A DNA stretch of 64,000 nt from positions 5,851-69,850 of the forward strand of contig CAZCZJ010000001.1 in NCBI GenBank assembly GCA_964503235.1, given 5' to 3'. Origin of the DNA: an uncultured Dehalococcoidaceae bacterium (GTDB lineage Bacteria > Chloroflexota > Dehalococcoidia > Dehalococcoidales > RBG-16-60-22). Positions within the stretch are counted from its first letter, which is position 1. Each line of letters starts with the position of its first letter. Below are positions 1 to 64,000 of the stretch, one piece after another. A model generated the notes under the pieces. That model was given only the letters and a program-made list of their open reading frames with translations, did no database searches and was not told the DNA's origin. Position numbers and translations under genes: made by a program.

Positions 1-81
1 GCACTGAGCAATGAAGATACGCAAAAGGCCCTCGCTGATATTGAGGCCGACTTTGTAAAAGTAAGGAGTGTAGCGCAATGA
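1..81 (+). CDS. 3' end of an upstream CDS cut by the window edge. Possibly the N-terminal subunit of a split transketolase.
   Basis: Frame 1 is open from base 1 (ALSNEDTQKALADIEADFVKVRSVAQ*). Its TGA overlaps the next ATG (caATGAaa at 78-81), suggesting translational coupling with the transketolase C-terminal subunit. The product is inferred only from the usual split-tkt gene order. Confidence 0.35.
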   Translation, partial: ALSNEDTQKALADIEADFVKVRSVAQ

Positions 82-1031
82 AAATGACTTTTAACTTCGG
101 TAGTTTTTTATCGGCCAGGTCTGTTATGGGAGATACAATGCATGAGCTGGGTCAAAAGCATAGCAATGTCTGGGCTTTAACCGCTGACACCGGGGGCGCA
201 TTAGTAGCTTTTAAAAAGGATTTCCCCGATAGGTTTATCGATGTTGGCGTCGCGGAGCAAAATTGCGCCGGTATAGCAGCCGGTCTGGCTCTTGAAGGCA
301 ATATTCCGTTCATCGCGGGAATGATCCCGTTCATGACCATGCGCGCCTGCGAACAGAACCGCACCGCGATTTGTTACCAGGACCTCCCGGTACGTTTCAT
401 CGGGACCGGCGGCGGTCTGACTTCCGGCGGCGGCTCAACCCACAATGCGATGGAAGATATCGCAATCATGAAGTCGTTGGTCAATATGACGGTCCTCTCC
501 ATCGGCGACCCGAATATGGTCGGGGATATCATGATTCTGAGCATGGACTATCCGCACCCACTCTATATCCGTCTTGCCCAGGGTAAAAAAGACCGCATGC
601 TCTATGAGCCGGGCACCTTTACTTATAAAATCGGCATGGGAATCACCGCGCGTGATGGCAAGGATGCGACCATTATTGCTCATGGGGAAATGGTCTACGT
701 AGCTCTTGAAGCCGCCACCGCTTTGGCAACCGAAGGAATAAATGTACGGGTCATCGATATGTATTCCATCAAACCCCTGGACAAAGACCTGCTCTACAAG
801 GCTGTCAAGGAGACCGACAACATCGTAGTTCTTGAGGACCATCTCATGGACGGCGGACTGGCAAGCACAATCGCCGATGCATTCGTGGACGGTAACATTT
901 ACCCGAAAAATTTCAAGCGTCTCGGCATTCCCCAGGTATACGCAGGCTTTGGCAGCGGCGAAGAGCAACGTGCAAAATATGGTTATGATGATGTTGCCAC
1001 AATTGCGGCTGTAAAGAAAATGCTGGCATAA
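78..1031 (+). CDS. Transketolase, C-terminal (pyrimidine-binding plus C-terminal domain) subunit
   Basis: 317 aa. The segment FIDVGVAEQNCAGIAAGLALEG and overall layout are typical of the second half of split transketolases and DXS-like enzymes. The start overlaps the upstream stop. Confidence 0.85.
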   Translation: MKMTFNFGSFLSARSVMGDTMHELGQKHSNVWALTADTGGALVAFKKDFPDRFIDVGVAEQNCAGIAAGLALEGNIPFIAGMIPFMTMRACEQNRTAICYQDLPVRFIGTGGGLTSGGGSTHNAMEDIAIMKSLVNMTVLSIGDPNMVGDIMILSMDYPHPLYIRLAQGKKDRMLYEPGTFTYKIGMGITARDGKDATIIAHGEMVYVALEAATALATEGINVRVIDMYSIKPLDKDLLYKAVKETDNIVVLEDHLMDGGLASTIADAFVDGNIYPKNFKRLGIPQVYAGFGSGEEQRAKYGYDDVATIAAVKKMLA

Positions 1032-1069
1032 TCTCGCCGATAGCCTACGTAAAAAGCGGAGGAGATATC

Positions 1070-1990
1070 ATGACTACACAAAAGTATGCAAAATGCCTTG
1101 TTCAGAAACCGGGACCTTTTCCCCTTGAGCTCCAGGGGAAAGGCGGGAGCACCAGTAAAGACCCGGTGCCCGGAGTCAAGGCTACACATCTTATGTCCGT
1201 GGATGAAAGCGTTCTGAAAGGCTTTTTTACAGTGGACTGCTCCTGGTTGTGGAGTGGTGCCGCCAGAGGACCGGTCGGTGAGTCTCACATACACGACTTC
1301 TCTCACGTCATCGGCTTCATGGGCGGGCACATTGATAACCCCCAGGACCTCGGCGGCGAAATATCTATCTGGCTGGATGGCAATGAAGAGACACTTACCC
1401 GTAATGTCCTGATATTCGTGCCTGCTGGTGTGGCACACGGCCCGATTTTGTTCACTAAAATCACCCGTCCTGTCTTTTTCATCACTATCGCCATGACGGG
1501 CAAATATCACTGGAAAAATGTACCGGCTCCTGAAACGCCGAAGGAAAAGAAATACACCATCATGGACCACACCAAGGAGCGGTTCTCCGTCGGCGGCGAC
1601 TTCAAAGAGGCGCCGCGTCCACCAGGACCGAGAACCTCGAAGGGCGCCCGCATCCTGCATATCGAGGAAGACATGGTGCCGGGCTCGTTCTACGTTGACT
1701 TCGTCTGGATTTTTGAAGGCACCGGGGGAGCGCCGGCGCCGGAGCACACCCACGAGTGGCCGGAGCTTATCGCCTGGGCAGGTGCCGATCCCAGCCGACC
1801 GCGTCATGTTGGCGGTGAAATGAGCATTGTCTTGGGTGACGAGACCCACTCTACCGATAAGAGTACCCTGGTTTGCATCCCGGCAGGCACGAAACATTGC
1901 CCGTGGCTGTGGCACGAAATTAAGACGCCTAACTTCAATTTTTCGGCGGGTCCGCAGGGCATGTATTCAGGGTCGCACAAGAGAAGCTAG
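1070..1990 (+). CDS. Hypothetical protein with two cupin-like repeats (bicupin), function unknown
   Basis: Strong RBS (gGGAGGAGatatcATG). Two internally similar halves each carry His-rich metal-site-like motifs (ESHIHDFSHVIGFMG...PAGVAHGP and PEHTHEWPELIAWAG...PAGTKHCP). The 310-aa antisense ORF is treated as a shadow. Confidence 0.6.
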   Translation: MTTQKYAKCLVQKPGPFPLELQGKGGSTSKDPVPGVKATHLMSVDESVLKGFFTVDCSWLWSGAARGPVGESHIHDFSHVIGFMGGHIDNPQDLGGEISIWLDGNEETLTRNVLIFVPAGVAHGPILFTKITRPVFFITIAMTGKYHWKNVPAPETPKEKKYTIMDHTKERFSVGGDFKEAPRPPGPRTSKGARILHIEEDMVPGSFYVDFVWIFEGTGGAPAPEHTHEWPELIAWAGADPSRPRHVGGEMSIVLGDETHSTDKSTLVCIPAGTKHCPWLWHEIKTPNFNFSAGPQGMYSGSHKRS

Positions 1991-2057
1991 GGTAAAATAT
2001 TCCGGAGGTATCAGACTTTTTCAGAAATGTGGAAAACAGAAAATATGTCTCATATAC

Positions 2058-2104
2058 CTGTCATTGCGAGTCCTTTTATAGAAGGACGAAGCAATCCGTT
2101 CTCT
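2058..2104 (+). repeat. Hairpin repeat copy 1 (ctGTCATTGCGAG-[GTCCTT ttatag AAGGAC]-CGAAGCAATCCGTT), 13 nt downstream of the GIY-YIG stop
   Basis: Direct reading. The outer stem is ATTGC/GCAAT and the inner stem GTCCTT/AAGGAC. The same consensus occurs at 2435-2466 (inverted), 7490-7528 and 7544-7578 (inverted). Confidence 0.85.
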
Positions 2105-2117
2105 TTTAAATATCCCT

Positions 2118-2411
2118 CTAAATATGGTCGTAAATATCCAGCCAACCGGGATTCACCGATTCCACAAGTTGATTCTTCCTGGCTCTGGAACTACCTTTCA
2201 ATCGCTTCTCTCTTAAAATCGCATTTTCAGGGTCACTATATATTTCATAATACACGAGCTTATTAATATCGTATCTGGCTGTAAACCCTTTGATAAACTT
2301 ACTTTTATGTTCAAACACTCTTTTCTTTAAATTACTGGCCACTCCTATATACAAAGCGACGTTTGTCCTATTAGTCATAAAATACACATAATATTGTTTA
2401 TCAGATTTCAT
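2118..2411 (-). CDS. GIY-YIG nuclease family protein (small stand-alone, UPF0213-like)
   Basis: 97 aa starting MKSDKQYYVYFMTNRTNVALYIGVASNLKKRVFEHK...REKRLKG. It carries the GIY..YIG-type motif (YVY...YIG) and the conserved R/E/K positions of the family. Confidence 0.85.
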   Translation of the reverse strand: MKSDKQYYVYFMTNRTNVALYIGVASNLKKRVFEHKSKFIKGFTARYDINKLVYYEIYSDPENAILREKRLKGSSRARKNQLVESVNPGWLDIYDHI

Positions 2412-2434
2412 TATACTCTAATGTTTACAGGATC

Positions 2435-2466
2435 AACGGATTGCTTCGCTACGCTCGCAATGACTG
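2435..2466 (-). repeat. Hairpin repeat copy 2, inverted relative to copy 1, 23 nt upstream of the GIY-YIG start
   Basis: The reverse complement reads cagTCATTGCGAG-[CG tag CG]-AAGCAATCCGTT. It has the same outer stem and internal loop but a different, still self-pairing, inner stem. Confidence 0.8.
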
Positions 2467-2537
2467 AAATATTTCGTACGTATAGCATCGGTAATAAAGG
2501 GCAGCACTCCCTCCAGATTCTTATCCTATCTCTACGA

Positions 2538-3515
2538 CTATCCTTTTATCGGCTCCAACCCTGCTTCCAGTCGAGCGTCGTTGATATGAATCAGCACCGC
2601 CTTCTCGAGCGGCATGCAGGAAAACCCGAAATCATCGATAGCCTGCTTCATGCTCACCTTCCACGGTAATCCGAATTTACCCTCCGGGTCCATCATCGAG
2701 CGGTCGCCAAAGGATATATCCGCATCCGGTATATATTTCCTGATTACCTCAGCCATGTCCAGGGCACTCTGAGGCGGTCCGCCGACGTTATAGACAGGGT
2801 GAGGTGATGACGGAGCTTTTATAAGGATTCTGGTAAATTCGGCGAGGTCATCCGCGGAGACCAGCGAAGCAAGACCGCTACCATCCCCTTCCATAGAGAA
2901 TGGCTTGCCAACCGCACAATTCGAGGGCATATCCGACCAGTATTGTGCCGGGGAACGCCCGCCGTGCCCGTAACCGATAGTAGGTCGAACACCGGTGAAG
3001 TTCATGCCAAACTGCTGAGAATAGTCCGCGGCCATTATCTCAGCGTATTTTTTACAGACGGCATAAGAGTGGGTCGGATTCGTCTGGTCATCCTCGGTAA
3101 CTTCCCGGTCGCCGTACATAGCCTGAGGTCCGTACACCGTTTCCGAACTGGCGTAGATAACACGATTCGCTCCCATAATCTTGGCAGCTTCAAAAGAGTT
3201 ATTCATGCCGAGTACGTTCACTTTTGTCTGGAGTCGCGGATCGATTCGAACGCCACCGCCCACCATAATGAAAGCCCAGTTGATTACACTGTCGATGGAA
3301 TGGAGCTTCATCACGTTCATGATATCTTCTATCTGAGATACATCCCCGCGCACATAATGGAACTTATCAACATTCCCTGCGATAGTCTTTATAAACCACT
3401 CCGGGGGCGGCATAAGGTCCATAGATACCACGGTGACAATATCAGGGTCCTTACAGAGGGCAGCCGCAGTTTTCCTTCCGAAAAGTCCGCTGCCTCCCAA
3501 TACCAGTACATTCAT
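2538..3515 (-). CDS. NAD-dependent epimerase/dehydratase family protein (extended SDR)
   Basis: 325 aa. N-terminal Rossmann motif MNVLVLGGSGLFG, and YxxxK (YAVCKKY) in the expected position. Confidence 0.85.
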   Translation of the reverse strand: MNVLVLGGSGLFGRKTAAALCKDPDIVTVVSMDLMPPPEWFIKTIAGNVDKFHYVRGDVSQIEDIMNVMKLHSIDSVINWAFIMVGGGVRIDPRLQTKVNVLGMNNSFEAAKIMGANRVIYASSETVYGPQAMYGDREVTEDDQTNPTHSYAVCKKYAEIMAADYSQQFGMNFTGVRPTIGYGHGGRSPAQYWSDMPSNCAVGKPFSMEGDGSGLASLVSADDLAEFTRILIKAPSSPHPVYNVGGPPQSALDMAEVIRKYIPDADISFGDRSMMDPEGKFGLPWKVSMKQAIDDFGFSCMPLEKAVLIHINDARLEAGLEPIKG

Positions 3516-3567
3516 ATAATACCTCCTGAAATTATAAAGGTGAAAAGCTAAACGATTATAACACTTT

Positions 3568-3596
3568 TTGACAAGCTAGCGCACAGGGACTAAACT
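3568..3596 (+). promoter_or_regulatory. Sigma70-like promoter candidate (TTGACA-17 nt-TAAACT) for the SDR/thiolase operon
   Basis: TTGACA at 3568-3573, a 17-nt spacer, and TAAACT at 3591-3596, about 65 nt upstream of the ATG at 3661. Confidence 0.3.
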
Positions 3597-3660
3597 ATGT
3601 CAGAATACAAGAAATCAGCTTTAACCAGCCTGCAATCCTGTCATGTCTGGGGAGGTTCTT

Positions 3661-4443
3661 ATGCTATTGAAAGATAAGGTGGCTATCGTTACCGGGGGTG
3701 GTTACGGAATCGGCAGGGCAATCGCCCTCGCTTTCGCTAAAGAAGGGGCTGACGTGGTAGTGGCAGCGCGAACCGAATCAGCTCTCCAAGAAGTAGCCGG
3801 AGAAATCGAAAACCTTGGCAGGAAAAGCCTGGCGGTGAAAACCGACCTTTTAAAACCCGAAATGCCGTTGACTATGATAAAAAAAGCTCTGAGTGAATTC
3901 GGTAAAGTCGATATCCTGGTGAATAACTCCGGTGCCGAAGGGCCTATCGCTAACGTTGCCGAGATGGACTTGAAAGGATGGAACGACCTTCTGGCAGTAA
4001 ACCTTACCGGGGCTATGATTTGCTGTCGCTATGTCCTGAATAAAAGCATGATTCCCCGTCAGAGCGGGGCTATTATCAACGTTTCTTCCGCGGCGGGTAG
4101 AAGAGGACTCCCGACCAGAAGCGCCTACAGCTCTTCCAAGTTTGCCCTTATCGGCTTTACCCAGAGCCTGGCGAACGAGGTGGGACGATACGGTATCCGC
4201 GTCAACGCCATCGCCCCGGGGGCAGTCGAGGGTGAACGTCTCGAGAGGGTATTTAACATATCTGCCAAGAACCTAGGCATCACCTACGAGCAGGTGGTGG
4301 CCGGTTCCAACGCACGGTCGGCTCTCGGCAGGATGGTCAAACCCGAAGAAGTCGGTGACCTGGCGGTGTTTTTAGCGTCGGACAAATCCAGCGGTATTAC
4401 GGGGCAAACCATAAATATCGATGCCGGTGCCAACTTCAATTAA
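3661..4443 (+). CDS. SDR family oxidoreductase (3-oxoacyl-ACP reductase-like)
   Basis: TGGGYGIG glycine motif, NNSG, and YSSSK catalytic Tyr/Lys. The ATG at 3661 follows GGGGAGG and is preferred over the track start at 3643. Confidence 0.85.
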   Translation: MLLKDKVAIVTGGGYGIGRAIALAFAKEGADVVVAARTESALQEVAGEIENLGRKSLAVKTDLLKPEMPLTMIKKALSEFGKVDILVNNSGAEGPIANVAEMDLKGWNDLLAVNLTGAMICCRYVLNKSMIPRQSGAIINVSSAAGRRGLPTRSAYSSSKFALIGFTQSLANEVGRYGIRVNAIAPGAVEGERLERVFNISAKNLGITYEQVVAGSNARSALGRMVKPEEVGDLAVFLASDKSSGITGQTINIDAGANFN

Positions 4444-4445
4444 TC

Positions 4446-4826
4446 GTGATAGTAAAAAGGATTAATATGAATTTTATACAATCATTTATTCTCAAGGTTT
4501 ATCCTGTGGCAGTAGTCATTATCGTTCTGGCAGGAATCGGGGTTTTTATTTCGGCGTTCCTGGCTTCAGATATACAACTCCAGATAGCCCTGGGACTGGG
4601 CGGCGTGGGACTATTTTCTCTCGGGCCGATATTCATTAAACTTGCCCGGGATGCCAAGAAAGCACAGGAGAAACTCGACGCCATCATAGCCAAGCTGGAT
4701 GAACTCCAGCAGGAACTGCAAAAGAAAGAAGAACCTGGTAAATCAGGGGTCGCTATCGCTGATATTATCAATTCCAGTCTGAAATTCTACTCTGAATTCA
4801 AGGACAGGGAAAAGAAGGAGGAATGA
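4446..4826 (+). CDS. Small membrane protein with a C-terminal charged coiled-coil tail, function unknown
   Basis: Two hydrophobic segments are followed by KKAQEKLDAIIAKLDELQQELQKKEE. It sits in the operon between the SDR and the HMGCS-like gene. The start is uncertain (GTG 4446 or ATG 4467). Confidence 0.5.
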   Translation: MIVKRINMNFIQSFILKVYPVAVVIIVLAGIGVFISAFLASDIQLQIALGLGGVGLFSLGPIFIKLARDAKKAQEKLDAIIAKLDELQQELQKKEEPGKSGVAIADIINSSLKFYSEFKDREKKEE

Positions 4827-4883
4827 TTTCCTGACGCCCGGTATTATCTCCATTTCCATAATCCGGGAAAGGATTTATAAATT

Positions 4884-6302
4884 ATGGCAGGGATTTTATC
4901 ATACGGAGCCTATATACCTCTCCGCAGGCTGGGACCGGGCACCCAGGGATGGAATGCTACTGGCGAAAAATCCGTAGCCAACTGGGACGAAGACAGCCTG
5001 ACAATGGCGGTAGCCGCCGCTATAGATTGCCTGGGGGATATCGACCGGAAAACGGTTGACGGACTCTATTTCGCCACGACGACGCCGCCCTACGGTGAGA
5101 AGCTAGCCGCCACCACCGCAGCCTGGGCGACCGACCTGCGAACCGATATAGTAACCGCGGATATTACCGATTCGTTACGTGCCGGTACCGCCGCCTTGAG
5201 GATGGCGGCAGACACCGTGGCAGCGGGGACGGCGAAGCGTCTTCTGGTCACCACATCCGACCTGCGAACAGGTTCCGGAAACATGAATAATAATTTAGGC
5301 GATGGCGCCGCCGCTCTACTCATCGGGGATGGCGATGTAATAGCCACTATAGAAGCCGGTTACTCGCTGAATAACGAGTTGCTGGATGTGTGGCGTTCCA
5401 GCGGCGCCGGGAACGTACGCTCCTGGGAAGACCGCTTTGTCTTTGAACAAGGCTATCTAAAAGTGGTACCACAGGCTGTAAAAAGCTTCCTAGAAAAGAC
5501 CGGCATTTCGCTCAATGTCGTTAATAAGGCTATCCTCTACGGACCCGACTTGCGACGGCACCGCCAGATGGCGGGTATACTGGAACTAAAACCAGAGCAG
5601 GTGCAGGACCCCCTTTTCGATAAGTTGGGTAATACCGGCAATGCTTTCAGCCTGATGATGCTGGCAGCCGCCCTCGAAGACGCCCGACCGGGAGATAACA
5701 TACTACTGGTAAGCTATGGCGACGGCGCCGATATCCTCCTGCTGAAGGTAACCGATAAAATCAAAGATATGAAGGAAAGGTGGGGAATCAAGCGTAGTCT
5801 GGCCGCCAAAACGATTTTACCCAGCATCGGCGAATATAACGCTTACCGAGAGTTCGCCAACTCAGACCCTGAGGGATTCGGGGGGTCGTCGGCATCGGTT
5901 ATTGCCCGCGAACGTGACGCTATTTATAGTCTGCACGGCGTGAAATGCCTGACCTGCGGGACCGTCCAGTATCCACCCCAGAGAATATGCACCAACTGTC
6001 ATACCAAAGATAACTTTGAACCCTACAGCTTTGCTGATAAGAAAGGCAGGGTATTTACCTATACGCTGAAGTATGGCGGCGATATCCCGCCTTTCGCCCG
6101 CCCGGGAGTTGACACCATGGTTGATTTTAAAGGCGGCGGGCGGGCGCTTTTCGGGATGACCGACATGATAGCCGATGAAGTAAAAGTGGGCATGGACGTT
6201 GAAATGAGCTTTCGGACGCTGGGTTCAGGCGGGGGTATCCATAACTATTTCTGGAGATGTATGCCATCCCGAGAAAGCTGGCTGGCGAAGGAGGCCAAAT
6301 AG
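4884..6302 (+). CDS. HMG-CoA-synthase-like (thiolase-fold) domain fused to a C-terminal DUF35 zinc-ribbon/OB-fold domain
   Basis: 472 aa. The N-terminal ~340 aa have the HMGCS/KAS-III-like layout. The C-terminus has CLTCG...CTNCH (a CxxC...CxxC Zn ribbon) followed by an OB-fold-like region, typical of DUF35. Leu98 (5175-5177) occupies the nucleophile position. Confidence 0.8.
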   Translation: MAGILSYGAYIPLRRLGPGTQGWNATGEKSVANWDEDSLTMAVAAAIDCLGDIDRKTVDGLYFATTTPPYGEKLAATTAAWATDLRTDIVTADITDSLRAGTAALRMAADTVAAGTAKRLLVTTSDLRTGSGNMNNNLGDGAAALLIGDGDVIATIEAGYSLNNELLDVWRSSGAGNVRSWEDRFVFEQGYLKVVPQAVKSFLEKTGISLNVVNKAILYGPDLRRHRQMAGILELKPEQVQDPLFDKLGNTGNAFSLMMLAAALEDARPGDNILLVSYGDGADILLLKVTDKIKDMKERWGIKRSLAAKTILPSIGEYNAYREFANSDPEGFGGSSASVIARERDAIYSLHGVKCLTCGTVQYPPQRICTNCHTKDNFEPYSFADKKGRVFTYTLKYGGDIPPFARPGVDTMVDFKGGGRALFGMTDMIADEVKVGMDVEMSFRTLGSGGGIHNYFWRCMPSRESWLAKEAK

Positions 6303-7481
6303 ATGGATAGTATTAAAGATAAAATTGCTATCGTCGGGATGGGATGTACCAAGTTCGGCGAAAACTGGGACAAGAGCGCCGAGGACATGATGGTGGATGC
6401 CGCCTCGGAAGCCTGTGAGGACGCCGGGATAGAGCTTAAAGATATTCAAGCGGCCTGGTTCGGCACGACCCGCCTGGGAACCGCCGAACCCTGCGCCACC
6501 GCGCTTAAGCTGGACTATATACCGGTTACCAGGGTGGAGAATTTATGCGCCACCGCCACCGAAGCCCTTCGAAATGCCTGTTTTGGTATTGCGTCAGGCG
6601 TGTATAATGTCGTTCTGGCTATCGGCGTTGAAAAGCTCAAGGACCAGGGCATGGGCGGTCTGGGCACGGTAAGCGGCGCCGGGGGCAACGGCACTCTGGA
6701 ATGGGGTATGTCAGCGGCGATGTTCTTCGCCAGAATGGCTACCCGATACATGAACCACTACCGCTTGAGTTACGAAGAATTTAAGCAAATCCTGGCAAAA
6801 ATCTCGGTAAAGAACCACCACAATGGCTCTCTGAATCCCCGGGCCCATTTCCAGAGAGAGATAACCGAAGAGCAAGCCATCAACGCCCCCATGGTGTCCT
6901 GGCCTCTGGGACTTTATGACGCCTGCGGTGTTAGCGACGGCTCGGCGGCGGCTATTCTCTGTCGGGCGGATATGGCAAAAAACTTCCGCGACGACTATGT
7001 CCTAGTCAAGGGACTGGGGCTGGCGGTAGGTGCGCGCCAGGGATACCTGCAGCCTGACTACGACATGGTTCACATGGAGGAGAGCGTACGCGCTGCGAAG
7101 CAAGCCTATGACATGGCGGGTATCAAAGACCCCTTTAAAGAGATAGACCTTGCCGAGGTGCACGACTGTTTCACCATCACCGAACTGGTTATCACGGAAG
7201 ACCTGGGATTCTGTCCGCGGGGTAAAGGACCGGAATACGTTAAAAACGGCACCTTTAAACTGGACGGCGAACTGGCGGTCAATCCCGACGGTGGACTGAA
7301 AAGCTTCGGGCACCCCATCGGCGCCAGCGGCCTGAGAATGATTTATGAAATATACAAGCAGATGCAGGGAAAGGCCGGCCCACGCCAGCGGAAAAACCCC
7401 AGCCTGGGCTTGACCCATAATTTTGGCTTGAATCCGGGCAGCGGCATCGGCAGCGTGGCGATATTGGGGCAGAGGGACTAA
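6303..7481 (+). CDS. Thiolase, SCP-x / archaeal acetoacetyl-CoA thiolase type
   Basis: 392 aa. IAIVGMGCTKFG N-terminus, nucleophile context VENLCATATEAL (Cys82), HDCFT and GHPIGASG motifs. The start directly abuts the upstream stop (TAGATG). Confidence 0.85.
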   Translation: MDSIKDKIAIVGMGCTKFGENWDKSAEDMMVDAASEACEDAGIELKDIQAAWFGTTRLGTAEPCATALKLDYIPVTRVENLCATATEALRNACFGIASGVYNVVLAIGVEKLKDQGMGGLGTVSGAGGNGTLEWGMSAAMFFARMATRYMNHYRLSYEEFKQILAKISVKNHHNGSLNPRAHFQREITEEQAINAPMVSWPLGLYDACGVSDGSAAAILCRADMAKNFRDDYVLVKGLGLAVGARQGYLQPDYDMVHMEESVRAAKQAYDMAGIKDPFKEIDLAEVHDCFTITELVITEDLGFCPRGKGPEYVKNGTFKLDGELAVNPDGGLKSFGHPIGASGLRMIYEIYKQMQGKAGPRQRKNPSLGLTHNFGLNPGSGIGSVAILGQRD

Positions 7482-7489
7482 TATTTTAA

Positions 7490-7578
7490 GTCATTGCGAG
7501 TCCTTCCGCTGAAGGACGAAGCAATCCGCTTTCTCTCAGGGGACGGATTACTTCGGGCGTAGCCCTCGTAATGACAGG
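7490..7578. repeat. Inverted doublet of the GIY-YIG-associated hairpin repeat (copies 3a and 3b) with no cargo gene
   Basis: 7490-7528 reads GTCATTGCGAG-[TCCTT ccgctg AAGGA]-CGAAGCAATCCG. The reverse complement of 7544-7578 reads cctGTCATTACGAG-[GGC tac GCC]-CGAAGTAATCCG. About 15 nt separate them, in the intergenic gap between the thiolase and CoA-transferase genes. Confidence 0.85.
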
Positions 7579-7601
7579 TATTTATCACTAAGGAGGTCGG
7601 C

Positions 7602-8339
7602 ATGATAAATAAAGTCGTCGGCAGCTTCGATGAAGCGGTAGCCGATATTTTCGACGGTGCCGTTATCCTCATGGGCGGCTTCGGGCCCGCCAACGGAACA
7701 CCGAGCAATTTATTAAGAGCTCTGGCCAGACAGGGTGCCAGCCAATTGACACTCGCCGCCAATACACCAGGATACGGTCGTGCACCGGAGGGTTCCAAGC
7801 CCTTCCGTAAGACTCCACCCAACTATGATGACGGCGGATTGCTGATACAGTCCGGTCAGGTAAAGAAGGTTATCTGCGCTTTCCCCGGTATGAACCGACC
7901 CGGCATGACCGCCCCGCTGCACCAGAAATGGGAAACCGGCGAGCTGGAAGTAGAGATGGTACCCCAGGGTACCCTGGCGGAAAGAATCAGGGCGGCCAAG
8001 GCGGGAATCGGGGCTTTCTATATTCCCACGGGTGCAGGAACGGTTATGGAGAATGGTAAGGAGAAGCGTGTTATTGACGACCGCGAATATATCCTCGAAT
8101 ATCCCCTTAAAGCTGACTTTGCCCTGGTAAGGGCGTATAAAGCCGACCGCTACGGCAATTGCGTTTATCAGGGAACCTCCCGCAACTTCAATCCTGTCAT
8201 GGCGGGTGCGGCCAAGGTAACCATCATCGAGGTTGATAAACTGGTAGAGCTGGGCAGCCTCGACCCGGAAGTAATCGTCACCCCTGGTATCTATGTCGAT
8301 CGCATAGCCGTCAGAGAAAACGGTAGGAAAGGGGCCTGA
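7602..8339 (+). CDS. 3-oxoacid CoA-transferase, subunit A
   Basis: 245 aa. MINKVVGSFDEAVADIFDGAVILMGGFG is a typical family I CoA-transferase A N-terminus. RBS AGGAGG upstream. Confidence 0.9.
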   Translation: MINKVVGSFDEAVADIFDGAVILMGGFGPANGTPSNLLRALARQGASQLTLAANTPGYGRAPEGSKPFRKTPPNYDDGGLLIQSGQVKKVICAFPGMNRPGMTAPLHQKWETGELEVEMVPQGTLAERIRAAKAGIGAFYIPTGAGTVMENGKEKRVIDDREYILEYPLKADFALVRAYKADRYGNCVYQGTSRNFNPVMAGAAKVTIIEVDKLVELGSLDPEVIVTPGIYVDRIAVRENGRKGA

Positions 8340-8340
8340 G

Positions 8341-9006
8341 ATGAAAGAAAGACTTGACGAACAGACGATGGCTCTCAGAGTGGCTAAAGAGTTCCGGGAC
8401 GGCATGATAATCAACCTGGGCTTCGGTATTCCCACGCTGGCTGCTAATTTCATACCCGAGGATATCGAGGTTATTTTCCACGCTGAAAACGGCTGCCTCG
8501 GCTATGGTCCCATGCCCACGACGGAAGAGGAAGAGGATTTTCACCTGGTGAACGCCACGGGTACCTTCGCCACACCCAAGCCCGGAATGTGCTTCTTTGA
8601 CCACGCCGACTCTTTTTCCATGATAAGGGGCAGGCACATCGATTTATGTGTCCTCGGCGGTTTACAGGTATCGGAGAAGGGCGATCTCGCCAACTGGGCA
8701 ACCGGAGTCGGCCGGCCGGGTAACATCGGCGGCGCCATGGACCTGGCGTTCGGAGCATATCACCTCATTGTCGTGATGACTCATACCACTAAAAATAACG
8801 AACCCAAATTGCTCAAAAAATGCACCTATCCGCTGACGGCGCCGCGCTGTGTGAATCTTATCGTTACTGATATCTCGGTAATTGAAGTAACATCTGACGG
8901 TTTGCTTCTAAAAGAGACCGCGCCTGGATGGGAAGTTGAGGACGTCCAGGACATAACCGAACCCGAATTAATAATCGCTCCCGACCTCAAACAAATGGCA
9001 CTGTAA
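8341..9006 (+). CDS. 3-oxoacid CoA-transferase, subunit B
   Basis: 221 aa with the (S)ENG-type catalytic glutamate motif (HAENGCLGYGP). It starts 1 nt after the subunit A stop. Confidence 0.9.
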   Translation: MKERLDEQTMALRVAKEFRDGMIINLGFGIPTLAANFIPEDIEVIFHAENGCLGYGPMPTTEEEEDFHLVNATGTFATPKPGMCFFDHADSFSMIRGRHIDLCVLGGLQVSEKGDLANWATGVGRPGNIGGAMDLAFGAYHLIVVMTHTTKNNEPKLLKKCTYPLTAPRCVNLIVTDISVIEVTSDGLLLKETAPGWEVEDVQDITEPELIIAPDLKQMAL

Positions 9007-9041
9007 TATATTCATAATCGACTCGACCAAGGAGGCTACCG

Positions 9042-9773
9042 ATGGGAAAACTCGACGACAAGGTAGCGCTGGTAACCGGCGCCAGCCGCACTATCGGCAA
9101 GGCTATCGCCATTGCTCTGGCTAAAGAAGGCGCCAAGTTAGTTGTGGCGGCGCGTACTCTGGAGAAACTAAACGATACGGCGGCTATAATCAGGGAATCC
9201 GGCTCCGAAGCGCTGGTCGTGCCCACCGACGTACGAAGCGAAGAGGAGATAGAGAGTCTGTTTAAAAAGACCATGGAGCATTACGGTCGACTCGATATTC
9301 TCGTTAATAATGCCGGTATTTTCGGGTCCGGCCCGATTGATGAGTTATCCACGGAGACCTGGGATGATGTTATCGCCACCAACCTCCGTAGCGCGTTCCT
9401 GTGCAGTCGGGCTGCCTTCAGGATTATGAAAGCGCAGGGCGGTGGGAGAATAATAAATATCGGCAGTGTTTCGGCGTCCCGCGTACGGCCGGAAAACGCC
9501 CCCTACAGCAGCGCCAAGTTCGGCATGGTCGGTCTGACCCAGACTATCGCCCTGGAAGGTCGCGACCATAATATCAACTGTGGCATCCTGCATCCCGGAA
9601 TAGTAATTCGTGATGATATGCCGGAACATATCAAAAAAGATAAGAATATACCAGCGATGTCTTCGGAAGAAATCGCCGCCACTGCCGTTTACATGGCATG
9701 TCAGCCACCCCATGTTAACATTTTGGAGCTTGTCCAGTTACCTAAAGACCAGCCGTACCTGGGGAGGGGATAA
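9042..9773 (+). CDS. SDR family oxidoreductase
   Basis: TGASRTIG, NNAG and YSSAK motifs. 243 aa. Confidence 0.85.
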   Translation: MGKLDDKVALVTGASRTIGKAIAIALAKEGAKLVVAARTLEKLNDTAAIIRESGSEALVVPTDVRSEEEIESLFKKTMEHYGRLDILVNNAGIFGSGPIDELSTETWDDVIATNLRSAFLCSRAAFRIMKAQGGGRIINIGSVSASRVRPENAPYSSAKFGMVGLTQTIALEGRDHNINCGILHPGIVIRDDMPEHIKKDKNIPAMSSEEIAATAVYMACQPPHVNILELVQLPKDQPYLGRG

Positions 9774-9782
9774 GGCGTAGAG

Positions 9783-11990
9783 CTAATCGGTGGCGTTAAT
9801 CACTATCCTGGCATCGAGAGCCACTATGCTATCGCCAGCAGCCAACATTGGATTTATGTCAAGTTCACCTATTTGAGGATTGTTCTCGATAAAATCAGAG
9901 ATTTTAACAATAATAGTTTCAAGTCGAGAGACATCAACCGCCTCCTGCCCGCGGTAGCCCTGTAAAAGCGCATATCCTTTAATTTCCCTGACCATTTCGG
10001 CGGCATCCAGCTTTGAAACAGGCACCAGCCGAAAAGCCACATCTTTTAACACTTCTACCAATACACCGCCAAGTCCAAACATTATTACCGGACCGAACTG
10101 CAGGTCTTTGTTCATGCCGATAATTACTTCAACGCCAGGCGGTGCCATTTTTTGTACGGATACTCCTTCTATTCCGGCCCCGGGTTGCTTTTGCTTTACG
10201 GAAGATATCATTTCGCGGTAAGCCCGGCCGACCTGTGCGGCGTTAGCCAATCCCAAAACCACCCCACCGATATCACTTTTATGCACGATATCCGGTGAGA
10301 TTATTTTCATCACGACCGGGAAACCGATTTCTTTACTAAACGAAATAGCTTCCTTCTTCGTCCTCGCCAGACGGGTTTTATTAACGGGTATCCCGGCTTT
10401 CTTGAGAAGCTCTTTAGATTCGACTTCGTTCAGGAATTTCCTGGAATCCTGTCTTTTAGTTTCTGGTAAATGACCGCTTTCTTTATAAACACTTTCGGAA
10501 AAAACTATGTTTTTTCTATCCTCAAGATATTTACGGTACCACGCCAGAGAACGCATCACCCTGGCGGCGCGCCGCGGATGTGAGTATTCCGTTAATTTTA
10601 TCTTCGGAGGAGAAGAAATATCATTTCTCTCCTGTCGAGGATTAAATGACAACCTGTTGATAAACACCATAGGTTTGTTGTGTTTCTTTATGTCCTTGTC
10701 CAGTATTCTGAGGTTTTTTTCATTCTCTTCCTGCAGGGCACGGAACTGCTCCGGTTTGATATCCCCGATAGGGCCGTGTACCGTAGCCATCGGCGGCAGC
10801 AGGGATATCACGCAGTCTACATTCCTGTCCGCTAAAAGAAGGCTCAGGCAGGATACAACGGTTTTATCGCCCGGCATCGGGCGGATGCCTACCAGGTCGA
10901 CCGGATTGCCGTGAGACCACCGCGGGGGTAGAATGGCACTCAGTTTTTTGAGAGTCACCGATTCCAGGGAAGCTATACTTAAACCCTCTTTCTCGCATAC
11001 CTCGGCGGCAACCACGCCGAAACCGCCACCCATCGTAAGTATGGCTACTCTATTGCCGCGGGGCAAAGGCAGGTTCAACAGAGCCAGGACCATATCACAG
11101 AGTTCTCCTTCGTCTTCGGCCCTGATTACCCCGGACTGATTGAAAGCTGCTGTATAAACTTCATCCGAGCCGGCTAACGCCCCGGTGTGCGAACGGGCTG
11201 CCCTGGCCGATTCTCCGGTGGTACCCGATTTCATCACGACAATCGGCTTTTGGGTCGTTATCTCTTTAGCCAGATTATAGAAGCGCCTGCCTTCTCTCAG
11301 CCCCTCGATATAGGCGGCGATTACTTTAGTGTTATCATCCTGTGCTATATATTCCAGATAATCTTCAAGATGCAAATCGGCTTCGTTGCCGGTACTGACC
11401 AGCTTACTGAGTCCGATTCCCTGTCCGGCGGCAGTCTGCATGATACTCGCACCAAGCGTCCCGCTCTGACTCAGCAGTGCCAGAGGGCCCGGGGGAATCA
11501 TACCAGCAACACCGGCGCTGGCGACGTGGGAGTGCATATCGGCATGACCGATGCAATTGGGACCGATAAAGTGAATGCCGGCTTTTCTGGCAATGGCTAG
11601 CAGTTCGGCTTCCAGCCTGGCGCCTTCCTCATCGACCTCGGCGAATCCCGCGGAAATAATTACGGCGGCTTTGACCTTTTTCTCCGCACACTGACGAAAG
11701 ACCTGGGGTACGATAGCGGCGGGAACCACGATTATCGCCAAGTCGACTGTATCATTAATATCGAGGATTGTATCGTGACATTTTATCCCCAGGACTTCGG
11801 AACAATTAGGATTAACAGCATAGACACGCCTTCCCTTTTTTGCCTTTGCCGAAGCAACGGCCGCCCTCGTGGCATCCAGCCCCCAGGAACCGGGAACCTC
11901 CTTAGCGCCAATCACGGCTATCGAGTCGGCAGCAAACAGGGCGTGCCAGAAACTATCGGTATGGTGTTGCGGATTATTTTGAGAATTCAT
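9783..11990 (-). CDS. ADP-forming (NDP-forming) acyl-CoA synthetase, fused alpha and beta domains
   Basis: 735 aa. N-terminal CoA-binding and ligase-CoA domains with a phosphohistidine loop (RSHTGALAGS), and a C-terminal ATP-grasp domain. Confidence 0.85.
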   Translation of the reverse strand: MNSQNNPQHHTDSFWHALFAADSIAVIGAKEVPGSWGLDATRAAVASAKAKKGRRVYAVNPNCSEVLGIKCHDTILDINDTVDLAIIVVPAAIVPQVFRQCAEKKVKAAVIISAGFAEVDEEGARLEAELLAIARKAGIHFIGPNCIGHADMHSHVASAGVAGMIPPGPLALLSQSGTLGASIMQTAAGQGIGLSKLVSTGNEADLHLEDYLEYIAQDDNTKVIAAYIEGLREGRRFYNLAKEITTQKPIVVMKSGTTGESARAARSHTGALAGSDEVYTAAFNQSGVIRAEDEGELCDMVLALLNLPLPRGNRVAILTMGGGFGVVAAEVCEKEGLSIASLESVTLKKLSAILPPRWSHGNPVDLVGIRPMPGDKTVVSCLSLLLADRNVDCVISLLPPMATVHGPIGDIKPEQFRALQEENEKNLRILDKDIKKHNKPMVFINRLSFNPRQERNDISSPPKIKLTEYSHPRRAARVMRSLAWYRKYLEDRKNIVFSESVYKESGHLPETKRQDSRKFLNEVESKELLKKAGIPVNKTRLARTKKEAISFSKEIGFPVVMKIISPDIVHKSDIGGVVLGLANAAQVGRAYREMISSVKQKQPGAGIEGVSVQKMAPPGVEVIIGMNKDLQFGPVIMFGLGGVLVEVLKDVAFRLVPVSKLDAAEMVREIKGYALLQGYRGQEAVDVSRLETIIVKISDFIENNPQIGELDINPMLAAGDSIVALDARIVINATD

Positions 11991-12026
11991 TCGGACACTT
12001 CTATTATATGCATAGAACAGTTTTAA

Positions 12027-12368
12027 TTGAAAGTGGGTTAGTTATCTTTTCCCGCCCACCTCCCTTTATGGAAAAGAGGGGGCTTCGCCCCCTCTTGAAC
12101 ACCCCCTACTTCTTGTAGAAGTCCTCTCTCGTTCCTTTACACTACAGGGTGGGGGGTTAAGGAGGCGGCGTCATCTTTCAATCATTCAAGATACTGGCCT
12201 GCTTTGAACAAATTAATAATGAGCATGATTCCCTTTGTTAATATTCCCCCTTCCTTTACCAAAGGAAGGGGGCTAGGGGGATGGATTCCGTAAAAAAGGG
12301 GTGAAATTAAAAAAGGGGGCGAAGCCGTAAATACGGTCTGACCCCTGTCTAATTAGCTCCAATATAAA
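12027..12368. repeat. Intergenic block of GC-rich palindromic repeats (region A)
   Basis: Hairpin AAGAGGGGGC-ttc-GCCCCCTCTT at 12074-12096, followed by gaacaccccc. C-rich/G-rich arms at ~12052-12064 and ~12148-12168. A perfect 12-bp hairpin CCCCCTTCCTTT-acc-AAAGGAAGGGGG at 12246-12272. Confidence 0.75.
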
Positions 12369-13925
12369 CTATTCTTTAGCTGTAATATAGTTTGAAGATT
12401 CCGATGCCTCGTTAGGGTCGAAGTTCTTCTTAATTTTCCTCAACAGGATATGGTAATTATGCGCTTCCGGTCCGTACATATCGTGGAGGGCGTCGCTCCA
12501 GACATGGTGGGGCACGCCGAAACGACCCCTTATCGCGGTTTTATTAGCCTCACGGCTGAGCATTCCCTGGACCTTCATGATATGGTCAGGCCCGGCCGGA
12601 TTATAGCGTATAAGAATCTCACCGTGACCGGTATGACCGTGCTCGATGGACTGTATAAACGGGTGAATATAGTCGTCCATGATAAGACCCTGGTCGATAA
12701 GCTGTTGCTTTAAATTCGAGGTATGCAGGATATAGCGGGTCATCAGCGGGAAGACATCCGAACCGCCGACGGTTCCGCCACCCCAACCCGTAGCACGTGA
12801 AGTCTCGCGAATAGAGCCGGTAATTCGAACAAACCTCCAGAGAAAACCAGCGCCCATTACGGGGTCCTCGACGTCCTTAAGCGACATGGCATCGGTCTCC
12901 TTCATTATCTCCTCCAGCGCGCCCTTCTTATAGGCAAAATCGTTGGCGGAATTACCGACGATAATCAACAAAAACCCCGGACCCTGCACCTGGCTGGCAA
13001 ACTTCGCTAAATAGTCCAGGTCTTCCTGGTTATCGGTAGCGATGTTGGAAGCCATCATGGCGGCGTTGAAGCCCATCAACGTGAAGCCTATTTCCGCCTC
13101 TCCCACCCTTTTAACAGCATCAATCGTCACATCAATATCTTTGAAAGACAGGTATCTTATCATGAAGTTCGGCGGCATTTCCGGGTGCCGGTACTGCGGG
13201 CAGACACCTTCAACGGGAAATACTGCCGGACCCGGCCAGTGGTATATCTTTACCGCGCCGGCCGTGAAGACGCCCAATCCGGCCAGAGGTGTGGAGTTAC
13301 CCCTGATAATACCTCTCAAAGACGGTCCGGGACCGTCGCCGCAAAACCAGTCGCCGTGAGAACCGAGGGAGCCCAACTTGACGATTTCGCCGTCGCCGGT
13401 TACCCACTCTACCGCCAGCATATTTCTTTCGGTATAGCTGCCGCTCTGGCTCATGTGTCCCAGACCCACGTGAGATGCCAGCGGCATGACCGAGCAGTTC
13501 GCCCCGGCACCACATTGATTACAGGTCAGACCGCGTTTCATCAATTCGGACTGGAGCTGAGCGCCGATAACGTATGGCTCGACGGCGGCATACATACCCT
13601 TTTCATTTATTTCCAGGATACGGTTCATGCGACGCAGGTCTATCTTGATACAATTCGGCGCTACAGGGTCGCAGTAAAGCCAGCCGGTACTCGATGCCTT
13701 ATACTGTACCTTTTGCTGGTTACAGAGTTTTACGATTGCCTGGACTTCCCGGGTATTAGAAGGGAGAGTCACAGCTTCGAACCGCGGTATATAGGTCACT
13801 TTTTCCGGCATGGTCTTTTTCCGGATAGGAAAAGAATAAGATTCCGTAACAACAGGGTCATCAGAAACATTCTCCGGCCCGAGTATATCCTCTAGTCTTT
13901 TATAAAAATCCCTATCGAGAGCCAT
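12369..13925 (-). CDS. FAD-binding (PCMH/GlcD-type) oxidoreductase subunit, divergent
   Basis: 518 aa. The N-terminal FAD_binding_4-like pattern (FEAVTLPSNTREVQAIVKLCNQQKV...IDLRRMNRILEINEKGMYAAVEPYV) is recognisable. The usual GGGT loop is divergent (ASSTGW). Confidence 0.7.
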   Translation of the reverse strand: MALDRDFYKRLEDILGPENVSDDPVVTESYSFPIRKKTMPEKVTYIPRFEAVTLPSNTREVQAIVKLCNQQKVQYKASSTGWLYCDPVAPNCIKIDLRRMNRILEINEKGMYAAVEPYVIGAQLQSELMKRGLTCNQCGAGANCSVMPLASHVGLGHMSQSGSYTERNMLAVEWVTGDGEIVKLGSLGSHGDWFCGDGPGPSLRGIIRGNSTPLAGLGVFTAGAVKIYHWPGPAVFPVEGVCPQYRHPEMPPNFMIRYLSFKDIDVTIDAVKRVGEAEIGFTLMGFNAAMMASNIATDNQEDLDYLAKFASQVQGPGFLLIIVGNSANDFAYKKGALEEIMKETDAMSLKDVEDPVMGAGFLWRFVRITGSIRETSRATGWGGGTVGGSDVFPLMTRYILHTSNLKQQLIDQGLIMDDYIHPFIQSIEHGHTGHGEILIRYNPAGPDHIMKVQGMLSREANKTAIRGRFGVPHHVWSDALHDMYGPEAHNYHILLRKIKKNFDPNEASESSNYITAKE

Positions 13926-13940
13926 TTTCCATGACCTCCT

Positions 13941-15209
13941 TTATACTGCCCTCTCCACCAGCTCAACGACATCATATACTTTCAATTTGCTACCGGTCTC
14001 TTTAATAGCCTTTACGAAATTCTGCTCACACCAGGGACAGGCAGTCACTATCGCCTCAGCCCCGGTGGCTTCGGCTTCCTTTATCCTCTCATCGGCCGTC
14101 CACAGGGAGAACTCGGGATTGGACTCATTGACACCACCACCAGCACCACAACACCAGGCGTACTCCTTTATCCTTACCATTTCCACCATTTTCAACCCAG
14201 GTATACTCTTAATGACATCCCGCGGCGGTTCGTATACACCGTATGTACCGCGCCGGAACTCCTTATACGGCTCGAAAACACGTATATGTCCCGGTACCTC
14301 CTTGCCCTGCCAGTGTATCCAGGGCTCCCCCAGCCTCCCCAGATAACACGGGTCATGATAGGTTACCGTCATACCCACTTTCTTCTTCGGCTTGAGATTG
14401 CCTTCCTTAATGATCCTGTCCAGATATTCGGTAATATGTACTACTTCCAGGTCTCCCCTGAGTTCATACTTATCATAGAGAACCTTGAATGCCTGATAGC
14501 CGTCAGCACAGCTGGTTACCAGTGTTTTGGCACCAGACTTCTTGATCATTGCCATGTTCTGCTTCGCCTGGTTCAGGAAGTCTTCCTTATAGCCCATCTG
14601 GTAGGCACGACCGCCGCAGCATGTCTCGTTATTACCCCCAATACCAACATCGATACCAGCCTTTTGTAAAAGTTTTACGGTGGCTTTAGCAAGCTTCCAC
14701 ATATCTTTGTTATAGCTGGTCAGGCAGCCGACTTGGTAAATAACATCTACCTTCTCTTTGGTATAGTCTTTTACCTTGAGTCCTGCCGCCCATTCTCCCC
14801 GCTTGCTCCTGGCCCCCGGTACCATCGTGCCCTGTTTCCTGAGACTGCCGATTACCTTGTCTAAAGCCGGGTTGGTATGCCCTTCCTCGACGGCTTTTAT
14901 CCTCGTCTCGTATATCGGCTCTATTACCTCCATGTCCATGGCATACTTACACGATACGTCGCAGGCCCCGCACATCTGGCAGTTGTAGATGATATCCAGA
15001 AGCTTGTCTGTATATTCAAGCCGGTTCTCCAGCATAGCTACGCCAATACCCATACGGCCGCCACCGGAATAGGCGTGAAAGTTATACCTGGATATACTGG
15101 GGCAGACGTTAACAGGCTGATATCCCGATACCTTTTCAAAGGGTATGAATTTACAGGCGGAGCACCTTCGGCACGTTTCCATTTCATTCCGTAAATCTTC
15201 CAGTGCCAT
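13941..15209 (-). CDS. (Fe-S)-binding protein with two CCG domains (GlcF / HdrD-like)
   Basis: 422 aa. N-terminal Cys clusters (CRRCSACKF...CP and CQMCGACDVSC) and two CCG motifs (ETCCGG, WCCGAGGG). Confidence 0.85.
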   Translation of the reverse strand: MALEDLRNEMETCRRCSACKFIPFEKVSGYQPVNVCPSISRYNFHAYSGGGRMGIGVAMLENRLEYTDKLLDIIYNCQMCGACDVSCKYAMDMEVIEPIYETRIKAVEEGHTNPALDKVIGSLRKQGTMVPGARSKRGEWAAGLKVKDYTKEKVDVIYQVGCLTSYNKDMWKLAKATVKLLQKAGIDVGIGGNNETCCGGRAYQMGYKEDFLNQAKQNMAMIKKSGAKTLVTSCADGYQAFKVLYDKYELRGDLEVVHITEYLDRIIKEGNLKPKKKVGMTVTYHDPCYLGRLGEPWIHWQGKEVPGHIRVFEPYKEFRRGTYGVYEPPRDVIKSIPGLKMVEMVRIKEYAWCCGAGGGVNESNPEFSLWTADERIKEAEATGAEAIVTACPWCEQNFVKAIKETGSKLKVYDVVELVERAV

Positions 15210-15258
15210 CTCTATTCCTCCTTGATTTGCCTACTGAAAACCTGACTTCGGAAATGTA

Positions 15259-16725
15259 TTAAAAGCAGAGCTTCCCCGGGTTCATGATACCAGCCGGGTC
15301 AACAATCGATTTCACCTTGCGTAATGTCGTCACTGTGGCCGCATCCCGGTTCATAATCATATCGGTACTTTCACCGTAAGGACGGGAAAAGAAAGCCCCC
15401 TTATCCATCAGCTTTCTCACAGCGCTTACGGATAATTGCTTTACTCTTTCCACATCAACCGGATTTGCCGGATTATAAAAAAGGTCGAATTCAACGTGAT
15501 AATTTACTCCCTGGACTATCGGCTGGATATACACGCCCATATCGGGGGTCGCGTAACCGACCTCCTCAGCGACGCTGTACATTGTCTCTATCAACTCGCC
15601 AACCTTCTGGAAATCCGAAATGAAGAATATTTCATAGCAGGCCCAGTCGGCGGGCGTTTTCCAGTAGAAATCACCCGGTGGTGCCTGCACCGCTTTGAGC
15701 AACTCAAAAGCTGAAATACTACCCAGGGACTGTGCCGGCTCCACACCAACACGCTGACATAATTCCTTGATATCCTGTACCTGTCCCTTGACCCTTTCTT
15801 CGGGCAGGTAGTCATAACCGGCGACGTTATAGAACAGTATCCAAGCAGGCAAAGAGCTTTTTATCCGGTTATAGTCGGCAGGCTTTCCTCTGGCCATAAT
15901 AGTAGCCATATCGGTATTATTTAAGATAAAGCATTCGTTCACCAGCCTCAGTCTCTGCAGCCAGTGTACCGTCTCCATTATCCTGTCCAGGTCCGATGCA
16001 CCTATCAGGAAAGGCTCTTCTGCTTTGGGTATGATTTCGCATCTTGCCGAAGCCCAGGTAACGATGCCTACCGTACCCTGGGCAGCCTGTATTACGCGAT
16101 ACCATGATGCGGAAGACGGTCCGGCTGCCTCTTTCTGCGCCCCACCGACCTCCCACTGTTCCTCCAGCGTGCCCGGTCCGGCAGCGGCTCCGGTGCGGAA
16201 AAGGTCACCGCTGCCATATATAATCTCCACGTCACAGAGAGGGTCGGCGATATCCCAATGGTACTTGGGCATGACCACAGGTTCCCTCTCCAGCATACTA
16301 CCGACAACAGATTTAGATTTCCGGGGCATGAGAGGTATATTCAGCCTGAGACCTTCTTTAGCCACCGCCGGTATCAATTCCCCGAAAGTCACCCCCGGCT
16401 CGAACATGACCACACGGTTGTACCGGTCTACCCTGATTATCTTTGTCATACCGCTCAAATCAACGATAACAGCGCCGCCGACGCTGGGAACGGTATCGCC
16501 GCGAAAATGAGGGGCTCCCGAGCTTACCGGCACCAGCGGGGTATTCGTCTTATTGGCAAGTTTTACTAATTTCTCAATGTCAGCCGTTTTCTTAACTTTC
16601 ACAATGTATTCCGGATTCAGTTTATTAACAAAGCTCATATCGCTGGCATATTCCCCCAGAGCAGCGGGTTTATCACTGACATTCCCGGCGCCGACTATTT
16701 TTATCAGCTTAGCTTTTTCAACCAT
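15259..16725 (-). CDS. FAD-binding (PCMH/GlcD-type) oxidoreductase subunit
   Basis: FAD_binding_4-like region (PEYIVKVKKTADIEKLVKLANKTNTPLVPVSSG...VDLSGMTKIIRVDRYNRVVMFEPGV). The start is moved to the ATG at 16725, which follows GAGGAGG (aatGAGGAGGatattATG). The track start at 16839 adds 38 implausible residues. Confidence 0.8.
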   Translation of the reverse strand: MVEKAKLIKIVGAGNVSDKPAALGEYASDMSFVNKLNPEYIVKVKKTADIEKLVKLANKTNTPLVPVSSGAPHFRGDTVPSVGGAVIVDLSGMTKIIRVDRYNRVVMFEPGVTFGELIPAVAKEGLRLNIPLMPRKSKSVVGSMLEREPVVMPKYHWDIADPLCDVEIIYGSGDLFRTGAAAGPGTLEEQWEVGGAQKEAAGPSSASWYRVIQAAQGTVGIVTWASARCEIIPKAEEPFLIGASDLDRIMETVHWLQRLRLVNECFILNNTDMATIMARGKPADYNRIKSSLPAWILFYNVAGYDYLPEERVKGQVQDIKELCQRVGVEPAQSLGSISAFELLKAVQAPPGDFYWKTPADWACYEIFFISDFQKVGELIETMYSVAEEVGYATPDMGVYIQPIVQGVNYHVEFDLFYNPANPVDVERVKQLSVSAVRKLMDKGAFFSRPYGESTDMIMNRDAATVTTLRKVKSIVDPAGIMNPGKLCF

Positions 16726-16900
16726 AATATCCTCCTCATTATCTGTCCTGTATACCTGAAAAATGGAATACCACCACAGGGTAAAATAGTCATTCGTATT
16801 TTCGCCTTCATGATAGCTTTCCGTTAGTTCTGATGTCAATTATCCCGGTTATACTATGTATTAGAGTCAGCTTTAATAGCTATTGTTTTAAGGATTCTTA

Positions 16901-17082
16901 CCTCACCCCTGACCCCTCTCCAGCCTTAAACATCAGTTAAAGACCAAAATTATAACTGGCTGGAGAGGGGAGTAAGTAAAAGATGGGGCTTCGCCCCCTC
17001 TTAAAAACACTCCCCCCCTTTCAAACAGACTAAATAGCGAGCATTGAATATATATCTGTTTGAGAGTGGGTCAGGGGGAGAG
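16901..17082. repeat. Composite GC-rich palindromic repeat element (region B)
   Basis: Arm CCTCACCCCTGACCCCTCTCCAGCC (16901-16925) with partner GGCTGGAGAGGGG (16958-16970). GC hairpin GGGGC-ttc-GCCCC with the cTCTTaaaaaCACTCCCC tail (16981-17020). TTCAAACAG (17020-17028) with partner CTGTTTGAGAGTGGGTCAGGGGGAGAG (17056-17082). Confidence 0.8.
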
Positions 17083-17127
17083 CGCTCTAAATCGACCAAA
17101 ACCAGACAAAACCGAAGTAACACTAAA

Positions 17128-17156
17128 TTGACAAAAGAACAAGCGTCATTTATAGT
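17128..17156 (+). promoter_or_regulatory. Sigma70-like promoter candidate (TTGACA-17 nt-TATAGT)
   Basis: TTGACA at 17128-17133, a 17-nt spacer, and TATAGT at 17151-17156, about 100 nt upstream of the SDR start. Confidence 0.35.
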
Positions 17157-17258
17157 ATGCCAGAGATAACACCCGGTAAATCACACCGGGGAGATACCAC
17201 CTCATAGCCCAACACCGGGATAATTCGTACAAGACGCATGATACACAAGGAGGATTAA

Positions 17259-18035
17259 ATGTTACTTTCAGACAGGGTAGCGATTATTACCGGAGGTTCA
17301 AGAGGGATGGGAAGAGCCATTGCCCTCCGGTTCGCTGAAGAAGGATGCTCTTCGGTCATCGCCGATCTTCTTGATAAAGAGGCGGAACAAACCGTTAAAG
17401 AGGTCTCGCAAAAAGGGAAAGAGGCTATCTACGTACGCTGTGACGTTACCGACAGCCGTCAGGTGAGAGCAATGGTGGATAAAGCCGTCGCTAAATTTAA
17501 AAAAGTTGATATCATGGTGAACTGCGCCGGCATAGGCAAGCCCCCCAAGCTTATCGGTGATATTTCCGAAGAAGAATACGACCAGGTCGTGGCAGTTAAT
17601 ATGAAAGGCATTTTCCTGTGCCTGCAGGCAATAGCACCTCATATGAAGGCGAACAACTACGGAAAGATTATCAATATAGCGTCTCTGGCGGGAGTCGTGC
17701 CGGCCGCATTTTCAATTCATTACGCCGCCGCCAAAGCCGGTGCGCTGCATCTATCGAACTGCTTCGCCCTGGAAATGGCTAAATACAACGTATGCGTTAA
17801 CGCTATTCTCCCGGGCATGATCCGGACCGATATGACCGCCGATTTTGCCCCTCCCGGCATTCCGGACCTTGATAAATTCATGGGCGAGATGGCTAAAGGA
17901 ATACCGTTAGGCAGGGAAGGTACTACAGATGATATTGCATCGGCAGCTTTGTTTCTGGCTTCAGACCAGTCTTCATATGTTACCGGGGACAGCATCAGTG
18001 TCGGGGGCGGTATGCCCGGGAGAGGTGCGCCGTAG
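17259..18035 (+). CDS. SDR family oxidoreductase (FabG-like)
   Basis: TGGSRGMG, NCAG and YAAAK motifs. RBS AGGAGG upstream. 258 aa. Confidence 0.85.
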   Translation: MLLSDRVAIITGGSRGMGRAIALRFAEEGCSSVIADLLDKEAEQTVKEVSQKGKEAIYVRCDVTDSRQVRAMVDKAVAKFKKVDIMVNCAGIGKPPKLIGDISEEEYDQVVAVNMKGIFLCLQAIAPHMKANNYGKIINIASLAGVVPAAFSIHYAAAKAGALHLSNCFALEMAKYNVCVNAILPGMIRTDMTADFAPPGIPDLDKFMGEMAKGIPLGREGTTDDIASAALFLASDQSSYVTGDSISVGGGMPGRGAP

Positions 18036-18079
18036 CCGTAATAATTTCGTTTTCATATTAGGCGCAGCCCCGGTATATT

Positions 18080-18108
18080 TTAACAATTACTTAAAAATCT
18101 GGTACTAT
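18080..18108 (+). promoter_or_regulatory. Sigma70-like promoter candidate (TTAACA-17 nt-TGgTACTAT) upstream of the CotH gene
   Basis: TTAACA at 18080-18085, a 17-nt spacer ending in TGg, and TACTAT at 18103-18108. Confidence 0.3.
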
Positions 18109-18180
18109 GATTAATTAAAATACAAATTTTCCACCAATATCTGTAAGTGGATGAAAAGCGAATACTCTTTTGGTTGCGTG

Positions 18181-19980
18181 ATGCTTAAAAGAAACAGGTC
18201 ATTTCTGTTAATACTACTTACATTGATGGTACTGGCAAGCGGGATAACAGGTTGCGGTGGTCTATCATCGGCAAAAACACAGGATGGCGCGTTCCCTTTT
18301 TATAAAGACCGTGTCGCGACAATCCGCATCGTGATGGAGGAAGAAGACTGGTCTTTCTGCCTGACCAACGCCTTCGAGGAGCAGTACGTTCCCGCCGATT
18401 TCTGGTTCGACGAAGAATTGATTCCCGATGTCGGTATCAGACCCAAAGGAAACTCGTCACTGGGTCAGGCTGTCGGCTGGGACAGTCCACGCATACCCCT
18501 GGCGATTGATTTTAATATATTCAACCGGGCACGTAATTTCCATGGTGTAAAGAAAGTATTTCTCAACAACGGATGGAGCGACCCCACCCTGATACGGGAA
18601 GTTGTTGCTTACGAGATATTTGCCGAAATGGGGATACCCACCCCGCGTGCTTCTCTCGTCGATGTGTGGGTAAACGATACTCACCTGGGTGTTTATACCA
18701 TGGTGGAAATGATAGACCAGGCTTTCATCGCGCGTCACTTCAATGACGCCACGGGTAATCTGTATAAACCGGAGCTGGTAGTGGCGCGGCTCGATTGGAC
18801 GGAAGAAGATGCCGAGAAGGATTTTTCCTCGCCGTTTTTCCCAGAACCACCTCCCAGACATGATCCCGTTCTATATACCAATATCGGCGGAGCTCCTCTG
18901 ATTGACCTTCTCAAGGCACTCGGCCAGGAAGAAATGGTGTCGCTATACACCCCGATTCCTCCCGCGGAAGGGAACCTATCCCGCGGTCTTCCCCCAGTGC
19001 GTATGCCAAGTAACTACCTTGATGCAATGGCATTAAAAACCAACGAAAATAACCCTGATTACTCGGGGTTATTCCGCTTTCTCGAAGTTCTTAATACCAA
19101 ACCGTCAGACAATTCTCTAGCCGATATCGAGGAAGTGATGGATGTAGATGAAATACTCAAGTTTATTGCCACCTCTGATGTTATCTTACACCTGGATAAC
19201 TATATCGGCATCGGGCACAATTATTACCTCTACGAGGTGGACGGCAAATTTTCTATCATTCCATGGGATGCGAACATGGCTTTCGGGACTTTTAATCTCG
19301 CCATTAAAAAGGAAGGACTCATTAACTACTATATTGATGAACCCACTGCTGGCCCAATGGTAAGATTTCCCCTTGTTTACCAGCTACTGAAACAGCCCGC
19401 TTATATGGAAAAGTACCGCGATTACGTACAGGAAGTTATCGACGAGCCGTTTGACCTTGATAGAGTCCTGGGACGTATCGACCAGCTTGTCGAAATGGTA
19501 CGTCCTTACGCCCAGGCTGATATGGAGATGTTTTACTCCTACGAAGACTGGGAACGCTGCCTTACCGAAGACCTAAGACCACCGGATATTTTTGAAGGCT
19601 GGATGGCTGGAGGCCCTTCACCCCAGCTTCCCTTCTTTCTCTCAAGCAGCGAATCCGCTTTCCTGAAGCAAAATTTCGGTGTCAACAGCCTCTGGGAGTT
19701 GTTTTCCATAGAACTGACCGAAGAAGATATCGCCAAATTGGGAGAGGGGCTTAGCGAGGAAACTTATTCTCTCTTTTTACAGAATTATTACGGGCCGCTG
19801 ATGGCACCACAGCCCCCCCATCAGCCTGGCTTCGGGCCAAACTCTCTGGGATTAATCACCTTTATCAAGGCACGCTATGAATCGGCTGTGAAGCAGCTAA
19901 ACGGAGAAATACCCAGTGGCTCGGGCCGAGGTATGGGTAACGGCGGTGATATGTGGATGGCGGACATGTTTAATTTTTAG
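18181..19980 (+). CDS. CotH kinase family protein, predicted lipoprotein
   Basis: CotH-type motifs (VFLNNGWSDPTLIREVVAYEIF; HNYYLYEVDGKFSIIPWDANMAFG). Signal peptide with lipobox (LMVLASGITGC). The start is set at the ATG at 18181 (MLKRNRSF...). Confidence 0.8.
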   Translation: MLKRNRSFLLILLTLMVLASGITGCGGLSSAKTQDGAFPFYKDRVATIRIVMEEEDWSFCLTNAFEEQYVPADFWFDEELIPDVGIRPKGNSSLGQAVGWDSPRIPLAIDFNIFNRARNFHGVKKVFLNNGWSDPTLIREVVAYEIFAEMGIPTPRASLVDVWVNDTHLGVYTMVEMIDQAFIARHFNDATGNLYKPELVVARLDWTEEDAEKDFSSPFFPEPPPRHDPVLYTNIGGAPLIDLLKALGQEEMVSLYTPIPPAEGNLSRGLPPVRMPSNYLDAMALKTNENNPDYSGLFRFLEVLNTKPSDNSLADIEEVMDVDEILKFIATSDVILHLDNYIGIGHNYYLYEVDGKFSIIPWDANMAFGTFNLAIKKEGLINYYIDEPTAGPMVRFPLVYQLLKQPAYMEKYRDYVQEVIDEPFDLDRVLGRIDQLVEMVRPYAQADMEMFYSYEDWERCLTEDLRPPDIFEGWMAGGPSPQLPFFLSSSESAFLKQNFGVNSLWELFSIELTEEDIAKLGEGLSEETYSLFLQNYYGPLMAPQPPHQPGFGPNSLGLITFIKARYESAVKQLNGEIPSGSGRGMGNGGDMWMADMFNF

Positions 19981-20023
19981 TTTGGAATTGTCCATCTATT
20001 AGGAAGGAATACATACCGAATAA

Positions 20024-20782
20024 ATGAGCAAAGTTATCACTGATAATAAGCCCGTAAGCAGATTCGAACGGAAATTCTCCATACTCCCCAGGAATATCGG
20101 GTTTGCCCTCGCCTTCTTGAGGCAGGTCTGCCGACCTGACAGAGAATACCCCAAAGACCGGGTCAACAGTTTGTATTTTGATTCTGCTGACCTCGATGAA
20201 TACATACGGTCGGCTTCGGGTGAGTTTAGAAAGAACAAGGTACGCATCCGCTGGTACGGCACGGTTCGCGAGGGCGCAGGAATCCCACCCGCATACCTGG
20301 AACTTAAATCCAGGGAGGGCTTTGCCAGCAGCAAACAGAGAGAGAAGCTTACCGTTCCTTCTGAGAACCTTTTTCCCGACCGCCTGTGCAGAGGTATCGT
20401 AGATAAAACGACGCTGAATAATACCCTGGCAAAATTCGGCCATTTCACGGAGGCACCGCTGAGACCGGTTATTGTCATATCTTATCAACGCTACAGATTC
20501 CAGGAAATACAGACGGGCATACGCGTTTCTTTCGATTATGATATCTCCGCATCGATGATTGCCCCGGAACTGCGACGTTACGAAAGCAGGTTAAGCCTCC
20601 CGAGCGCCGTTATTGAAGTCAAGGGCCCGACCCTGGAATTACCGTTTACCCTGCGGCGTATGAAATTCCTGGATACGGACTGGAGTCGATTCTCCAAATA
20701 CGGATACTGCATTGACGCGTTTCTCTCTGACCCGGGCAGCGTAGCGCGTTTTTCACCCTCGGGAAAAATTATAGACCTATAG
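20024..20782 (+). CDS. VTC domain-containing protein (polyphosphate-polymerase-like triphosphate tunnel fold)
   Basis: 252 aa. RFERKF..., SLYFDSADLDEY and KVRIRWY strand motifs are characteristic of bacterial VTC-domain (PF09359-like) proteins. Confidence 0.75.
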   Translation: MSKVITDNKPVSRFERKFSILPRNIGFALAFLRQVCRPDREYPKDRVNSLYFDSADLDEYIRSASGEFRKNKVRIRWYGTVREGAGIPPAYLELKSREGFASSKQREKLTVPSENLFPDRLCRGIVDKTTLNNTLAKFGHFTEAPLRPVIVISYQRYRFQEIQTGIRVSFDYDISASMIAPELRRYESRLSLPSAVIEVKGPTLELPFTLRRMKFLDTDWSRFSKYGYCIDAFLSDPGSVARFSPSGKIIDL

Positions 20783-20801
20783 ACTTGAAGGAGGACTTTT
20801 T

Positions 20802-21473
20802 ATGTTTGACGGACTATGGGAACTCATTAACAGCCTGAAGTCCCCGGTGGGACTCTGGGAAGCCGTGCTTGCCATCCTTTTTTCACTGATAGCATCCATT
20901 ATCGTGTATTTGATGTACCAGCTGTTTTACGGCTCCAGGCACATCGGTGCCGGGGTACATCGCACGTTCATCATCGGAGGTCCGGCCATTACGGCCTTAT
21001 TCCTCGGTATTCAGGTTTCCATTCCTCTTTCTCTGGGACTTCTGGGAGCGTTATCATTCGTCCGTTTCCGCACCCCGGTGAAAGACCCGGCGGAAATCGG
21101 TTTCCTGCTGTTACTCATAGCTTCATCAATCGGCGCCGCCACGGATAACTATCTGGCAACCGGTATTCTGTTCGGGGTAGTTTTTATTGCCCTGGGTATT
21201 CAGTGGCTTTTCCGTAATCGCTTTAACCTGTTCGGACGTGGTAATCTGATGATTTCGGTTGACCAGCCATCCTATCCGGAACTTGAGAAGAAACTCTCCT
21301 CTTTTCTTAAGGACCGCCTCGGCGGACTCAGGATGGAGACTATGTCTGTAATAGAAGACAGGGTTAGCCTTCATTATCAGTACCGGAAAAAGACCGGTTA
21401 CGACTGGGCAACCTTTACCAACGACCTCAACCAGATAGCGGCTCCGGCGAAGGTTGAGATATTTGTTGGTTAG
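20802..21473 (+). CDS. DUF4956 domain-containing membrane protein
   Basis: 223 aa and multi-pass. The signature GALSFVRFRTPVKDPAEIGFLLLLIASSIGAA matches the conserved (S)xVRFRTxxKDxxD core I recall for DUF4956. RBS GGAGGA upstream. Confidence 0.65.
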   Translation: MFDGLWELINSLKSPVGLWEAVLAILFSLIASIIVYLMYQLFYGSRHIGAGVHRTFIIGGPAITALFLGIQVSIPLSLGLLGALSFVRFRTPVKDPAEIGFLLLLIASSIGAATDNYLATGILFGVVFIALGIQWLFRNRFNLFGRGNLMISVDQPSYPELEKKLSSFLKDRLGGLRMETMSVIEDRVSLHYQYRKKTGYDWATFTNDLNQIAAPAKVEIFVG

Positions 21474-21506
21474 TATATTGAGTACGCTTTCGTCCCGTTA
21501 AGATGT

Positions 21507-21550
21507 TTGACAAAGATGTTTGACAAAAATGAATAACAGATGGGTATAAT
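21507..21550 (+). promoter_or_regulatory. Promoter candidate with tandem AGATGTTTGACAA repeats, upstream of the catalase leader
   Basis: Two TTGACA hexamers (21507-21512 and 21520-21525) lie within a 13-bp tandem repeat. TATAAT is at 21545-21550, with a 19-nt spacer from the second hexamer, which is longer than optimal. Confidence 0.3.
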
Positions 21551-21610
21551 TAAAGTGTAATCAAATCACGAGTTTCTGTATAACGGGAGGTTGAGGCGGG
21601 ATGAGCACCA

Positions 21611-21660
21611 GGGTACCGACTATAAATATATCACATTAGTCGGTGCCCTTTTTTATTTTT
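21611..21660 (+). terminator. Intrinsic-terminator-like hairpin plus U-run inside the catalase 5' leader (possible attenuator)
   Basis: GGGUACCGACUA (21611-21622) pairs with UAGUCGGUGCCC (21637-21648) over 12 bp with one G-U. The loop is 14 nt and is followed by TTTTTTATTTTT (21649-21660). It lies 28 nt before the catalase ATG. Confidence 0.45.
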
Positions 21661-21687
21661 CTGAAATTTGACCACAGGAGGTTTTTC

Positions 21688-23190
21688 ATGAAAAAGGGGA
21701 AAAAGACCTACACAACCGGATTCGGCGCTTCAGTAGATAACGACCAGAACAGCAAGGCAGCCGGCGCCTACGGCCCGCTGTTGATTCAGGACACCCACCT
21801 GCTGGAGAAGCTGGGGCACTTCGACCGGGAGCGTATCCCGGAGCGCGTCGTCCACGCCAAGGGCGGCGGGGCGCACGGCTACTTTGAGGTTACGGCGGAT
21901 GTTACCAAGTACACCAAGGCTAAATTCCTCTCGGAAATCGGCAAGCGTACCGATGTCTTTGCCCGCTTTTCTACCGTCGGCGGGGAGAGAGGTTCGGCCG
22001 ACGCCGAGCGTGACCCCCGCGGCTTCGCCCTGAAGTTCTACACCGAAGAAGGCAACTACGATATGACCGGCAACAACACCCCCGTCTTCTTCATCCGCGA
22101 CCCCTTAAAATTCCCGGACTTTATACACACGCAGAAGCGACACCCGGGCTCCAATCTCAAGGACGCCAGCATGTTCTGGGACTTCCTTTCGCTGACGCCG
22201 GAATCGGTCCACCAGGTAACCATTCTCTTCTCCGACCGGGGCACGCCGCGTACTTTCCGCAACATGAACGGCTATAGCAGCCATACCTTCAAGTGGTACA
22301 ACGCCAAGGGCGAGTATTTCTGGGTGAAATATCACTTCAAGACAGAGCAGGGCATCGACAACCTGACCCGTGACGAGGCCACCGAGATGAAGGGGAAAGA
22401 CCCCGACCACGCCGTCCGTGACCTCTATCAAGCCATCGAGCGCGGCGAATACCCATCCTGGCGGCTGGAGATGCAGGTAATAACCCCGGAGCAGGCCGAG
22501 AAATACCGCTTCGATTCCTTCGATGTCACCAAGGTCTGGTTCCACGCCGATGTCAAGCCGTTTACCATCGGGCGGATGGTGCTCAACCGAAACCCCAAGA
22601 ACTACTTCGCCGAGGTGGAGCAGGCGGCTTTCTCTCCGGCTAACTTCGTGCCCGGTATCGCGGCCTCGCCGGACAAGCTCTTGCAGGGGCGTCTCTTCTC
22701 CTACCACGACACGCACATCCACCGTCTGGGCGTCAACTACCCGATGATTCCCATCAACCGCCCCAAGAACGCCGTCAACTACTACCAGCGCGACGGTTCT
22801 ATGAACGTCGATAACGCCGGCGATGGTCCCAATTACTACCCCAACAGCTTCGGCGGGCCGGAGCCGCAGCCCGATGCCGCCGAGCCGCCTTTCGAGGTCA
22901 GCGGTGAGGCGCGCCGTCACCCCTATACCCACCCCAACGACGACTTCTTCCAGCCCGGCGAGCTTTACCGGCGGGTAATGACTGATATGGACCGCAACCA
23001 CCTCATCGGTAATATCAACACGCATTTATGTAACGCCCAGAAGCGAATCCAGCTACGCCAAGCGGCCGTCTTCTATAAGTGCGACCCGGAGTACGGCAGC
23101 CGTGTTGCCGAAGGTCTGGGACTCGACGTGAAAGAGGTAAAGAGCCTTGCCGAGATGACCCAGGACGAACGTGCCGAGGCAACATCCTAG
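21688..23190 (+). CDS. katA: Monofunctional heme catalase
   Basis: About 500 aa. Motifs include [51 protein letters not shown] and [17 protein letters not shown]. The start is set at the ATG at 21688 after AGGAGG. The track start at 21643 lies inside the terminator U-run. Confidence 0.95.
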
Positions 23191-23212
23191 AGAAAATCAA
23201 TAGCTACAATAA

Positions 23213-23250
23213 AAGAGACGTGGATTGAGTTGCCTCTCTCCACGTCTCTT
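23213..23250. terminator. Bidirectional terminator-like hairpin between the convergent catalase and lipoprotein genes
   Basis: AAGAGACGTGGA (23213-23224) and TCCACGTCTCTT (23239-23250) form a perfect 12-bp stem. The T-run is weak (cATATTTTgg). Confidence 0.5.
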
Positions 23251-23280
23251 CATATTTTGGTTTAACTCACCCCCGGCCGG

Positions 23281-24357
23281 TTATTCCAGGTGAAAGCTCC
23301 TGATGACGGCATCAATGATCGCCTCGTCATGGGCAAAGGTGCTGACCGGACCGAAACCCATTAGGTTGAAGCCGTCCTCCCCCCGCATGACAATAACACA
23401 TTTCGCCGTGAGGTAAAAGCCCTCCATGGTGGCATTAAACACGAACTCATAGGCCGGGGTGCCATCATCCATGGTTATCTCGCCTTCGGAAAGCAGCTCG
23501 TAGTCGGGGAAATTATCAGTATATACCTGCCTGGCTCCGGCCACCGCCGCCTCAACACTGCCCGCTCCCGTCATCGTCCTGACCATCACCTCGGGCACTC
23601 CCGTATCGGCCCGGAGGTCGAGGATTTCCGCAAACCCACCGGTGGTACAGTCAGACCATCCCTCCGGGTAGGTGATGGAGAATCCGAATTCGGCGTTGGT
23701 ATAGGTACCGCCGGGACTGGAGGCCGGCGGCTCATAAGTATAAGGCAGCAGCTCAAAGCTGTCGATGATATCGTCCAGCAGCGGCCGCTGCGCATCGAAC
23801 CTGTCGGGTTCTCCGTAGACACCGACCATGATAAGCTGTCCCTCCCGCACCAGGACGATATAGCGGTACTTCTGCAGCTCACCAACGTCCTCATCACCCT
23901 GGCCGAGCATCTCGTAGCCGGAGATATCGTCGCCGATGGTGACGTAACCCTCGGAGAACATCTCGTATTCCGGCATCGTCTCCATGTACTCTTTAATTTC
24001 GGCAACGGCGTCTTCAAGGACAATCTCCCCGGTCTGGTAGTCTACCGATACGAATACCGAGAGACTCCCTTCGGGTTCGTTGCAGATGAAATAACAACTT
24101 GTCGGCCCGCCGTGAGTGTTCTCGTCCCATCCCTCGGGATGCTCAAAGGAAAAGCCGTGCTCCGTGTTCTCGTAGAGGGTCATGGTCAGGGCCGGGGAAC
24201 CAGGTGTAGTCGTTTGGGTTGAAGTTGAAGTAGTGGCGGTTGTTGTTGCAGATGTCGTTGTGGCCGCCGTTGTCCCGCACTGGCAGCCAACTATGAACAG
24301 GGCCAGCACGGCCAGAACAGTCAAGATAAGGCTCATCCCGCCTCTTTTGCCTGTCAT
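23281..24357 (-). CDS. Secreted lipoprotein with a Thr-rich linker and two tandem homologous domains, function unknown
   Basis: Signal peptide and lipobox (LALFIVGCQCG). Low-complexity TTAATTTSATTTATTSTSTQTTTPG. Two repeats start ..HGFSFEHPEGWDE.. and ..FGFSITYPEGWSD.. A PsbP/DUF1795-like fold is only suspected. Confidence 0.6.
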   Translation of the reverse strand: MTGKRGGMSLILTVLAVLALFIVGCQCGTTAATTTSATTTATTSTSTQTTTPGSPALTMTLYENTEHGFSFEHPEGWDENTHGGPTSCYFICNEPEGSLSVFVSVDYQTGEIVLEDAVAEIKEYMETMPEYEMFSEGYVTIGDDISGYEMLGQGDEDVGELQKYRYIVLVREGQLIMVGVYGEPDRFDAQRPLLDDIIDSFELLPYTYEPPASSPGGTYTNAEFGFSITYPEGWSDCTTGGFAEILDLRADTGVPEVMVRTMTGAGSVEAAVAGARQVYTDNFPDYELLSEGEITMDDGTPAYEFVFNATMEGFYLTAKCVIVMRGEDGFNLMGFGPVSTFAHDEAIIDAVIRSFHLE

Positions 24358-24477
24358 GGCCCCACTCCCTTTTTTCAGCTGATTCAGGTTTGTGTCATTC
24401 CGTCGTTTACACTACTCCTTTGTCCGTAGTATGTCAATGGTACTAATTTCCTATTACCAGTTTAATAATGAACGACA

Positions 24478-25746
24478 TCATACCGCTCTTTCTACCAGCT
24501 CAACGACATCATATACTTTCAATTTGCTACCGGTCTCTTTAATAGCCTTTACGAAATTCTGCTCACACCAGGGACAGGCAGTCACTATCGCCTCAGCCCC
24601 GGTAGCTTCAGCTTCCTTTATCCTCTCATCGGCCGTCCACAGTGAGAACTCAGGATTAGACTCGTTAACGCCGCCACCGGCACCACAACACCAGGCGTAT
24701 TCCTTTATCCTCACCATCTCTACCAGTTTCAACCCAGGTATACTCTTAATGACATCCCGCGGCGGCTCGTATACACCGTATGTACCGCGCCGGAACTCCT
24801 TATACGGCTCGAATACACGTATATGTCCCGGTACCTCCTTGCCCTGCCAGTGTATCCACGGCTCTCCCAGCCTCCCCAGATAACACGGGTCATGATAGGT
24901 TACCGTCATACCCACTTTCTTCTTCGGCTTGAGATTGCCTTCCTTAATGATCCTGTCCAGATATTCGGTAATATGTACTACTTCCAGGTCTCCCCTGAGT
25001 TCATACTTATCATAGAGAACCTTGAATGCCTGATAGCCGTCAGCACAGCTGGTTACCAGTGTTTTGGCACCAGACTTCTTGATCATTGCCATGTTCTGCT
25101 TCGCCTGGTTCAGGAAGTCTTCCTTATAGCCCATCTGGTAGGCACGACCGCCGCAGCATGTCTCGTTATTACCCCCAATACCAACATCGATACCAGCCTT
25201 TTGTAAAAGTTTTACGGTGGCTTTAGCAAGCTTCCACATATCTTTGTTATAGCTGGTCAGGCAGCCGACTTGGTAAATAACATCTACCTTCTCTTTGGTA
25301 TAGTCTTTTACCTTGAGTCCTGCCGCCCATTCTCCCCGCTTGCTCCTGGCCCCCGGTACCATCGTGCCCTGTTTCCTGAGACTGCCGATTACCTTGTCTA
25401 AAGCCGGGTTGGTATGCCCTTCCTCGACGGCTTTTATCCTCGTCTCGTATATCGGCTCTATTACCTCCATGTCCATGGCATACTTACACGATACGTCGCA
25501 GGCCCCGCACATCTGGCAGTTGTAGATGATATCCAGAAGCTTGTCTGTATATTCAAGCCGGTTCTCCAGCATAGCTACGCCAATACCCATACGGCCGCCA
25601 CCGGAATAGGCGTGAAAGTTATACCTGGATATACTGGGGCAGACGTTAACAGGCTGATATCCCGCCACTTTCTCCAGAGGAATAAATTTACAGATATTGC
25701 ATTTATTGCATAATTCCATGTCTTCCCGGTAATCCTGTAATGCCAT
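24478..25746 (-). CDS. (Fe-S)-binding CCG-domain protein, paralog of 13941..15209
   Basis: 422 aa, the same length and no indels (constant offset of 10537 nt). The protein is identical to copy 1 apart from the first ~28 residues and one M/L change. Confidence 0.85.
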   Translation of the reverse strand: MALQDYREDMELCNKCNICKFIPLEKVAGYQPVNVCPSISRYNFHAYSGGGRMGIGVAMLENRLEYTDKLLDIIYNCQMCGACDVSCKYAMDMEVIEPIYETRIKAVEEGHTNPALDKVIGSLRKQGTMVPGARSKRGEWAAGLKVKDYTKEKVDVIYQVGCLTSYNKDMWKLAKATVKLLQKAGIDVGIGGNNETCCGGRAYQMGYKEDFLNQAKQNMAMIKKSGAKTLVTSCADGYQAFKVLYDKYELRGDLEVVHITEYLDRIIKEGNLKPKKKVGMTVTYHDPCYLGRLGEPWIHWQGKEVPGHIRVFEPYKEFRRGTYGVYEPPRDVIKSIPGLKLVEMVRIKEYAWCCGAGGGVNESNPEFSLWTADERIKEAEATGAEAIVTACPWCEQNFVKAIKETGSKLKVYDVVELVERAV

Positions 25747-25889
25747 CTATTCCTCCTTCGAATCATCCACATGACCGTATTTAAATCCCAACTACATACC
25801 AATCAATTATAACTATGGTCGATATCCTGTCAAGTTAATTCCTATCCTATCTGGTAATTTCACTGTTTTCCCTGACCATGCCTATTTTA

Positions 25890-26073
25890 CCTCACCCCCT
25901 TTTTCCCCCTCTCCAACCCGGTTCTCTACTGAAATAATTATATTAGACTGGTCGTAGAGGGGGAGAGATTTTGAGTGGGGGCAAAGCCCCCTCTCTCTTA
26001 CACTCCCCTTTCCAATCAATTATTACTTAGGCTTGCCTTGATGCTCAAGGCTGGAGAGGAGTCAGGGGAGAGG
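25890..26073. repeat. Composite GC-rich palindromic repeat element (region C), same organisation as region B
   Basis: Arm CCTCACCCCCTTTTTCCCCCTCTCCAACC (25890-25918), GTAGAGGGGGAGAG (25955-25968), GC hairpin GGGGGC-aaa-GCCCCC with the TCTCTCTTACACTCCCC tail (25973-26010), and arm GGCTGGAGAGGAGTCAGGGGAGAGG (26049-26073). Confidence 0.8.
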
Positions 26074-26207
26074 CAAAGATATCAACAGGATACAGAAAGT
26101 ATTTCTTACCGGTATTGATTCTCCCAATCCCTCACCGGACATAACCAGTAGAGATAGGTATGCCTACAATGCTATAATGACAGTATGAGCCTTCAGGAGG
26201 ACTACCA

Positions 26208-26741
26208 ATGGCTAGAAAACTCACCGTCATTCCGGAGCAGTGTTCGGGATGCCGTATCTGCGAACTGGTATGCGCCATTAAGCATTTCGGGGTGAACAAT
26301 CCTAAAAAATCGGCAATAAGAATTATCAATACCTACCCTCACCCCGTGATGAGAATGCCCGTTGTCTGCAGCCAGTGCAAGGTGCCCGCCTGCGCCCAGG
26401 TATGCCCCACCGATTCCCTGCATCTGGTCGACGGCATCGTTCAACTCGATAAGGAAAGCTGCATTTCCTGTTTTAAATGCGTGGAAGCCTGTCCCTTCGG
26501 GGCCATCTACGCTCATGAAGAATGCGACCTGCCCATTAAGTGCGACTTATGCGGCGGCGAACCCGAGTGTGTCATCAACTGCCCTCTCGGCGCCCTCAGG
26601 ATGATACCGGAACACGCTCTCGGTGAGACTAAGAGGCTGAACAATGTCCTGAGCTATACCCAGATGAGAGAGATAGAGTTTTACGAGAAGGGCGAGAAGA
26701 AGACCATCCATTACGCCGAGATAGGGAAGGAAGAGCTATGA
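26208..26741 (+). CDS. 4Fe-4S ferredoxin-type protein (poly-cluster), AOR-associated electron-transfer subunit
   Basis: Four Cys motifs (CSGCRICELVC, CSQCKVPACAQVCP, CISCFKCVEACP, CDLCGG..ECVINCP). The stop overlaps the AOR start (ATGA). Confidence 0.85.
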   Translation: MARKLTVIPEQCSGCRICELVCAIKHFGVNNPKKSAIRIINTYPHPVMRMPVVCSQCKVPACAQVCPTDSLHLVDGIVQLDKESCISCFKCVEACPFGAIYAHEECDLPIKCDLCGGEPECVINCPLGALRMIPEHALGETKRLNNVLSYTQMREIEFYEKGEKKTIHYAEIGKEEL

Positions 26742-28567
26742 GCATCAAGAGCGGCTATTTCAAGAAATATCTGCAGGTTGACCTTACGCATAACAGCCTG
26801 GACCGCCGCGAGCTGTCGGACGCTTTCCTTGAGAGGTATATCGGCGGGCGTGGCTTCGGTGCCAAGCTTGTCTGGGATAACCTGAAAAAGCATAATTTTA
26901 AAATCAATCCCCTGGGTGAGGAAAACCTGGTGGTGATTGCCCCCGGGCCGCTGACCGGTGCTTACCTGCCCTCGTCCGGGAAGAACTCTTTCGTGGCGAT
27001 TTCACCGGCAACCGGGCTTTATGGTGACTCTTCCATCGGTGGCGGTTTCGGCGTTGAGTTGCGGCAGTCGGGAATCGATGCTCTTTCTATAACCGGTAAA
27101 GCTCCGGAGCTATCTGTCCTGTATATAGATAATAGCGAATCTTCCATAATTCCCATGCCCGACCTGAAGGGGAAAACTTGCCTGGAAACCGAGGGTATTA
27201 TCCGGGAACGGCTGGAAACACAGACCGCCCACATCGCCACTATCGGACCGGCAGGGGAGAATTTAGTAAAGTTCGCCTGCGTTAATACCGACTGGGGTCG
27301 TAATGCTGGTCGCACCGGCTTCGGGGCTATTTTAGGCTCTAAAAACCTTAAAGCAATTGTCGTCCGAGGGCACCATGATATCCCGGTATATGATATCCGG
27401 GGACTGACTGCCGAAGCTAACAAGGCTTTTAAATACCTGAAAGAGCACAAGTTTTACAAACTATGGCAGCAGCAGGGACTGATGAACGTTATCGAGTACG
27501 CCAACGAAAAGGGCATTCTACCGACGTATAACTTCAAGGACAGCGTTTTCGCCAGGCATGAACAGATAAATGGGGAGACAATGCTTTCCGACTACAAGAT
27601 AGGCGACGCCGCCTGTTTTTCCTGTGCCATGGGCTGCGCCAATATCTGCCTGGTGAAAAACGGCAAGTACACGGGCACCGTAATTGAAGGCCCCGAATAC
27701 GAATCCTGCGCCATGCTCGGGTCGAATGTGGGTATCGATGATTTCGCGGCGATACTGGCGGGAAACCAGCTTTGCGATGAACTCGGTATGGATACTATTT
27801 CAACCGGTAACCTCATCGGGGCTATCATCGAAGGATATGAAAATGGGATTATTTCTCTAACTGACCTCGACGGAAAGGATATCACCTGGGGAGACGATGA
27901 CGCGGTACTCGAGTTGATTAAAAAGATAGCTCACCGCGAGGGCATCGGTGATATCCTTGCCGACGGACCGCGCCGTATCATCGAGAAATGGCCTGAAATG
28001 GACGATATCATCCTTCAGGTAAAGGGACTGGAGCAGTCGGCCTACGACAGCCGCGCCGGCAGTTCCATGGCGCTGGCCTACGCTACGTCGGACATCGGAG
28101 CCCATCATACCAGGGCGTGGACTATCGCCCGCGAAATGGAAGAGGGTCAAAACTGGTCAGACGAAGATAGAGTCGAGACCGTAATATACCACCAGACGCT
28201 ACGTCCCCTATTCGATATGCTGGGCGTTTGCCGTCTGCCCTGGATAGAGCTGGGATTGAATGAGAAACACTACGAATATTTTTACCAGCACATCACGGGT
28301 AATCAGCTCACCCTGGAACAGCTGCTTAAACTGTCGAAAGACATTTATGACCTTACCCGCCAGATAAACGTGCGTCTCGGCGTCAGCCGCAAAGACGATA
28401 CCTTACCGCATAAAGTCCATGCCAGCCCGGCGTTAACCGGACCAAATGCCGGCAAAGTGGTGGATAAAGAGCATTTTCAGGAACTGCTCTCGCTGTATTA
28501 CCGGAAACGCGGCTGGGACGAAGACGGCCTACCGCCCGATACGACAGAGAGCAAATTTGACGACTGA
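26738..28567 (+). CDS. Aldehyde:ferredoxin oxidoreductase family protein (tungstopterin-type AOR)
   Basis: 609 aa. N-terminal AFOR_N-like region (YIGGRGFGAKLVWD), the Cys cluster region DAACFSCAMGC, and GMDTISTGN motifs. Confidence 0.9.
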   Translation: MSIKSGYFKKYLQVDLTHNSLDRRELSDAFLERYIGGRGFGAKLVWDNLKKHNFKINPLGEENLVVIAPGPLTGAYLPSSGKNSFVAISPATGLYGDSSIGGGFGVELRQSGIDALSITGKAPELSVLYIDNSESSIIPMPDLKGKTCLETEGIIRERLETQTAHIATIGPAGENLVKFACVNTDWGRNAGRTGFGAILGSKNLKAIVVRGHHDIPVYDIRGLTAEANKAFKYLKEHKFYKLWQQQGLMNVIEYANEKGILPTYNFKDSVFARHEQINGETMLSDYKIGDAACFSCAMGCANICLVKNGKYTGTVIEGPEYESCAMLGSNVGIDDFAAILAGNQLCDELGMDTISTGNLIGAIIEGYENGIISLTDLDGKDITWGDDDAVLELIKKIAHREGIGDILADGPRRIIEKWPEMDDIILQVKGLEQSAYDSRAGSSMALAYATSDIGAHHTRAWTIAREMEEGQNWSDEDRVETVIYHQTLRPLFDMLGVCRLPWIELGLNEKHYEYFYQHITGNQLTLEQLLKLSKDIYDLTRQINVRLGVSRKDDTLPHKVHASPALTGPNAGKVVDKEHFQELLSLYYRKRGWDEDGLPPDTTESKFDD

Positions 28568-28569
28568 TA

Positions 28570-29367
28570 TCAGGAAGCCGTTGATACGGGGCAGGCAGGT
28601 ATTATTCCCCGCCGCTCTGCAATTTGTTTGATGATTTCCTCACCTTCAGGAGATAATCCCAGTAATCCCAGTTCTTCCTGCAGAACTTCAGGTGTCCCGA
28701 AACCGCCAGCGTACCCGTTGGCACGGGCTACCGCTGTAGACAGGGTGAAATCGTTAATATCAGGGTATTTCGCCTCGAACTCGGCTTCCAGTCGCGGTAT
28801 TCCCCGCAGGTAGTACTTCTGATGATAGTCTTCGGCCGGATAGAATATTCCCGCGGGGACAATCTCGGTGAATATCTGCCCGTTCATACTTGCCTGCAGA
28901 TTATCTCTGGATTCCTCGGCCAGCGCCTTCTGCTCATCATTATGATAGAAGATAACAGACTTGTACTGGTCCGACCACGGCATAGTCGTAGGAGTATGAC
29001 TGTACCAGAATACATCCAGAAGGTCGCGATAAGAAATCACCGACGGGTCATATACGATTTCAATCGTTTCACTGTGATTGCCGAGACTGTGATACGTGGG
29101 ATTTTCTTTGTCACCGCCCGCATAGCCGACGCGCGTGCTGATGACACCCTGGAGACTCCCGAACCGGGAGTCGGGACCCCAGAATCAACCCAATGCAAAT
29201 GTAGCCGTCTCAGTGACTGACGGTCTGTTTGTATCTAACGTTGGTTTTAATTTATCCATACCCATGACACTCAACTCCTCGCTTGTGCAGTTAGTTAAAA
29301 TAGTAGCTGTGACAATTAACAACATTAATAGAGCGATAATTATAATCGAAAACCTGGTACTCTTCAT
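28570..29367 (-). CDS. msrA: Peptide-methionine (S)-S-oxide reductase MsrA, predicted selenoprotein (UGA at 29185-29187 read as Sec), with an N-terminal signal/anchor
   Basis: The two track ORFs (29185..29367 and 28570..29040) are in the same frame with no other stop between them. Joined, they read ...ETATFALG-U-FWGPDSRFGSLQGVISTRVGYAGG...DPSVISYRDLLDVFW...EDYHQKYY. The TGA sits at the Cys of the MsrA GCFWG motif. Confidence 0.8.
29149..29182 (-). promoter_or_regulatory. Candidate bacterial SECIS stem-loop immediately 3' of the msrA UGA
   Basis: The RNA reads CUGG-GGUCCC-GACUCCCG-GUU-CGGGAGUC-U-CCAG. There is a perfect 8-bp apical stem (29154-29172) and a 4-bp basal helix. The apical loop starts with G about 20 nt after the UGA. 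Confidence 0.65.
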
Positions 29368-29395
29368 TTAATAACTACCTTTCGATTGATATATC

Positions 29396-29629
29396 CTAAA
29401 GGCTGACAATCTCTATCGCTTTCACTGGACAGGCTCTTACGCAATCTCCGCATGCCCGGCAATAAGATGGTTCCGTCATGGGCACGAAATACGGCTCTTC
29501 CTGTTTGAGCAGTTTAGAAGGGCAGACCTGTGCCGCCGCACAAACACCATCGTCACACTCACTCGGGGTACACTTGGTGTAATCCAGCAGCGCCGTTTTC
29601 CTCGTCATCTGTACCATCTTTAATCCCAT
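29396..29629 (-). CDS. Small 4Fe-4S ferredoxin-like protein
   Basis: 77 aa. It has a CRACGDCVRACP motif and a second, atypically spaced Cys set (CTPSECDDGVCAAAQVCP). Confidence 0.7.
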   Translation of the reverse strand: MGLKMVQMTRKTALLDYTKCTPSECDDGVCAAAQVCPSKLLKQEEPYFVPMTEPSYCRACGDCVRACPVKAIEIVSL

Positions 29630-29674
29630 CCTGTCACGACTACTAAAGCCAACGGCTTTTTAACATCCGGATCC

Positions 29675-29857
29675 TCAGGTAGGAAATGAAAGGTTCCCTT
29701 TTGTCGAGGAGCCCTTGGTAAAACCTTTGGATATTCTCCTCTTAGGCCCCTTTTCACCACACATAGGGCAGGTAACCTTATTATCGTTCTCAAATAGTCC
29801 CCGGAATGATTCAAACTCTTCACCACATTTACGGCACTCGTATTCATATATTGGCAT
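29675..29857 (-). CDS. FmdB-family zinc-ribbon protein (CxxC...CxxC)
   Basis: 60 aa. MPIYEYECRKCGEEFE...VTCPMCG is the canonical N-terminus of the FmdB/CxxC_CxxC_SSSS family. Confidence 0.75.
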   Translation of the reverse strand: MPIYEYECRKCGEEFESFRGLFENDNKVTCPMCGEKGPKRRISKGFTKGSSTKGNLSFPT

Positions 29858-30033
29858 ATTTATGCTCCCTCACCGTTCCAGTAATACTAGCTACAGTCTA
29901 ATACAAACCGAGTCTGCAGTATGTGATTTTTGTCTCTATCACAAGTTGACAGCAAAGCTTGGTATCCTATATCCTTTTGACTGTAAAGACATTCTCTCCC
30001 AAAAGATTGTTTCTTCTCAGGAGGTCAAGCTAA

Positions 30034-31448
30034 TGAAATCAATTACCGAACCCGCCCGAGAAACGAAGGTGGTCCGTGAAGCCGACATTGTGGTCGTTGG
30101 CGGGGGGCCCGGTGGTATCGGCGCCGCCGTATCCGCTGCCCGTAACGGGGCCGACACGGTTCTTATCGAAAGATACGGCTACCTGGGGGGCATGGGCACC
30201 GGCGGACTGGTTACCATTATCCCGCTGCTGACCGATTACACGGGTAAACAGCAGATTATCGGGCTTACTCAGGAATGGATTGACCGTCTTATCGCCCATA
30301 ATGCCGTCGATTATCCCAAGAAAGAGCACTGGGGCTCCATGGATAAAGAAATCGTCAGGTATTACTTCCAGCGTAGCTTCTTCATGACGCGGTTGGACAG
30401 AGTAAGTTATGCCGCTATCATTGATGCCGAGATATCCAAGTTCATCCTGAACGAGATGGTGGAAGAAGCTGGAGTTAAAACCTACTGCCATGCCTGGGGC
30501 ACCGAGCCTATTATGGAGGGCAATCACTGCAAGGGCGTTATCATCGAGAGCAAATCAGGCCGACAGGCCATACTCGGCAAGGTTATTATCGATTCCACCG
30601 GCGACGGCGACCTCCTGCCCTACGCTGGTATTGAGTTCGAAGACAACATCCCCCCGAACTTCCGCATCGCCAACCTGGCCCTGGTTTTCTGGGTAGATGG
30701 TGTTGACCTTCACAAGGTAAATGAGTTCCGTCAGAAAAATCCCAAGGAATTCATGGAATTATCCCGTAAAGCCATGGAAGGCGGCGGTCAAGGTAACTTC
30801 TTCGCCAGTAACCTCCCCGACCAGGACGCCGTTGTCTGGTTCCATAACCGTTACTCCAACAAAAGCCAGGTGGATGTCGAAGAACTGACACGCGTCGAGT
30901 TCACCGGCCGTAAAGTGGCTGTAAAGACCCTGGAATTCTTTAAAAAGAACATGCCGGGTTTTGAAAAGAGCTTCCTCGTCCTTACCGCGCCGCAGCTCGG
31001 TACCCGCGCCAGTCGCCGCATGATTGGAGAGTACCAGCTTACTCAGAAAGACCTGGCCGATAACCAGCCGTTCGAAGACACCATCGCCATCTTCCCGGAC
31101 CTCGACCGCGGGCAGGAATCCCTGGACCATCCCAACATGTACATTCCTTACCGCTCCCTGCTGCCGAAGAACATAGATAACATGTTCGTTGCCTGCCGCG
31201 CTTTCTCCTCCGATGAGCATGTCCAGGAGTGGTTCAACCTTATCCCGCACTGCATAGCCTTCGGCGAAGCTGCCGGCACGGCATCGGCGATGGCGCTCCG
31301 GGCCGGCGTCGGCATCAAGAACGTGGATATGAAAGCCCTGCAGAAGCAGCTTGCCAACCAGGGCGTCCCGCTTCCTGACGTTTCAAAAAAGGTAGACTAT
31401 AAATACACCGGTCCGGCGTTGAGCACGCCTCCTTTCGGTCAACACTAG
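30034..31448 (+). CDS. FAD-dependent oxidoreductase (PF12831-like), paralog 1
   Basis: The start is set at the ATG at 30034 after AGGAGG. It carries the dinucleotide-binding motif DIVVVGGGPGGIGAAVSAARNGADTVLIERYGYLGGMGTGG. The track N-terminal extension overlaps the opposite-strand zinc-ribbon gene. Confidence 0.8.
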
Positions 31449-31536
31449 ACGGCGGAGCCAAGGGGAGTGAATTAGATAATACAACGGAACTCAGGGGGTA
31501 GTAAACAGCTACCCCCTTAAAATTCGGAGGTCTTGT

Positions 31537-32943
31537 ATGGTGAATAAACCCTCAACACGAACCGTCACCGAACCGGCGAGAGAGATAGAAGTACTCCGGG
31601 AAGCTGATGTCGTGGTCGTAGGCGGCGGTCCGGGTGGTATCGGCTCAGCGATTGCTGCCGCCCGCAGCGGTGCCAGAACAATACTCATCGAGAGATACGG
31701 TCATCTCGGCGGCATGGCCACCGGGGGACTGGTTAATATTATCCCCAACCTGAGTGACATCAGTGGTAAACAGCATGTTTTCGGACTTAATCAGGAATTG
31801 CTGGACCGGCTGGACCGGCGGGGAGGAGCTTCTTACCCCGACAAGAAAGACTGGGGTACTACCGACAGGAAAGTCGTCGACTATTATCTCGATGCCAATC
31901 TCGGCTGGTTTTACGTCCGTCAGGACCATAATATCGACCAGCAACGGGTGCTCTATTCCGCCGTCGTCGACCCCGAGATACTCAAGGATGAATTTAACGA
32001 CATGGTTCATGAAGCCGGCGTCGATTTACTGCTTCATTCCTGGGGCACCCGACCGATTATGGACAGAGACACGGCTAAAGGCGTTTTCTTCGAGAGTAAA
32101 TCGGGTCGGCAGGCCATCCTGGGCAAAGTCATCATCGATGCCACCGGAGACGGCGATATTTTCGTGGCGGCCGGCGCCGAGTTCGATAATGAATGTGATA
32201 ATTCACGCCGTACCGCCTGGCTCGCTTTTATATGGTGGATGGCAAACGTCGATTTAAAGAAATACGATGAGTTTAAGGCTTCACAACCGGATAAGTACAA
32301 GGAATTAATGCAGGAACTTGGTAAACTCGGCGGTTACCCCATGTTCTTCAAGGGCGTCCTGAAAAACCAGGAAGGCGTCGTCTGGTACCACTGCATGCAG
32401 CGTCAACCTGAGCGCAGTGATGCCATGGACGTGGTAGAGTTGACGCGAATCGACATCAGAGCCAGAAAGCGTGCCCTGATTACTTACGAATTCATGAAGA
32501 AATTTGTCCCCGGTTTTGAAAAGTGCTTCATCATGCAGACCGCCCCACAGCTTGGTACCCAGGGAGGTCGGCGTATCATCGGCGAATATACGGTAACCGA
32601 AAAAGACCTGGAGACCGACGAGATATTCATAGATACGATAGCGATACTGGCCAACAACGATTACCACGAGATATCCGCCAAACACCCGACCCTCTGTATT
32701 CCCTACCGCTGCCTCGTACCCAGGCGTATGGACGGACTGCTGGTAGCCGGGCGGGCGTTCTCATCGGCGGATACCATTAACGAATCATTCAATATCATCC
32801 CCCATTGTATAGCTTACGGACAGGCGGCCGGTACCGCCGCGGCCATAGCTGTCAAAGAAGGCATTCAACCGAGGCATGTAGATTACAAAGCCCTGCGACA
32901 GAACCTCGTCAAACAGGGAGTGAATTTACCGGATATCAAATAG
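31537..32943 (+). CDS. FAD-dependent oxidoreductase (PF12831-like), paralog 2
   Basis: 468 aa and collinear with paralog 1 (TEPAREIEVLREADVVVVGGGPGGIGSAIAAARSGARTILIERYGHLGGMATGG; shared ...ESKSGRQAILGKVIID.TGDGD...). Confidence 0.8.
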   Translation: MVNKPSTRTVTEPAREIEVLREADVVVVGGGPGGIGSAIAAARSGARTILIERYGHLGGMATGGLVNIIPNLSDISGKQHVFGLNQELLDRLDRRGGASYPDKKDWGTTDRKVVDYYLDANLGWFYVRQDHNIDQQRVLYSAVVDPEILKDEFNDMVHEAGVDLLLHSWGTRPIMDRDTAKGVFFESKSGRQAILGKVIIDATGDGDIFVAAGAEFDNECDNSRRTAWLAFIWWMANVDLKKYDEFKASQPDKYKELMQELGKLGGYPMFFKGVLKNQEGVVWYHCMQRQPERSDAMDVVELTRIDIRARKRALITYEFMKKFVPGFEKCFIMQTAPQLGTQGGRRIIGEYTVTEKDLETDEIFIDTIAILANNDYHEISAKHPTLCIPYRCLVPRRMDGLLVAGRAFSSADTINESFNIIPHCIAYGQAAGTAAAIAVKEGIQPRHVDYKALRQNLVKQGVNLPDIK

Positions 32944-32970
32944 AAATTACTAAAAGAAAGTAGAGGCGGT

Positions 32971-33236
32971 CTTACCACCCCCTTACCCATCCCAATTTAA
33001 AGATATCTATTCCCACCCGGCCATCCTCGCGGCATCAGACCATTTGCCCCATAAATATGCACCTCCCCACCACAAGTTTTCGGGAACACTATTACTTCTA
33101 ATAGTCCTCCTTATTATCGGACTAGGCAGTGAGATACTTGTTACGGATGATATATGAAAGCCCGGGGGTGGGCCTGGGTGGGAAAGAAAATCCGGGATGG
33201 GTGGGAGTGGAGGGGTAAAAGTGTAGGGAGGGGCAG
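32971..33236. repeat. Long imperfect inverted repeat of C-rich versus G-rich tracts in the intergenic region
   Basis: The left arm (...ACCCATCCC...TTCCCACCCGGCC, 32975-33022) is complementary to the right arm (GGCCTGGGTGGGAA...GGGATGGGTGGG, ~33171-33205). There are further CCCC/GGGG tracts on each side. Confidence 0.4.
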
Positions 33237-33277
33237 AAAAAGAAAGTCCGGCTAAGAGCTAACATCCCGCCGGACTT
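33231..33277 (-). terminator. Intrinsic-terminator-like hairpin downstream of iorB
   Basis: On the minus strand AAGTCCGGC (33277-33269) pairs with GCCGGACTT (33252-33244) over 9 bp with a 16-nt loop, followed by TCTTTTTCTG. Confidence 0.45.
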
Positions 33278-33297
33278 AATAAACAAATTTCAAAAGA

Positions 33298-33927
33298 CTA
33301 CTTCTTGGCCGTCGTCCCCTTAAGCTTCTTCTGCACTTCCTGATAGCCCATATCAAAAGCCTTCAGATTGGCATCGATAGCCTTGGCAGGAACACGGTTG
33401 CGCACCACTTCCTTGGCGATATCCACGGATATCGGCAGCAGTCCGGTCCCGAACAGCGCCCCCATCATAACAACATTGGTTGTCTGGATATTACCGGCTT
33501 CCTTGGCGATTTCACTGGCGTCCAGGGCAATTACTTTCTCCGAAACGCTATTGAGTTTTTCCAGTATGGCTTCAATCGTCGGATAACCGCTCTGCCCCAG
33601 AAAGACAGTGAACGGTAACACCTTGGTCGTATTGAGTATCACGATACTGGACCGGGAGAGGTACTGGATATTCCTTACCGCTTCCGAGGGCTCCACCGCC
33701 AGGAGGATATCGCATTTGCCTTCCATGGTCAGCGGCGAGTAGATATCGTCGCCCAACCGCAGATTGCTGAACACCGAGCCACCCCGCTGTGCCATGCCCA
33801 GCACCTCGGAGCCTTTGACGCCGATACCGCCCTTGACCGCTGCCGTTCCCAGCAACTCGGACATCAGCACCACACCCTGTCCCCCGACACCGCATATGAT
33901 TACTTCCAGCACTTTGTTATCAGCCAT
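33298..33927 (-). CDS. iorB: Indolepyruvate / 2-oxoacid:ferredoxin oxidoreductase, beta (gamma-domain) subunit
   Basis: 209 aa. VIICGVGGQGVVLMSELLG is the POR-gamma/IorB-type N-terminus. The start overlaps the iorA stop (AATGGCTGA). Confidence 0.8.
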   Translation of the reverse strand: MADNKVLEVIICGVGGQGVVLMSELLGTAAVKGGIGVKGSEVLGMAQRGGSVFSNLRLGDDIYSPLTMEGKCDILLAVEPSEAVRNIQYLSRSSIVILNTTKVLPFTVFLGQSGYPTIEAILEKLNSVSEKVIALDASEIAKEAGNIQTTNVVMMGALFGTGLLPISVDIAKEVVRNRVPAKAIDANLKAFDMGYQEVQKKLKGTTAKK

Positions 33928-36900
33928 TTTTCTCTCCTGCTATTATAGCATCGTGCGGGCATACTTGGGCACAGACCCCACAACCCGGACACTGGGTGCT
34001 ATCTATTATCACATCTTCACCCTCTATAATGATGGCGGGACAGCCAAGTAGATTTATACAGATTCGGCAATCGCAGGAAAGACAGCGTTCCGCTTCCTTG
34101 ATGGCATCTTCCCGGCTCAAGCCCAGCTCTACCTCATGGAAATTGCCCTGTCTTTGCTCAACCGGAATTATCGGCATATCAACCCTCGGTTGCTGGCCAA
34201 TCCCGAAAGTATCTACGGTAAGTTTGCTCTCGTAAACGCCTTCGCCCTCCCGACCAGTATCCAGAGGTTCGCCCTTTAGATACCTGTCGATGGATACGGC
34301 GGCTTTCTTACCGGCGGCCAGGGCTTCGATAACGGTAGCCGGTCCGCTGACAACATCACCGCCAGCAAAGATACCCTTAATACCGGTCTGCAACGTTACC
34401 GGGTCGGCTTTAATCAGTCCGTTCGATACCGCTTTCGAAGCTTCGCCGGACATCATTTGTAAATCGGGCTGCTCACCGATAGCCGAGATTATCAAAGGAG
34501 TATCTATTACGAATTCAGAGCCGGCTACGGGTTCCGGTCGTCTCCGACCGCTTTCGTCGGGCTCTCCCAGCTTATTCTTGATAAATTCCATACCGATAAC
34601 CTTACCCCCATCAGCAATAACGCGATTCGGTCCGGCCAACAGTTGCAGCTTTACTCCTTCTTTCTCCGCTTCGGCTATTTCCTCCTCGATGGCCGGCATT
34701 TCGGCACGGGAGCGCCGGTAAACGATATTCACATCTCTAAAGCCCAGGCGTACACAGGTACGGGCGCAGTCGACGGCTACGTTGCCGCCACCGACAATGA
34801 CCACTTTCTCCCCAGTGGGTACTTTATCTCCCATACTGACTTTGTGGAGTAAATCAGTGCCGTCAATAACACCCTCGGCATTCTCATTCTCAACCCCGAG
34901 ATTGCGGCTCTTATGTGCTCCGATAGCAATAAATACAGCGTCATAGTCTTTATGTAAAGTCGACAGTTCCACATCCCTGCCCAATCGCGTATTCAGTTTT
35001 ACTTCCACTCCCAGCTTGTCGATAATATCCATCTCATTATTCAAGATATCCCGGGGCAGCCGGAACTCGGGAATACCCACCGCCATCATGCCACCCAGCT
35101 TGGACAGCGCTTCAAAGATGGTTACGCTATAGCCCTCTTTCCTTAGGTTATAGGCAGCCATGATTCCCGCCGGCCCGCCGCCGATAATCGCCACCTTCTT
35201 GCCTTTTTCCGTGGCGATTGAATAGTCGTCCGCAACCTGGCCATAATCGACGGCGCTGCGTTTGAGGGCATTGATGGCAATAGCTTCCTCGATATCAGCC
35301 CGTATGCACTTCTGCTCGCAGGGACGCGTACAGACCCGCCCGATTATACCGGGGAACGGTAAAGCCTCTTTTATCAACGCCAGGGCTTCGTCAAATTTAC
35401 CTTCTTTTATCAAGCCCACATAGCCTTTAATATCGATATGCAGGGGGCAGGTAGCCTGGCAGGCGGGCGGGCTGCCGGCAACGCATTTCTCCTGGTCGAC
35501 CTCGTATGGCAGGGTTTTGACTCCCTGCCGACGTTTCTCGCGGGTATCCAGAATATTACAGAGTCGCCGTACGACAACCAGGGAAGGCCCTTCAAATCTG
35601 ATAGCTTTTTCCATAGTATCAATAAGCTCAGACAGGTCGAACGCGTCCACGACTTCGACGAATTTAACGCCGCTGGCTCTGGCGATATCCTCGATTTTTA
35701 CCGGAACACTATCGTCCGCAGGAGCACCGGGGTGGGGTTGAAATCCCGTCATGCCGGTGGTGCCGTTATCGAGGACCACCATGGTCACGTAGGCTTTATT
35801 GAACACCGAGTTAATCATCGGAGGGATGCCGGAGTGAAAGAACGTGGAATCACCCAGATGGGCTACCACCGGTACGTCGAGAACGTGCGGGAAGCCGCTG
35901 CCCAACCCAAAAGCTCCGCCCATACAGATAGCTATGTCATCGGAGTTCAGCGGCGGATTAGCCGCCAGAGCATAGCAGCCGATATCTCCGGTCTTCACCG
36001 GTGTTTTCCCGGTTTCTTGTTCATAACGCTGGCAGGCGATATTAATAGCGTAAAAAGACGACCGGTGCGGGCAACCGGCGCACATCGTCGGCGGGCGAAC
36101 GGGCAAAAGCGACTCCGTCTCAATCTTTATCTTATCTATCGCCGCAAAATCAACCGATGGTTTGACTCCGGTCAGGGTACTGAGAGCCTCGGCGACCTGG
36201 CGAGTAGAAAGCTCTCCCACCAGCGATAGCAGGTCTTTCCCGTGGATTTTCACGTCGATATCGTTGTCCTTGGTAATGACTTTAACTTCATCCTCAACGA
36301 AAGGCTCCAGCTCTTCCGCCACCAGGACGGTCGGTACCGATTTCAGCAACTGCTTGGTTAGCTCTGCGGGTAAAGGATAAGGCGTACCTATCTTCAACAC
36401 GGAAATCTTATCTTCCAGCCCCAACAATCTGATTGCTTCAATCGTATATCCATAGGAAATACCGTTGGCGATAACTCCCAGTTTTGCTCCGTCTTTAAGA
36501 GCAAGCCGGTTGAAAGGCAGCGAATCCACCGCTTTCCTTATCCTCGCCATCCTGTCTATCACCAGACGGCGGTTTTTTCTGAAATTGGCCGGTAAACATA
36601 CCAGCTTGACCGGGTCTTTAACGAACTTGCCCTCCCGAACATCACTGGATATCTCACCGAAGACAATATCGCTCCGGGCATGACCGATACGCGTTACCGA
36701 CCTCAACATGAACATCTGCCCGAACTCCTCGGATAGGCGGAAGGCATCCGCCATCATGTCCTTGGCTTCCTGTCCGGTGGCCGGTTCCAGAACCGGTATG
36801 TAACCCTGCCGGGCAATGTAACGGTTGTCCTGCTCGTTCTGCGAGCTCCACTGTCCGGGGTCGTCGGCGGACACCAGTACCAGTCCCCCGCGGGCGCCCA

Positions 36901-37225
36901 TGTAGCTGGCCGTCATCAGGGGGTCGTGGGCGACATTCACGCCGACGTGCTTCATGATAGCTAACGAACGCAGACCGCTCACGGAACCCGCGATAGCTAC
37001 TTCCAGGGCAACTTTCTCATTTACCGACCACTCGGCGTAAAAACCGATGTCTTTAGAGACATTGATCAGCGTTTCCGTGATTTCACTCGACGGCGTACCG
37101 GGGTATGCCGCCACGCATTGGACACCGGCTTCAATGGCACCCCTGGCGAATGCTTCGTTCCCGAGCATGAACAGCCTGGCACCGGGGGCATCGGAACTGA
37201 CCGTTAACTCAGCTACTTCGTTCAA
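33920..37225 (-). CDS. IorA-type 2-oxoacid:ferredoxin oxidoreductase alpha subunit with an inserted GltD/NfnB-like Fe-S + FAD/NAD(P)H module before the C-terminal 2x[4Fe-4S] domain
   Basis: 1101 aa. Residues 1 to ~590 form the IorA TPP module ([17 protein letters not shown]...GDSTFFHSG). Residues ~590-1030 form the GltD-like module (CQATCP...[73 protein letters not shown]). The C-terminus is CLSCDCRIC...[12 protein letters not shown]. Confidence 0.85.
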   Translation of the reverse strand: [1101 protein letters not shown]

Positions 37226-37407
37226 TATTTTCCTCCTGACCAGAGGGTTTGCCTCTGAGGATAATCACTTAATAGTTACGATATTTTGCGGTTAGGTGAA
37301 TAGTTGAGGAAAAGCTTGCCTTCATAGTCATTTTACACATTTACCAACATACAAGGCAAACGTAGTATAATTATTTACCTGAGAATTGATTTACACAGGA
37401 TAGTATT

Positions 37408-37938
37408 ATGAGAAGTATAATTTATAGGTTGGCTAAAAGCACTTCTCCGTTTCTTATTCTTACCCTGCTACTTGCCTTTGCGTGTCTTTCTGCCTGTAAT
37501 AATGAGCCTGGCTTCGGTATCTACCTGGTCGATAGCGGGGAGCTGGTGTTATCCGAGCATCATATTAAGGCATATTATAAGGATTCTCATACCATTGAGT
37601 TGAACGAAGAAGGGATAGAGAAATGGAACTCCTACATGACTTACGGTGGCATACCCAAGCTTCAGGAAACCCTGTATCAGGATGATTTCGTCGTTAAATT
37701 AAAAGGTAAAGAGATTTACAGAGGAAAATTCTATTCAATGGTATCTTCTTTGTCCTATTCTGGGGTCGTTATTCTAGATGCACTGATGAAACTTGATGAA
37801 AGCCATAACACTATCGTAATAGACTGGGGTTATGGCCCGGTTCTGCATACCGGGGAAGACCCTAGAAATAACCAGGAAGTCTTTGATTATTTAGAGAATA
37901 AGGGTCTCTTAAATCCCGGGGAGAAATCACTTTTTTAG
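37408..37938 (+). CDS. Hypothetical lipoprotein
   Basis: Signal peptide with lipobox (LLLAFACLSACNN). I recognise no family. Confidence 0.55.
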   Translation: MRSIIYRLAKSTSPFLILTLLLAFACLSACNNEPGFGIYLVDSGELVLSEHHIKAYYKDSHTIELNEEGIEKWNSYMTYGGIPKLQETLYQDDFVVKLKGKEIYRGKFYSMVSSLSYSGVVILDALMKLDESHNTIVIDWGYGPVLHTGEDPRNNQEVFDYLENKGLLNPGEKSLF

Positions 37939-37940
37939 GA

Positions 37941-38327
37941 ATGAAAAGAATGGGGGAACTAATCATGCTCGTACCGCATCTATATTTCAACGGAAGAAGT
38001 GAAGAAGCTATCTCACAATATGCCAAAGCGTTTGGAGCCGAGGTCAAGACGGTTATTCCCTATCCTGAAGACGAAGATAAAAAGGGTGTCAGGCATGCGG
38101 AAATATTTATCCACGGACAAAGAATCATGATGAATGATGAGGATTTGGGACCGCCATGCCTGGTAGTCATTTATGATAATAAAGAAGACTTAATACAGTC
38201 TTATGAAATAATGAAAGAAGGGGGCGAGGTCACTGCTCCCGTGCAGGAAACAGACTATAGTCCCTGTGTTGTCGGCTTCCGCGACCGGTTTGGAATCGAT
38301 TGGGCATTCATGGTGGGAAAATCCTGA
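37941..38327 (+). CDS. VOC / PhnB-like family protein
   Basis: 128 aa. The N-terminal PHLYFNGRSEEAISQYAKAFGAEV pattern is typical of PhnB/3-demethylubiquinone-methyltransferase-like VOC proteins. The exact start is uncertain. Confidence 0.6.
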   Translation: MKRMGELIMLVPHLYFNGRSEEAISQYAKAFGAEVKTVIPYPEDEDKKGVRHAEIFIHGQRIMMNDEDLGPPCLVVIYDNKEDLIQSYEIMKEGGEVTAPVQETDYSPCVVGFRDRFGIDWAFMVGKS

Positions 38328-38459
38328 TACGGTCTTTCTTAATGTCAGTGATTGACCTCATAACAATATCATTATTTTTCTGGTTCTGACGCACTGTTAT
38401 ATCCCGGCTGTAAAACCAACTTATTATTGGTTTTGGTTGGTTTCGGTTGATTGAAGATG

Positions 38460-38538
38460 CTCTCCCCCTGCCCCCTCTCAAACATATTCATTTTTCGCAC
38501 TCGTATCCCATTCTGTTTGAGAGGGGTCAGGGGTGAGG
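38460..38538. repeat. GC-rich palindromic repeat element (region D): a 24-bp imperfect inverted repeat with a 31-nt spacer
   Basis: CTCTCCCCCTGCCCCCTCTCAAAC (38460-38483) versus GTTTGAGAGGGGTCAGGGGTGAGG (38515-38538). The right arm is the reverse complement of the CCTCACCCCTGACCCCTCTC consensus seen at 16901. Confidence 0.8.
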
Positions 38539-38600
38539 TATACACCTATAAACTAAAAATAAATACGACCTTATTATTAATAAACTTTCAATTGGTATTT

Positions 38601-38629
38601 TTGTTAGTAATTATTCCTTATGATATACT
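38601..38629 (+). promoter_or_regulatory. Sigma70-like promoter candidate (TTGTTA-17 nt-TGaTATACT) upstream of moxR
   Basis: TTGTTA at 38601-38606, a 17-nt spacer ending in TGa, and TATACT at 38624-38629. Confidence 0.3.
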
Positions 38630-38686
38630 CGAATCAGGGGGAACATTTATTCTGAACTCAATCTCCTGGATTCCTCCGGACAGACA

Positions 38687-39652
38687 ATGGCAGACAACAA
38701 TCTTTCCAAAGCCCAACAACTCGCCGAGAAAATAGTAGAAAACGTAGAAAAGGTAATGGTCGGCAAGACCGAAGCAGTGCAGCTGGCCGTAATCGCCTTA
38801 ATCAGTCAGGGACATCTGCTCATCGAAGATACCCCCGGTGTCGGCAAGACAATACTGGCCAGGAGCCTGGCAAAATCAATAAATTGCAGCTTCAAAAGGA
38901 TTCAATTCACGCCCGACATGCTCCCGGGCGATATAACCGGAGTCACGATATACAACCAGAAAACCAGCGATTTCGAGTTCCGTCCCGGCCCGATTATGAC
39001 TCAGGTATTGCTGGCGGATGAAATCAACCGGGCCACACCCAAAGTACAGTCCGCCTTGCTGGAAGCCATGGGTGAGAGACAGATTACCGTGGACGGTATC
39101 ACCCGCCAAATGCCTTCGCCTTTCCATGTCCTGGCCACCCAGAATCCTATCGAATTTGAAGGAACCTTCCCCCTCCCGGAAGCACAGCTGGACAGGTTTT
39201 TACTGCGTATAAACATCGGCTACCCCACCTCGTCCGAAGAGATAGCCATAGTTGAAAATCAACAGTATATTCATCCCATCGAGCAAATCGACTACGTAGT
39301 GGATGCTTCGGACATTTTGATGATTCAAGAGACGGTTAAAGAAATATTCGTAGATAACATGATTAAGGAATACATCGTAGCACTGGTGGAGGCAACCCGC
39401 CAGCATCCCTCGATATTTCTCGGGTCTTCTCCCCGCGGCTCGCTGGCGCTTTTCCGTACGACTCAAGCCCGAGCCCTGCTGCACGGACGAGATTATGTTC
39501 TACCCGATGATGTTAAAGCCCTGGCAGAATCAGCCCTGGCCCACCGCTCTTTAATGTCGCCCGGAGGTCAGACAACGGGAAGGGATAGCCAGGCCATAAT
39601 CGCCGAGATACTGGAAACAGTACCCGTACCGGGCACAATCCCCGAACGTTAA
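38687..39652 (+). CDS. MoxR-like AAA+ ATPase
   Basis: 321 aa. Walker A LIEDTPGVGKT, Walker B LLADEINRA, and the typical MoxR length and termini. Confidence 0.9.
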   Translation: MADNNLSKAQQLAEKIVENVEKVMVGKTEAVQLAVIALISQGHLLIEDTPGVGKTILARSLAKSINCSFKRIQFTPDMLPGDITGVTIYNQKTSDFEFRPGPIMTQVLLADEINRATPKVQSALLEAMGERQITVDGITRQMPSPFHVLATQNPIEFEGTFPLPEAQLDRFLLRINIGYPTSSEEIAIVENQQYIHPIEQIDYVVDASDILMIQETVKEIFVDNMIKEYIVALVEATRQHPSIFLGSSPRGSLALFRTTQARALLHGRDYVLPDDVKALAESALAHRSLMSPGGQTTGRDSQAIIAEILETVPVPGTIPER

Positions 39653-39705
39653 AATCAGTTGGATTGGTACAACATGACAAAGTCCACTATCTCAGGATAA
39701 AAACC

Positions 39706-40944
39706 ATGAACAGACGATGGATTCTCATTATATTTCTCTTTCTTATCTTAACAATAGCCATACTCGGGGGTTTTACGCTCCTCTGGCGTTTCTTCGTATT
39801 CCTTGTCGTACTGCTGCTGCTGGGTTATTTATGGTCGTGGTTGAGTACCCGCAGACTCGAGTGCCATGTCAAAGAAACTCCCGATATCTGCCAGGTCGGT
39901 GAGCGCTTCGAGGAAGAATTTACATTAACCAACCACAATATAATACCCTCTCCACTGATTGAAACCCGGGAGGATACCGATTTACCGGGCTACAGAAACG
40001 AGTTGACCCTCAGTCTTTCTTCACGGAGTTCTTTTACCTGGAAAACCGAAGTCCATTGTCGGCATAGAGGACCCTACAGAATAGGTGCTATTAAGGTAAG
40101 GGCAGGCGACCCTCTCGGTTTCTGGCCGGTAGAACAATACGTTAGCAAGGGACAGCAAATCGTCATTTACCCGGCAACGGTAGAGCTGCCGTACTTCGAA
40201 TTATCTCCGGAGCGGCAAAGCGGAATGGGTTCGAACCGGTGGCTAGCCAGCATGGTTGGTCCCAATGCTTCCCGCGTACGCGAATATATCAACGGTGACA
40301 GTCTCCGCCACATTCACTGGCATACTACCGCTCATACCGGAAATCTTATGGTCAGTGAGTTCGACCCCGACCGTGCTAAGTCCAGCTACCAGGATATCTG
40401 GATTGTCCTTGATATGCATCGTAGTTCTCAACTCGGTGAAGACGATGAAACCACCGAGGAATACGGTATAACCGTAGCCGCATCATTGGTAAAAAAATAT
40501 CTGGACGCCGGGAAAAAGGTGGGTCTAATAACTACGGGTGACCGTTCTTATTTACTATCTCCCCAGACAGGAGAAGACCACCTGCAAAACATCCTGCACT
40601 CTTTAGCCCTGATAAAGGCTACCGGTGATGTGCCTATAAATGGCTTACTTGATTCAAGAGCAGAGCATCTTACGGCAGAATCCATCGTAATTGTTATTAT
40701 GCCCTCGGCAAATCCCGGAATAGCTAAATCGCTGCGTCACGTCATCGACCGCCACGGAAAAGTTATTGTCATCCTGCTCGATTCCTTCAGCTTCGGTGGT
40801 GTAAGCACTCCTGATAATAATACCCGCTACCTCAGTTCCGTGGGTTTTCATGTCTATATGGTCAGGCAGGGAATGGAAATATCTCGGGCGTTGGATAGCC
40901 GGTTGTATTCCTCACGATTTCAATATATGAGGGACAGAGTATAG
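39706..40944 (+). CDS. DUF58 domain-containing protein
   Basis: N-terminal TM hairpin, the REY..GD..R.IHW motif (VREYINGDSLRHIHWHTTAHTG), and its position after moxR. The start is set at MNRRWIL (39706). Confidence 0.8.
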   Translation: MNRRWILIIFLFLILTIAILGGFTLLWRFFVFLVVLLLLGYLWSWLSTRRLECHVKETPDICQVGERFEEEFTLTNHNIIPSPLIETREDTDLPGYRNELTLSLSSRSSFTWKTEVHCRHRGPYRIGAIKVRAGDPLGFWPVEQYVSKGQQIVIYPATVELPYFELSPERQSGMGSNRWLASMVGPNASRVREYINGDSLRHIHWHTTAHTGNLMVSEFDPDRAKSSYQDIWIVLDMHRSSQLGEDDETTEEYGITVAASLVKKYLDAGKKVGLITTGDRSYLLSPQTGEDHLQNILHSLALIKATGDVPINGLLDSRAEHLTAESIVIVIMPSANPGIAKSLRHVIDRHGKVIVILLDSFSFGGVSTPDNNTRYLSSVGFHVYMVRQGMEISRALDSRLYSSRFQYMRDRV

Positions 40945-40946
40945 CG

Positions 40947-43160
40947 ATGAGCAGAACTGATAAAAAGCAGGTAAATACGCCGTTATTGAAAAGCCTACGT
41001 GGAAATAAGCTGTCCCGGTTGGGCGATCGGCAGATTTGGGTAACCATTATCTTACTTTTCCTGGTCCTGGAAATTGCCGTCCTTTCGGTAGAACGGGCCC
41101 GGTGGATTACCCCCCAACCGTCATTTACTCTGATACTCGTTTTCTCGATAGCAGTGGCCTGGTATCTTGCCAGGAGTCGTCTCCCCGGTATAGTAACGCA
41201 TATCATTGCCTTGGTTGTCGGTATCGGTATAACAGCCTGGCAGACATACCAGCTGTCATCCTCCGAGACTGTAGGTTTTGCCATATTCCTCTCATTCCTG
41301 ATCTGGTTAATGGGCTATTTCTCGACATGGTATATTTTACGTCGCAATAATGCCTGGGTAGCCGTCTGCATAGGTACACTGGTTGTAATAGTAAATTTAA
41401 GCAACCTTCCGGCAAGTTATTACTTCTTCTTCGGGCTTTACTTTGTCGCCGCCATATTCCTGATAATCCGGATGCGCGTTATCAAACAAAAGAATGTATC
41501 GGGGCATGCCACGGGATTTTCCAAGCGAAGCCTGCTTTCCCCGTTAACAATACTCCTGTGTATCATCCTCGTGTCAGTTTCCTTTGCCCGGATAACTCCG
41601 GAAATGCGGATACCTCAACTCCAGACATTTATCGCGACCAAGATGTTATGGATACAGGATCTGGAAGGCTCATTTCTCAACCTGTTCGCCGAGGTCCCCT
41701 CGAAGCAGCCATTGAACACGAGCAGCACACGTCAGGACATTAAATTCGGCCCTGTCTGGAAAGAGAAAGATGATGTTGATTTCGTCATTCTTTCCCCGCA
41801 ACCTTCCTACTGGCGGATAAAAGTGTATGATACCTACACCTCTCAGGGTTGGACAAACCGCCCGGTCGTCGATAATTTACTGGCAAAAGGAGTTCCCTGG
41901 GAAGATGCCGATGCTATTACCAGCGGCGAAACAATTACTTATACGGTCACGACGAATATAAAGACAGATGCCATGTTGACGGCAGGCAGCTTTGTATCAT
42001 CGGACACCAGCGTTCTGGTAGGTGTCAGTGACAGAGACGTAATCGCGGTTACGACACCTCGCGTACTTAGCCCCGGAGAACACTATACCGTAACTTCCAC
42101 CGTCTCTTCTCCTTCATCCAGTGATCTATCCTTGGTCGGCGAAGACTATCCGTCGTCAATTGCACACGAGTACACCCGGCTACCCGCTAATTTCCCTGAT
42201 GAGATAAAACTACTGAGTAAAGATATAACCAGCGATGCCAAAACCCCCTATCAAAAGGTAACTGCCATAGATAACTACCTTTCGCAGTTTCCCTATACAC
42301 AAGAAATCGAACCTCCACCGGAGGGCGCTGATGGTGTGCAATATTTCCTGTACAACCAGAAATCCGGTTTTTGCCTTTACTTTGCCTCGGCGATGGTGGT
42401 AATGCTCCGTTCCGTCGATGTACCCGCCAGACTTGCCGTTGGTTACGTTCCGGGTGAATTCGGTGAGAATGAAGGAGAGTATATCCTGCGCAATAAGCAC
42501 TATCATGCCTGGCCTCAGGTATATTTCGCCGGCTATGGCTGGGTTGACATAGAAGCGACTCCCAGCAGCGGAGGCAGCCCGGTAAACATCGAGACCCCCT
42601 TTGTATCGACGGTCACTAATCCAGAAAATCCCCCGGTGGATGTTAACTTGTATTGGCAGACACCGGAATATTTTAGCCAGTTGTACGGGATTCCACTGGA
42701 TGAACCGGCAGTAGACTCACCCGTTTCACCGGGTGAGTCATCTTCTGGAAACGGACTTAACCGGGCCATGTATATTTTCATTATCGCAGCAGGTGCTCTG
42801 TTACTCCTATTTGTAGCCCGTCTGGCATTCCGGTCAGTGTTTCGTCGCTGGTTATGGCGGGTGGATAGAGAGCACCTGGCATCAAAGGTGTATTCCAGGA
42901 TGTGCCGACTCGCCTCAATAGTCGGACTGGAACCCAAACCACAACAGACACCGCAGGAATTCGCTAATACGCTGGCGATAGAGTTGCCCGAGCAGGCTAA
43001 TGCTCTCAATAATATTATCAGATTTTATACGGAGAACCAGTTCAGTCCCAGAAAAGGGAGATTGGGACTTGTCGAGGAGGAAATAGTTCTAAAGGCCCGT
43101 CGTGGTGTTTACATTGGTCTTCTCCAACGGCTGGGTTTGGTAAAGAAACTACTTCTGTGA
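40947..43160 (+). CDS. Transglutaminase-like membrane protein (TgpA-like)
   Basis: 737 aa. It has an N-terminal multi-pass region and a transglutaminase core with a Cys/His/Asp context (GFCLYFASAMVVMLRSVDVPARLAVGY...HYHAWPQVY...GWVDIEATP). Confidence 0.85.
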   Translation: MSRTDKKQVNTPLLKSLRGNKLSRLGDRQIWVTIILLFLVLEIAVLSVERARWITPQPSFTLILVFSIAVAWYLARSRLPGIVTHIIALVVGIGITAWQTYQLSSSETVGFAIFLSFLIWLMGYFSTWYILRRNNAWVAVCIGTLVVIVNLSNLPASYYFFFGLYFVAAIFLIIRMRVIKQKNVSGHATGFSKRSLLSPLTILLCIILVSVSFARITPEMRIPQLQTFIATKMLWIQDLEGSFLNLFAEVPSKQPLNTSSTRQDIKFGPVWKEKDDVDFVILSPQPSYWRIKVYDTYTSQGWTNRPVVDNLLAKGVPWEDADAITSGETITYTVTTNIKTDAMLTAGSFVSSDTSVLVGVSDRDVIAVTTPRVLSPGEHYTVTSTVSSPSSSDLSLVGEDYPSSIAHEYTRLPANFPDEIKLLSKDITSDAKTPYQKVTAIDNYLSQFPYTQEIEPPPEGADGVQYFLYNQKSGFCLYFASAMVVMLRSVDVPARLAVGYVPGEFGENEGEYILRNKHYHAWPQVYFAGYGWVDIEATPSSGGSPVNIETPFVSTVTNPENPPVDVNLYWQTPEYFSQLYGIPLDEPAVDSPVSPGESSSGNGLNRAMYIFIIAAGALLLLFVARLAFRSVFRRWLWRVDREHLASKVYSRMCRLASIVGLEPKPQQTPQEFANTLAIELPEQANALNNIIRFYTENQFSPRKGRLGLVEEEIVLKARRGVYIGLLQRLGLVKKLLL

Positions 43161-43476
43161 GTTATGTTCCGATATGGAATGTAAAATGCATCGCTTTTAC
43201 AATACATGCGTGTAACACCACTTTTACGCAAGAGTTGAATCCAGAATTCCGACCTATTTCTCCTGACCTGATAATCCGGCCTGTCCAAGCTATATCGTGT
43301 TTCCGTATCACATTTTACTAATATGTTAATCATGTTTAATGATTTATTTAACAAGATGCCAAAAGAACAGCGTCCAAGGTGAATCTTAAACTATGGATTT
43401 TGATCTAGCTATTCAATAGACTGTTTAGTAAGATATAATCCTAAAGGTAATAAGCAATGAGAGCCTGAGGATAGAG

Positions 43477-45594
43477 ATGAACACTTTTGTCTTAACCAAG
43501 CTTTATCAACTGGCACATCTGTATAACATACAGACAGCCTACTATGATGTGTCTCACCATAGGCGGCAAGCCTCTGTAGAGAGCCTGCTGGCCGTAATTA
43601 AAGCCCTGGGAGCACCGGTAGCCTCCCTGAATGATGTCGCCTCGGCTTTACGGAAAAGAAGGCAGGCACTCCAGCAACGGATTCTGGAACCGGTTACCGT
43701 AGTCTGGAATGGTAAACGCCCGATAATCAGGGTATGTGTACCGGGTAGTACTGCTGATGCTCCCTGGCGCGGTCAACTGGATATGGAGGATAACAGACGA
43801 AAGACCTGGCAATGGCCGGCTGCCGACCTGCCCGTCCTGGAGAAAACGGATATCGAGGGGACCAGCTACGTAGTAAAGCAGATTAATCTGCCGGAAAGCC
43901 TCCCGTGGGGCTATCATAGATTCTCGTTAGTAACAGAGGGGAGTCATGCCGAGACACTTATAATATCGGCACCCGATAAGGCATACCTGCCTCCCGGAGA
44001 ACCAAGGAACCATACTTGGGGCGTCTTCATACCACTGTACGCTTTGCACAACCGAAGCAGCTGGGCCAGCGGTGATTATGCAGCACTCGGGTCTCTGGCT
44101 GAATGGATATCGTCACTGGGTGGACAGACTATAGCCACACTTCCGCTACTGCCGACCTTTCTTGATGAACCCTTTGAACCCAGTCCCTACGCACCTGTAA
44201 GCCGATTACTCTGGAACGAATTTTATATCAATATAGAAAATGTGCCAGAGCTTTCTAAATCCTCGCAGGCAAAGGCGCTGCTGCAATCATCATCGTTTCT
44301 CTCCGAAATCGAGAAGCTGCGGGATTTGCCGCTGGTAGACTACCGCCGACAGATGGCGTTAAAGCGCCGCGTTCTGGAGGAATCCTGCATCTACCTGACT
44401 GCAGAGAAGTCAGACCGGTTCCAGGATTTCAGGGAATTCATTCAGGCTAATCCCATCATTGAGGACTACGCCCGTTTCCGGGCAACCATGGAAAAGCTAC
44501 GTTCTCCCTGGTCAAACTGGCCAAAACGGTTACGTGATGGCACCCTGAATGAAGGCGACTATGAAGAGAAAAACAAGCTTTACCATATGTATGCCCAGTG
44601 GCTAGCTCATGAGCAGGTTCAAGCTCTTTCTGAGAAATCCCGCGAAAAGGATGTGACATTATATTTTGACCTGCCTCTGGGAACCCACCCCGAAGGCTAT
44701 GACGTGTGGCGTGAGCGTGAAAACTTCGCTCTGGAGGCAACGGCCGGAGCACCGCCCGATTCCGTTTTCACCTGGGGACAGGACTGGCTGTTTCCACCAC
44801 TACATCCGGAAAGAATAAGGGACCAGCGATACTGCTACCTCAGGGACTACCTACGCCATCATCTCCAACATGCCGGTATGCTTCGCATCGACCATGTCAT
44901 GGGCTTGCACCGGCTCTTCTGGATTCCAAAAGGTCTTGACGCCAGCCATGGCGTTTACGTACGCTATCAAGCCGAGGAGCTTTACGCCATCCTGATGCTC
45001 GAGTCTCACCGTCATCGGAGCGTTATCGTAGGAGAAGATTTGGGTACGGTGCCGTCCTATGTCAGACCGACCATGTCGCGGCATGGCCTCCAGCGCATGT
45101 ATGTGTTACATTACGAACTTGCTGATTCAAATACGTTACATCGTCCACAGCGAAACACTGTTGCCAGCCTGAATACTCATGATATGCCCCCCTTCGCCTC
45201 TTTCTGGCAGGGACTTGATATTCCGGAAAGGCTGAATCTAGGGCTGCTGAATGATGAAAGCGCTCGGGCTGAGAAAAAAGAGCGTCAGAAAACCAGGCGT
45301 GCTCTGGCAACCTTTCTACACAATAAAGGCTGGCTGCCAGGCGATGATACCGATGTTCGTGCTGTTTTCAGGGCCTGTTTATCATTCCTGAGTGCCAGCC
45401 TGGCCAGTGTCGTTCTGGTAAATCTGGAAGACTTGTGGCAGGAAACCAAGTCCCAGAATGTACCCAGTACCGACGACAGAAATCCCAATTGGCGCCGAAA
45501 GACTCGCTACACACTTGAGGAGTTTTGCCAGTTGCCGGAGTTTCGTGATACTCTGAAGGAAATGGACAGGCTCAGGAAACAGGCGGAGAAATGA
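43477..45594 (+). CDS. malQ: 4-alpha-glucanotransferase (amylomaltase, GH77) with an N-terminal extension
   Basis: 705 aa. GH77-type segments are WGVFIPLYALH..., LRIDHVMGLHRLFWIP, VIVGEDLGTVP and ASLNTHDMPP. Confidence 0.85.
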   Translation: MNTFVLTKLYQLAHLYNIQTAYYDVSHHRRQASVESLLAVIKALGAPVASLNDVASALRKRRQALQQRILEPVTVVWNGKRPIIRVCVPGSTADAPWRGQLDMEDNRRKTWQWPAADLPVLEKTDIEGTSYVVKQINLPESLPWGYHRFSLVTEGSHAETLIISAPDKAYLPPGEPRNHTWGVFIPLYALHNRSSWASGDYAALGSLAEWISSLGGQTIATLPLLPTFLDEPFEPSPYAPVSRLLWNEFYINIENVPELSKSSQAKALLQSSSFLSEIEKLRDLPLVDYRRQMALKRRVLEESCIYLTAEKSDRFQDFREFIQANPIIEDYARFRATMEKLRSPWSNWPKRLRDGTLNEGDYEEKNKLYHMYAQWLAHEQVQALSEKSREKDVTLYFDLPLGTHPEGYDVWRERENFALEATAGAPPDSVFTWGQDWLFPPLHPERIRDQRYCYLRDYLRHHLQHAGMLRIDHVMGLHRLFWIPKGLDASHGVYVRYQAEELYAILMLESHRHRSVIVGEDLGTVPSYVRPTMSRHGLQRMYVLHYELADSNTLHRPQRNTVASLNTHDMPPFASFWQGLDIPERLNLGLLNDESARAEKKERQKTRRALATFLHNKGWLPGDDTDVRAVFRACLSFLSASLASVVLVNLEDLWQETKSQNVPSTDDRNPNWRRKTRYTLEEFCQLPEFRDTLKEMDRLRKQAEK

Positions 45595-47432
45595 GTACGG
45601 ATATTATCCTCGGTGCTACGTATCTAGGGAATGATAGAACCAGTTTCTCAGTATGGGCGCCATTCTCAGAGCAGGTGGAGGCACATATCATCGGGCCCGA
45701 GGAACGAATACTACCTTTGGATAAGAATAACCGGGGCTACTTCGAGACAATCGCCGAAGGCGTACTAGCAGGAAGCCTCTACTTTTATCGCCTGGACGGG
45801 CAAACAGAATTCCCGGACCCCGCTTCCCGTTTTCAGCCCCAGGGAGTTCACGGGCCTTCCCGGATAGTAGACCCGGATTTTCCCTGGGAAGACAACCAAT
45901 GGCCGGGACTACCACTTCAAGACTATATCATCTACGAGCTTCATGCCGGTACGTTCACGCCTGAAGGCACCTTTGATGCCATCACAGCTCATCTGGACGG
46001 GCTGAAAGAATTGGGCATAACCGCCATGGAGTTGATGCCGGTCGCCCAGTTCCCCGGGAGCCGAAACTGGGGCTATGACGGTGTTTATCCTTTCGCTGTT
46101 CAAGATTCCTACGGGGGTCCGGACGGTCTCAAACGGCTGGTGAATGCCTGCCACAGGGAAGGCCTGGCAGTTGTTCTGGACGTGGTCTACAACCACCTCG
46201 GCCCCGAGGGCAACCGTCTGGCAGAGTTCGGTCCGTATTTTACGGACAGGTACCATACGCCCTGGGGAGCCGCCCTCAACTTCGACGGGGCTTACAGCGA
46301 TGAGGTGCGTCGGTTTTTTATTGAGAACGCTCTATACTGGATAACCGAATTTCATATCGATGCCCTTCGCCTAGACGCACTTCATGCTATACTGGACATT
46401 TCGGCCTACACCTTTATTGAAGAGTTAGCTTCTTTAGTACACGAGCAGGCGAAAAAACTGAACCGCAGTATTTATCTTATCGGAGAAAGCACCGCTAACG
46501 ACGCCCGTCTCGTCCGACCTCAGGAATTTGGTGGCTACGGACTGGATGCACAGTGGAATGATGATTTCCACCATGCCCTGCGCGTGCTGCTTACGCATGA
46601 AAAGACCGGATACTATCAGGACTTCGGCACCATCCAGCAAATGGCTAAGGCATATCATGAAGGTTTTATCTACTCCGGAGAGTATTCTCTCTACCGTAAG
46701 CACCGGCACGGTACTTCCTCAAAAGATATTCCGGCACACCGTTTTGTGGTTTTCTCCCAGAACCACGACCAGGTGGGCAATCGGGCCCGCAGCGAGCGCC
46801 TGAGCCAGCTTGTCTCGTTTGATTCCCTGAAACTGGCAGCCGGTATCGTCATGCTATCTCCTTTCCTGCCCCTTGTATTTATGGGTGAGGAATACGGTGA
46901 AACGGCACCATTCCCATATTTTGTCAGCCATTCGGACCCTGCCCTTATAGAAGCGGTAAGAAAAGGACGCCAGGAAGAGTTCACCACCTTTGACTGGCAA
47001 AGTGAAATCCCCAACCCGCAGGACGAAGCCATTTTTTTGTCTGCCAAGCTCAATCACGAGCAATGCGGAAACGGACAACATAAGATACTCTATGAGTTTT
47101 ACCACGAGCTTATCCGCCTCCGCAGAGAAAATCCGGCACTTGCCTGCCCGAACAAGGACACTATGGAGGTTCTGGGGGATGAGAGCAATAAGACGCTTTA
47201 TGTCCACCGCTGGCTTAAAGATAGTAAAGTTGTTATAATATTTAGTTTTAGTGATAATAAGGTTGATGTACATCGGCCTATTCCTTCAGGACAATGGTAT
47301 AAAATCTTGGACTCAACCGAGGCACGATGGCTCGGGGATGGGAATACCATTCCTGGGAAAATCGACTCTAAAGGTGAAATCGACCTGACCCTGGAACCAA
47401 AATCATTTGTCCTTTTAGAGAAAGAGAGCTAA
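45591..47432 (+). CDS. treZ: Malto-oligosyltrehalose trehalohydrolase (GH13)
   Basis: 613 aa. FPDPASRFQPQGVHGPSRIVDP, GYDGVYPFAVQDSYGGPDGLKRLVNACH, DALRLDALH and SQNHDQVGNR. The start overlaps the malQ stop (ATGA). Confidence 0.9.
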   Translation: MSTDIILGATYLGNDRTSFSVWAPFSEQVEAHIIGPEERILPLDKNNRGYFETIAEGVLAGSLYFYRLDGQTEFPDPASRFQPQGVHGPSRIVDPDFPWEDNQWPGLPLQDYIIYELHAGTFTPEGTFDAITAHLDGLKELGITAMELMPVAQFPGSRNWGYDGVYPFAVQDSYGGPDGLKRLVNACHREGLAVVLDVVYNHLGPEGNRLAEFGPYFTDRYHTPWGAALNFDGAYSDEVRRFFIENALYWITEFHIDALRLDALHAILDISAYTFIEELASLVHEQAKKLNRSIYLIGESTANDARLVRPQEFGGYGLDAQWNDDFHHALRVLLTHEKTGYYQDFGTIQQMAKAYHEGFIYSGEYSLYRKHRHGTSSKDIPAHRFVVFSQNHDQVGNRARSERLSQLVSFDSLKLAAGIVMLSPFLPLVFMGEEYGETAPFPYFVSHSDPALIEAVRKGRQEEFTTFDWQSEIPNPQDEAIFLSAKLNHEQCGNGQHKILYEFYHELIRLRRENPALACPNKDTMEVLGDESNKTLYVHRWLKDSKVVIIFSFSDNKVDVHRPIPSGQWYKILDSTEARWLGDGNTIPGKIDSKGEIDLTLEPKSFVLLEKES

Positions 47433-47436
47433 CCGG

Positions 47437-49863
47437 ATGGAGCGTTATATCTGCATTCACGGGCATTTTTACCAGCCGCCCCGCGAAAACGCCTGGCTGG
47501 AATATATTGAGTTACAGGACTCGGCGTACCCCTACCACGACTGGAATGAGAGAATAACCGCCGAGTGTTATGAACCCAACAGCACCTCGCGTATACTGGA
47601 TAGCGATGACTTCATTAACCAGATAGTCAATAATTACACTCGGATGAGCTTTGACTTCGGTCCCACTCTACTTATGTGGCTGGAGAAGTATGAGCCCGGT
47701 GTCTATCAGGCAGTCATCGAGGCCGACCGGCAGAGCCGGGAGAATTTCTCCGGGCACGGCTCGGCCCTGGCACAGGCATATAACCATATGATAATGCCGC
47801 TGGCTAATCACCGGGACAGATACAGCCAGATCCTGTGGGGAATACGGGACTTTGAGCACAGCTTCGGGCGGCAGCCGGAAGGGTTGTGGCTCCCCGAAAC
47901 AGCGGTAGACCTGGAGACGCTGGAAATTATGGCGGAGATGGGAATAAAATTCACTATCCTGGCCCCGCACCAGGCGAAGCGTGTGCGCAAGCTGGACACG
48001 GAGAATTGGGATGATGTTAGCAAGGGTAATATTGAAACTACACGAGCCTATATGATTAATCTCCCCTCAGGCCGTCGGTTGAACCTGTTCTTCTATAACG
48101 GTCCCATATCCCGCGCTGTTGCCTTTGAAGATATGTTGAATAGCGGTGAAACCTTCGCTAATAAGTTGATTGATTCCTTTTCCGAAAAGCGAGACTGGCC
48201 TCAGCTCGTCCACATCGCTACCGACGGCGAGACCTACGGGCATCACCACCGCTTTGGGGACATGGCGCTGGCCTTTGCCCTGCATCATATCGAGACTAAT
48301 AATCTGGCGAAAATTACCAATTACGGCGAATATCTGGAGAAATACCCGCCCACCCACGAAGTAGAGATTATCGAAAAGACATCCTGGAGCTGTATGCACG
48401 GCGTTGACCGCTGGTGGAGCGACTGTGGTGATAACAGCGGGGCTCATCCCAAGTGGAACCAGGCCTGGAGGACACCGCTGCGGGACGCCCTGGACTGGCT
48501 GCGCGACAGCGTGGCCGGAAGGTACGAGGAAAAGGCCGGACAATACCTGAAAGACCCCTGGGCGGCTCGGGATGATTACATTAACGTTATCCTCAATCGC
48601 TCTCCGGATAACGTGGCGCGGTTTCTGAGCCAGCATGCTACCCGTGAATTAAGCGAGGAGGAGAGGATAGCAACGCTCAAACTCCTTGAGCTTCAGCGTC
48701 ACGCCATGCTAATGTATACCAGCTGCGGCTGGTTCTTTGATGACCTGGCCGGTATCGAGACGGTACAGGTCATCCAATATGCCGGACGGGTGGTGCAACT
48801 GGCGCAGGTGCTATTTGGTGATGACACGGAACAGCATTTCCTGGTACTCCTGGAGAAAGCGAAAAGCAATGTTCCGGAGCAGGGCGATGGCCGTCGCATA
48901 TATGAGAACTGCGTTAAGCCTGCCATGGTAGACCTGACCAGGGTCGTTGCTCACTACGCTATTAGCTCCCTTTTTGAGGAGTATAACGACGAGTCCAGGA
49001 TTAACTGCTATTTGATACACAACGAAGACTACCAGACGACGGTCTGTGGTAAGACGAGATTAGCCGTAGGCCGCTCTAAAGTAACCTCGGAGATAACTGG
49101 TGAGTCGGCAGTTTTCAGCTTCGGCGTTTTCCATTTCGGAGACCACGTTATCAATGCCGGTGTCCGGGATTACCAGGGAGAAGAACCATATCAGACGATG
49201 GTAGCGGAAACTACCCAGACCTGCGCCGCTGCCGACTTCACGGAGGTTATCCATTTACTGGACAAGCATTTCGTTAGTTCCTCTTACTCGTTAAAATCCC
49301 TTTTCCGTGACGAGCAGCGTAAGGTGCTTGGTTATATCCTTGAGTCTACTATGTCGGAGATTGAAGCAGCTTACCGGCAGCTCTATGAAACCCACTATCC
49401 GCCGATGCGCTTCCTGTCCGAACTGGGTGGCCCGGTGCCCAAGGCCTTCCATGCCGCCGCCGAGTTGATTCTGAATATCGACCTGCACCGTGCCGTCAGC
49501 AGCGATACCCTCGATATAGAAGGTATCAGAACCATCGTGTCTACCGCTAAGTCGTGGGAGGTTGACCTTGACGCCGACGGTATCAGCTATGACTTACAGG
49601 AAAACCTGGAAAGAATGATGACAACTCTGGTCGGCACCCCTGAGGATACTGGTGTTCTTAAAAACCTGATAGATAGCATCAAGCTGGTGCAAACCATGCC
49701 CTTTGATGTGGACCTGTGGAAGGTGCAGAACCTCTACTGGAGCATGTTGCAGACCAGCTACCCGGAGTTTAAACAAAAAGCCGAACAGAATGACCGGCAG
49801 GCAGTGAAATGGGTCAAAGACTTTAGCTCTCTGGGAAAGCTAATGAAAATAAAGGTCAGCTAG
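47437..49863 (+). CDS. GH57 family glycoside hydrolase with a DUF3536-like C-terminal region
   Basis: 808 aa. It has the N-terminal GH57 signature ICIHGHFYQPPRENAW and HIATDGETYGHH. Confidence 0.85.
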   Translation: MERYICIHGHFYQPPRENAWLEYIELQDSAYPYHDWNERITAECYEPNSTSRILDSDDFINQIVNNYTRMSFDFGPTLLMWLEKYEPGVYQAVIEADRQSRENFSGHGSALAQAYNHMIMPLANHRDRYSQILWGIRDFEHSFGRQPEGLWLPETAVDLETLEIMAEMGIKFTILAPHQAKRVRKLDTENWDDVSKGNIETTRAYMINLPSGRRLNLFFYNGPISRAVAFEDMLNSGETFANKLIDSFSEKRDWPQLVHIATDGETYGHHHRFGDMALAFALHHIETNNLAKITNYGEYLEKYPPTHEVEIIEKTSWSCMHGVDRWWSDCGDNSGAHPKWNQAWRTPLRDALDWLRDSVAGRYEEKAGQYLKDPWAARDDYINVILNRSPDNVARFLSQHATRELSEEERIATLKLLELQRHAMLMYTSCGWFFDDLAGIETVQVIQYAGRVVQLAQVLFGDDTEQHFLVLLEKAKSNVPEQGDGRRIYENCVKPAMVDLTRVVAHYAISSLFEEYNDESRINCYLIHNEDYQTTVCGKTRLAVGRSKVTSEITGESAVFSFGVFHFGDHVINAGVRDYQGEEPYQTMVAETTQTCAAADFTEVIHLLDKHFVSSSYSLKSLFRDEQRKVLGYILESTMSEIEAAYRQLYETHYPPMRFLSELGGPVPKAFHAAAELILNIDLHRAVSSDTLDIEGIRTIVSTAKSWEVDLDADGISYDLQENLERMMTTLVGTPEDTGVLKNLIDSIKLVQTMPFDVDLWKVQNLYWSMLQTSYPEFKQKAEQNDRQAVKWVKDFSSLGKLMKIKVS

Positions 49864-52206
49864 ATGTCCAGCCAGCTGCGTATACCCGTTGCTACCTACA
49901 GGTTTCAATTTAATAAGAACTTTCGCTTTATGGACGCCAGTATGCTGGTACCTTATCTCAACCGCCTGGGTATCTCGGATATCTATGCCTCCCCTGTACT
50001 AAAAGCGGGGAAGGGTAGTTCTCACGGCTACGATGTTACCGACCCGACTCACCTGAATCCCGAACTCGGCACAGGGCATGATTTCGATGCCCTAGTAGAA
50101 GAACTCCGGCAGCAACGTATGGGTCTGCTGCTGGATATCGTACCGAATCACATGGCGGCAAGCCTCGAAAATCCGTGGTGGCGGGATGTGACGGAGAAGG
50201 GGCAAGACTCGCCTTTTGCCGGTTTCTTTGACACCGACTGGCTGGACTTTAAAGGTCCAGGCGAATCAACAGGTCACCGGCGCTTTTTCGACATCGGCGA
50301 TTTAATTGGTATTCGTGTGGAAAACCCCGAGGTATTCGAGGCAGCCCACTCGCTTATTCTCCGCCTGGTTTCAGAAGGTAAAATCACCGGACTGCGCATC
50401 GACCATATCGACGGGCTTTACGACCCACTGGAATATCTGCAGCGGTTACAGCAGCGGATTTCGCCATCGACAAAGAGCCCCGGCTTTTATCTGGTGGTGG
50501 AGAAAATCCTCTCCGGTGATGAGACCCTTCCCGAAGCCTGGCCGGTCTTCGGCACCACCGGCTATGAGTTTACCAATAAATTAAATGTATTATTTGTGGA
50601 CAGCGACGGTATTAGAGTCATAAACGATATATATTCCCGAGTCACCCGTTCGGGGAAACCTTTTAACGACCTAGTCTATGAGAAAAAGAAACAGGTCATG
50701 AATGAGCTGTTCCCCGACGAAATAGAAGCCCTGGGACGCTACCTGGCTCATCTATCAGGACATCTTACCCCAGAAGAAACCAGCCGCGGGCTTATAGAAG
50801 CGACCGCCTGCCTGACCGTATATCGTACCTATATCCGGGCTTTTGGAATAGCGTCTCAAGACAGAATGTACCTGGAAAGTGCTTTCCAAAAAGCCAGACG
50901 GCATAGTACTGCATCAACACAGGCACTGGACTTCCTCAAGAAAGTGCTCCTGCTGGACTTTCCGGCGGACCTTAGCCCGGAAGAGAAGGCCGAGTGGATG
51001 AATTTCGTCAGGCGCTGGCAGCAGCTCACCGGGGCTGTCATGGCCAAGGGATTCGAGGATACGGCGCTTTATAGCTACCATCTCCTGACTTCTCTTAACG
51101 AAGTCGGCGGTAATCCTGATACTCCTGGACTATCTTTAGATGACTTCCATAAGTGGAACCTGAACCGGATGAAACACTGGCCATTTACCCTTAATACCAC
51201 CTCCACCCATGACACCAAGCGCAGCGAGGATGTCCGTGCCAGGATTAACGTCCTCTCCGAGATTCCCGATGAGTGGGAAGAACACCTGGTGCGGTGGAGG
51301 GGCTGGAACGGAGTACACAAACGCAAGCTCGACAGGCTGCCGGTCCCTGACCCGAATACGGAGATACTGCTTTACCAGACCTTAATCGGCGCCTGGCCTC
51401 TTTCAATAGAAGAAATACCCCTTTTTAAGGAACGCCTGAAAGCCTATATGATTAAGGCGGTCAGGGAGGCCAAGAACATTACCAGCTGGATAAAGATAAA
51501 TCAGGAATATGAAGACTGTATCCTCAGCTTTATAGACGCTATTTTGCAGGATTCGGCCGATAATGATTTTTTAACCGATTTCCTGAAGTTTCAGAAAAAG
51601 ATAGCCTACTACGGAGCATTAAACTCACTTTCGCAGGTACTTTTAAAAATAACTTCGCCCGGTGTACCCGATTTTTACCAGGGTACAGAACTGTGGGACT
51701 TCAGCCTGGTCGACCCGGATAATCGCCGGCCGGTGGATTTTAAAAAGCGACAAAGGCTTCTGGATATTATGATACAAAAAGAGGCGAACGGAAAACCCCC
51801 GCCCATCGGCGAGATGCTGACCTCATGGCAGGATGGACATATCAAGTTATATGTGACTTATAAAGCTCTGAATGCCCGCCGGACTAACCACGAGCTATTT
51901 CAAAAGGGTGAATATATTCCATCGAGAGTTGAGGGTAAAAGACAGGAGCTTGTCTGTGCCTTCCTCCGGCGCTATGAGGGAAAATGGGCTTTGACAGCTG
52001 TTCCCAGGTTCTTTACGAAATTAACCGGATTGAACGTACTGCCCATTGGGAAACGGGTGTGGAAAGATGACTGCATTCTCCTTCCTGAGGATGCCCCGCG
52101 GAACTGGCTCAATATCCTTACCGGCGAAACTGCTTCCTGTGGAAAAAGCATGGCTCTGGCTGAGTTATTTAAAAAATTTCCGGTAGCCATGCTGATAAGC
52201 GAGTGA
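49864..52206 (+). CDS. treY: Malto-oligosyltrehalose synthase
   Basis: 780 aa. ATYRFQFNKNFRF...LGISDIYASPVLKAGKGSSHGYDVTDP, GLRIDHIDGL and TTSTHDTKRSEDVRARI. Confidence 0.9.
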   Translation: MSSQLRIPVATYRFQFNKNFRFMDASMLVPYLNRLGISDIYASPVLKAGKGSSHGYDVTDPTHLNPELGTGHDFDALVEELRQQRMGLLLDIVPNHMAASLENPWWRDVTEKGQDSPFAGFFDTDWLDFKGPGESTGHRRFFDIGDLIGIRVENPEVFEAAHSLILRLVSEGKITGLRIDHIDGLYDPLEYLQRLQQRISPSTKSPGFYLVVEKILSGDETLPEAWPVFGTTGYEFTNKLNVLFVDSDGIRVINDIYSRVTRSGKPFNDLVYEKKKQVMNELFPDEIEALGRYLAHLSGHLTPEETSRGLIEATACLTVYRTYIRAFGIASQDRMYLESAFQKARRHSTASTQALDFLKKVLLLDFPADLSPEEKAEWMNFVRRWQQLTGAVMAKGFEDTALYSYHLLTSLNEVGGNPDTPGLSLDDFHKWNLNRMKHWPFTLNTTSTHDTKRSEDVRARINVLSEIPDEWEEHLVRWRGWNGVHKRKLDRLPVPDPNTEILLYQTLIGAWPLSIEEIPLFKERLKAYMIKAVREAKNITSWIKINQEYEDCILSFIDAILQDSADNDFLTDFLKFQKKIAYYGALNSLSQVLLKITSPGVPDFYQGTELWDFSLVDPDNRRPVDFKKRQRLLDIMIQKEANGKPPPIGEMLTSWQDGHIKLYVTYKALNARRTNHELFQKGEYIPSRVEGKRQELVCAFLRRYEGKWALTAVPRFFTKLTGLNVLPIGKRVWKDDCILLPEDAPRNWLNILTGETASCGKSMALAELFKKFPVAMLISE

Positions 52207-52216
52207 GCCCCTGCTT

Positions 52217-54184
52217 TCAAGCTTTGATCTTCAGAAATATTACTGCCAGCGGTGGCAGCGTAATCGTAAGGGAATAAGGACGCCCGTGCATGGGTTTTTT
52301 TAAAGCCCTCAGGGCACGCCGGTTGCCCTGGCCGCTGCCATAATATCCCTTGGCATCACTGTTCAACACTTCTCTCCAAAACCCCGGTTGGGGCACACCG
52401 ATTTTGTATTTAAACAGTGTCTCCGGAGTAAAGTTACAGACGACCACGATAAGGTCATCCGGTGAACGCCCCCTGCGGATAAGACTGACGATGCTGTGCT
52501 CGATATCGTTGCAGTCAATCCACTCAAAACCCGATCCCTCAAAGTCCAGTTGGTGTAGGGCTGGATGGCTCTGGTAGAATTTATTCAGGTCGGCTACCCA
52601 CTGCTGCAGACCGGAGTGAGGCGGATACTGAAGTAGATTCCATTCCAGGCTCTCCTCGTGTGCCCACTCCCGCCATTGCCCGAACTCGCCTCCCATGAAC
52701 AGCAACTTTTTACCAGATTGGGCGTACATATAGCCGAAAAGCAGACGCAAGTTGGCGAACTTCTGCCAGTCATCACCCGGCATCTTACCCAGCAGCGAAC
52801 CCTTTCCATAGACAACTTCATCATGCGACAGCGGTAGGATGAAGTTTTCGTAAAAGGCATATATCATACGGAAGGTCAGATTATTCTGGTGATACTTGCG
52901 GTGAACCGGGTCTTTGCACATGTATTCCAGGGTATCATGCATCCAGCCCATATCCCACTTCATGCCAAAGCCAAGCCCGCCGAGGTAGGTGGGACGGGAC
53001 ACCATCGGCCAGGCAGTCGACTCCTCGGCAATCATCTGTACGTCAGGATACTCCCGGTAGACAACTTCGTTAAGCTGCTTTAGAAAGGCAATAGCTTCCA
53101 GGTTTTCACGGCCCCCGTATTTATTGGGTATCCATTTGCCTTCCTTGCGCCCATAGTCCAGGTAAAGCATGGAGGCAACGGCATCTACCCTTAGCCCGTC
53201 GGCATGGTATTTGTCCAGCCAGAACAGGGCGCTGCTTGCCAGGAAACTTCTTACCTCACTGCGGTCATAGTTGAAAATGCAGCTGTTCCAGTCCGGGTGG
53301 ATACCCTGCCGGGGGTCTTTGTGCTCGTAGAGATGCGTGCCGTCGAAGAAATTCAGGGCGTGTTCGTCATTCGGGAAGTGGGAAGGCACCCAGTCCAGGA
53401 TAACGCCAATGTTATGCTGATGCAGATAGTCTATCAAGAACATCAAGTCCTGCGGCGTTCCGTAGCGGCTGGTGGGGGCAAAGTAGCCCGTCGTCTGGTA
53501 GCCCCAGGAACCATAGAAGGGGTGTTCCATTAACGGTAAAAATTCAACGTGGGTAAAGCCCATTTTCTGCAAGTATTCAACCAGCTGTGGCGCCATCTCA
53601 CGATAGGTCAGATAGCGGTTGCCCTCATCGGAAACACGCCGCCATGAGCCCGGGTGCATTTCGTAAATAGAGATGGGAGCATCGAGAGCATTACGTTCCC
53701 GGCGGTTTTTCATCCATGTCTCATCTCCCCACTTATAGTCTAAATCACAAACGATTGAAGCTGTCTTGGGTGGTGTCTCGTAAGAGGTAGCGAACGGGTC
53801 CGCCTTCTCAACACGATAGTTATGATAGCGTGACACGATATGGTATTTATATAACGCACCGACGTCCACACCGGGGAGGAACCCCTCCCAGATACCGGAT
53901 TTTCCGCTTAGATGGAACGGGTGACTGGATTTGTCCCACCCGTTGAAGTCGCCGATGACGAACACTTCTCGGGCATTTGGCGCCCATACCGCGAAGTACG
54001 TCCCGATAACCCCGTCTACCTGTCTGACATGTGCTCCGAGCTTCTCATACAACCTGTAATGAGAGCCTTGATTGAACAGGTAAAGGTCATCATCGGAGAG
54101 AAGAGTAATATCATGTCTTACTATAGCCAGTGGTTTTTTCCCCTTGGCAGGCTGTTTCGATTTCCTTTTCATATCAGAAGCCAT
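52217..54184 (-). CDS. glgB: 1,4-alpha-glucan branching enzyme
   Basis: 655 aa. YFAVWAPNA, IYEMHPGSW, GVILDWVPSHF, DGLRVDAV, IAEESTAWP and LPLSHDEVV motifs. Confidence 0.95.
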   Translation of the reverse strand: MASDMKRKSKQPAKGKKPLAIVRHDITLLSDDDLYLFNQGSHYRLYEKLGAHVRQVDGVIGTYFAVWAPNAREVFVIGDFNGWDKSSHPFHLSGKSGIWEGFLPGVDVGALYKYHIVSRYHNYRVEKADPFATSYETPPKTASIVCDLDYKWGDETWMKNRRERNALDAPISIYEMHPGSWRRVSDEGNRYLTYREMAPQLVEYLQKMGFTHVEFLPLMEHPFYGSWGYQTTGYFAPTSRYGTPQDLMFLIDYLHQHNIGVILDWVPSHFPNDEHALNFFDGTHLYEHKDPRQGIHPDWNSCIFNYDRSEVRSFLASSALFWLDKYHADGLRVDAVASMLYLDYGRKEGKWIPNKYGGRENLEAIAFLKQLNEVVYREYPDVQMIAEESTAWPMVSRPTYLGGLGFGMKWDMGWMHDTLEYMCKDPVHRKYHQNNLTFRMIYAFYENFILPLSHDEVVYGKGSLLGKMPGDDWQKFANLRLLFGYMYAQSGKKLLFMGGEFGQWREWAHEESLEWNLLQYPPHSGLQQWVADLNKFYQSHPALHQLDFEGSGFEWIDCNDIEHSIVSLIRRGRSPDDLIVVVCNFTPETLFKYKIGVPQPGFWREVLNSDAKGYYGSGQGNRRALRALKKPMHGRPYSLTITLPPLAVIFLKIKA

Positions 54185-54194
54185 TTTTACGTCT

Positions 54195-57100
54195 TTAGCC
54201 CCCTGTTTCCATAATCTGCAATATACCCTGAAGAGGCACGCTTACCCAGTCCGGACGATTATTCAACTCGTAGCTGACTTCATACAGGGCTTTATCCAGC
54301 AGAAAAGCATCCAGAAGAATTTTAAGCTGGTCAGGTTTATCCGGCAGAAGCCCCGTCTGGGCCATTATATCCAGATATGCATTTAGAAATTCTGCAGAGA
54401 CCCAGGTATACCAGTATTGCGCCCAGCGCTGCAGCAGCGGCAGGCTATCTTCCGTCTTGGACAGTAATGACGCCTGTTTCATTATAGCGCTGTGCGTCGC
54501 ATAGTGGAAGGAACGAAGCATCCCGGCCACGTCACGCAACGGTGAACGCTTGAGTCGCCTCTCGCTGAGCGAACGCGCTGGTTCACCCTCAAAATCAATG
54601 ATAACAAAGTCATTGCCCGTATATAGCACCTGCCCAAGGTGGTAATCTCCATGACAGCGAATGCGTACCGCCGCTATTTTTTGCTTACGGATTAAATTGT
54701 AGCGCTCAACGATGTCCTTTTCCATATCCAGTATTTGCCTGGCCTCCTCACGCTGTTCTTCCGGCAGGTGCCTGAGACGCTCCTCGAGTAACCGCATGGT
54801 GCGTATGGCATAACCTCGCAGTGATTGGTACAGGGATGTCTGGTACATCATGGTATACGGTTCCGGGGCAAAGTCAGGATTTTGCAGGCCCGAAGCCAGT
54901 GCTATATGAAGCTCCGCGGTACGCTGCCCCAGGAGTTGCGCCGAAGCCAGGTATGGCCCGATAGTCTCCTGGGCAAGCGCAGGGGGCTCTTTCGATAGAG
55001 AAAGCAAGGGTCTCCGGGGAATCGGTGGAGCCTGTACGGTGGGGTGTGTCATCACTTCACCCAAATAGCGTTCTAAAAAGTCCAGGGTATACGCCCAGGC
55101 ATCACCCTCATTCGGCACGAAGCTCTGCAGGATAGCCAGACTAAGCGGTTTACGGCGGCCCTGTTGATATTCCAGAGTACCGGCCACCTGCGAGATATTG
55201 ATAAAGGGGGTATTTCCCGTGAGGAATTTACTTATCTCCACATCGGGATTAATCCCTTCTTCAAGTCGTCGGAATAGCTTCAAGAAAAGCTGGTTCCCGT
55301 ACATAACCGAGGTATTGCTCTGCTCGACATTCATAGGAACCGGTGATAAGTCGGTATCTCCTGAGCCGCGTACCCGGCGAAAAATTCTGGTTGGTGAGGT
55401 CTGAATCTCACCGGATTTCCCCTTGAATGTACGCCTTCGGCCCATAGCTTTAAGCAACATGGCGCAGAAATCTTTGTCGACCATGCTATCGAAGAGAACG
55501 TCCTCGCCGTTTTTACCTCGCTGCTTCAATTTCGCAATAATTGCATTGGGATACCCTTCACCCAATTTATCTCCTTTCTCAGAGGGAGTGACGGCGACGG
55601 GAATGGCATAGGTCTCCGGCTCCCCTTCCGAGTAATTGACCTGAAACAGGATGATATAGGCATTCGAGCTATCGAAATGCAGAGGAACGATATCCTGAAT
55701 CTCCGCCCCCCAGGCCTCTCTCGCCTTACCGCGAAACCACCGCCGACTTTTTATATAGTCCAGCAACACCGCATCAAGGATGAACCAGTTCTCCTTTTTC
55801 CCGAAGAGACTTTCCTCAGTCTCGCGCATTACCGGCACTTCTCTGATTTCCTCGGTGGGCGGGGCGTGCAGACTCAGGGCTTCGGCGGGCTCCTGCTCCA
55901 GGGAAAACCAGAAAAAGGCATAAGGACTTAATGTGAAATAGTATTTACCATCTACAACGGGCGCAAATTCCACTCTCCCGAAAAGGTCGACCGGCCTCCA
56001 GCCGTTAAACTCGGAGAGATCCAGCTGAGTCTGCTGCGCCAGATGGGATAGGTTGGCCACCACCAAAATAGTCTCTCCCTCGTAGCGGCGCAGGTAGGTG
56101 AGGACTTTGCGGTTCTCCGGGCTCAGGAACTCTATGCTACCGCGTCCGAAGGCTTGGTAGCGTTTACGCAGGGCAATGATACGTTTCATCCACCAGAGAA
56201 GAGAATCGGTATTGTTCAACTGGTTTTCCACGTTGACGGCTTCATAGTGATATTCGGGGTCGATAATTGGCGGCAGGTAGAGCCTCTGCGGATTGGCGTG
56301 GGAGAAACCGGCATTCCTTCCCGGGTTCCACTGCATCGGCGTACGGACACCGTTGCGATCACCGAGATAGAAATTGTCTCCCATACCGATTTCATCGCCG
56401 TAGTAGATAACCGGCGTCCCCGGCAGTGAGAAAAGCAGGCTGTTCATCAGCTCAATCTTTTTCCGGTCGTTGCTGAGCAACGGGGCGAGGCGGCGGCGAA
56501 TACCCAGGTTAAGGCGAGCCGTTGTATCCGCGGCATATACCCGGTACATGTAGTCCCGCTCCTCGTCGGTGACCATCTCCAGAGTCAGTTCATCATGGTT
56601 ACGCAGGAACAGAGCCCACTGGCAGTTATCCAAGATGGCCGGTGTCTGCTGAAGTATATCAATTATCGGGAAACGGTCTTCCATACGGAGAGCCATAAAA
56701 AGACGGGGCATGATGGGAAAATTAAAGGCCATGTGGAACTCATCACCATCGCCGAAATAGGCTACGGCATCCTCAGGCCACTGATTGGCTTCGGCCAGCA
56801 GCATACGGTTCTTGAATTTCTTATCTATATGAGCACGAAGTTCCTTTATAAAGGCATGGCTCTCCGGCAGGTTTTCACAACTCGTCCCCTCTCGCTCGTA
56901 AAGGTAGGGAACGGCATCGACGCGCATTCCGTCAATCCCCATCCTCAACCAGAAGTCCATTACCCTGAGGATAGCCTTTCTGGTCGCCGGGTTATCATAG
57001 TTGAGGTCTGGCTGGTGAGAATAAAAGCGGTGCCAGTAATACGCTTTCCCCACCGGGTCCCATGCCCAGTTGGAGGTCTCATAATCCTTAAAGATAATGC

Positions 57101-57554
57101 GGGCATCCTTGTATTCCTCCGCGGTGTCGCTCCACACATAGAAATCGCGGTAGCGGCTCCCCGGTGGGGACTTGCGTGCCCGCTGGAACCAGGGGTGCTG
57201 GTCGGAGGTGTGATTAACCACCAGCTCGGTGATAACGCGGATGCCGTGGCGGTGCGCCTCGTCAACAAAGGTCTGGAAGTTAGCCATCGTGCCGTAGGCA
57301 GGCTGGATATTAAAATAATCGGAGATATCATAGCCGTCGTCCCTGAGAGGAGAAGGATAAAAGGGAAGCAGCCAGACCGCGGTAATCCCGAGGTCTTCAA
57401 GATAATCGAGCTTATCTATCAATCCCAATAAGTCACCCGCACCATCGGCATCGCTGTCGCTAAAAGCACGGACATGGACCTCGTAGATTATGGCATCCTT
57501 ATACCATAACGGGTTATCGTCGACTTGCCATGATTCTTTACTTCGTCTAGCCAT
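54195..57554 (-). CDS. treS: Trehalose synthase (maltose alpha-D-glucosyltransferase) fused to maltokinase
   Basis: 1119 aa. The N-terminal GH13 TreS part shows WYKDAIIYEVHVRAFSDS, DGMRVDAVPYL and FLRNHDELTLE. The C-terminal ~450 aa are Pep2/Mak kinase-like (RIRCHGDYHLGQVLYTGNDFVIIDFEGEP). Confidence 0.9.
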   Translation of the reverse strand: MARRSKESWQVDDNPLWYKDAIIYEVHVRAFSDSDADGAGDLLGLIDKLDYLEDLGITAVWLLPFYPSPLRDDGYDISDYFNIQPAYGTMANFQTFVDEAHRHGIRVITELVVNHTSDQHPWFQRARKSPPGSRYRDFYVWSDTAEEYKDARIIFKDYETSNWAWDPVGKAYYWHRFYSHQPDLNYDNPATRKAILRVMDFWLRMGIDGMRVDAVPYLYEREGTSCENLPESHAFIKELRAHIDKKFKNRMLLAEANQWPEDAVAYFGDGDEFHMAFNFPIMPRLFMALRMEDRFPIIDILQQTPAILDNCQWALFLRNHDELTLEMVTDEERDYMYRVYAADTTARLNLGIRRRLAPLLSNDRKKIELMNSLLFSLPGTPVIYYGDEIGMGDNFYLGDRNGVRTPMQWNPGRNAGFSHANPQRLYLPPIIDPEYHYEAVNVENQLNNTDSLLWWMKRIIALRKRYQAFGRGSIEFLSPENRKVLTYLRRYEGETILVVANLSHLAQQTQLDLSEFNGWRPVDLFGRVEFAPVVDGKYYFTLSPYAFFWFSLEQEPAEALSLHAPPTEEIREVPVMRETEESLFGKKENWFILDAVLLDYIKSRRWFRGKAREAWGAEIQDIVPLHFDSSNAYIILFQVNYSEGEPETYAIPVAVTPSEKGDKLGEGYPNAIIAKLKQRGKNGEDVLFDSMVDKDFCAMLLKAMGRRRTFKGKSGEIQTSPTRIFRRVRGSGDTDLSPVPMNVEQSNTSVMYGNQLFLKLFRRLEEGINPDVEISKFLTGNTPFINISQVAGTLEYQQGRRKPLSLAILQSFVPNEGDAWAYTLDFLERYLGEVMTHPTVQAPPIPRRPLLSLSKEPPALAQETIGPYLASAQLLGQRTAELHIALASGLQNPDFAPEPYTMMYQTSLYQSLRGYAIRTMRLLEERLRHLPEEQREEARQILDMEKDIVERYNLIRKQKIAAVRIRCHGDYHLGQVLYTGNDFVIIDFEGEPARSLSERRLKRSPLRDVAGMLRSFHYATHSAIMKQASLLSKTEDSLPLLQRWAQYWYTWVSAEFLNAYLDIMAQTGLLPDKPDQLKILLDAFLLDKALYEVSYELNNRPDWVSVPLQGILQIMETGG

Positions 57555-57561
57555 ATCTTAC

Positions 57562-57972
57562 TCACCAAGTCAATGTATATATATATTCCAGCAACTCCTT
57601 TATACCTAGAGGCTTCACCAGCAGGCAGCTGGCACCGTGTTTCATGCTCTCCCTCTGAATAAGAGGGCTGCGCTGTGGAGAAATTACAATATATGGTATC
57701 TTGGCTTTACGCAACGTATCGCAGCGCTCCCAGATACGCTGGTCAAAGCCTGAAAGGTCTATCAGGACAAGGTCTATTTTCTTACTTATTCGAATTCTTT
57801 CATCCAGTTCTTCTAAGCTGGCAGCGTTCTGCGTATCATAGCCTTCTTTTACTAGCTGTTGTGACAGCAGTCCCAGATCAGCTTGGTTACTATTGGCTAC
57901 TACAATTACTGGCTTCTTGGCCAATGCGGTGAGAGTGTCTTTAATACCCTTACCTACTTTCTCTATTCTCAT
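57562..57972 (-). CDS. Stand-alone response-regulator receiver domain, atypical (lacks the N-terminal acidic pair)
   Basis: Receiver-like (beta-alpha)5 pattern with the phospho-acceptor context DLVLIDLSG, the S of IVISPQ and the K of LLVKPL. The beta1 loop reads VVANSN instead of the usual DD/DE. The start is set at the ATG at 57972 after GAGGAGG. Confidence 0.7.
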   Translation of the reverse strand: MRIEKVGKGIKDTLTALAKKPVIVVANSNQADLGLLSQQLVKEGYDTQNAASLEELDERIRISKKIDLVLIDLSGFDQRIWERCDTLRKAKIPYIVISPQRSPLIQRESMKHGASCLLVKPLGIKELLEYIYTLTW

Positions 57973-58097
57973 ATGACGCCTCCTCACAGGCTCTAACTTT
58001 CAACTCCATTGGCCACACTGAGTGACTGCCCGATGCCAGTGTCGTTTATTTGCAGTCATAGCTCATTTTTCTTAAAGGCAAGGTATTCCTAGCCCGT

Positions 58098-58454
58098 TCA
58101 CTTAGCGACAGGGAACCCCACCCTCACTAATGTCCTTACAGCCACGATAACCGCTGCCGGGGCCATGAGCCTCGCGAGGTAGAAGACAATCTCGTTAATA
58201 GTGGTACCTAGACCACTGATTAAATCGTTGAGGGGGTCAAATCCGGCAGTGCCTACTACGATCAAGGCCACGGTTGCCACCAGTAAGGCGAGCATCTCCC
58301 TGGTAATTATGTTGACGGCTCCTATAATTATACCCAGAACTACAAGTACTAGAATTATAGTGCCATTGGCAGGAGATACTATACCTCCAATAAGAGATAG
58401 CAGGAGGCCCGCAGCGAAGACGATAAAACCAATTATTCCGAGAGCCCTATTCAT
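58098..58454 (-). CDS. Small multi-pass membrane protein, function unknown
   Basis: 118 aa with three or four hydrophobic helices. It lies in the operon between glgE and the receiver gene. Confidence 0.55.
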   Translation of the reverse strand: MNRALGIIGFIVFAAGLLLSLIGGIVSPANGTIILVLVVLGIIIGAVNIITREMLALLVATVALIVVGTAGFDPLNDLISGLGTTINEIVFYLARLMAPAAVIVAVRTLVRVGFPVAK

Positions 58455-58560
58455 AAATCAATCACCCCCTTTCTTGAATGGATTAGGTTCAAACATAGTC
58501 AATCCTAGTATGTTAAGCATTACTTTTCAACCTAGCCTCTCATATGTAGTAGTCAAAACC

Positions 58561-60543
58561 CTATTCTCTACGAGTTCGTCGGTGGACCTGGAATATTCTG
58601 GCAGGGCAGATAATCGGGTTTAACTCCACATAGTTCCATTCGTCCTGCCAGGTGTAACGTGTGTCACTCAAAAGCTCATGAGCTTCACAAGGTTGCTGCA
58701 GGTCAAGCCCCCAGGCTTTCAGGGGAACATTAATCCTCCCGGAACGGGTGTTATGAGGGTCAAGATTAACCACGACCAGTATAATATCCGAAAGGTCCTC
58801 GGTATGCTTGCTGTAGCATATCAGATTTTCACTGTCGGTGGCGTTGAACCACAGGTTCCGGTTGCTCTGGAGAACCGGATTATCGCGGCGGATGCGGTTG
58901 ACGCGGGTAATGAATTCCTTCAGACTATCTTTCCGTCCGGTATCCCAGTGCTTTATTTCGTATTTTTCCGAGTTCAGGTATTCCTCACTGCCTTTCTCTC
59001 TCGGTATGTTTTCCATAAGCTCATAAGCAGGGCCGTAGATACCGTAACTGGGGCTCAGTGTCGCCGCCAGCACCAGGCGCGTCATGAAAGCTGGCCTGCC
59101 CCCGGTCTTCAAATATTCGTGGAGAATATCCGGGGTATTGGGCCAGAAATTGGGGCGGAAAAAGTCTTTTACCTCCGTCTGTGTCAGTTCGGTAAGATAT
59201 TCGGTAATTTCCCGCTTGGTGTTACGCCAGGTAAAGTAGGTATATGACTGCGTGAATCCCAGCTTGGCGAGTCGGTACATAATTTTGGGTCGGGTGAATG
59301 CCTCGGCAAGGAAAATAACATCAGAATACTCCTTTTTAACTTCGGCGATGAGCCATTCCCAGAAGCGAAAGGGCTTGGTATGCGGATTGTCCACGCGAAA
59401 GATACGGACGCCCTGTTCCGCCCAGAAAAGAACCACATTTTTAAGTTCCTCCCAGAGTTCCCGCCAGTTCTCCGTCTCGAAGTTAAACGGGTAAATATCC
59501 TGGTACTTCTTCGGCGGATTTTCCGCATACTGCAAGGTACCGTCGGGGCGCCAGAGAAACCACTCGGGGTGTTCCTTAACATAGGGATGGTCCGGCGAAC
59601 ACTGGAAGGCAATGTCGAGAGCAATCTCTATATTGTATGCCTTTGCCGCAGTAACCAGATGAATAAAATCTTCCAGCGTGCCTAACTGGGGGTGGATACT
59701 CTGATGTCCCCCATCTTCGGCGCCGATAGCCCAGGGGGTACCCGGGTCACTGGATTTGGCGGTAAGCGTGTTGTTCTTCCCTTTGCGGTTGGTATGGCCG
59801 ATGGGGTGGATGGGTGGGAAATAGAGCACGTCAAAACCCATATCGGCGATATAGGGTAGCCGTTCTTCGCAGTCTTTTAAAGTCCCGTGACACCCTGGCT
59901 TAACAGTACAGGAGCGTGGGAACATTTCGTACCAGGTACTGAATGTGGCCCTTTCCCGGTCGACCGAGACAGCCAGTTCCTTGGGATAGGTTACGGCAGC
60001 GCTGCGGTCAGCGTATTTCTCCAAGAGCTCACTCAATTCATCGCTCATAGCCAGCCTTACTTTTTCTTTACGGTTGGTTTTGTCAGACTCCAGCACCTCC
60101 GCCAGATTTAATAATTGCCTGCGGTCACCAACTGCTGCATTTCCGGCAACCTCCCTGACGATTCTGGCTCCGATATGCAGGTTAATTTCAATATCTTTTT
60201 GTTTCGCATCGACTCGCTTCTTAAAATCCTGGCACCAGGTCTTAAATCGGTCCACCCATGCCATGATTGTGTAGTAAAATATTCCCTGTTGGCTCACGAT
60301 AAATGAACCACGCCAGCGGTCGTTTTCCAGTAACTGCATCGGAGTTTCCGTCCAGTTGTTATCATTTGCCCGACGGCAGAGAAGGCATGCTGAAATGACA
60401 TCATGACCATCGGCGAAGATATTCGCCTCAACGGTTATGTTATCACCGACAACACTCTTGGCCGGAAAGCGGCCGCCGTTAATCTCCGGACTTACTCCCT
60501 CGATGACGACACGCTCATTTCCTTTTAATAACTCCAAAACCAC
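58561..60543 (-). CDS. glgE: Alpha-1,4-glucan:maltose-1-phosphate maltosyltransferase
   Basis: 660 aa. The N-terminus is VIEGVSPEINGGRFPAKSVVGD and the GH13_3-type motifs are FRVDNPHTKP and FLAEAFTRP. GTG start after AGGAGA. Confidence 0.9.
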   Translation of the reverse strand: MVLELLKGNERVVIEGVSPEINGGRFPAKSVVGDNITVEANIFADGHDVISACLLCRRANDNNWTETPMQLLENDRWRGSFIVSQQGIFYYTIMAWVDRFKTWCQDFKKRVDAKQKDIEINLHIGARIVREVAGNAAVGDRRQLLNLAEVLESDKTNRKEKVRLAMSDELSELLEKYADRSAAVTYPKELAVSVDRERATFSTWYEMFPRSCTVKPGCHGTLKDCEERLPYIADMGFDVLYFPPIHPIGHTNRKGKNNTLTAKSSDPGTPWAIGAEDGGHQSIHPQLGTLEDFIHLVTAAKAYNIEIALDIAFQCSPDHPYVKEHPEWFLWRPDGTLQYAENPPKKYQDIYPFNFETENWRELWEELKNVVLFWAEQGVRIFRVDNPHTKPFRFWEWLIAEVKKEYSDVIFLAEAFTRPKIMYRLAKLGFTQSYTYFTWRNTKREITEYLTELTQTEVKDFFRPNFWPNTPDILHEYLKTGGRPAFMTRLVLAATLSPSYGIYGPAYELMENIPREKGSEEYLNSEKYEIKHWDTGRKDSLKEFITRVNRIRRDNPVLQSNRNLWFNATDSENLICYSKHTEDLSDIILVVVNLDPHNTRSGRINVPLKAWGLDLQQPCEAHELLSDTRYTWQDEWNYVELNPIICPARIFQVHRRTRRE

Positions 60544-60662
60544 TCTCCTGGGATATTAATACAGCCAATCTTGGAACAATATAATCTCGGATAAGTCACT
60601 CTGAAGACTACTTTCCGGTGCTAATAAATAAGCTTTGATGGACATATAGCCCTCACAGAAAG

Positions 60663-62828
60663 TCACGGTTGTGGGTCAATTGTAGCACTTTGCTCTAATA
60701 CTGTCATATCCTGGATAACCGGCAGGTACATCTTCTCGCAGTATTCTTTAAGCATCCGGCGCGCATTGAACACGGGCACGATCGAATGGATTGACCTTTT
60801 TACCATGGAAAGCCATTGCCTCGGCACACCATTTCTTTCTCGATTATAGTACAGAGGAACCACTTGCTCTTCAAGGAGACGGTAGAGGGACTCGGCATCT
60901 GATTCATCCTCTTCCTTGATACTAGCTTTGTGAGATTCATCGCCTATACTCCAGCCATTACTGCCGTTATAGGCTTCAGGCCACCAGCCATCCGGTACAC
61001 TCAGGTGTAAAACACCGTTAAGCACTGCTTTCATACCGCTGGTTCCGGAGGCTTCCCGCAAGCGACGTGGGGTGTTCAACCAGACATCCACTCCCTGTGC
61101 CAGGTACCTCGCCAGTCGCATGTCGTAATCCTCGAGGAAAGCAATCCTGCCCTGGAATTCACGGTCTCTGGCCATGGTATGTACGTACTGGAGGAGCTTT
61201 TTAGACGCCTTATCGGCGGGATGGGATTTACCGGCGAAAATTATCTGGACGGGACGCCAGGGATCATGAATAATTTTCTTCAGCCGCTCAATATCTTTAA
61301 ATAACAGATCCGGTCTTTTATATTCGGCAAATCGCCTGACGAAGCCGATGGTAAGCGCGTCATGGTCGAGCAAGGAACCCATGGCCAGTATTTGCTGAGG
61401 AGTTGCTTCCCCACCTGCCCATCTTTGCTGGGCACGCTCCAGAATTATGTGAATCAGCTTCCTCTTCAGAAGTATATGGGTTCGCCAGAGTTCCTCATCC
61501 GGAATATCGTCGATACTTTTCCACATTTCAGCATCATCCTGCTTTTCTACCCAATCCCTACCGAGATACTTGCTGTACAATTGCCGGCTCTCGAGCGCCA
61601 CCCAGGTGGGCGTATGTATACCATTGGTAATATGTCTGATCGGAACGTTCTCTACAGAGCAGTCTAACCATAGATTACACCACATTTGACGGGTTACCCC
61701 GCCGTGAATGCGGCTGACCGCGTTACGATTGTCGGAGGCCTTCAGAGAAAGAATCGTCATATTAAACATAGTTTCTCCACTGCCAGCGTGCCGTCCCAGG
61801 TCCAGAAAGGTCTCCCGGTCGGTACCCAGGGAGGGCCAGTAGTTTTGAAAATACTGTTCGATAAGCTCGGTCGAGAAGATATCGTGGCCGGCCGGCACCG
61901 GGGTATGAGTTGTGAAAACAGAGGTCTTTTTAACAATATCAAGTGCCTCAGTAAAAGCCATACCCTTGGCCACTTCTTCCCTGATGCGCTCCAGCATCAT
62001 GAAGGCGATATGGCCTTCATTGGCGTGCCAGATTGACGGCTCGATACCCAGCTCGCGTAAGACACGCACCCCGCCAATGCCTAAAAGAATTTCCTGCTGA
62101 AGGCGGTGTTCTCGGTCGGCGATATAGAGCCGGCTGGACAGCTCCCGGTCTTCAGGTTTGTTTTCCTCGATATCTGTATCGAGAAGGTAAAGGTCTACTC
62201 GTCCCAGTCTTACCAGCCATGCTCCAATATGCAACGTCCTATCTTGAAGCTTCACCTCAGTCAAGCATTGCTTGCCATCCCTGGAAGAGATAGCCGTCAC
62301 TGGCGCTTTACTAAAATCCAGCTGGCTGTATTTTTCTTCCTGCAAACCTTCCGCCGAGATACGCTGCTGGAAATATCCCTGCGGGTACATAAAACCAACG
62401 GCTACCATAGGTATTCCCAAATCACTCGCCTCTTTACAAAGGTCGCCAGCCAGAACACCCAAACCGCCGGCGTATATCGGCAGGGAATTATGCAGGGCAA
62501 ATTCCATAGAGAAGTAGGCTATCGGATTTTGTTGGAAGGCAGGGTATTTAGTGGCGTACCAGGAATTATTATCGGTCATGTCTTTATCAAAGGCAGTAAC
62601 AGCGGCATCATATAAAGAAAGAAGAGAACTATCACCAGCGGCCAATTGTAACTTTTCCAAGCTAATTTCATAAAGCTGTTGAACCGGGTTATGCCCGCTT
62701 AATCTCCACAAAGGGTAATCAAGCATCCTGAATAAGGCCCGCCCTTCCGGATGCCAGGTCCACCAAAGATTGTTTGCCAGTTCCTCAAGCCTGCCTATGC
62801 GTTCTGGTATCTTCGAAACAGTCATCAT
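60663..62828 (-). CDS. glgP: Alpha-glucan phosphorylase (GT35, short 'alpha-glucan family' type)
   Basis: 721 aa. IAYFSMEFALHNSLPIYAGGLGVLAGD, HANEGH, and the PLP-lysine region SGTSGMKAVLNG. Confidence 0.9.
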   Translation of the reverse strand: MMTVSKIPERIGRLEELANNLWWTWHPEGRALFRMLDYPLWRLSGHNPVQQLYEISLEKLQLAAGDSSLLSLYDAAVTAFDKDMTDNNSWYATKYPAFQQNPIAYFSMEFALHNSLPIYAGGLGVLAGDLCKEASDLGIPMVAVGFMYPQGYFQQRISAEGLQEEKYSQLDFSKAPVTAISSRDGKQCLTEVKLQDRTLHIGAWLVRLGRVDLYLLDTDIEENKPEDRELSSRLYIADREHRLQQEILLGIGGVRVLRELGIEPSIWHANEGHIAFMMLERIREEVAKGMAFTEALDIVKKTSVFTTHTPVPAGHDIFSTELIEQYFQNYWPSLGTDRETFLDLGRHAGSGETMFNMTILSLKASDNRNAVSRIHGGVTRQMWCNLWLDCSVENVPIRHITNGIHTPTWVALESRQLYSKYLGRDWVEKQDDAEMWKSIDDIPDEELWRTHILLKRKLIHIILERAQQRWAGGEATPQQILAMGSLLDHDALTIGFVRRFAEYKRPDLLFKDIERLKKIIHDPWRPVQIIFAGKSHPADKASKKLLQYVHTMARDREFQGRIAFLEDYDMRLARYLAQGVDVWLNTPRRLREASGTSGMKAVLNGVLHLSVPDGWWPEAYNGSNGWSIGDESHKASIKEEDESDAESLYRLLEEQVVPLYYNRERNGVPRQWLSMVKRSIHSIVPVFNARRMLKEYCEKMYLPVIQDMTVLEQSATIDPQP

Positions 62829-63298
62829 GATTCCTTATGATTATATTCTTGCTAAGAATTATACTCTAGCCTACCCGACAAAGCTAATGTTGTGTTGAAA
62901 AGCCTTTGATTCTACGCTGCTAGGGATTTGAATTTCTGAGACCCTCACAAGGGATTCTTTTCTACTGTTTCTTCAGTCCTTCCTTCGGGATGATAATATA
63001 GCTGGTTCTTAATATTTAATTATGGCTTTTGTTAGAGTGTCACTAGTGGAAGAGAGCGGGCTTTTTAGTAATTAAGAATTCGCGTATAACCTAGATTAAA
63101 CGCAGGTATTTGTGAATTGGTCACCATTACATAGCATAGCAATAATATGAAATGTGGTGTATCAAGAAATTCCAAGCGGTAGTTCGGCTTCATTTATGTC
63201 GGGCACTCAATGAGTCTGGTTTAAAAAGAAGCAGTTTGATACTACGTCTAAACCTAATTTACACAGATAACGTGTACAGCTACTTTTAAGAATATTAA

Positions 63299-64000
63299 TC
63301 ATCCCTTCACGGTATATTGAACCCACAGTTTGTCCGAGCTGCGGTCGCATTTCACCGATCTCAGGAAACTCTGCCACTCGTTCTTGGATAGGGTAGCCGG
63401 TTTTTTCATGGTCTGAGAAGTTATGGGTATCCTGTCCGTCCGGAGAAGTCTATTTCTCGTCTTCTCCTCGATGCGCTCCAGGAGTTTTTCCGCGGGATGT
63501 TCCCAGCGCATTTTTTCATTAGCCCATTTCTGGTCAACAGGTATCAAGGCAACCAGTTCACTGTCGTCCATCATCTCCAGCCCTTTTTCACGCAGCGTGG
63601 CGTTACGACTGCCGTGGTGCCCGACCTTGATGACCGACGTGCGGTTCAGGAGGTCCTCAGCGGTTACGGTTTCTTTTACCCGGGTACCGATGGTCCACCG
63701 GAGTTTGTGCCAGGAGAGCCAGTTGCCCACCTGGGCATCACCGACGAACAGAAGAACCTTGTGCGGTTGCGACTCGATGAGTTCAAAGGCGAGTACCAGG
63801 CTGATACCTTCTTGGTATAATTTGGTGACAAGTTACGAAGCTTCAACTCATTGATATAGGTATCAAATAGCGTATCATTATCAAGCTGGCGGAGTCTTAG
63901 CTGTGATGCAAGATTGGGATTTGCTGATAGGATTAATGAGAGGACTTCATTGAAATCAAACTGATGCTGTTTTTCAGATGGTGGGCGGTAGAGGACTTGA
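63299..64000 (-). pseudogene. MBL-fold (ComEC/beta-lactamase-like) hydrolase gene, apparently frameshifted and running off the window
   Basis: The 3' part reads (..ISLVLAFELIESQPHKVLLFVGDAQ..IKVGHHGSRNAT..) and is open from 63838 to 63299 with no ATG upstream of the GTG at 63730. A different minus-strand frame is open from the window edge (64000) to ~63680 (..DTYINELKLRNL..). The two frames overlap around 63800-63838. Confidence 0.35.

Follow-up and report, generated by a model that had tools for sequence, protein, structure and literature searches.

An interrupted msrA frame in an uncultured Dehalococcoidaceae bacterium as a probable selenocysteine methionine sulfoxide reductase gene with a predicted N-terminal export or anchor signal

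The msrA locus, its reading frame and its product

We analyzed a stretch of 64,000 nucleotides from an uncultured Dehalococcoidaceae bacterium (the window), in which an msrA gene lies on the minus strand with genes for a ferredoxin-like protein, a zinc-ribbon protein, and an AOR as its neighbors. The gene appears split into two minus-strand ORFs, 29185..29367 and 28570..29040. The first-pass annotation had placed both in one frame, and our translation of 29367..28570 reproduced its joined peptide exactly, giving 265 residues that end in IIPACPVSTAS and contain TGA 29187..29185 as the sole internal stop. The features of the locus are as follows.

28570..29367, minus strand: complete msrA coding sequence of 265 codons, including one putative Sec codon, followed by the TGA stop 28572..28570
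29290..29367, minus strand: predicted export or anchor signal, residues 1-26, consisting of MKSTRF, a 19-residue hydrophobic core F6-L24 (29352..29296) and TN, followed by Cys27
29263..29280, minus strand: candidate nested internal start, with GAGGAG at 29280..29275, a 9-nt spacer, and the ATG of Met35 at 29265..29263
29185..29187, minus strand: UGA codon 61, read as Sec, at the nucleophile position of the G-U-F-W-G motif
29154..29172, minus strand: putative bacterial SECIS hairpin with an 8-bp stem and a GUU loop, whose conserved core pairs join 29170..29165 with 29161..29156
28807..29208, minus strand: MsrA catalytic (PMSR) domain assigned by Pfam, residues 54-187, including Glu100
28615..28803, minus strand: C-terminal helical domain, residues 189-251, of the Clostridium oremlandii selenoprotein MsrA type (the alignment with PDB entry 4LWJ reaches residue 251)
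28573..28614, minus strand: 14-residue C-terminal tail RRGIIPACPVSTAS, with Cys259 at 28593..28591 in a Cys-Pro motif

The motif FALG-U-FWG spans residues 57-64, and both the translation and the motif alignment put the TGA in the catalytic slot of G-[C/U]-F-W-G, where it had been proposed to lie. The same column in related genes holds TGA in 72 of 79 genome loci and in 63 of 75 metagenome loci, the remainder having TGC or TGT, and the TGA-bearing loci span Chloroflexota, Desulfobacterota-type, Nitrospirota, Bacillota, and other MAGs. An independent assembly (L081), which is 87% identical, carries the same TGA at codon 61; the two genes agree at every one of the 56 nt that follow the UGA, and 25 of 127 core codons differ synonymously. 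Sec-MsrA is a recognized bacterial selenoprotein family (PMC13188914, PMC1794560). The first-pass view that such enzymes are rare does not hold in this subfamily, in which TGA is the majority state among the ~155 closest public relatives.

The assignment to the MsrA family is clear, with 155.1 bits against a cutoff of 23.7 for Pfam PF01625 (PMSR) and 135.9 bits against a cutoff of 108.1 for TIGR00401. A phmmer comparison with PDB entry 4LWJ gave an E value of 2e-56 across residues 45-251, and 4U66 was also matched over its full length. The catalytic Glu55 of the C. oremlandii enzyme has its aligned counterpart in Glu100, which is invariant in A1. By these matches the product is a peptide methionine-(S)-sulfoxide reductase, its activity being predicted. 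The helical domain gave a weak match to PF20939 (E 0.003, 17.7 bits, under the 23.7 cutoff). The fold was compared through the AlphaFold model of a homolog (P0020), used in place of the joined protein of the window gene, which superposes on 4LWJ with a TM score of 0.90 across 202 columns. The segment earlier described as a tail of 60-70 residues after the conserved core is mostly the known helical domain of the C. oremlandii enzyme, and what is truly extra is the last 14 residues with Cys259. A Cys within the last 14 residues, usually as Cys-Pro, is found in 28 of 72 TGA entries, including all 11 of the closest loci (L001-L011), and a role for Cys259 as the resolving cysteine, as first suggested, is plausible.

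The hairpin downstream of the UGA codon

The hairpin GACUCCCG-GUU-CGGGAGUC at 29172..29154 starts 12 nt past the UGA and has its loop G 20 nt past it, as originally described, and folds alone with an energy of -12.7 kcal/mol. The bSECIS model has a stem-loop immediately 3' of the UGA, with an apical loop of 3-9 nt, an upper stem of 4-16 bp, a UGA-to-apical-loop distance of 16-37 nt, an MFE <= -7.5 kcal/mol, and a G in the first two loop positions, usually then followed by G or U (PMC13188914 Fig. 2A). All of these published constraints accommodate the 3-nt GUU loop, 8 bp, 20 nt, and -12.7 kcal/mol of the msrA hairpin, so the claimed match to bacterial SECIS geometry stands. The folding energy of a 66-nt region was unexceptional against shuffles (z = -0.84); this non-significant test was superseded by a count of SECIS-geometry stems over all TGA triplets of the window and by the comparative analysis. 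Only 4 of the 1,988 TGA triplets have a perfect stem of at least 8 bp in bacterial SECIS geometry, and the msrA hairpin is the sole one of the four within an open frame. The fdhF SECIS stem carries a bulged U, which is absent from the msrA hairpin. Set beside the Zhang and Gladyshev bSECIS model and the E. coli fdhF type, the hairpin here has a very small triloop and a perfect stem.

For the significance of the hairpin, the comparative evidence is decisive and the thermodynamic evidence is not. The conservation of the hairpin in orthologous UGA-bearing msrA genes had been named beforehand as the point on which the Sec reading could fail, and the hairpin is kept there with covariation. Among 134 distinct TGA sequences, 80.7% of the cells are paired, and two-sided changes occur in 68 cells versus 20 in shuffles. 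The covariation score is 0.215, which 0 of 500 shuffles attain (their value is 0.093), and every slid control scores below the true position. The changes are seen in individual pairs, such as pair 24-38 (CG76/UA13/UG13/AU8/GC3/GU3), pair 25-37 (UA77/GC28), and pair 29-33 (GC100/AU10). In the loop, the G is at least 90% conserved and both U are invariant among 71 sequences, and each of the three GUU positions is at least 90% conserved among 134. Such covariation across the aligned genes shows that selection on the RNA maintains the predicted hairpin in orthologs with UGA, and the hairpin would direct SelB binding and Sec insertion. The CUGG/CCAG extension that had been drawn below the stem can indeed pair (29182..29179 with 29152..29149), but is not conserved, with 44% of the cells paired; since the two outermost stem pairs and this helix are paired in only ~44-50% of the sequences, they lie outside the conserved element. 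The RNAalifold consensus of 71 sequences proposed a different structure, UGA/UCG plus CUGGG/CCCGG, which consists of invariant bases with zero compensatory change and was rejected in favor of the covarying hairpin.

The same stem could in principle be a by-product of the conserved peptide P-D-S-R-F-G-S without any RNA function, and Cys forms that share this peptide do keep part of it (5 of 6 core pairs in L015 and 6 of 6 in L087), as would also fit the z score of merely -0.84. We consider this reading highly improbable because in the TGA forms the peptide varies while the pairing stays, with Ser changed to Ala (UCC to GCC) and, in the other arm, Ser changed to His, Leu, Gln, or Arg. Synonymous codons are likewise frozen in the Sec forms (Arg CGG in 55 of 58, Gly GGG in 71 of 73, and UUC likewise), whereas Cys forms use GGC, GGA, and CGC instead. 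The 19 Cys forms of the comparison set keep on average 2.7-3.9 of the six core pairs versus 5.4-5.5 in the Sec forms, and their mean hairpin energy is -4.1 versus -9.6 kcal/mol. A nonsense mutation in a pseudogene, or an assembly or sequencing error for TGC or TGT, might be suspected from the gene callers, which split or truncate such genes (P0001 is called as a 156-aa protein), and from TGG at codon 61 of L082, by which point changes at that codon do occur. The same TGA, however, is found again in L081, a separate assembly, and in 135 independent related loci; both halves of the gene are intact and conserved, and the RNA structure that follows is maintained with covariation, all of which leaves an error or a decayed gene extremely improbable. 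Reassignment of UGA under code 4 or 25, with Trp or Gly in place of Sec, has some JGI gene calls on its side that render the codon as W (P0003, P0007), yet it is close to negligible: 12 of 39 Pfam-supported window genes, with msrA and the neighboring AOR gene among them, reach their expected protein length at a terminal TGA, so the window uses the standard code; Trp or Gly in the nucleophile slot would give a dead enzyme; and the other in-frame TGA junctions of the window join frames unlike coding sequence. Among those junctions no second selenoprotein gene was found.

The in-frame UGA at the catalytic position and the SECIS hairpin, which covaries in UGA orthologs and decays in Cys orthologs, thus bear out the earlier view of a selenoprotein rather than a pseudogene. 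The "split" msrA is, with good confidence, one intact gene for a selenocysteine MsrA of the two-domain C. oremlandii type. No selA, selB, selD, or tRNA-Sec was found within the 64-kb window by Pfam scans of ~40 ORFs and ARAGORN, a result that is uninformative for the whole genome, and Rfam at gathering thresholds and ARAGORN gave zero matches in the window. Dehalococcoidia MAGs rank among the selenoprotein-richest genomes (PMC13326102).

The N-terminal segment and an internal start

The hydrophobic N-terminus noticed in the first-pass annotation was confirmed, but it is not unusual as had been thought, because about 80% of the subfamily carries one. An in-frame hydrophobic segment occurs in 67 of 79 genome loci and in 122 of 152 complete N-termini, and the extensions across the subfamily are of anchor, lipobox, or twin-arginine type, the last with the motif RRxF[LMV]K in seven deltaproteobacterial homologs. 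In the window gene the sequence L-T-N-C, with Asn at -1, departs from the lipobox rule [LVI][ASTVI][GAS]-C, and a signal anchor is therefore a better reading than a lipoprotein. Cys27 is also missing in the close relatives L002, L003, and L008; many more distant members do carry LVGC, LAGC, or IVGC. L081 preserves the N-terminal architecture without indels or stops, its first 44 codons differing from those of the window gene by 10 non-synonymous and 4 synonymous changes. From these features the N-terminal segment would export or anchor the product. The literature searched describes no exported or lipoprotein Sec-MsrA.

The exported form is only predicted for the window gene because the upstream start, ATG 29367, has a weak SD motif (GAAAGGTAG), in contrast to the strong GAGGAG 9 nt before the internal ATG 29265. 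SD motifs are present upstream of 20 of 37 window genes versus a background of 8.9%. A further ATG, that of Met37, lies at 29259..29257 on the minus strand. Across the family, an ATG with an SD motif is found in the linker of 78 of 145 loci versus 15 in codon shuffles. The probability of an ATG given an SD motif upstream is 13.6% versus 2.1% (odds ratio 7.5), in contrast to a depletion in the gene-body control, and the SD-to-ATG spacer in the linkers peaks at 5-9 nt. A per-codon Fisher test gives 5e-29, a statistic that ignores phylogenetic non-independence. With an RBS and ATG so conserved, the long form may not be the sole product; the new element here is that most members, including the window gene, retain an RBS and ATG past the signal, and the exported form may be accompanied by another product.

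These observations can be read as two isoforms from nested in-frame starts, of which ATG 29367 would give an anchored or exported protein and ATG 29265 (Met35) a cytoplasmic Sec-MsrA. We regard this as a tentative but serious possibility, and as an extension of the Sec-MsrA reading rather than its replacement. In its favor are the strong enrichment of the linker ATG with SD motif, the per-codon odds ratio with the opposite trend in the gene body, the spacer peak, and the use of strong SD motifs in the window genome. Moreover, members without a hydrophobic extension begin at the same place (~ -33), and in the NCBI annotation the Cys homologs P0074 and P0120 begin at the internal site despite an upstream in-frame signal peptide and lipobox. 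The reported dual initiation of mammalian MsrA, which leads to two locations (Kim et al. 2010, as relayed in PMC6162418), offers a parallel. On the other side, besides the phylogenetic dependence behind the Fisher value, Glu, Gly, and Lys codons, which produce SD-like words, abound in the linker, the internal motif may survive from an ancestral start or act as a pause site, and SD words at both starts are found in only 31 of 122 signal-bearing loci. The internal start might even be the only one in use, the product being a cytoplasmic Sec-MsrA and the upstream hydrophobic frame untranslated, for which the stronger internal SD motif and the excess of non-synonymous over synonymous changes in the 44 N-terminal codons versus L081 could be cited. 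This is unlikely, since 122 of 152 N-termini from several phyla keep an open upstream frame with a start, basic residues, and a hydrophobic stretch; such frames often have lipobox or twin-arginine motifs, this whole pattern is unexpected for untranslated sequence, and the architecture is unchanged in L081, free of indels and stops. In its broadest form, which is likewise tentative, the two-isoform reading would apply to the subfamily in anaerobic MAGs of Chloroflexota, Desulfobacterota-type, Nitrospirota, and Bacillota: with an export signal at the upstream start and a nested RBS and ATG directly past it, a single mRNA of one selenoprotein gene would yield both an extracytoplasmic and a cytoplasmic Sec-MsrA, the exported form using its C-terminal Cys-Pro tail and an extracellular reductant.

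Proposed mechanism and comparison with known systems

In the mechanism that we propose for the Sec-MsrA, SelB with Sec-tRNA(Sec) would bind the GUU-loop hairpin and insert Sec when codon 61 is decoded. Through the N-terminal segment, which is probably a signal anchor that stays uncleaved and has N-in topology, the catalytic domain would come to lie on the outer side of the cytoplasmic membrane. The selenolate of Sec61 would attack Met-S-sulfoxide to give a selenenic acid, which may be resolved as a selenenylsulfide by Cys259 in the flexible Cys-Pro tail, and a thiol-disulfide oxidoreductase would then reduce the latter. The conserved internal RBS and ATG (Met35) may additionally yield a cytoplasmic isoform. 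As to the reductant, CcdA and thioredoxin were absent from the Pfam scans of ~40 window ORFs, and no CcdA/DsbD or thioredoxin-like reductant adjoins the window msrA. A census of 145 flanking ORFs around 79 loci revealed no conserved partner gene; MsrB (SelR) is adjacent in 5 of these ORFs, and the DsbD and thioredoxin families are absent from the 25 most frequent families (the last with n=2).

In public databases, the window gene and the majority of its relatives appear in split or truncated form or with the TGA mistranslated as Trp, so that a widespread selenoenzyme is counted too rarely. Such genes can be rescued by a simple rule based on the conserved hairpin (NNCCCGGUUCGGGNN), which lies 12-14 nt past the UGA. 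To our knowledge, a single bacterial Sec-MsrA has been characterized, a cytoplasmic enzyme of the 1-Cys type. The majority form found here has a predicted export signal, and many members also have a C-terminal Cys, which raises the questions of what serves as the reductant outside the cell in strict anaerobes and why extracellular methionine repair should depend on selenium there. If the nested start is functional, alternative initiation would give dual localization here, which is unusual for bacteria. The findings leave knowledge of Sec decoding itself unchanged and, the Sec-MsrA family being already known, the window gene is only moderately new.

The closest known system is CoMsrA of Clostridium (Alkaliphilus) oremlandii OhILAs (4LWJ, 4LWK-M, 4U66), with which the window protein shares Sec at the G-U-F-W-G nucleophile, the catalytic domain with its distinctive C-terminal helical domain, and the catalytic Glu (Glu55 in CoMsrA and Glu100 here). 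CoMsrA is a 209-aa cytoplasmic 1-Cys enzyme that is reduced by glutaredoxin, not by thioredoxin (PMC4479559). The window protein adds an N-terminal extension of 44 residues, which includes a predicted hydrophobic anchor or signal, and a C-terminal tail of 14 residues with a conserved Cys-Pro; with Cys259 as a candidate resolving cysteine it departs from the 1-Cys type, and its full-length ORF does not correspond to a cytoplasmic one, whereas a short form from Met35 would. The catalogued Sec-MsrA proteins, such as that of Syntrophobacter fumaroxidans in the 'GUFWG/H' family, belong to the same family, have the same motif, and come from anaerobic selenoprotein-rich lineages (PMC1794560 Table 3; PMC13188914; PMC13326102). 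The searched text of these selenoproteome surveys makes no mention of an export signal, a Cys-Pro tail, or a nested start.

MsrA domains located outside the membrane by an N-terminal signal or anchor are known from S. pneumoniae MsrAB2 with Etrx1/2 and CcdA, the periplasmic MsrAB of H. influenzae, and Neisseria PilB (PMC3914529, PMC9404787), and the window protein has a predicted signal or anchor of this kind, as judged by sequence features alone. However, these enzymes use Cys, are fused to MsrB (PilB also to a thioredoxin domain), and are encoded beside CcdA or thioredoxin-like reductants, whereas the window msrA has Sec, no MsrB fusion, and no such neighbors. In mammalian MsrA, as far as the relayed account goes, the mitochondrial and cytosolic forms arise from one mRNA with two in-frame starts, only the upstream one carrying the targeting sequence, which is the arrangement suggested for the window gene; the mammalian protein is a eukaryotic Cys enzyme whose dual initiation was shown by experiment, whereas the nested starts described here are read from the DNA sequence.

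The msrA reading frame and its in-frame TGA

The open reading frames listed at 29185..29367 and 28570..29040 are fragments of a single msrA frame:

29367..28570, minus strand: msrA, 265 sense positions, with TGA 29187..29185 (codon 61) as sole interruption and TGA 28572..28570 as terminator

The first-pass annotation had placed both fragments in one frame with no further stop, and its joined peptide agrees exactly with our translation. The joined product matches Pfam PMSR (155 bits, residues 54-187) and TIGR00401 (136 bits), both far over the cutoff, and its best solved relatives, the PDB structures 4LWJ and 4U66, are Sec-to-Cys forms of the Clostridium oremlandii selenoprotein MsrA (E 2e-56; residues 45-251 here against 2-206 there). 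The AlphaFold model of P0020, a family member at 50% identity (mean pLDDT 88.5), matches 4LWJ with a TM of 0.90 over 202 columns. Since the alignment with the C. oremlandii enzyme covers residues 45-251, the "tail" previously assigned after the conserved core is mostly its helical domain, which is required for an intact active site (PMC4333827); only the 14 C-terminal residues, RRGIIPACPVSTAS, are truly extra. Compared with the clostridial MsrA, the product is longer by these 14 residues and by 44 N-terminal ones (MKSTRF, 19 hydrophobic residues and a polar linker).

Homologs were taken from the closest 80 loci in one-genome-per-species bacterial and archaeal genomes, and from 80 metagenome loci in a search seeded with Cys-type proteins. 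At the catalytic column, where Cys or Sec was expected, 72 of 79 genome loci and 63 of 75 metagenome loci have TGA in alignment with 29187..29185, and the other 7 and 12 have TGC or TGT. By record title, the hosts of the first 80 loci are mainly Dehalococcoidia or other Chloroflexota (36) and deltaproteobacterial or Desulfobacterota-type MAGs (28), with Nitrospirota, Syntrophomonadaceae and others besides. These counts, together with L081, an independent assembly (87% protein identity) with identical TGA, termini and gene order, exclude both a private nonsense mutation and an assembly error, and the earlier reading of the gene as a selenoprotein rather than a pseudogene stands. A reassigned codon is excluded as well: TGA terminates 12 of the 39 Pfam-supported genes in the window, msrA and the convergent aldehyde:ferredoxin oxidoreductase (AOR) gene included, and the genetic code is therefore standard. 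Of the Sec machinery, no selA, selB or selD and no tRNA lies within the 64-kb window.

Public gene calls treat this codon in several ways. The JGI 'GWFWG' proteins, such as P0003 (locus L084) and P0007 (L083), render the Sec TGA as Trp, apparently because code 4 was picked on short contigs, and other calls begin the gene downstream of the TGA, so that the product is 154-188 aa long; mis-annotation therefore affects most of the Sec-MsrA family. In one relative (L082:3160-3162, JGI Ga0265297_10006850) the catalytic codon is TGG (Trp) and the SECIS hairpin (GACUCCUGGUUCGGGAGUC) is intact; the enzyme was inactivated recently, or else the codon is a variant of the assembly.

The hairpin downstream of the UGA

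29172..29154, minus strand: hairpin GACUCCCG-GUU-CGGGAGUC, beginning 12 nt past the UGA, loop G 20 nt past the UGA
29170..29165 with 29161..29156, minus strand: conserved SECIS core of six pairs in the alignment of 134 sequences

The hairpin lies where the first-pass annotation had located it, with the same spacing. [quoted passage not shown] The msrA hairpin, with its GUU loop, 8 bp, 20 nt and -12.7 kcal/mol, agrees with the consensus on every point, as had been proposed for its geometry. Folding energy alone gives no signal (z = -0.84): the 66-nt stretch comes to -23.8 kcal/mol and its shuffles to -21.5 ± 2.8. It is by a geometry-specific count that the hairpin is beyond chance: a perfect stem of at least 8 bp in bacterial SECIS geometry follows only 4 of 1,988 TGA triplets (0.2%) on both strands of the window, and the other three instances lie outside open frames.

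Covariation was assessed on 134 distinct sequences with the TGA, aligned without gaps, against 500 shuffles and six slid controls. In the 8-bp helix, 80.7% of cells are paired, and two-sided changes occupy 68 cells against 20 ± 3 in shuffles, none of the 500 being as high. The covariation score is 0.215 against 0.093, and all six slid controls are lower. The hairpin is thus conserved, by pairing and covariation, in UGA-containing orthologs. The proposed CUGG/CCAG extension (29182..29179 with 29152..29149) can pair, but just about one sequence in two keeps it, and the same goes for the outermost two stem pairs. The alternative pairing preferred by RNAalifold shows no compensatory change.

Pair compositions in the SECIS core (134 TGA-bearing sequences)
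Pair 24-38: CG 76, UA 13, UG 13, AU 8, GC 3, GU 3
Pair 25-37: UA 77, GC 28
Pair 29-33: GC 100, AU 10

The compensatory changes alter the peptide, from Ser to Ala in one arm and from Ser to His, Leu, Gln or Arg in the other; the RNA is conserved at the protein's expense. Synonymous sites are also frozen in the TGA forms (Arg CGG in 55 of 58, Gly GGG in 71 of 73), and for 56 nt past the UGA the window is identical to L081, though 25 of 127 core codons differ synonymously. In contrast, the 19 Cys forms keep merely 2.7-3.9 of the six core pairs, use GGC, GGA and CGC, and fold at -4.1 kcal/mol, compared with -9.6 for the TGA forms. In two Cys forms, L015 and L087, the stem is still nearly intact, as expected after a recent Sec-to-Cys change.

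N-terminal signal and a possible nested start

A strongly hydrophobic 15-residue window occurs in 122 of 152 distinct loci with a visible N-terminal ORF boundary, preceded in 121 of the 122 by an in-frame start, and on this pattern the upstream frame of msrA is taken as coding. Signal types vary: some homologs have canonical lipoboxes (LVGC, LAGC, IVGC and similar), and the closest Dehalococcoidia relatives have anchor-like segments without Cys. Seven deltaproteobacterial members carry twin-arginine motifs (NRRSFMK, GRRTFLK, KRRAFVR, SRRSLIK):

N-terminal regions of L030, L048, L063, L065, L073, L074 and L079: twin-arginine Sec-MsrA homologs, lipobox-like xxAC after the motif

This suggests Tat-dependent export, in these homologs, of a selenoenzyme without an obvious cofactor, and the diversity of signals speaks for selection to keep the enzyme extracytoplasmic. 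The candidate lipobox of the window protein, L-T-N-C, departs from the usual rule (Asn at -1; close relatives do not all have the Cys), and two basic residues precede the 19-residue hydrophobic stretch; hence, the N-terminus is most likely an uncleaved N-in signal anchor. In the P0020 model, the N-terminus is a helix followed by a disordered linker. In L017 and L034, the signal is swapped for a soluble segment (…VTFDPAEITVAKMVEALTRAGTYRG…) fused ahead of the MsrA domain, which by eye looks like a heavy-metal-associated domain.

29280..29275 (GAGGAG), 9 nt spacing, ATG 29265 (Met35, position -26), minus strand: candidate internal start

The post-signal linker holds an in-frame ATG with AGGA, GGAG or GAGG 5-12 nt upstream in 78 of 145 loci; codon shuffles give 15, and the two other frames 8 and 1, all statistics here ignoring the shared ancestry of the loci. 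Per linker codon, ATG follows a Shine-Dalgarno word in 13.6% of cases and occurs otherwise in 2.1% (odds ratio 7.5), whereas the relation is opposite in the gene body (0.9% against 1.4%). The internal ATGs are concentrated 33 and 26 codons ahead of the Sec codon (-33 and -26), and members without a signal begin at about -33. Shine-Dalgarno motifs are plainly in use in the window genome (20 of 37 genes; background 8.9%), and the upstream ATG 29367 is preceded by only GAAAGGTAG. For two Cys homologs, the NCBI pipeline start is the internal site, despite an in-frame upstream signal peptide and lipobox. Of the start-site readings, we rank first that the long form is made, because the signal is family-wide. 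That a short cytoplasmic MsrA is made additionally from the internal start is a tentative reading, to which we give roughly a third of our confidence; exclusive use of that start is conceivable but improbable.

Reductant, neighbourhood and known selenoproteins

A Cys occurs within the last 14 residues, usually as Cys-Pro, in 28 of 72 TGA entries, all 11 closest loci (L001-L011) among them, and also in several Cys forms. E. coli and bovine MsrA have C-terminal recycling cysteines, and by analogy Cys259 could form a selenenylsulfide with Sec61. Clostridial MsrA, in contrast, has no such Cys; it is of the 1-Cys type, and glutaredoxin recycles it (PMC4479559).

Flanking msrA: small ferredoxin-like protein, FmdB-type zinc ribbon, tungsten-type AOR
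29396-29857, minus strand: genes for a 60-aa FmdB-type zinc ribbon and a 77-aa ferredoxin-like protein, directly upstream of msrA

The flanking genes give no hint of the electron donor. The ferredoxin gene stops 28 nt ahead of ATG 29367, and the zinc-ribbon/ferredoxin/msrA order is kept in L081 (684-1145), so co-transcription is possible. In a census of 145 flanking ORFs from 79 related loci, FAD-dependent oxidoreductase (7), MsrB/SelR (5) and AOR (4) come up most often; neither CcdA/DsbD nor thioredoxin is in the list of the 25 top-ranking families. The MsrA domain is also hit by NCBIfam NF041383 ('VPGUxxT family thioredoxin-like (seleno)protein, type 2'), at profile positions 141-224; this family therefore looks like a fusion of a thioredoxin-like selenoprotein to MsrA and may lead to the natural reductant.

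Judged by its AOR and ferredoxin-dependent oxidoreductases, the genome looks anaerobic. A full-length catalase gene (21643-23190, plus strand) and a PsbP-like gene (23281-24357, minus strand) lie about 6 kb from msrA and may form a loose oxidative-stress neighbourhood. Also on the minus strand, 33920-37225 encodes a 1,101-aa fusion of 2-oxoacid:ferredoxin oxidoreductase modules (POR_N, TPP_enzyme_C) with a GltD-like Fer4_20/Pyr_redox_2 module, ending with a 4Fe-4S motif; a POR gamma-like gene (33298-33927) comes after it. Two 422-aa Fer4_8 + CCG paralogs occupy 13941-15209 and 24478-25746 (both minus), the former between two FAD_binding_4 proteins in a GlcD/GlcF-like set (12369-16839, minus). 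The long alpha-glucan cluster at 43477-62828 (MalQ, several alpha-amylase family proteins, GH57 with DUF3536, branching enzyme, a 1,119-aa TreS-like protein, GlgE, glucan phosphorylase) fits a GlgE-type glycogen/trehalose pathway.

For the window MsrA, we infer from sequence its export and topology, the part played by Cys259 and any use of the internal start. The searchable literature yielded no precedent for a two-domain Sec enzyme that also carries a signal for export, a Cys-Pro tail at the C-terminus and a second, nested start; Sec-MsrA itself is already known, and the msrA result is a correct, useful re-annotation. GUFWG-motif Sec-MsrA has been established by experiment as a bacterial selenoprotein family (PMC13188914), listed in Syntrophobacter fumaroxidans already in 2006 (PMC1794560), and Dehalococcoidia MAGs stand near the top of genomes by selenoprotein content (PMC13326102). 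There are also good descriptions of Cys-type Msr enzymes that are exported and have CcdA/thioredoxin partners of their own (PMC3914529, PMC9404787).
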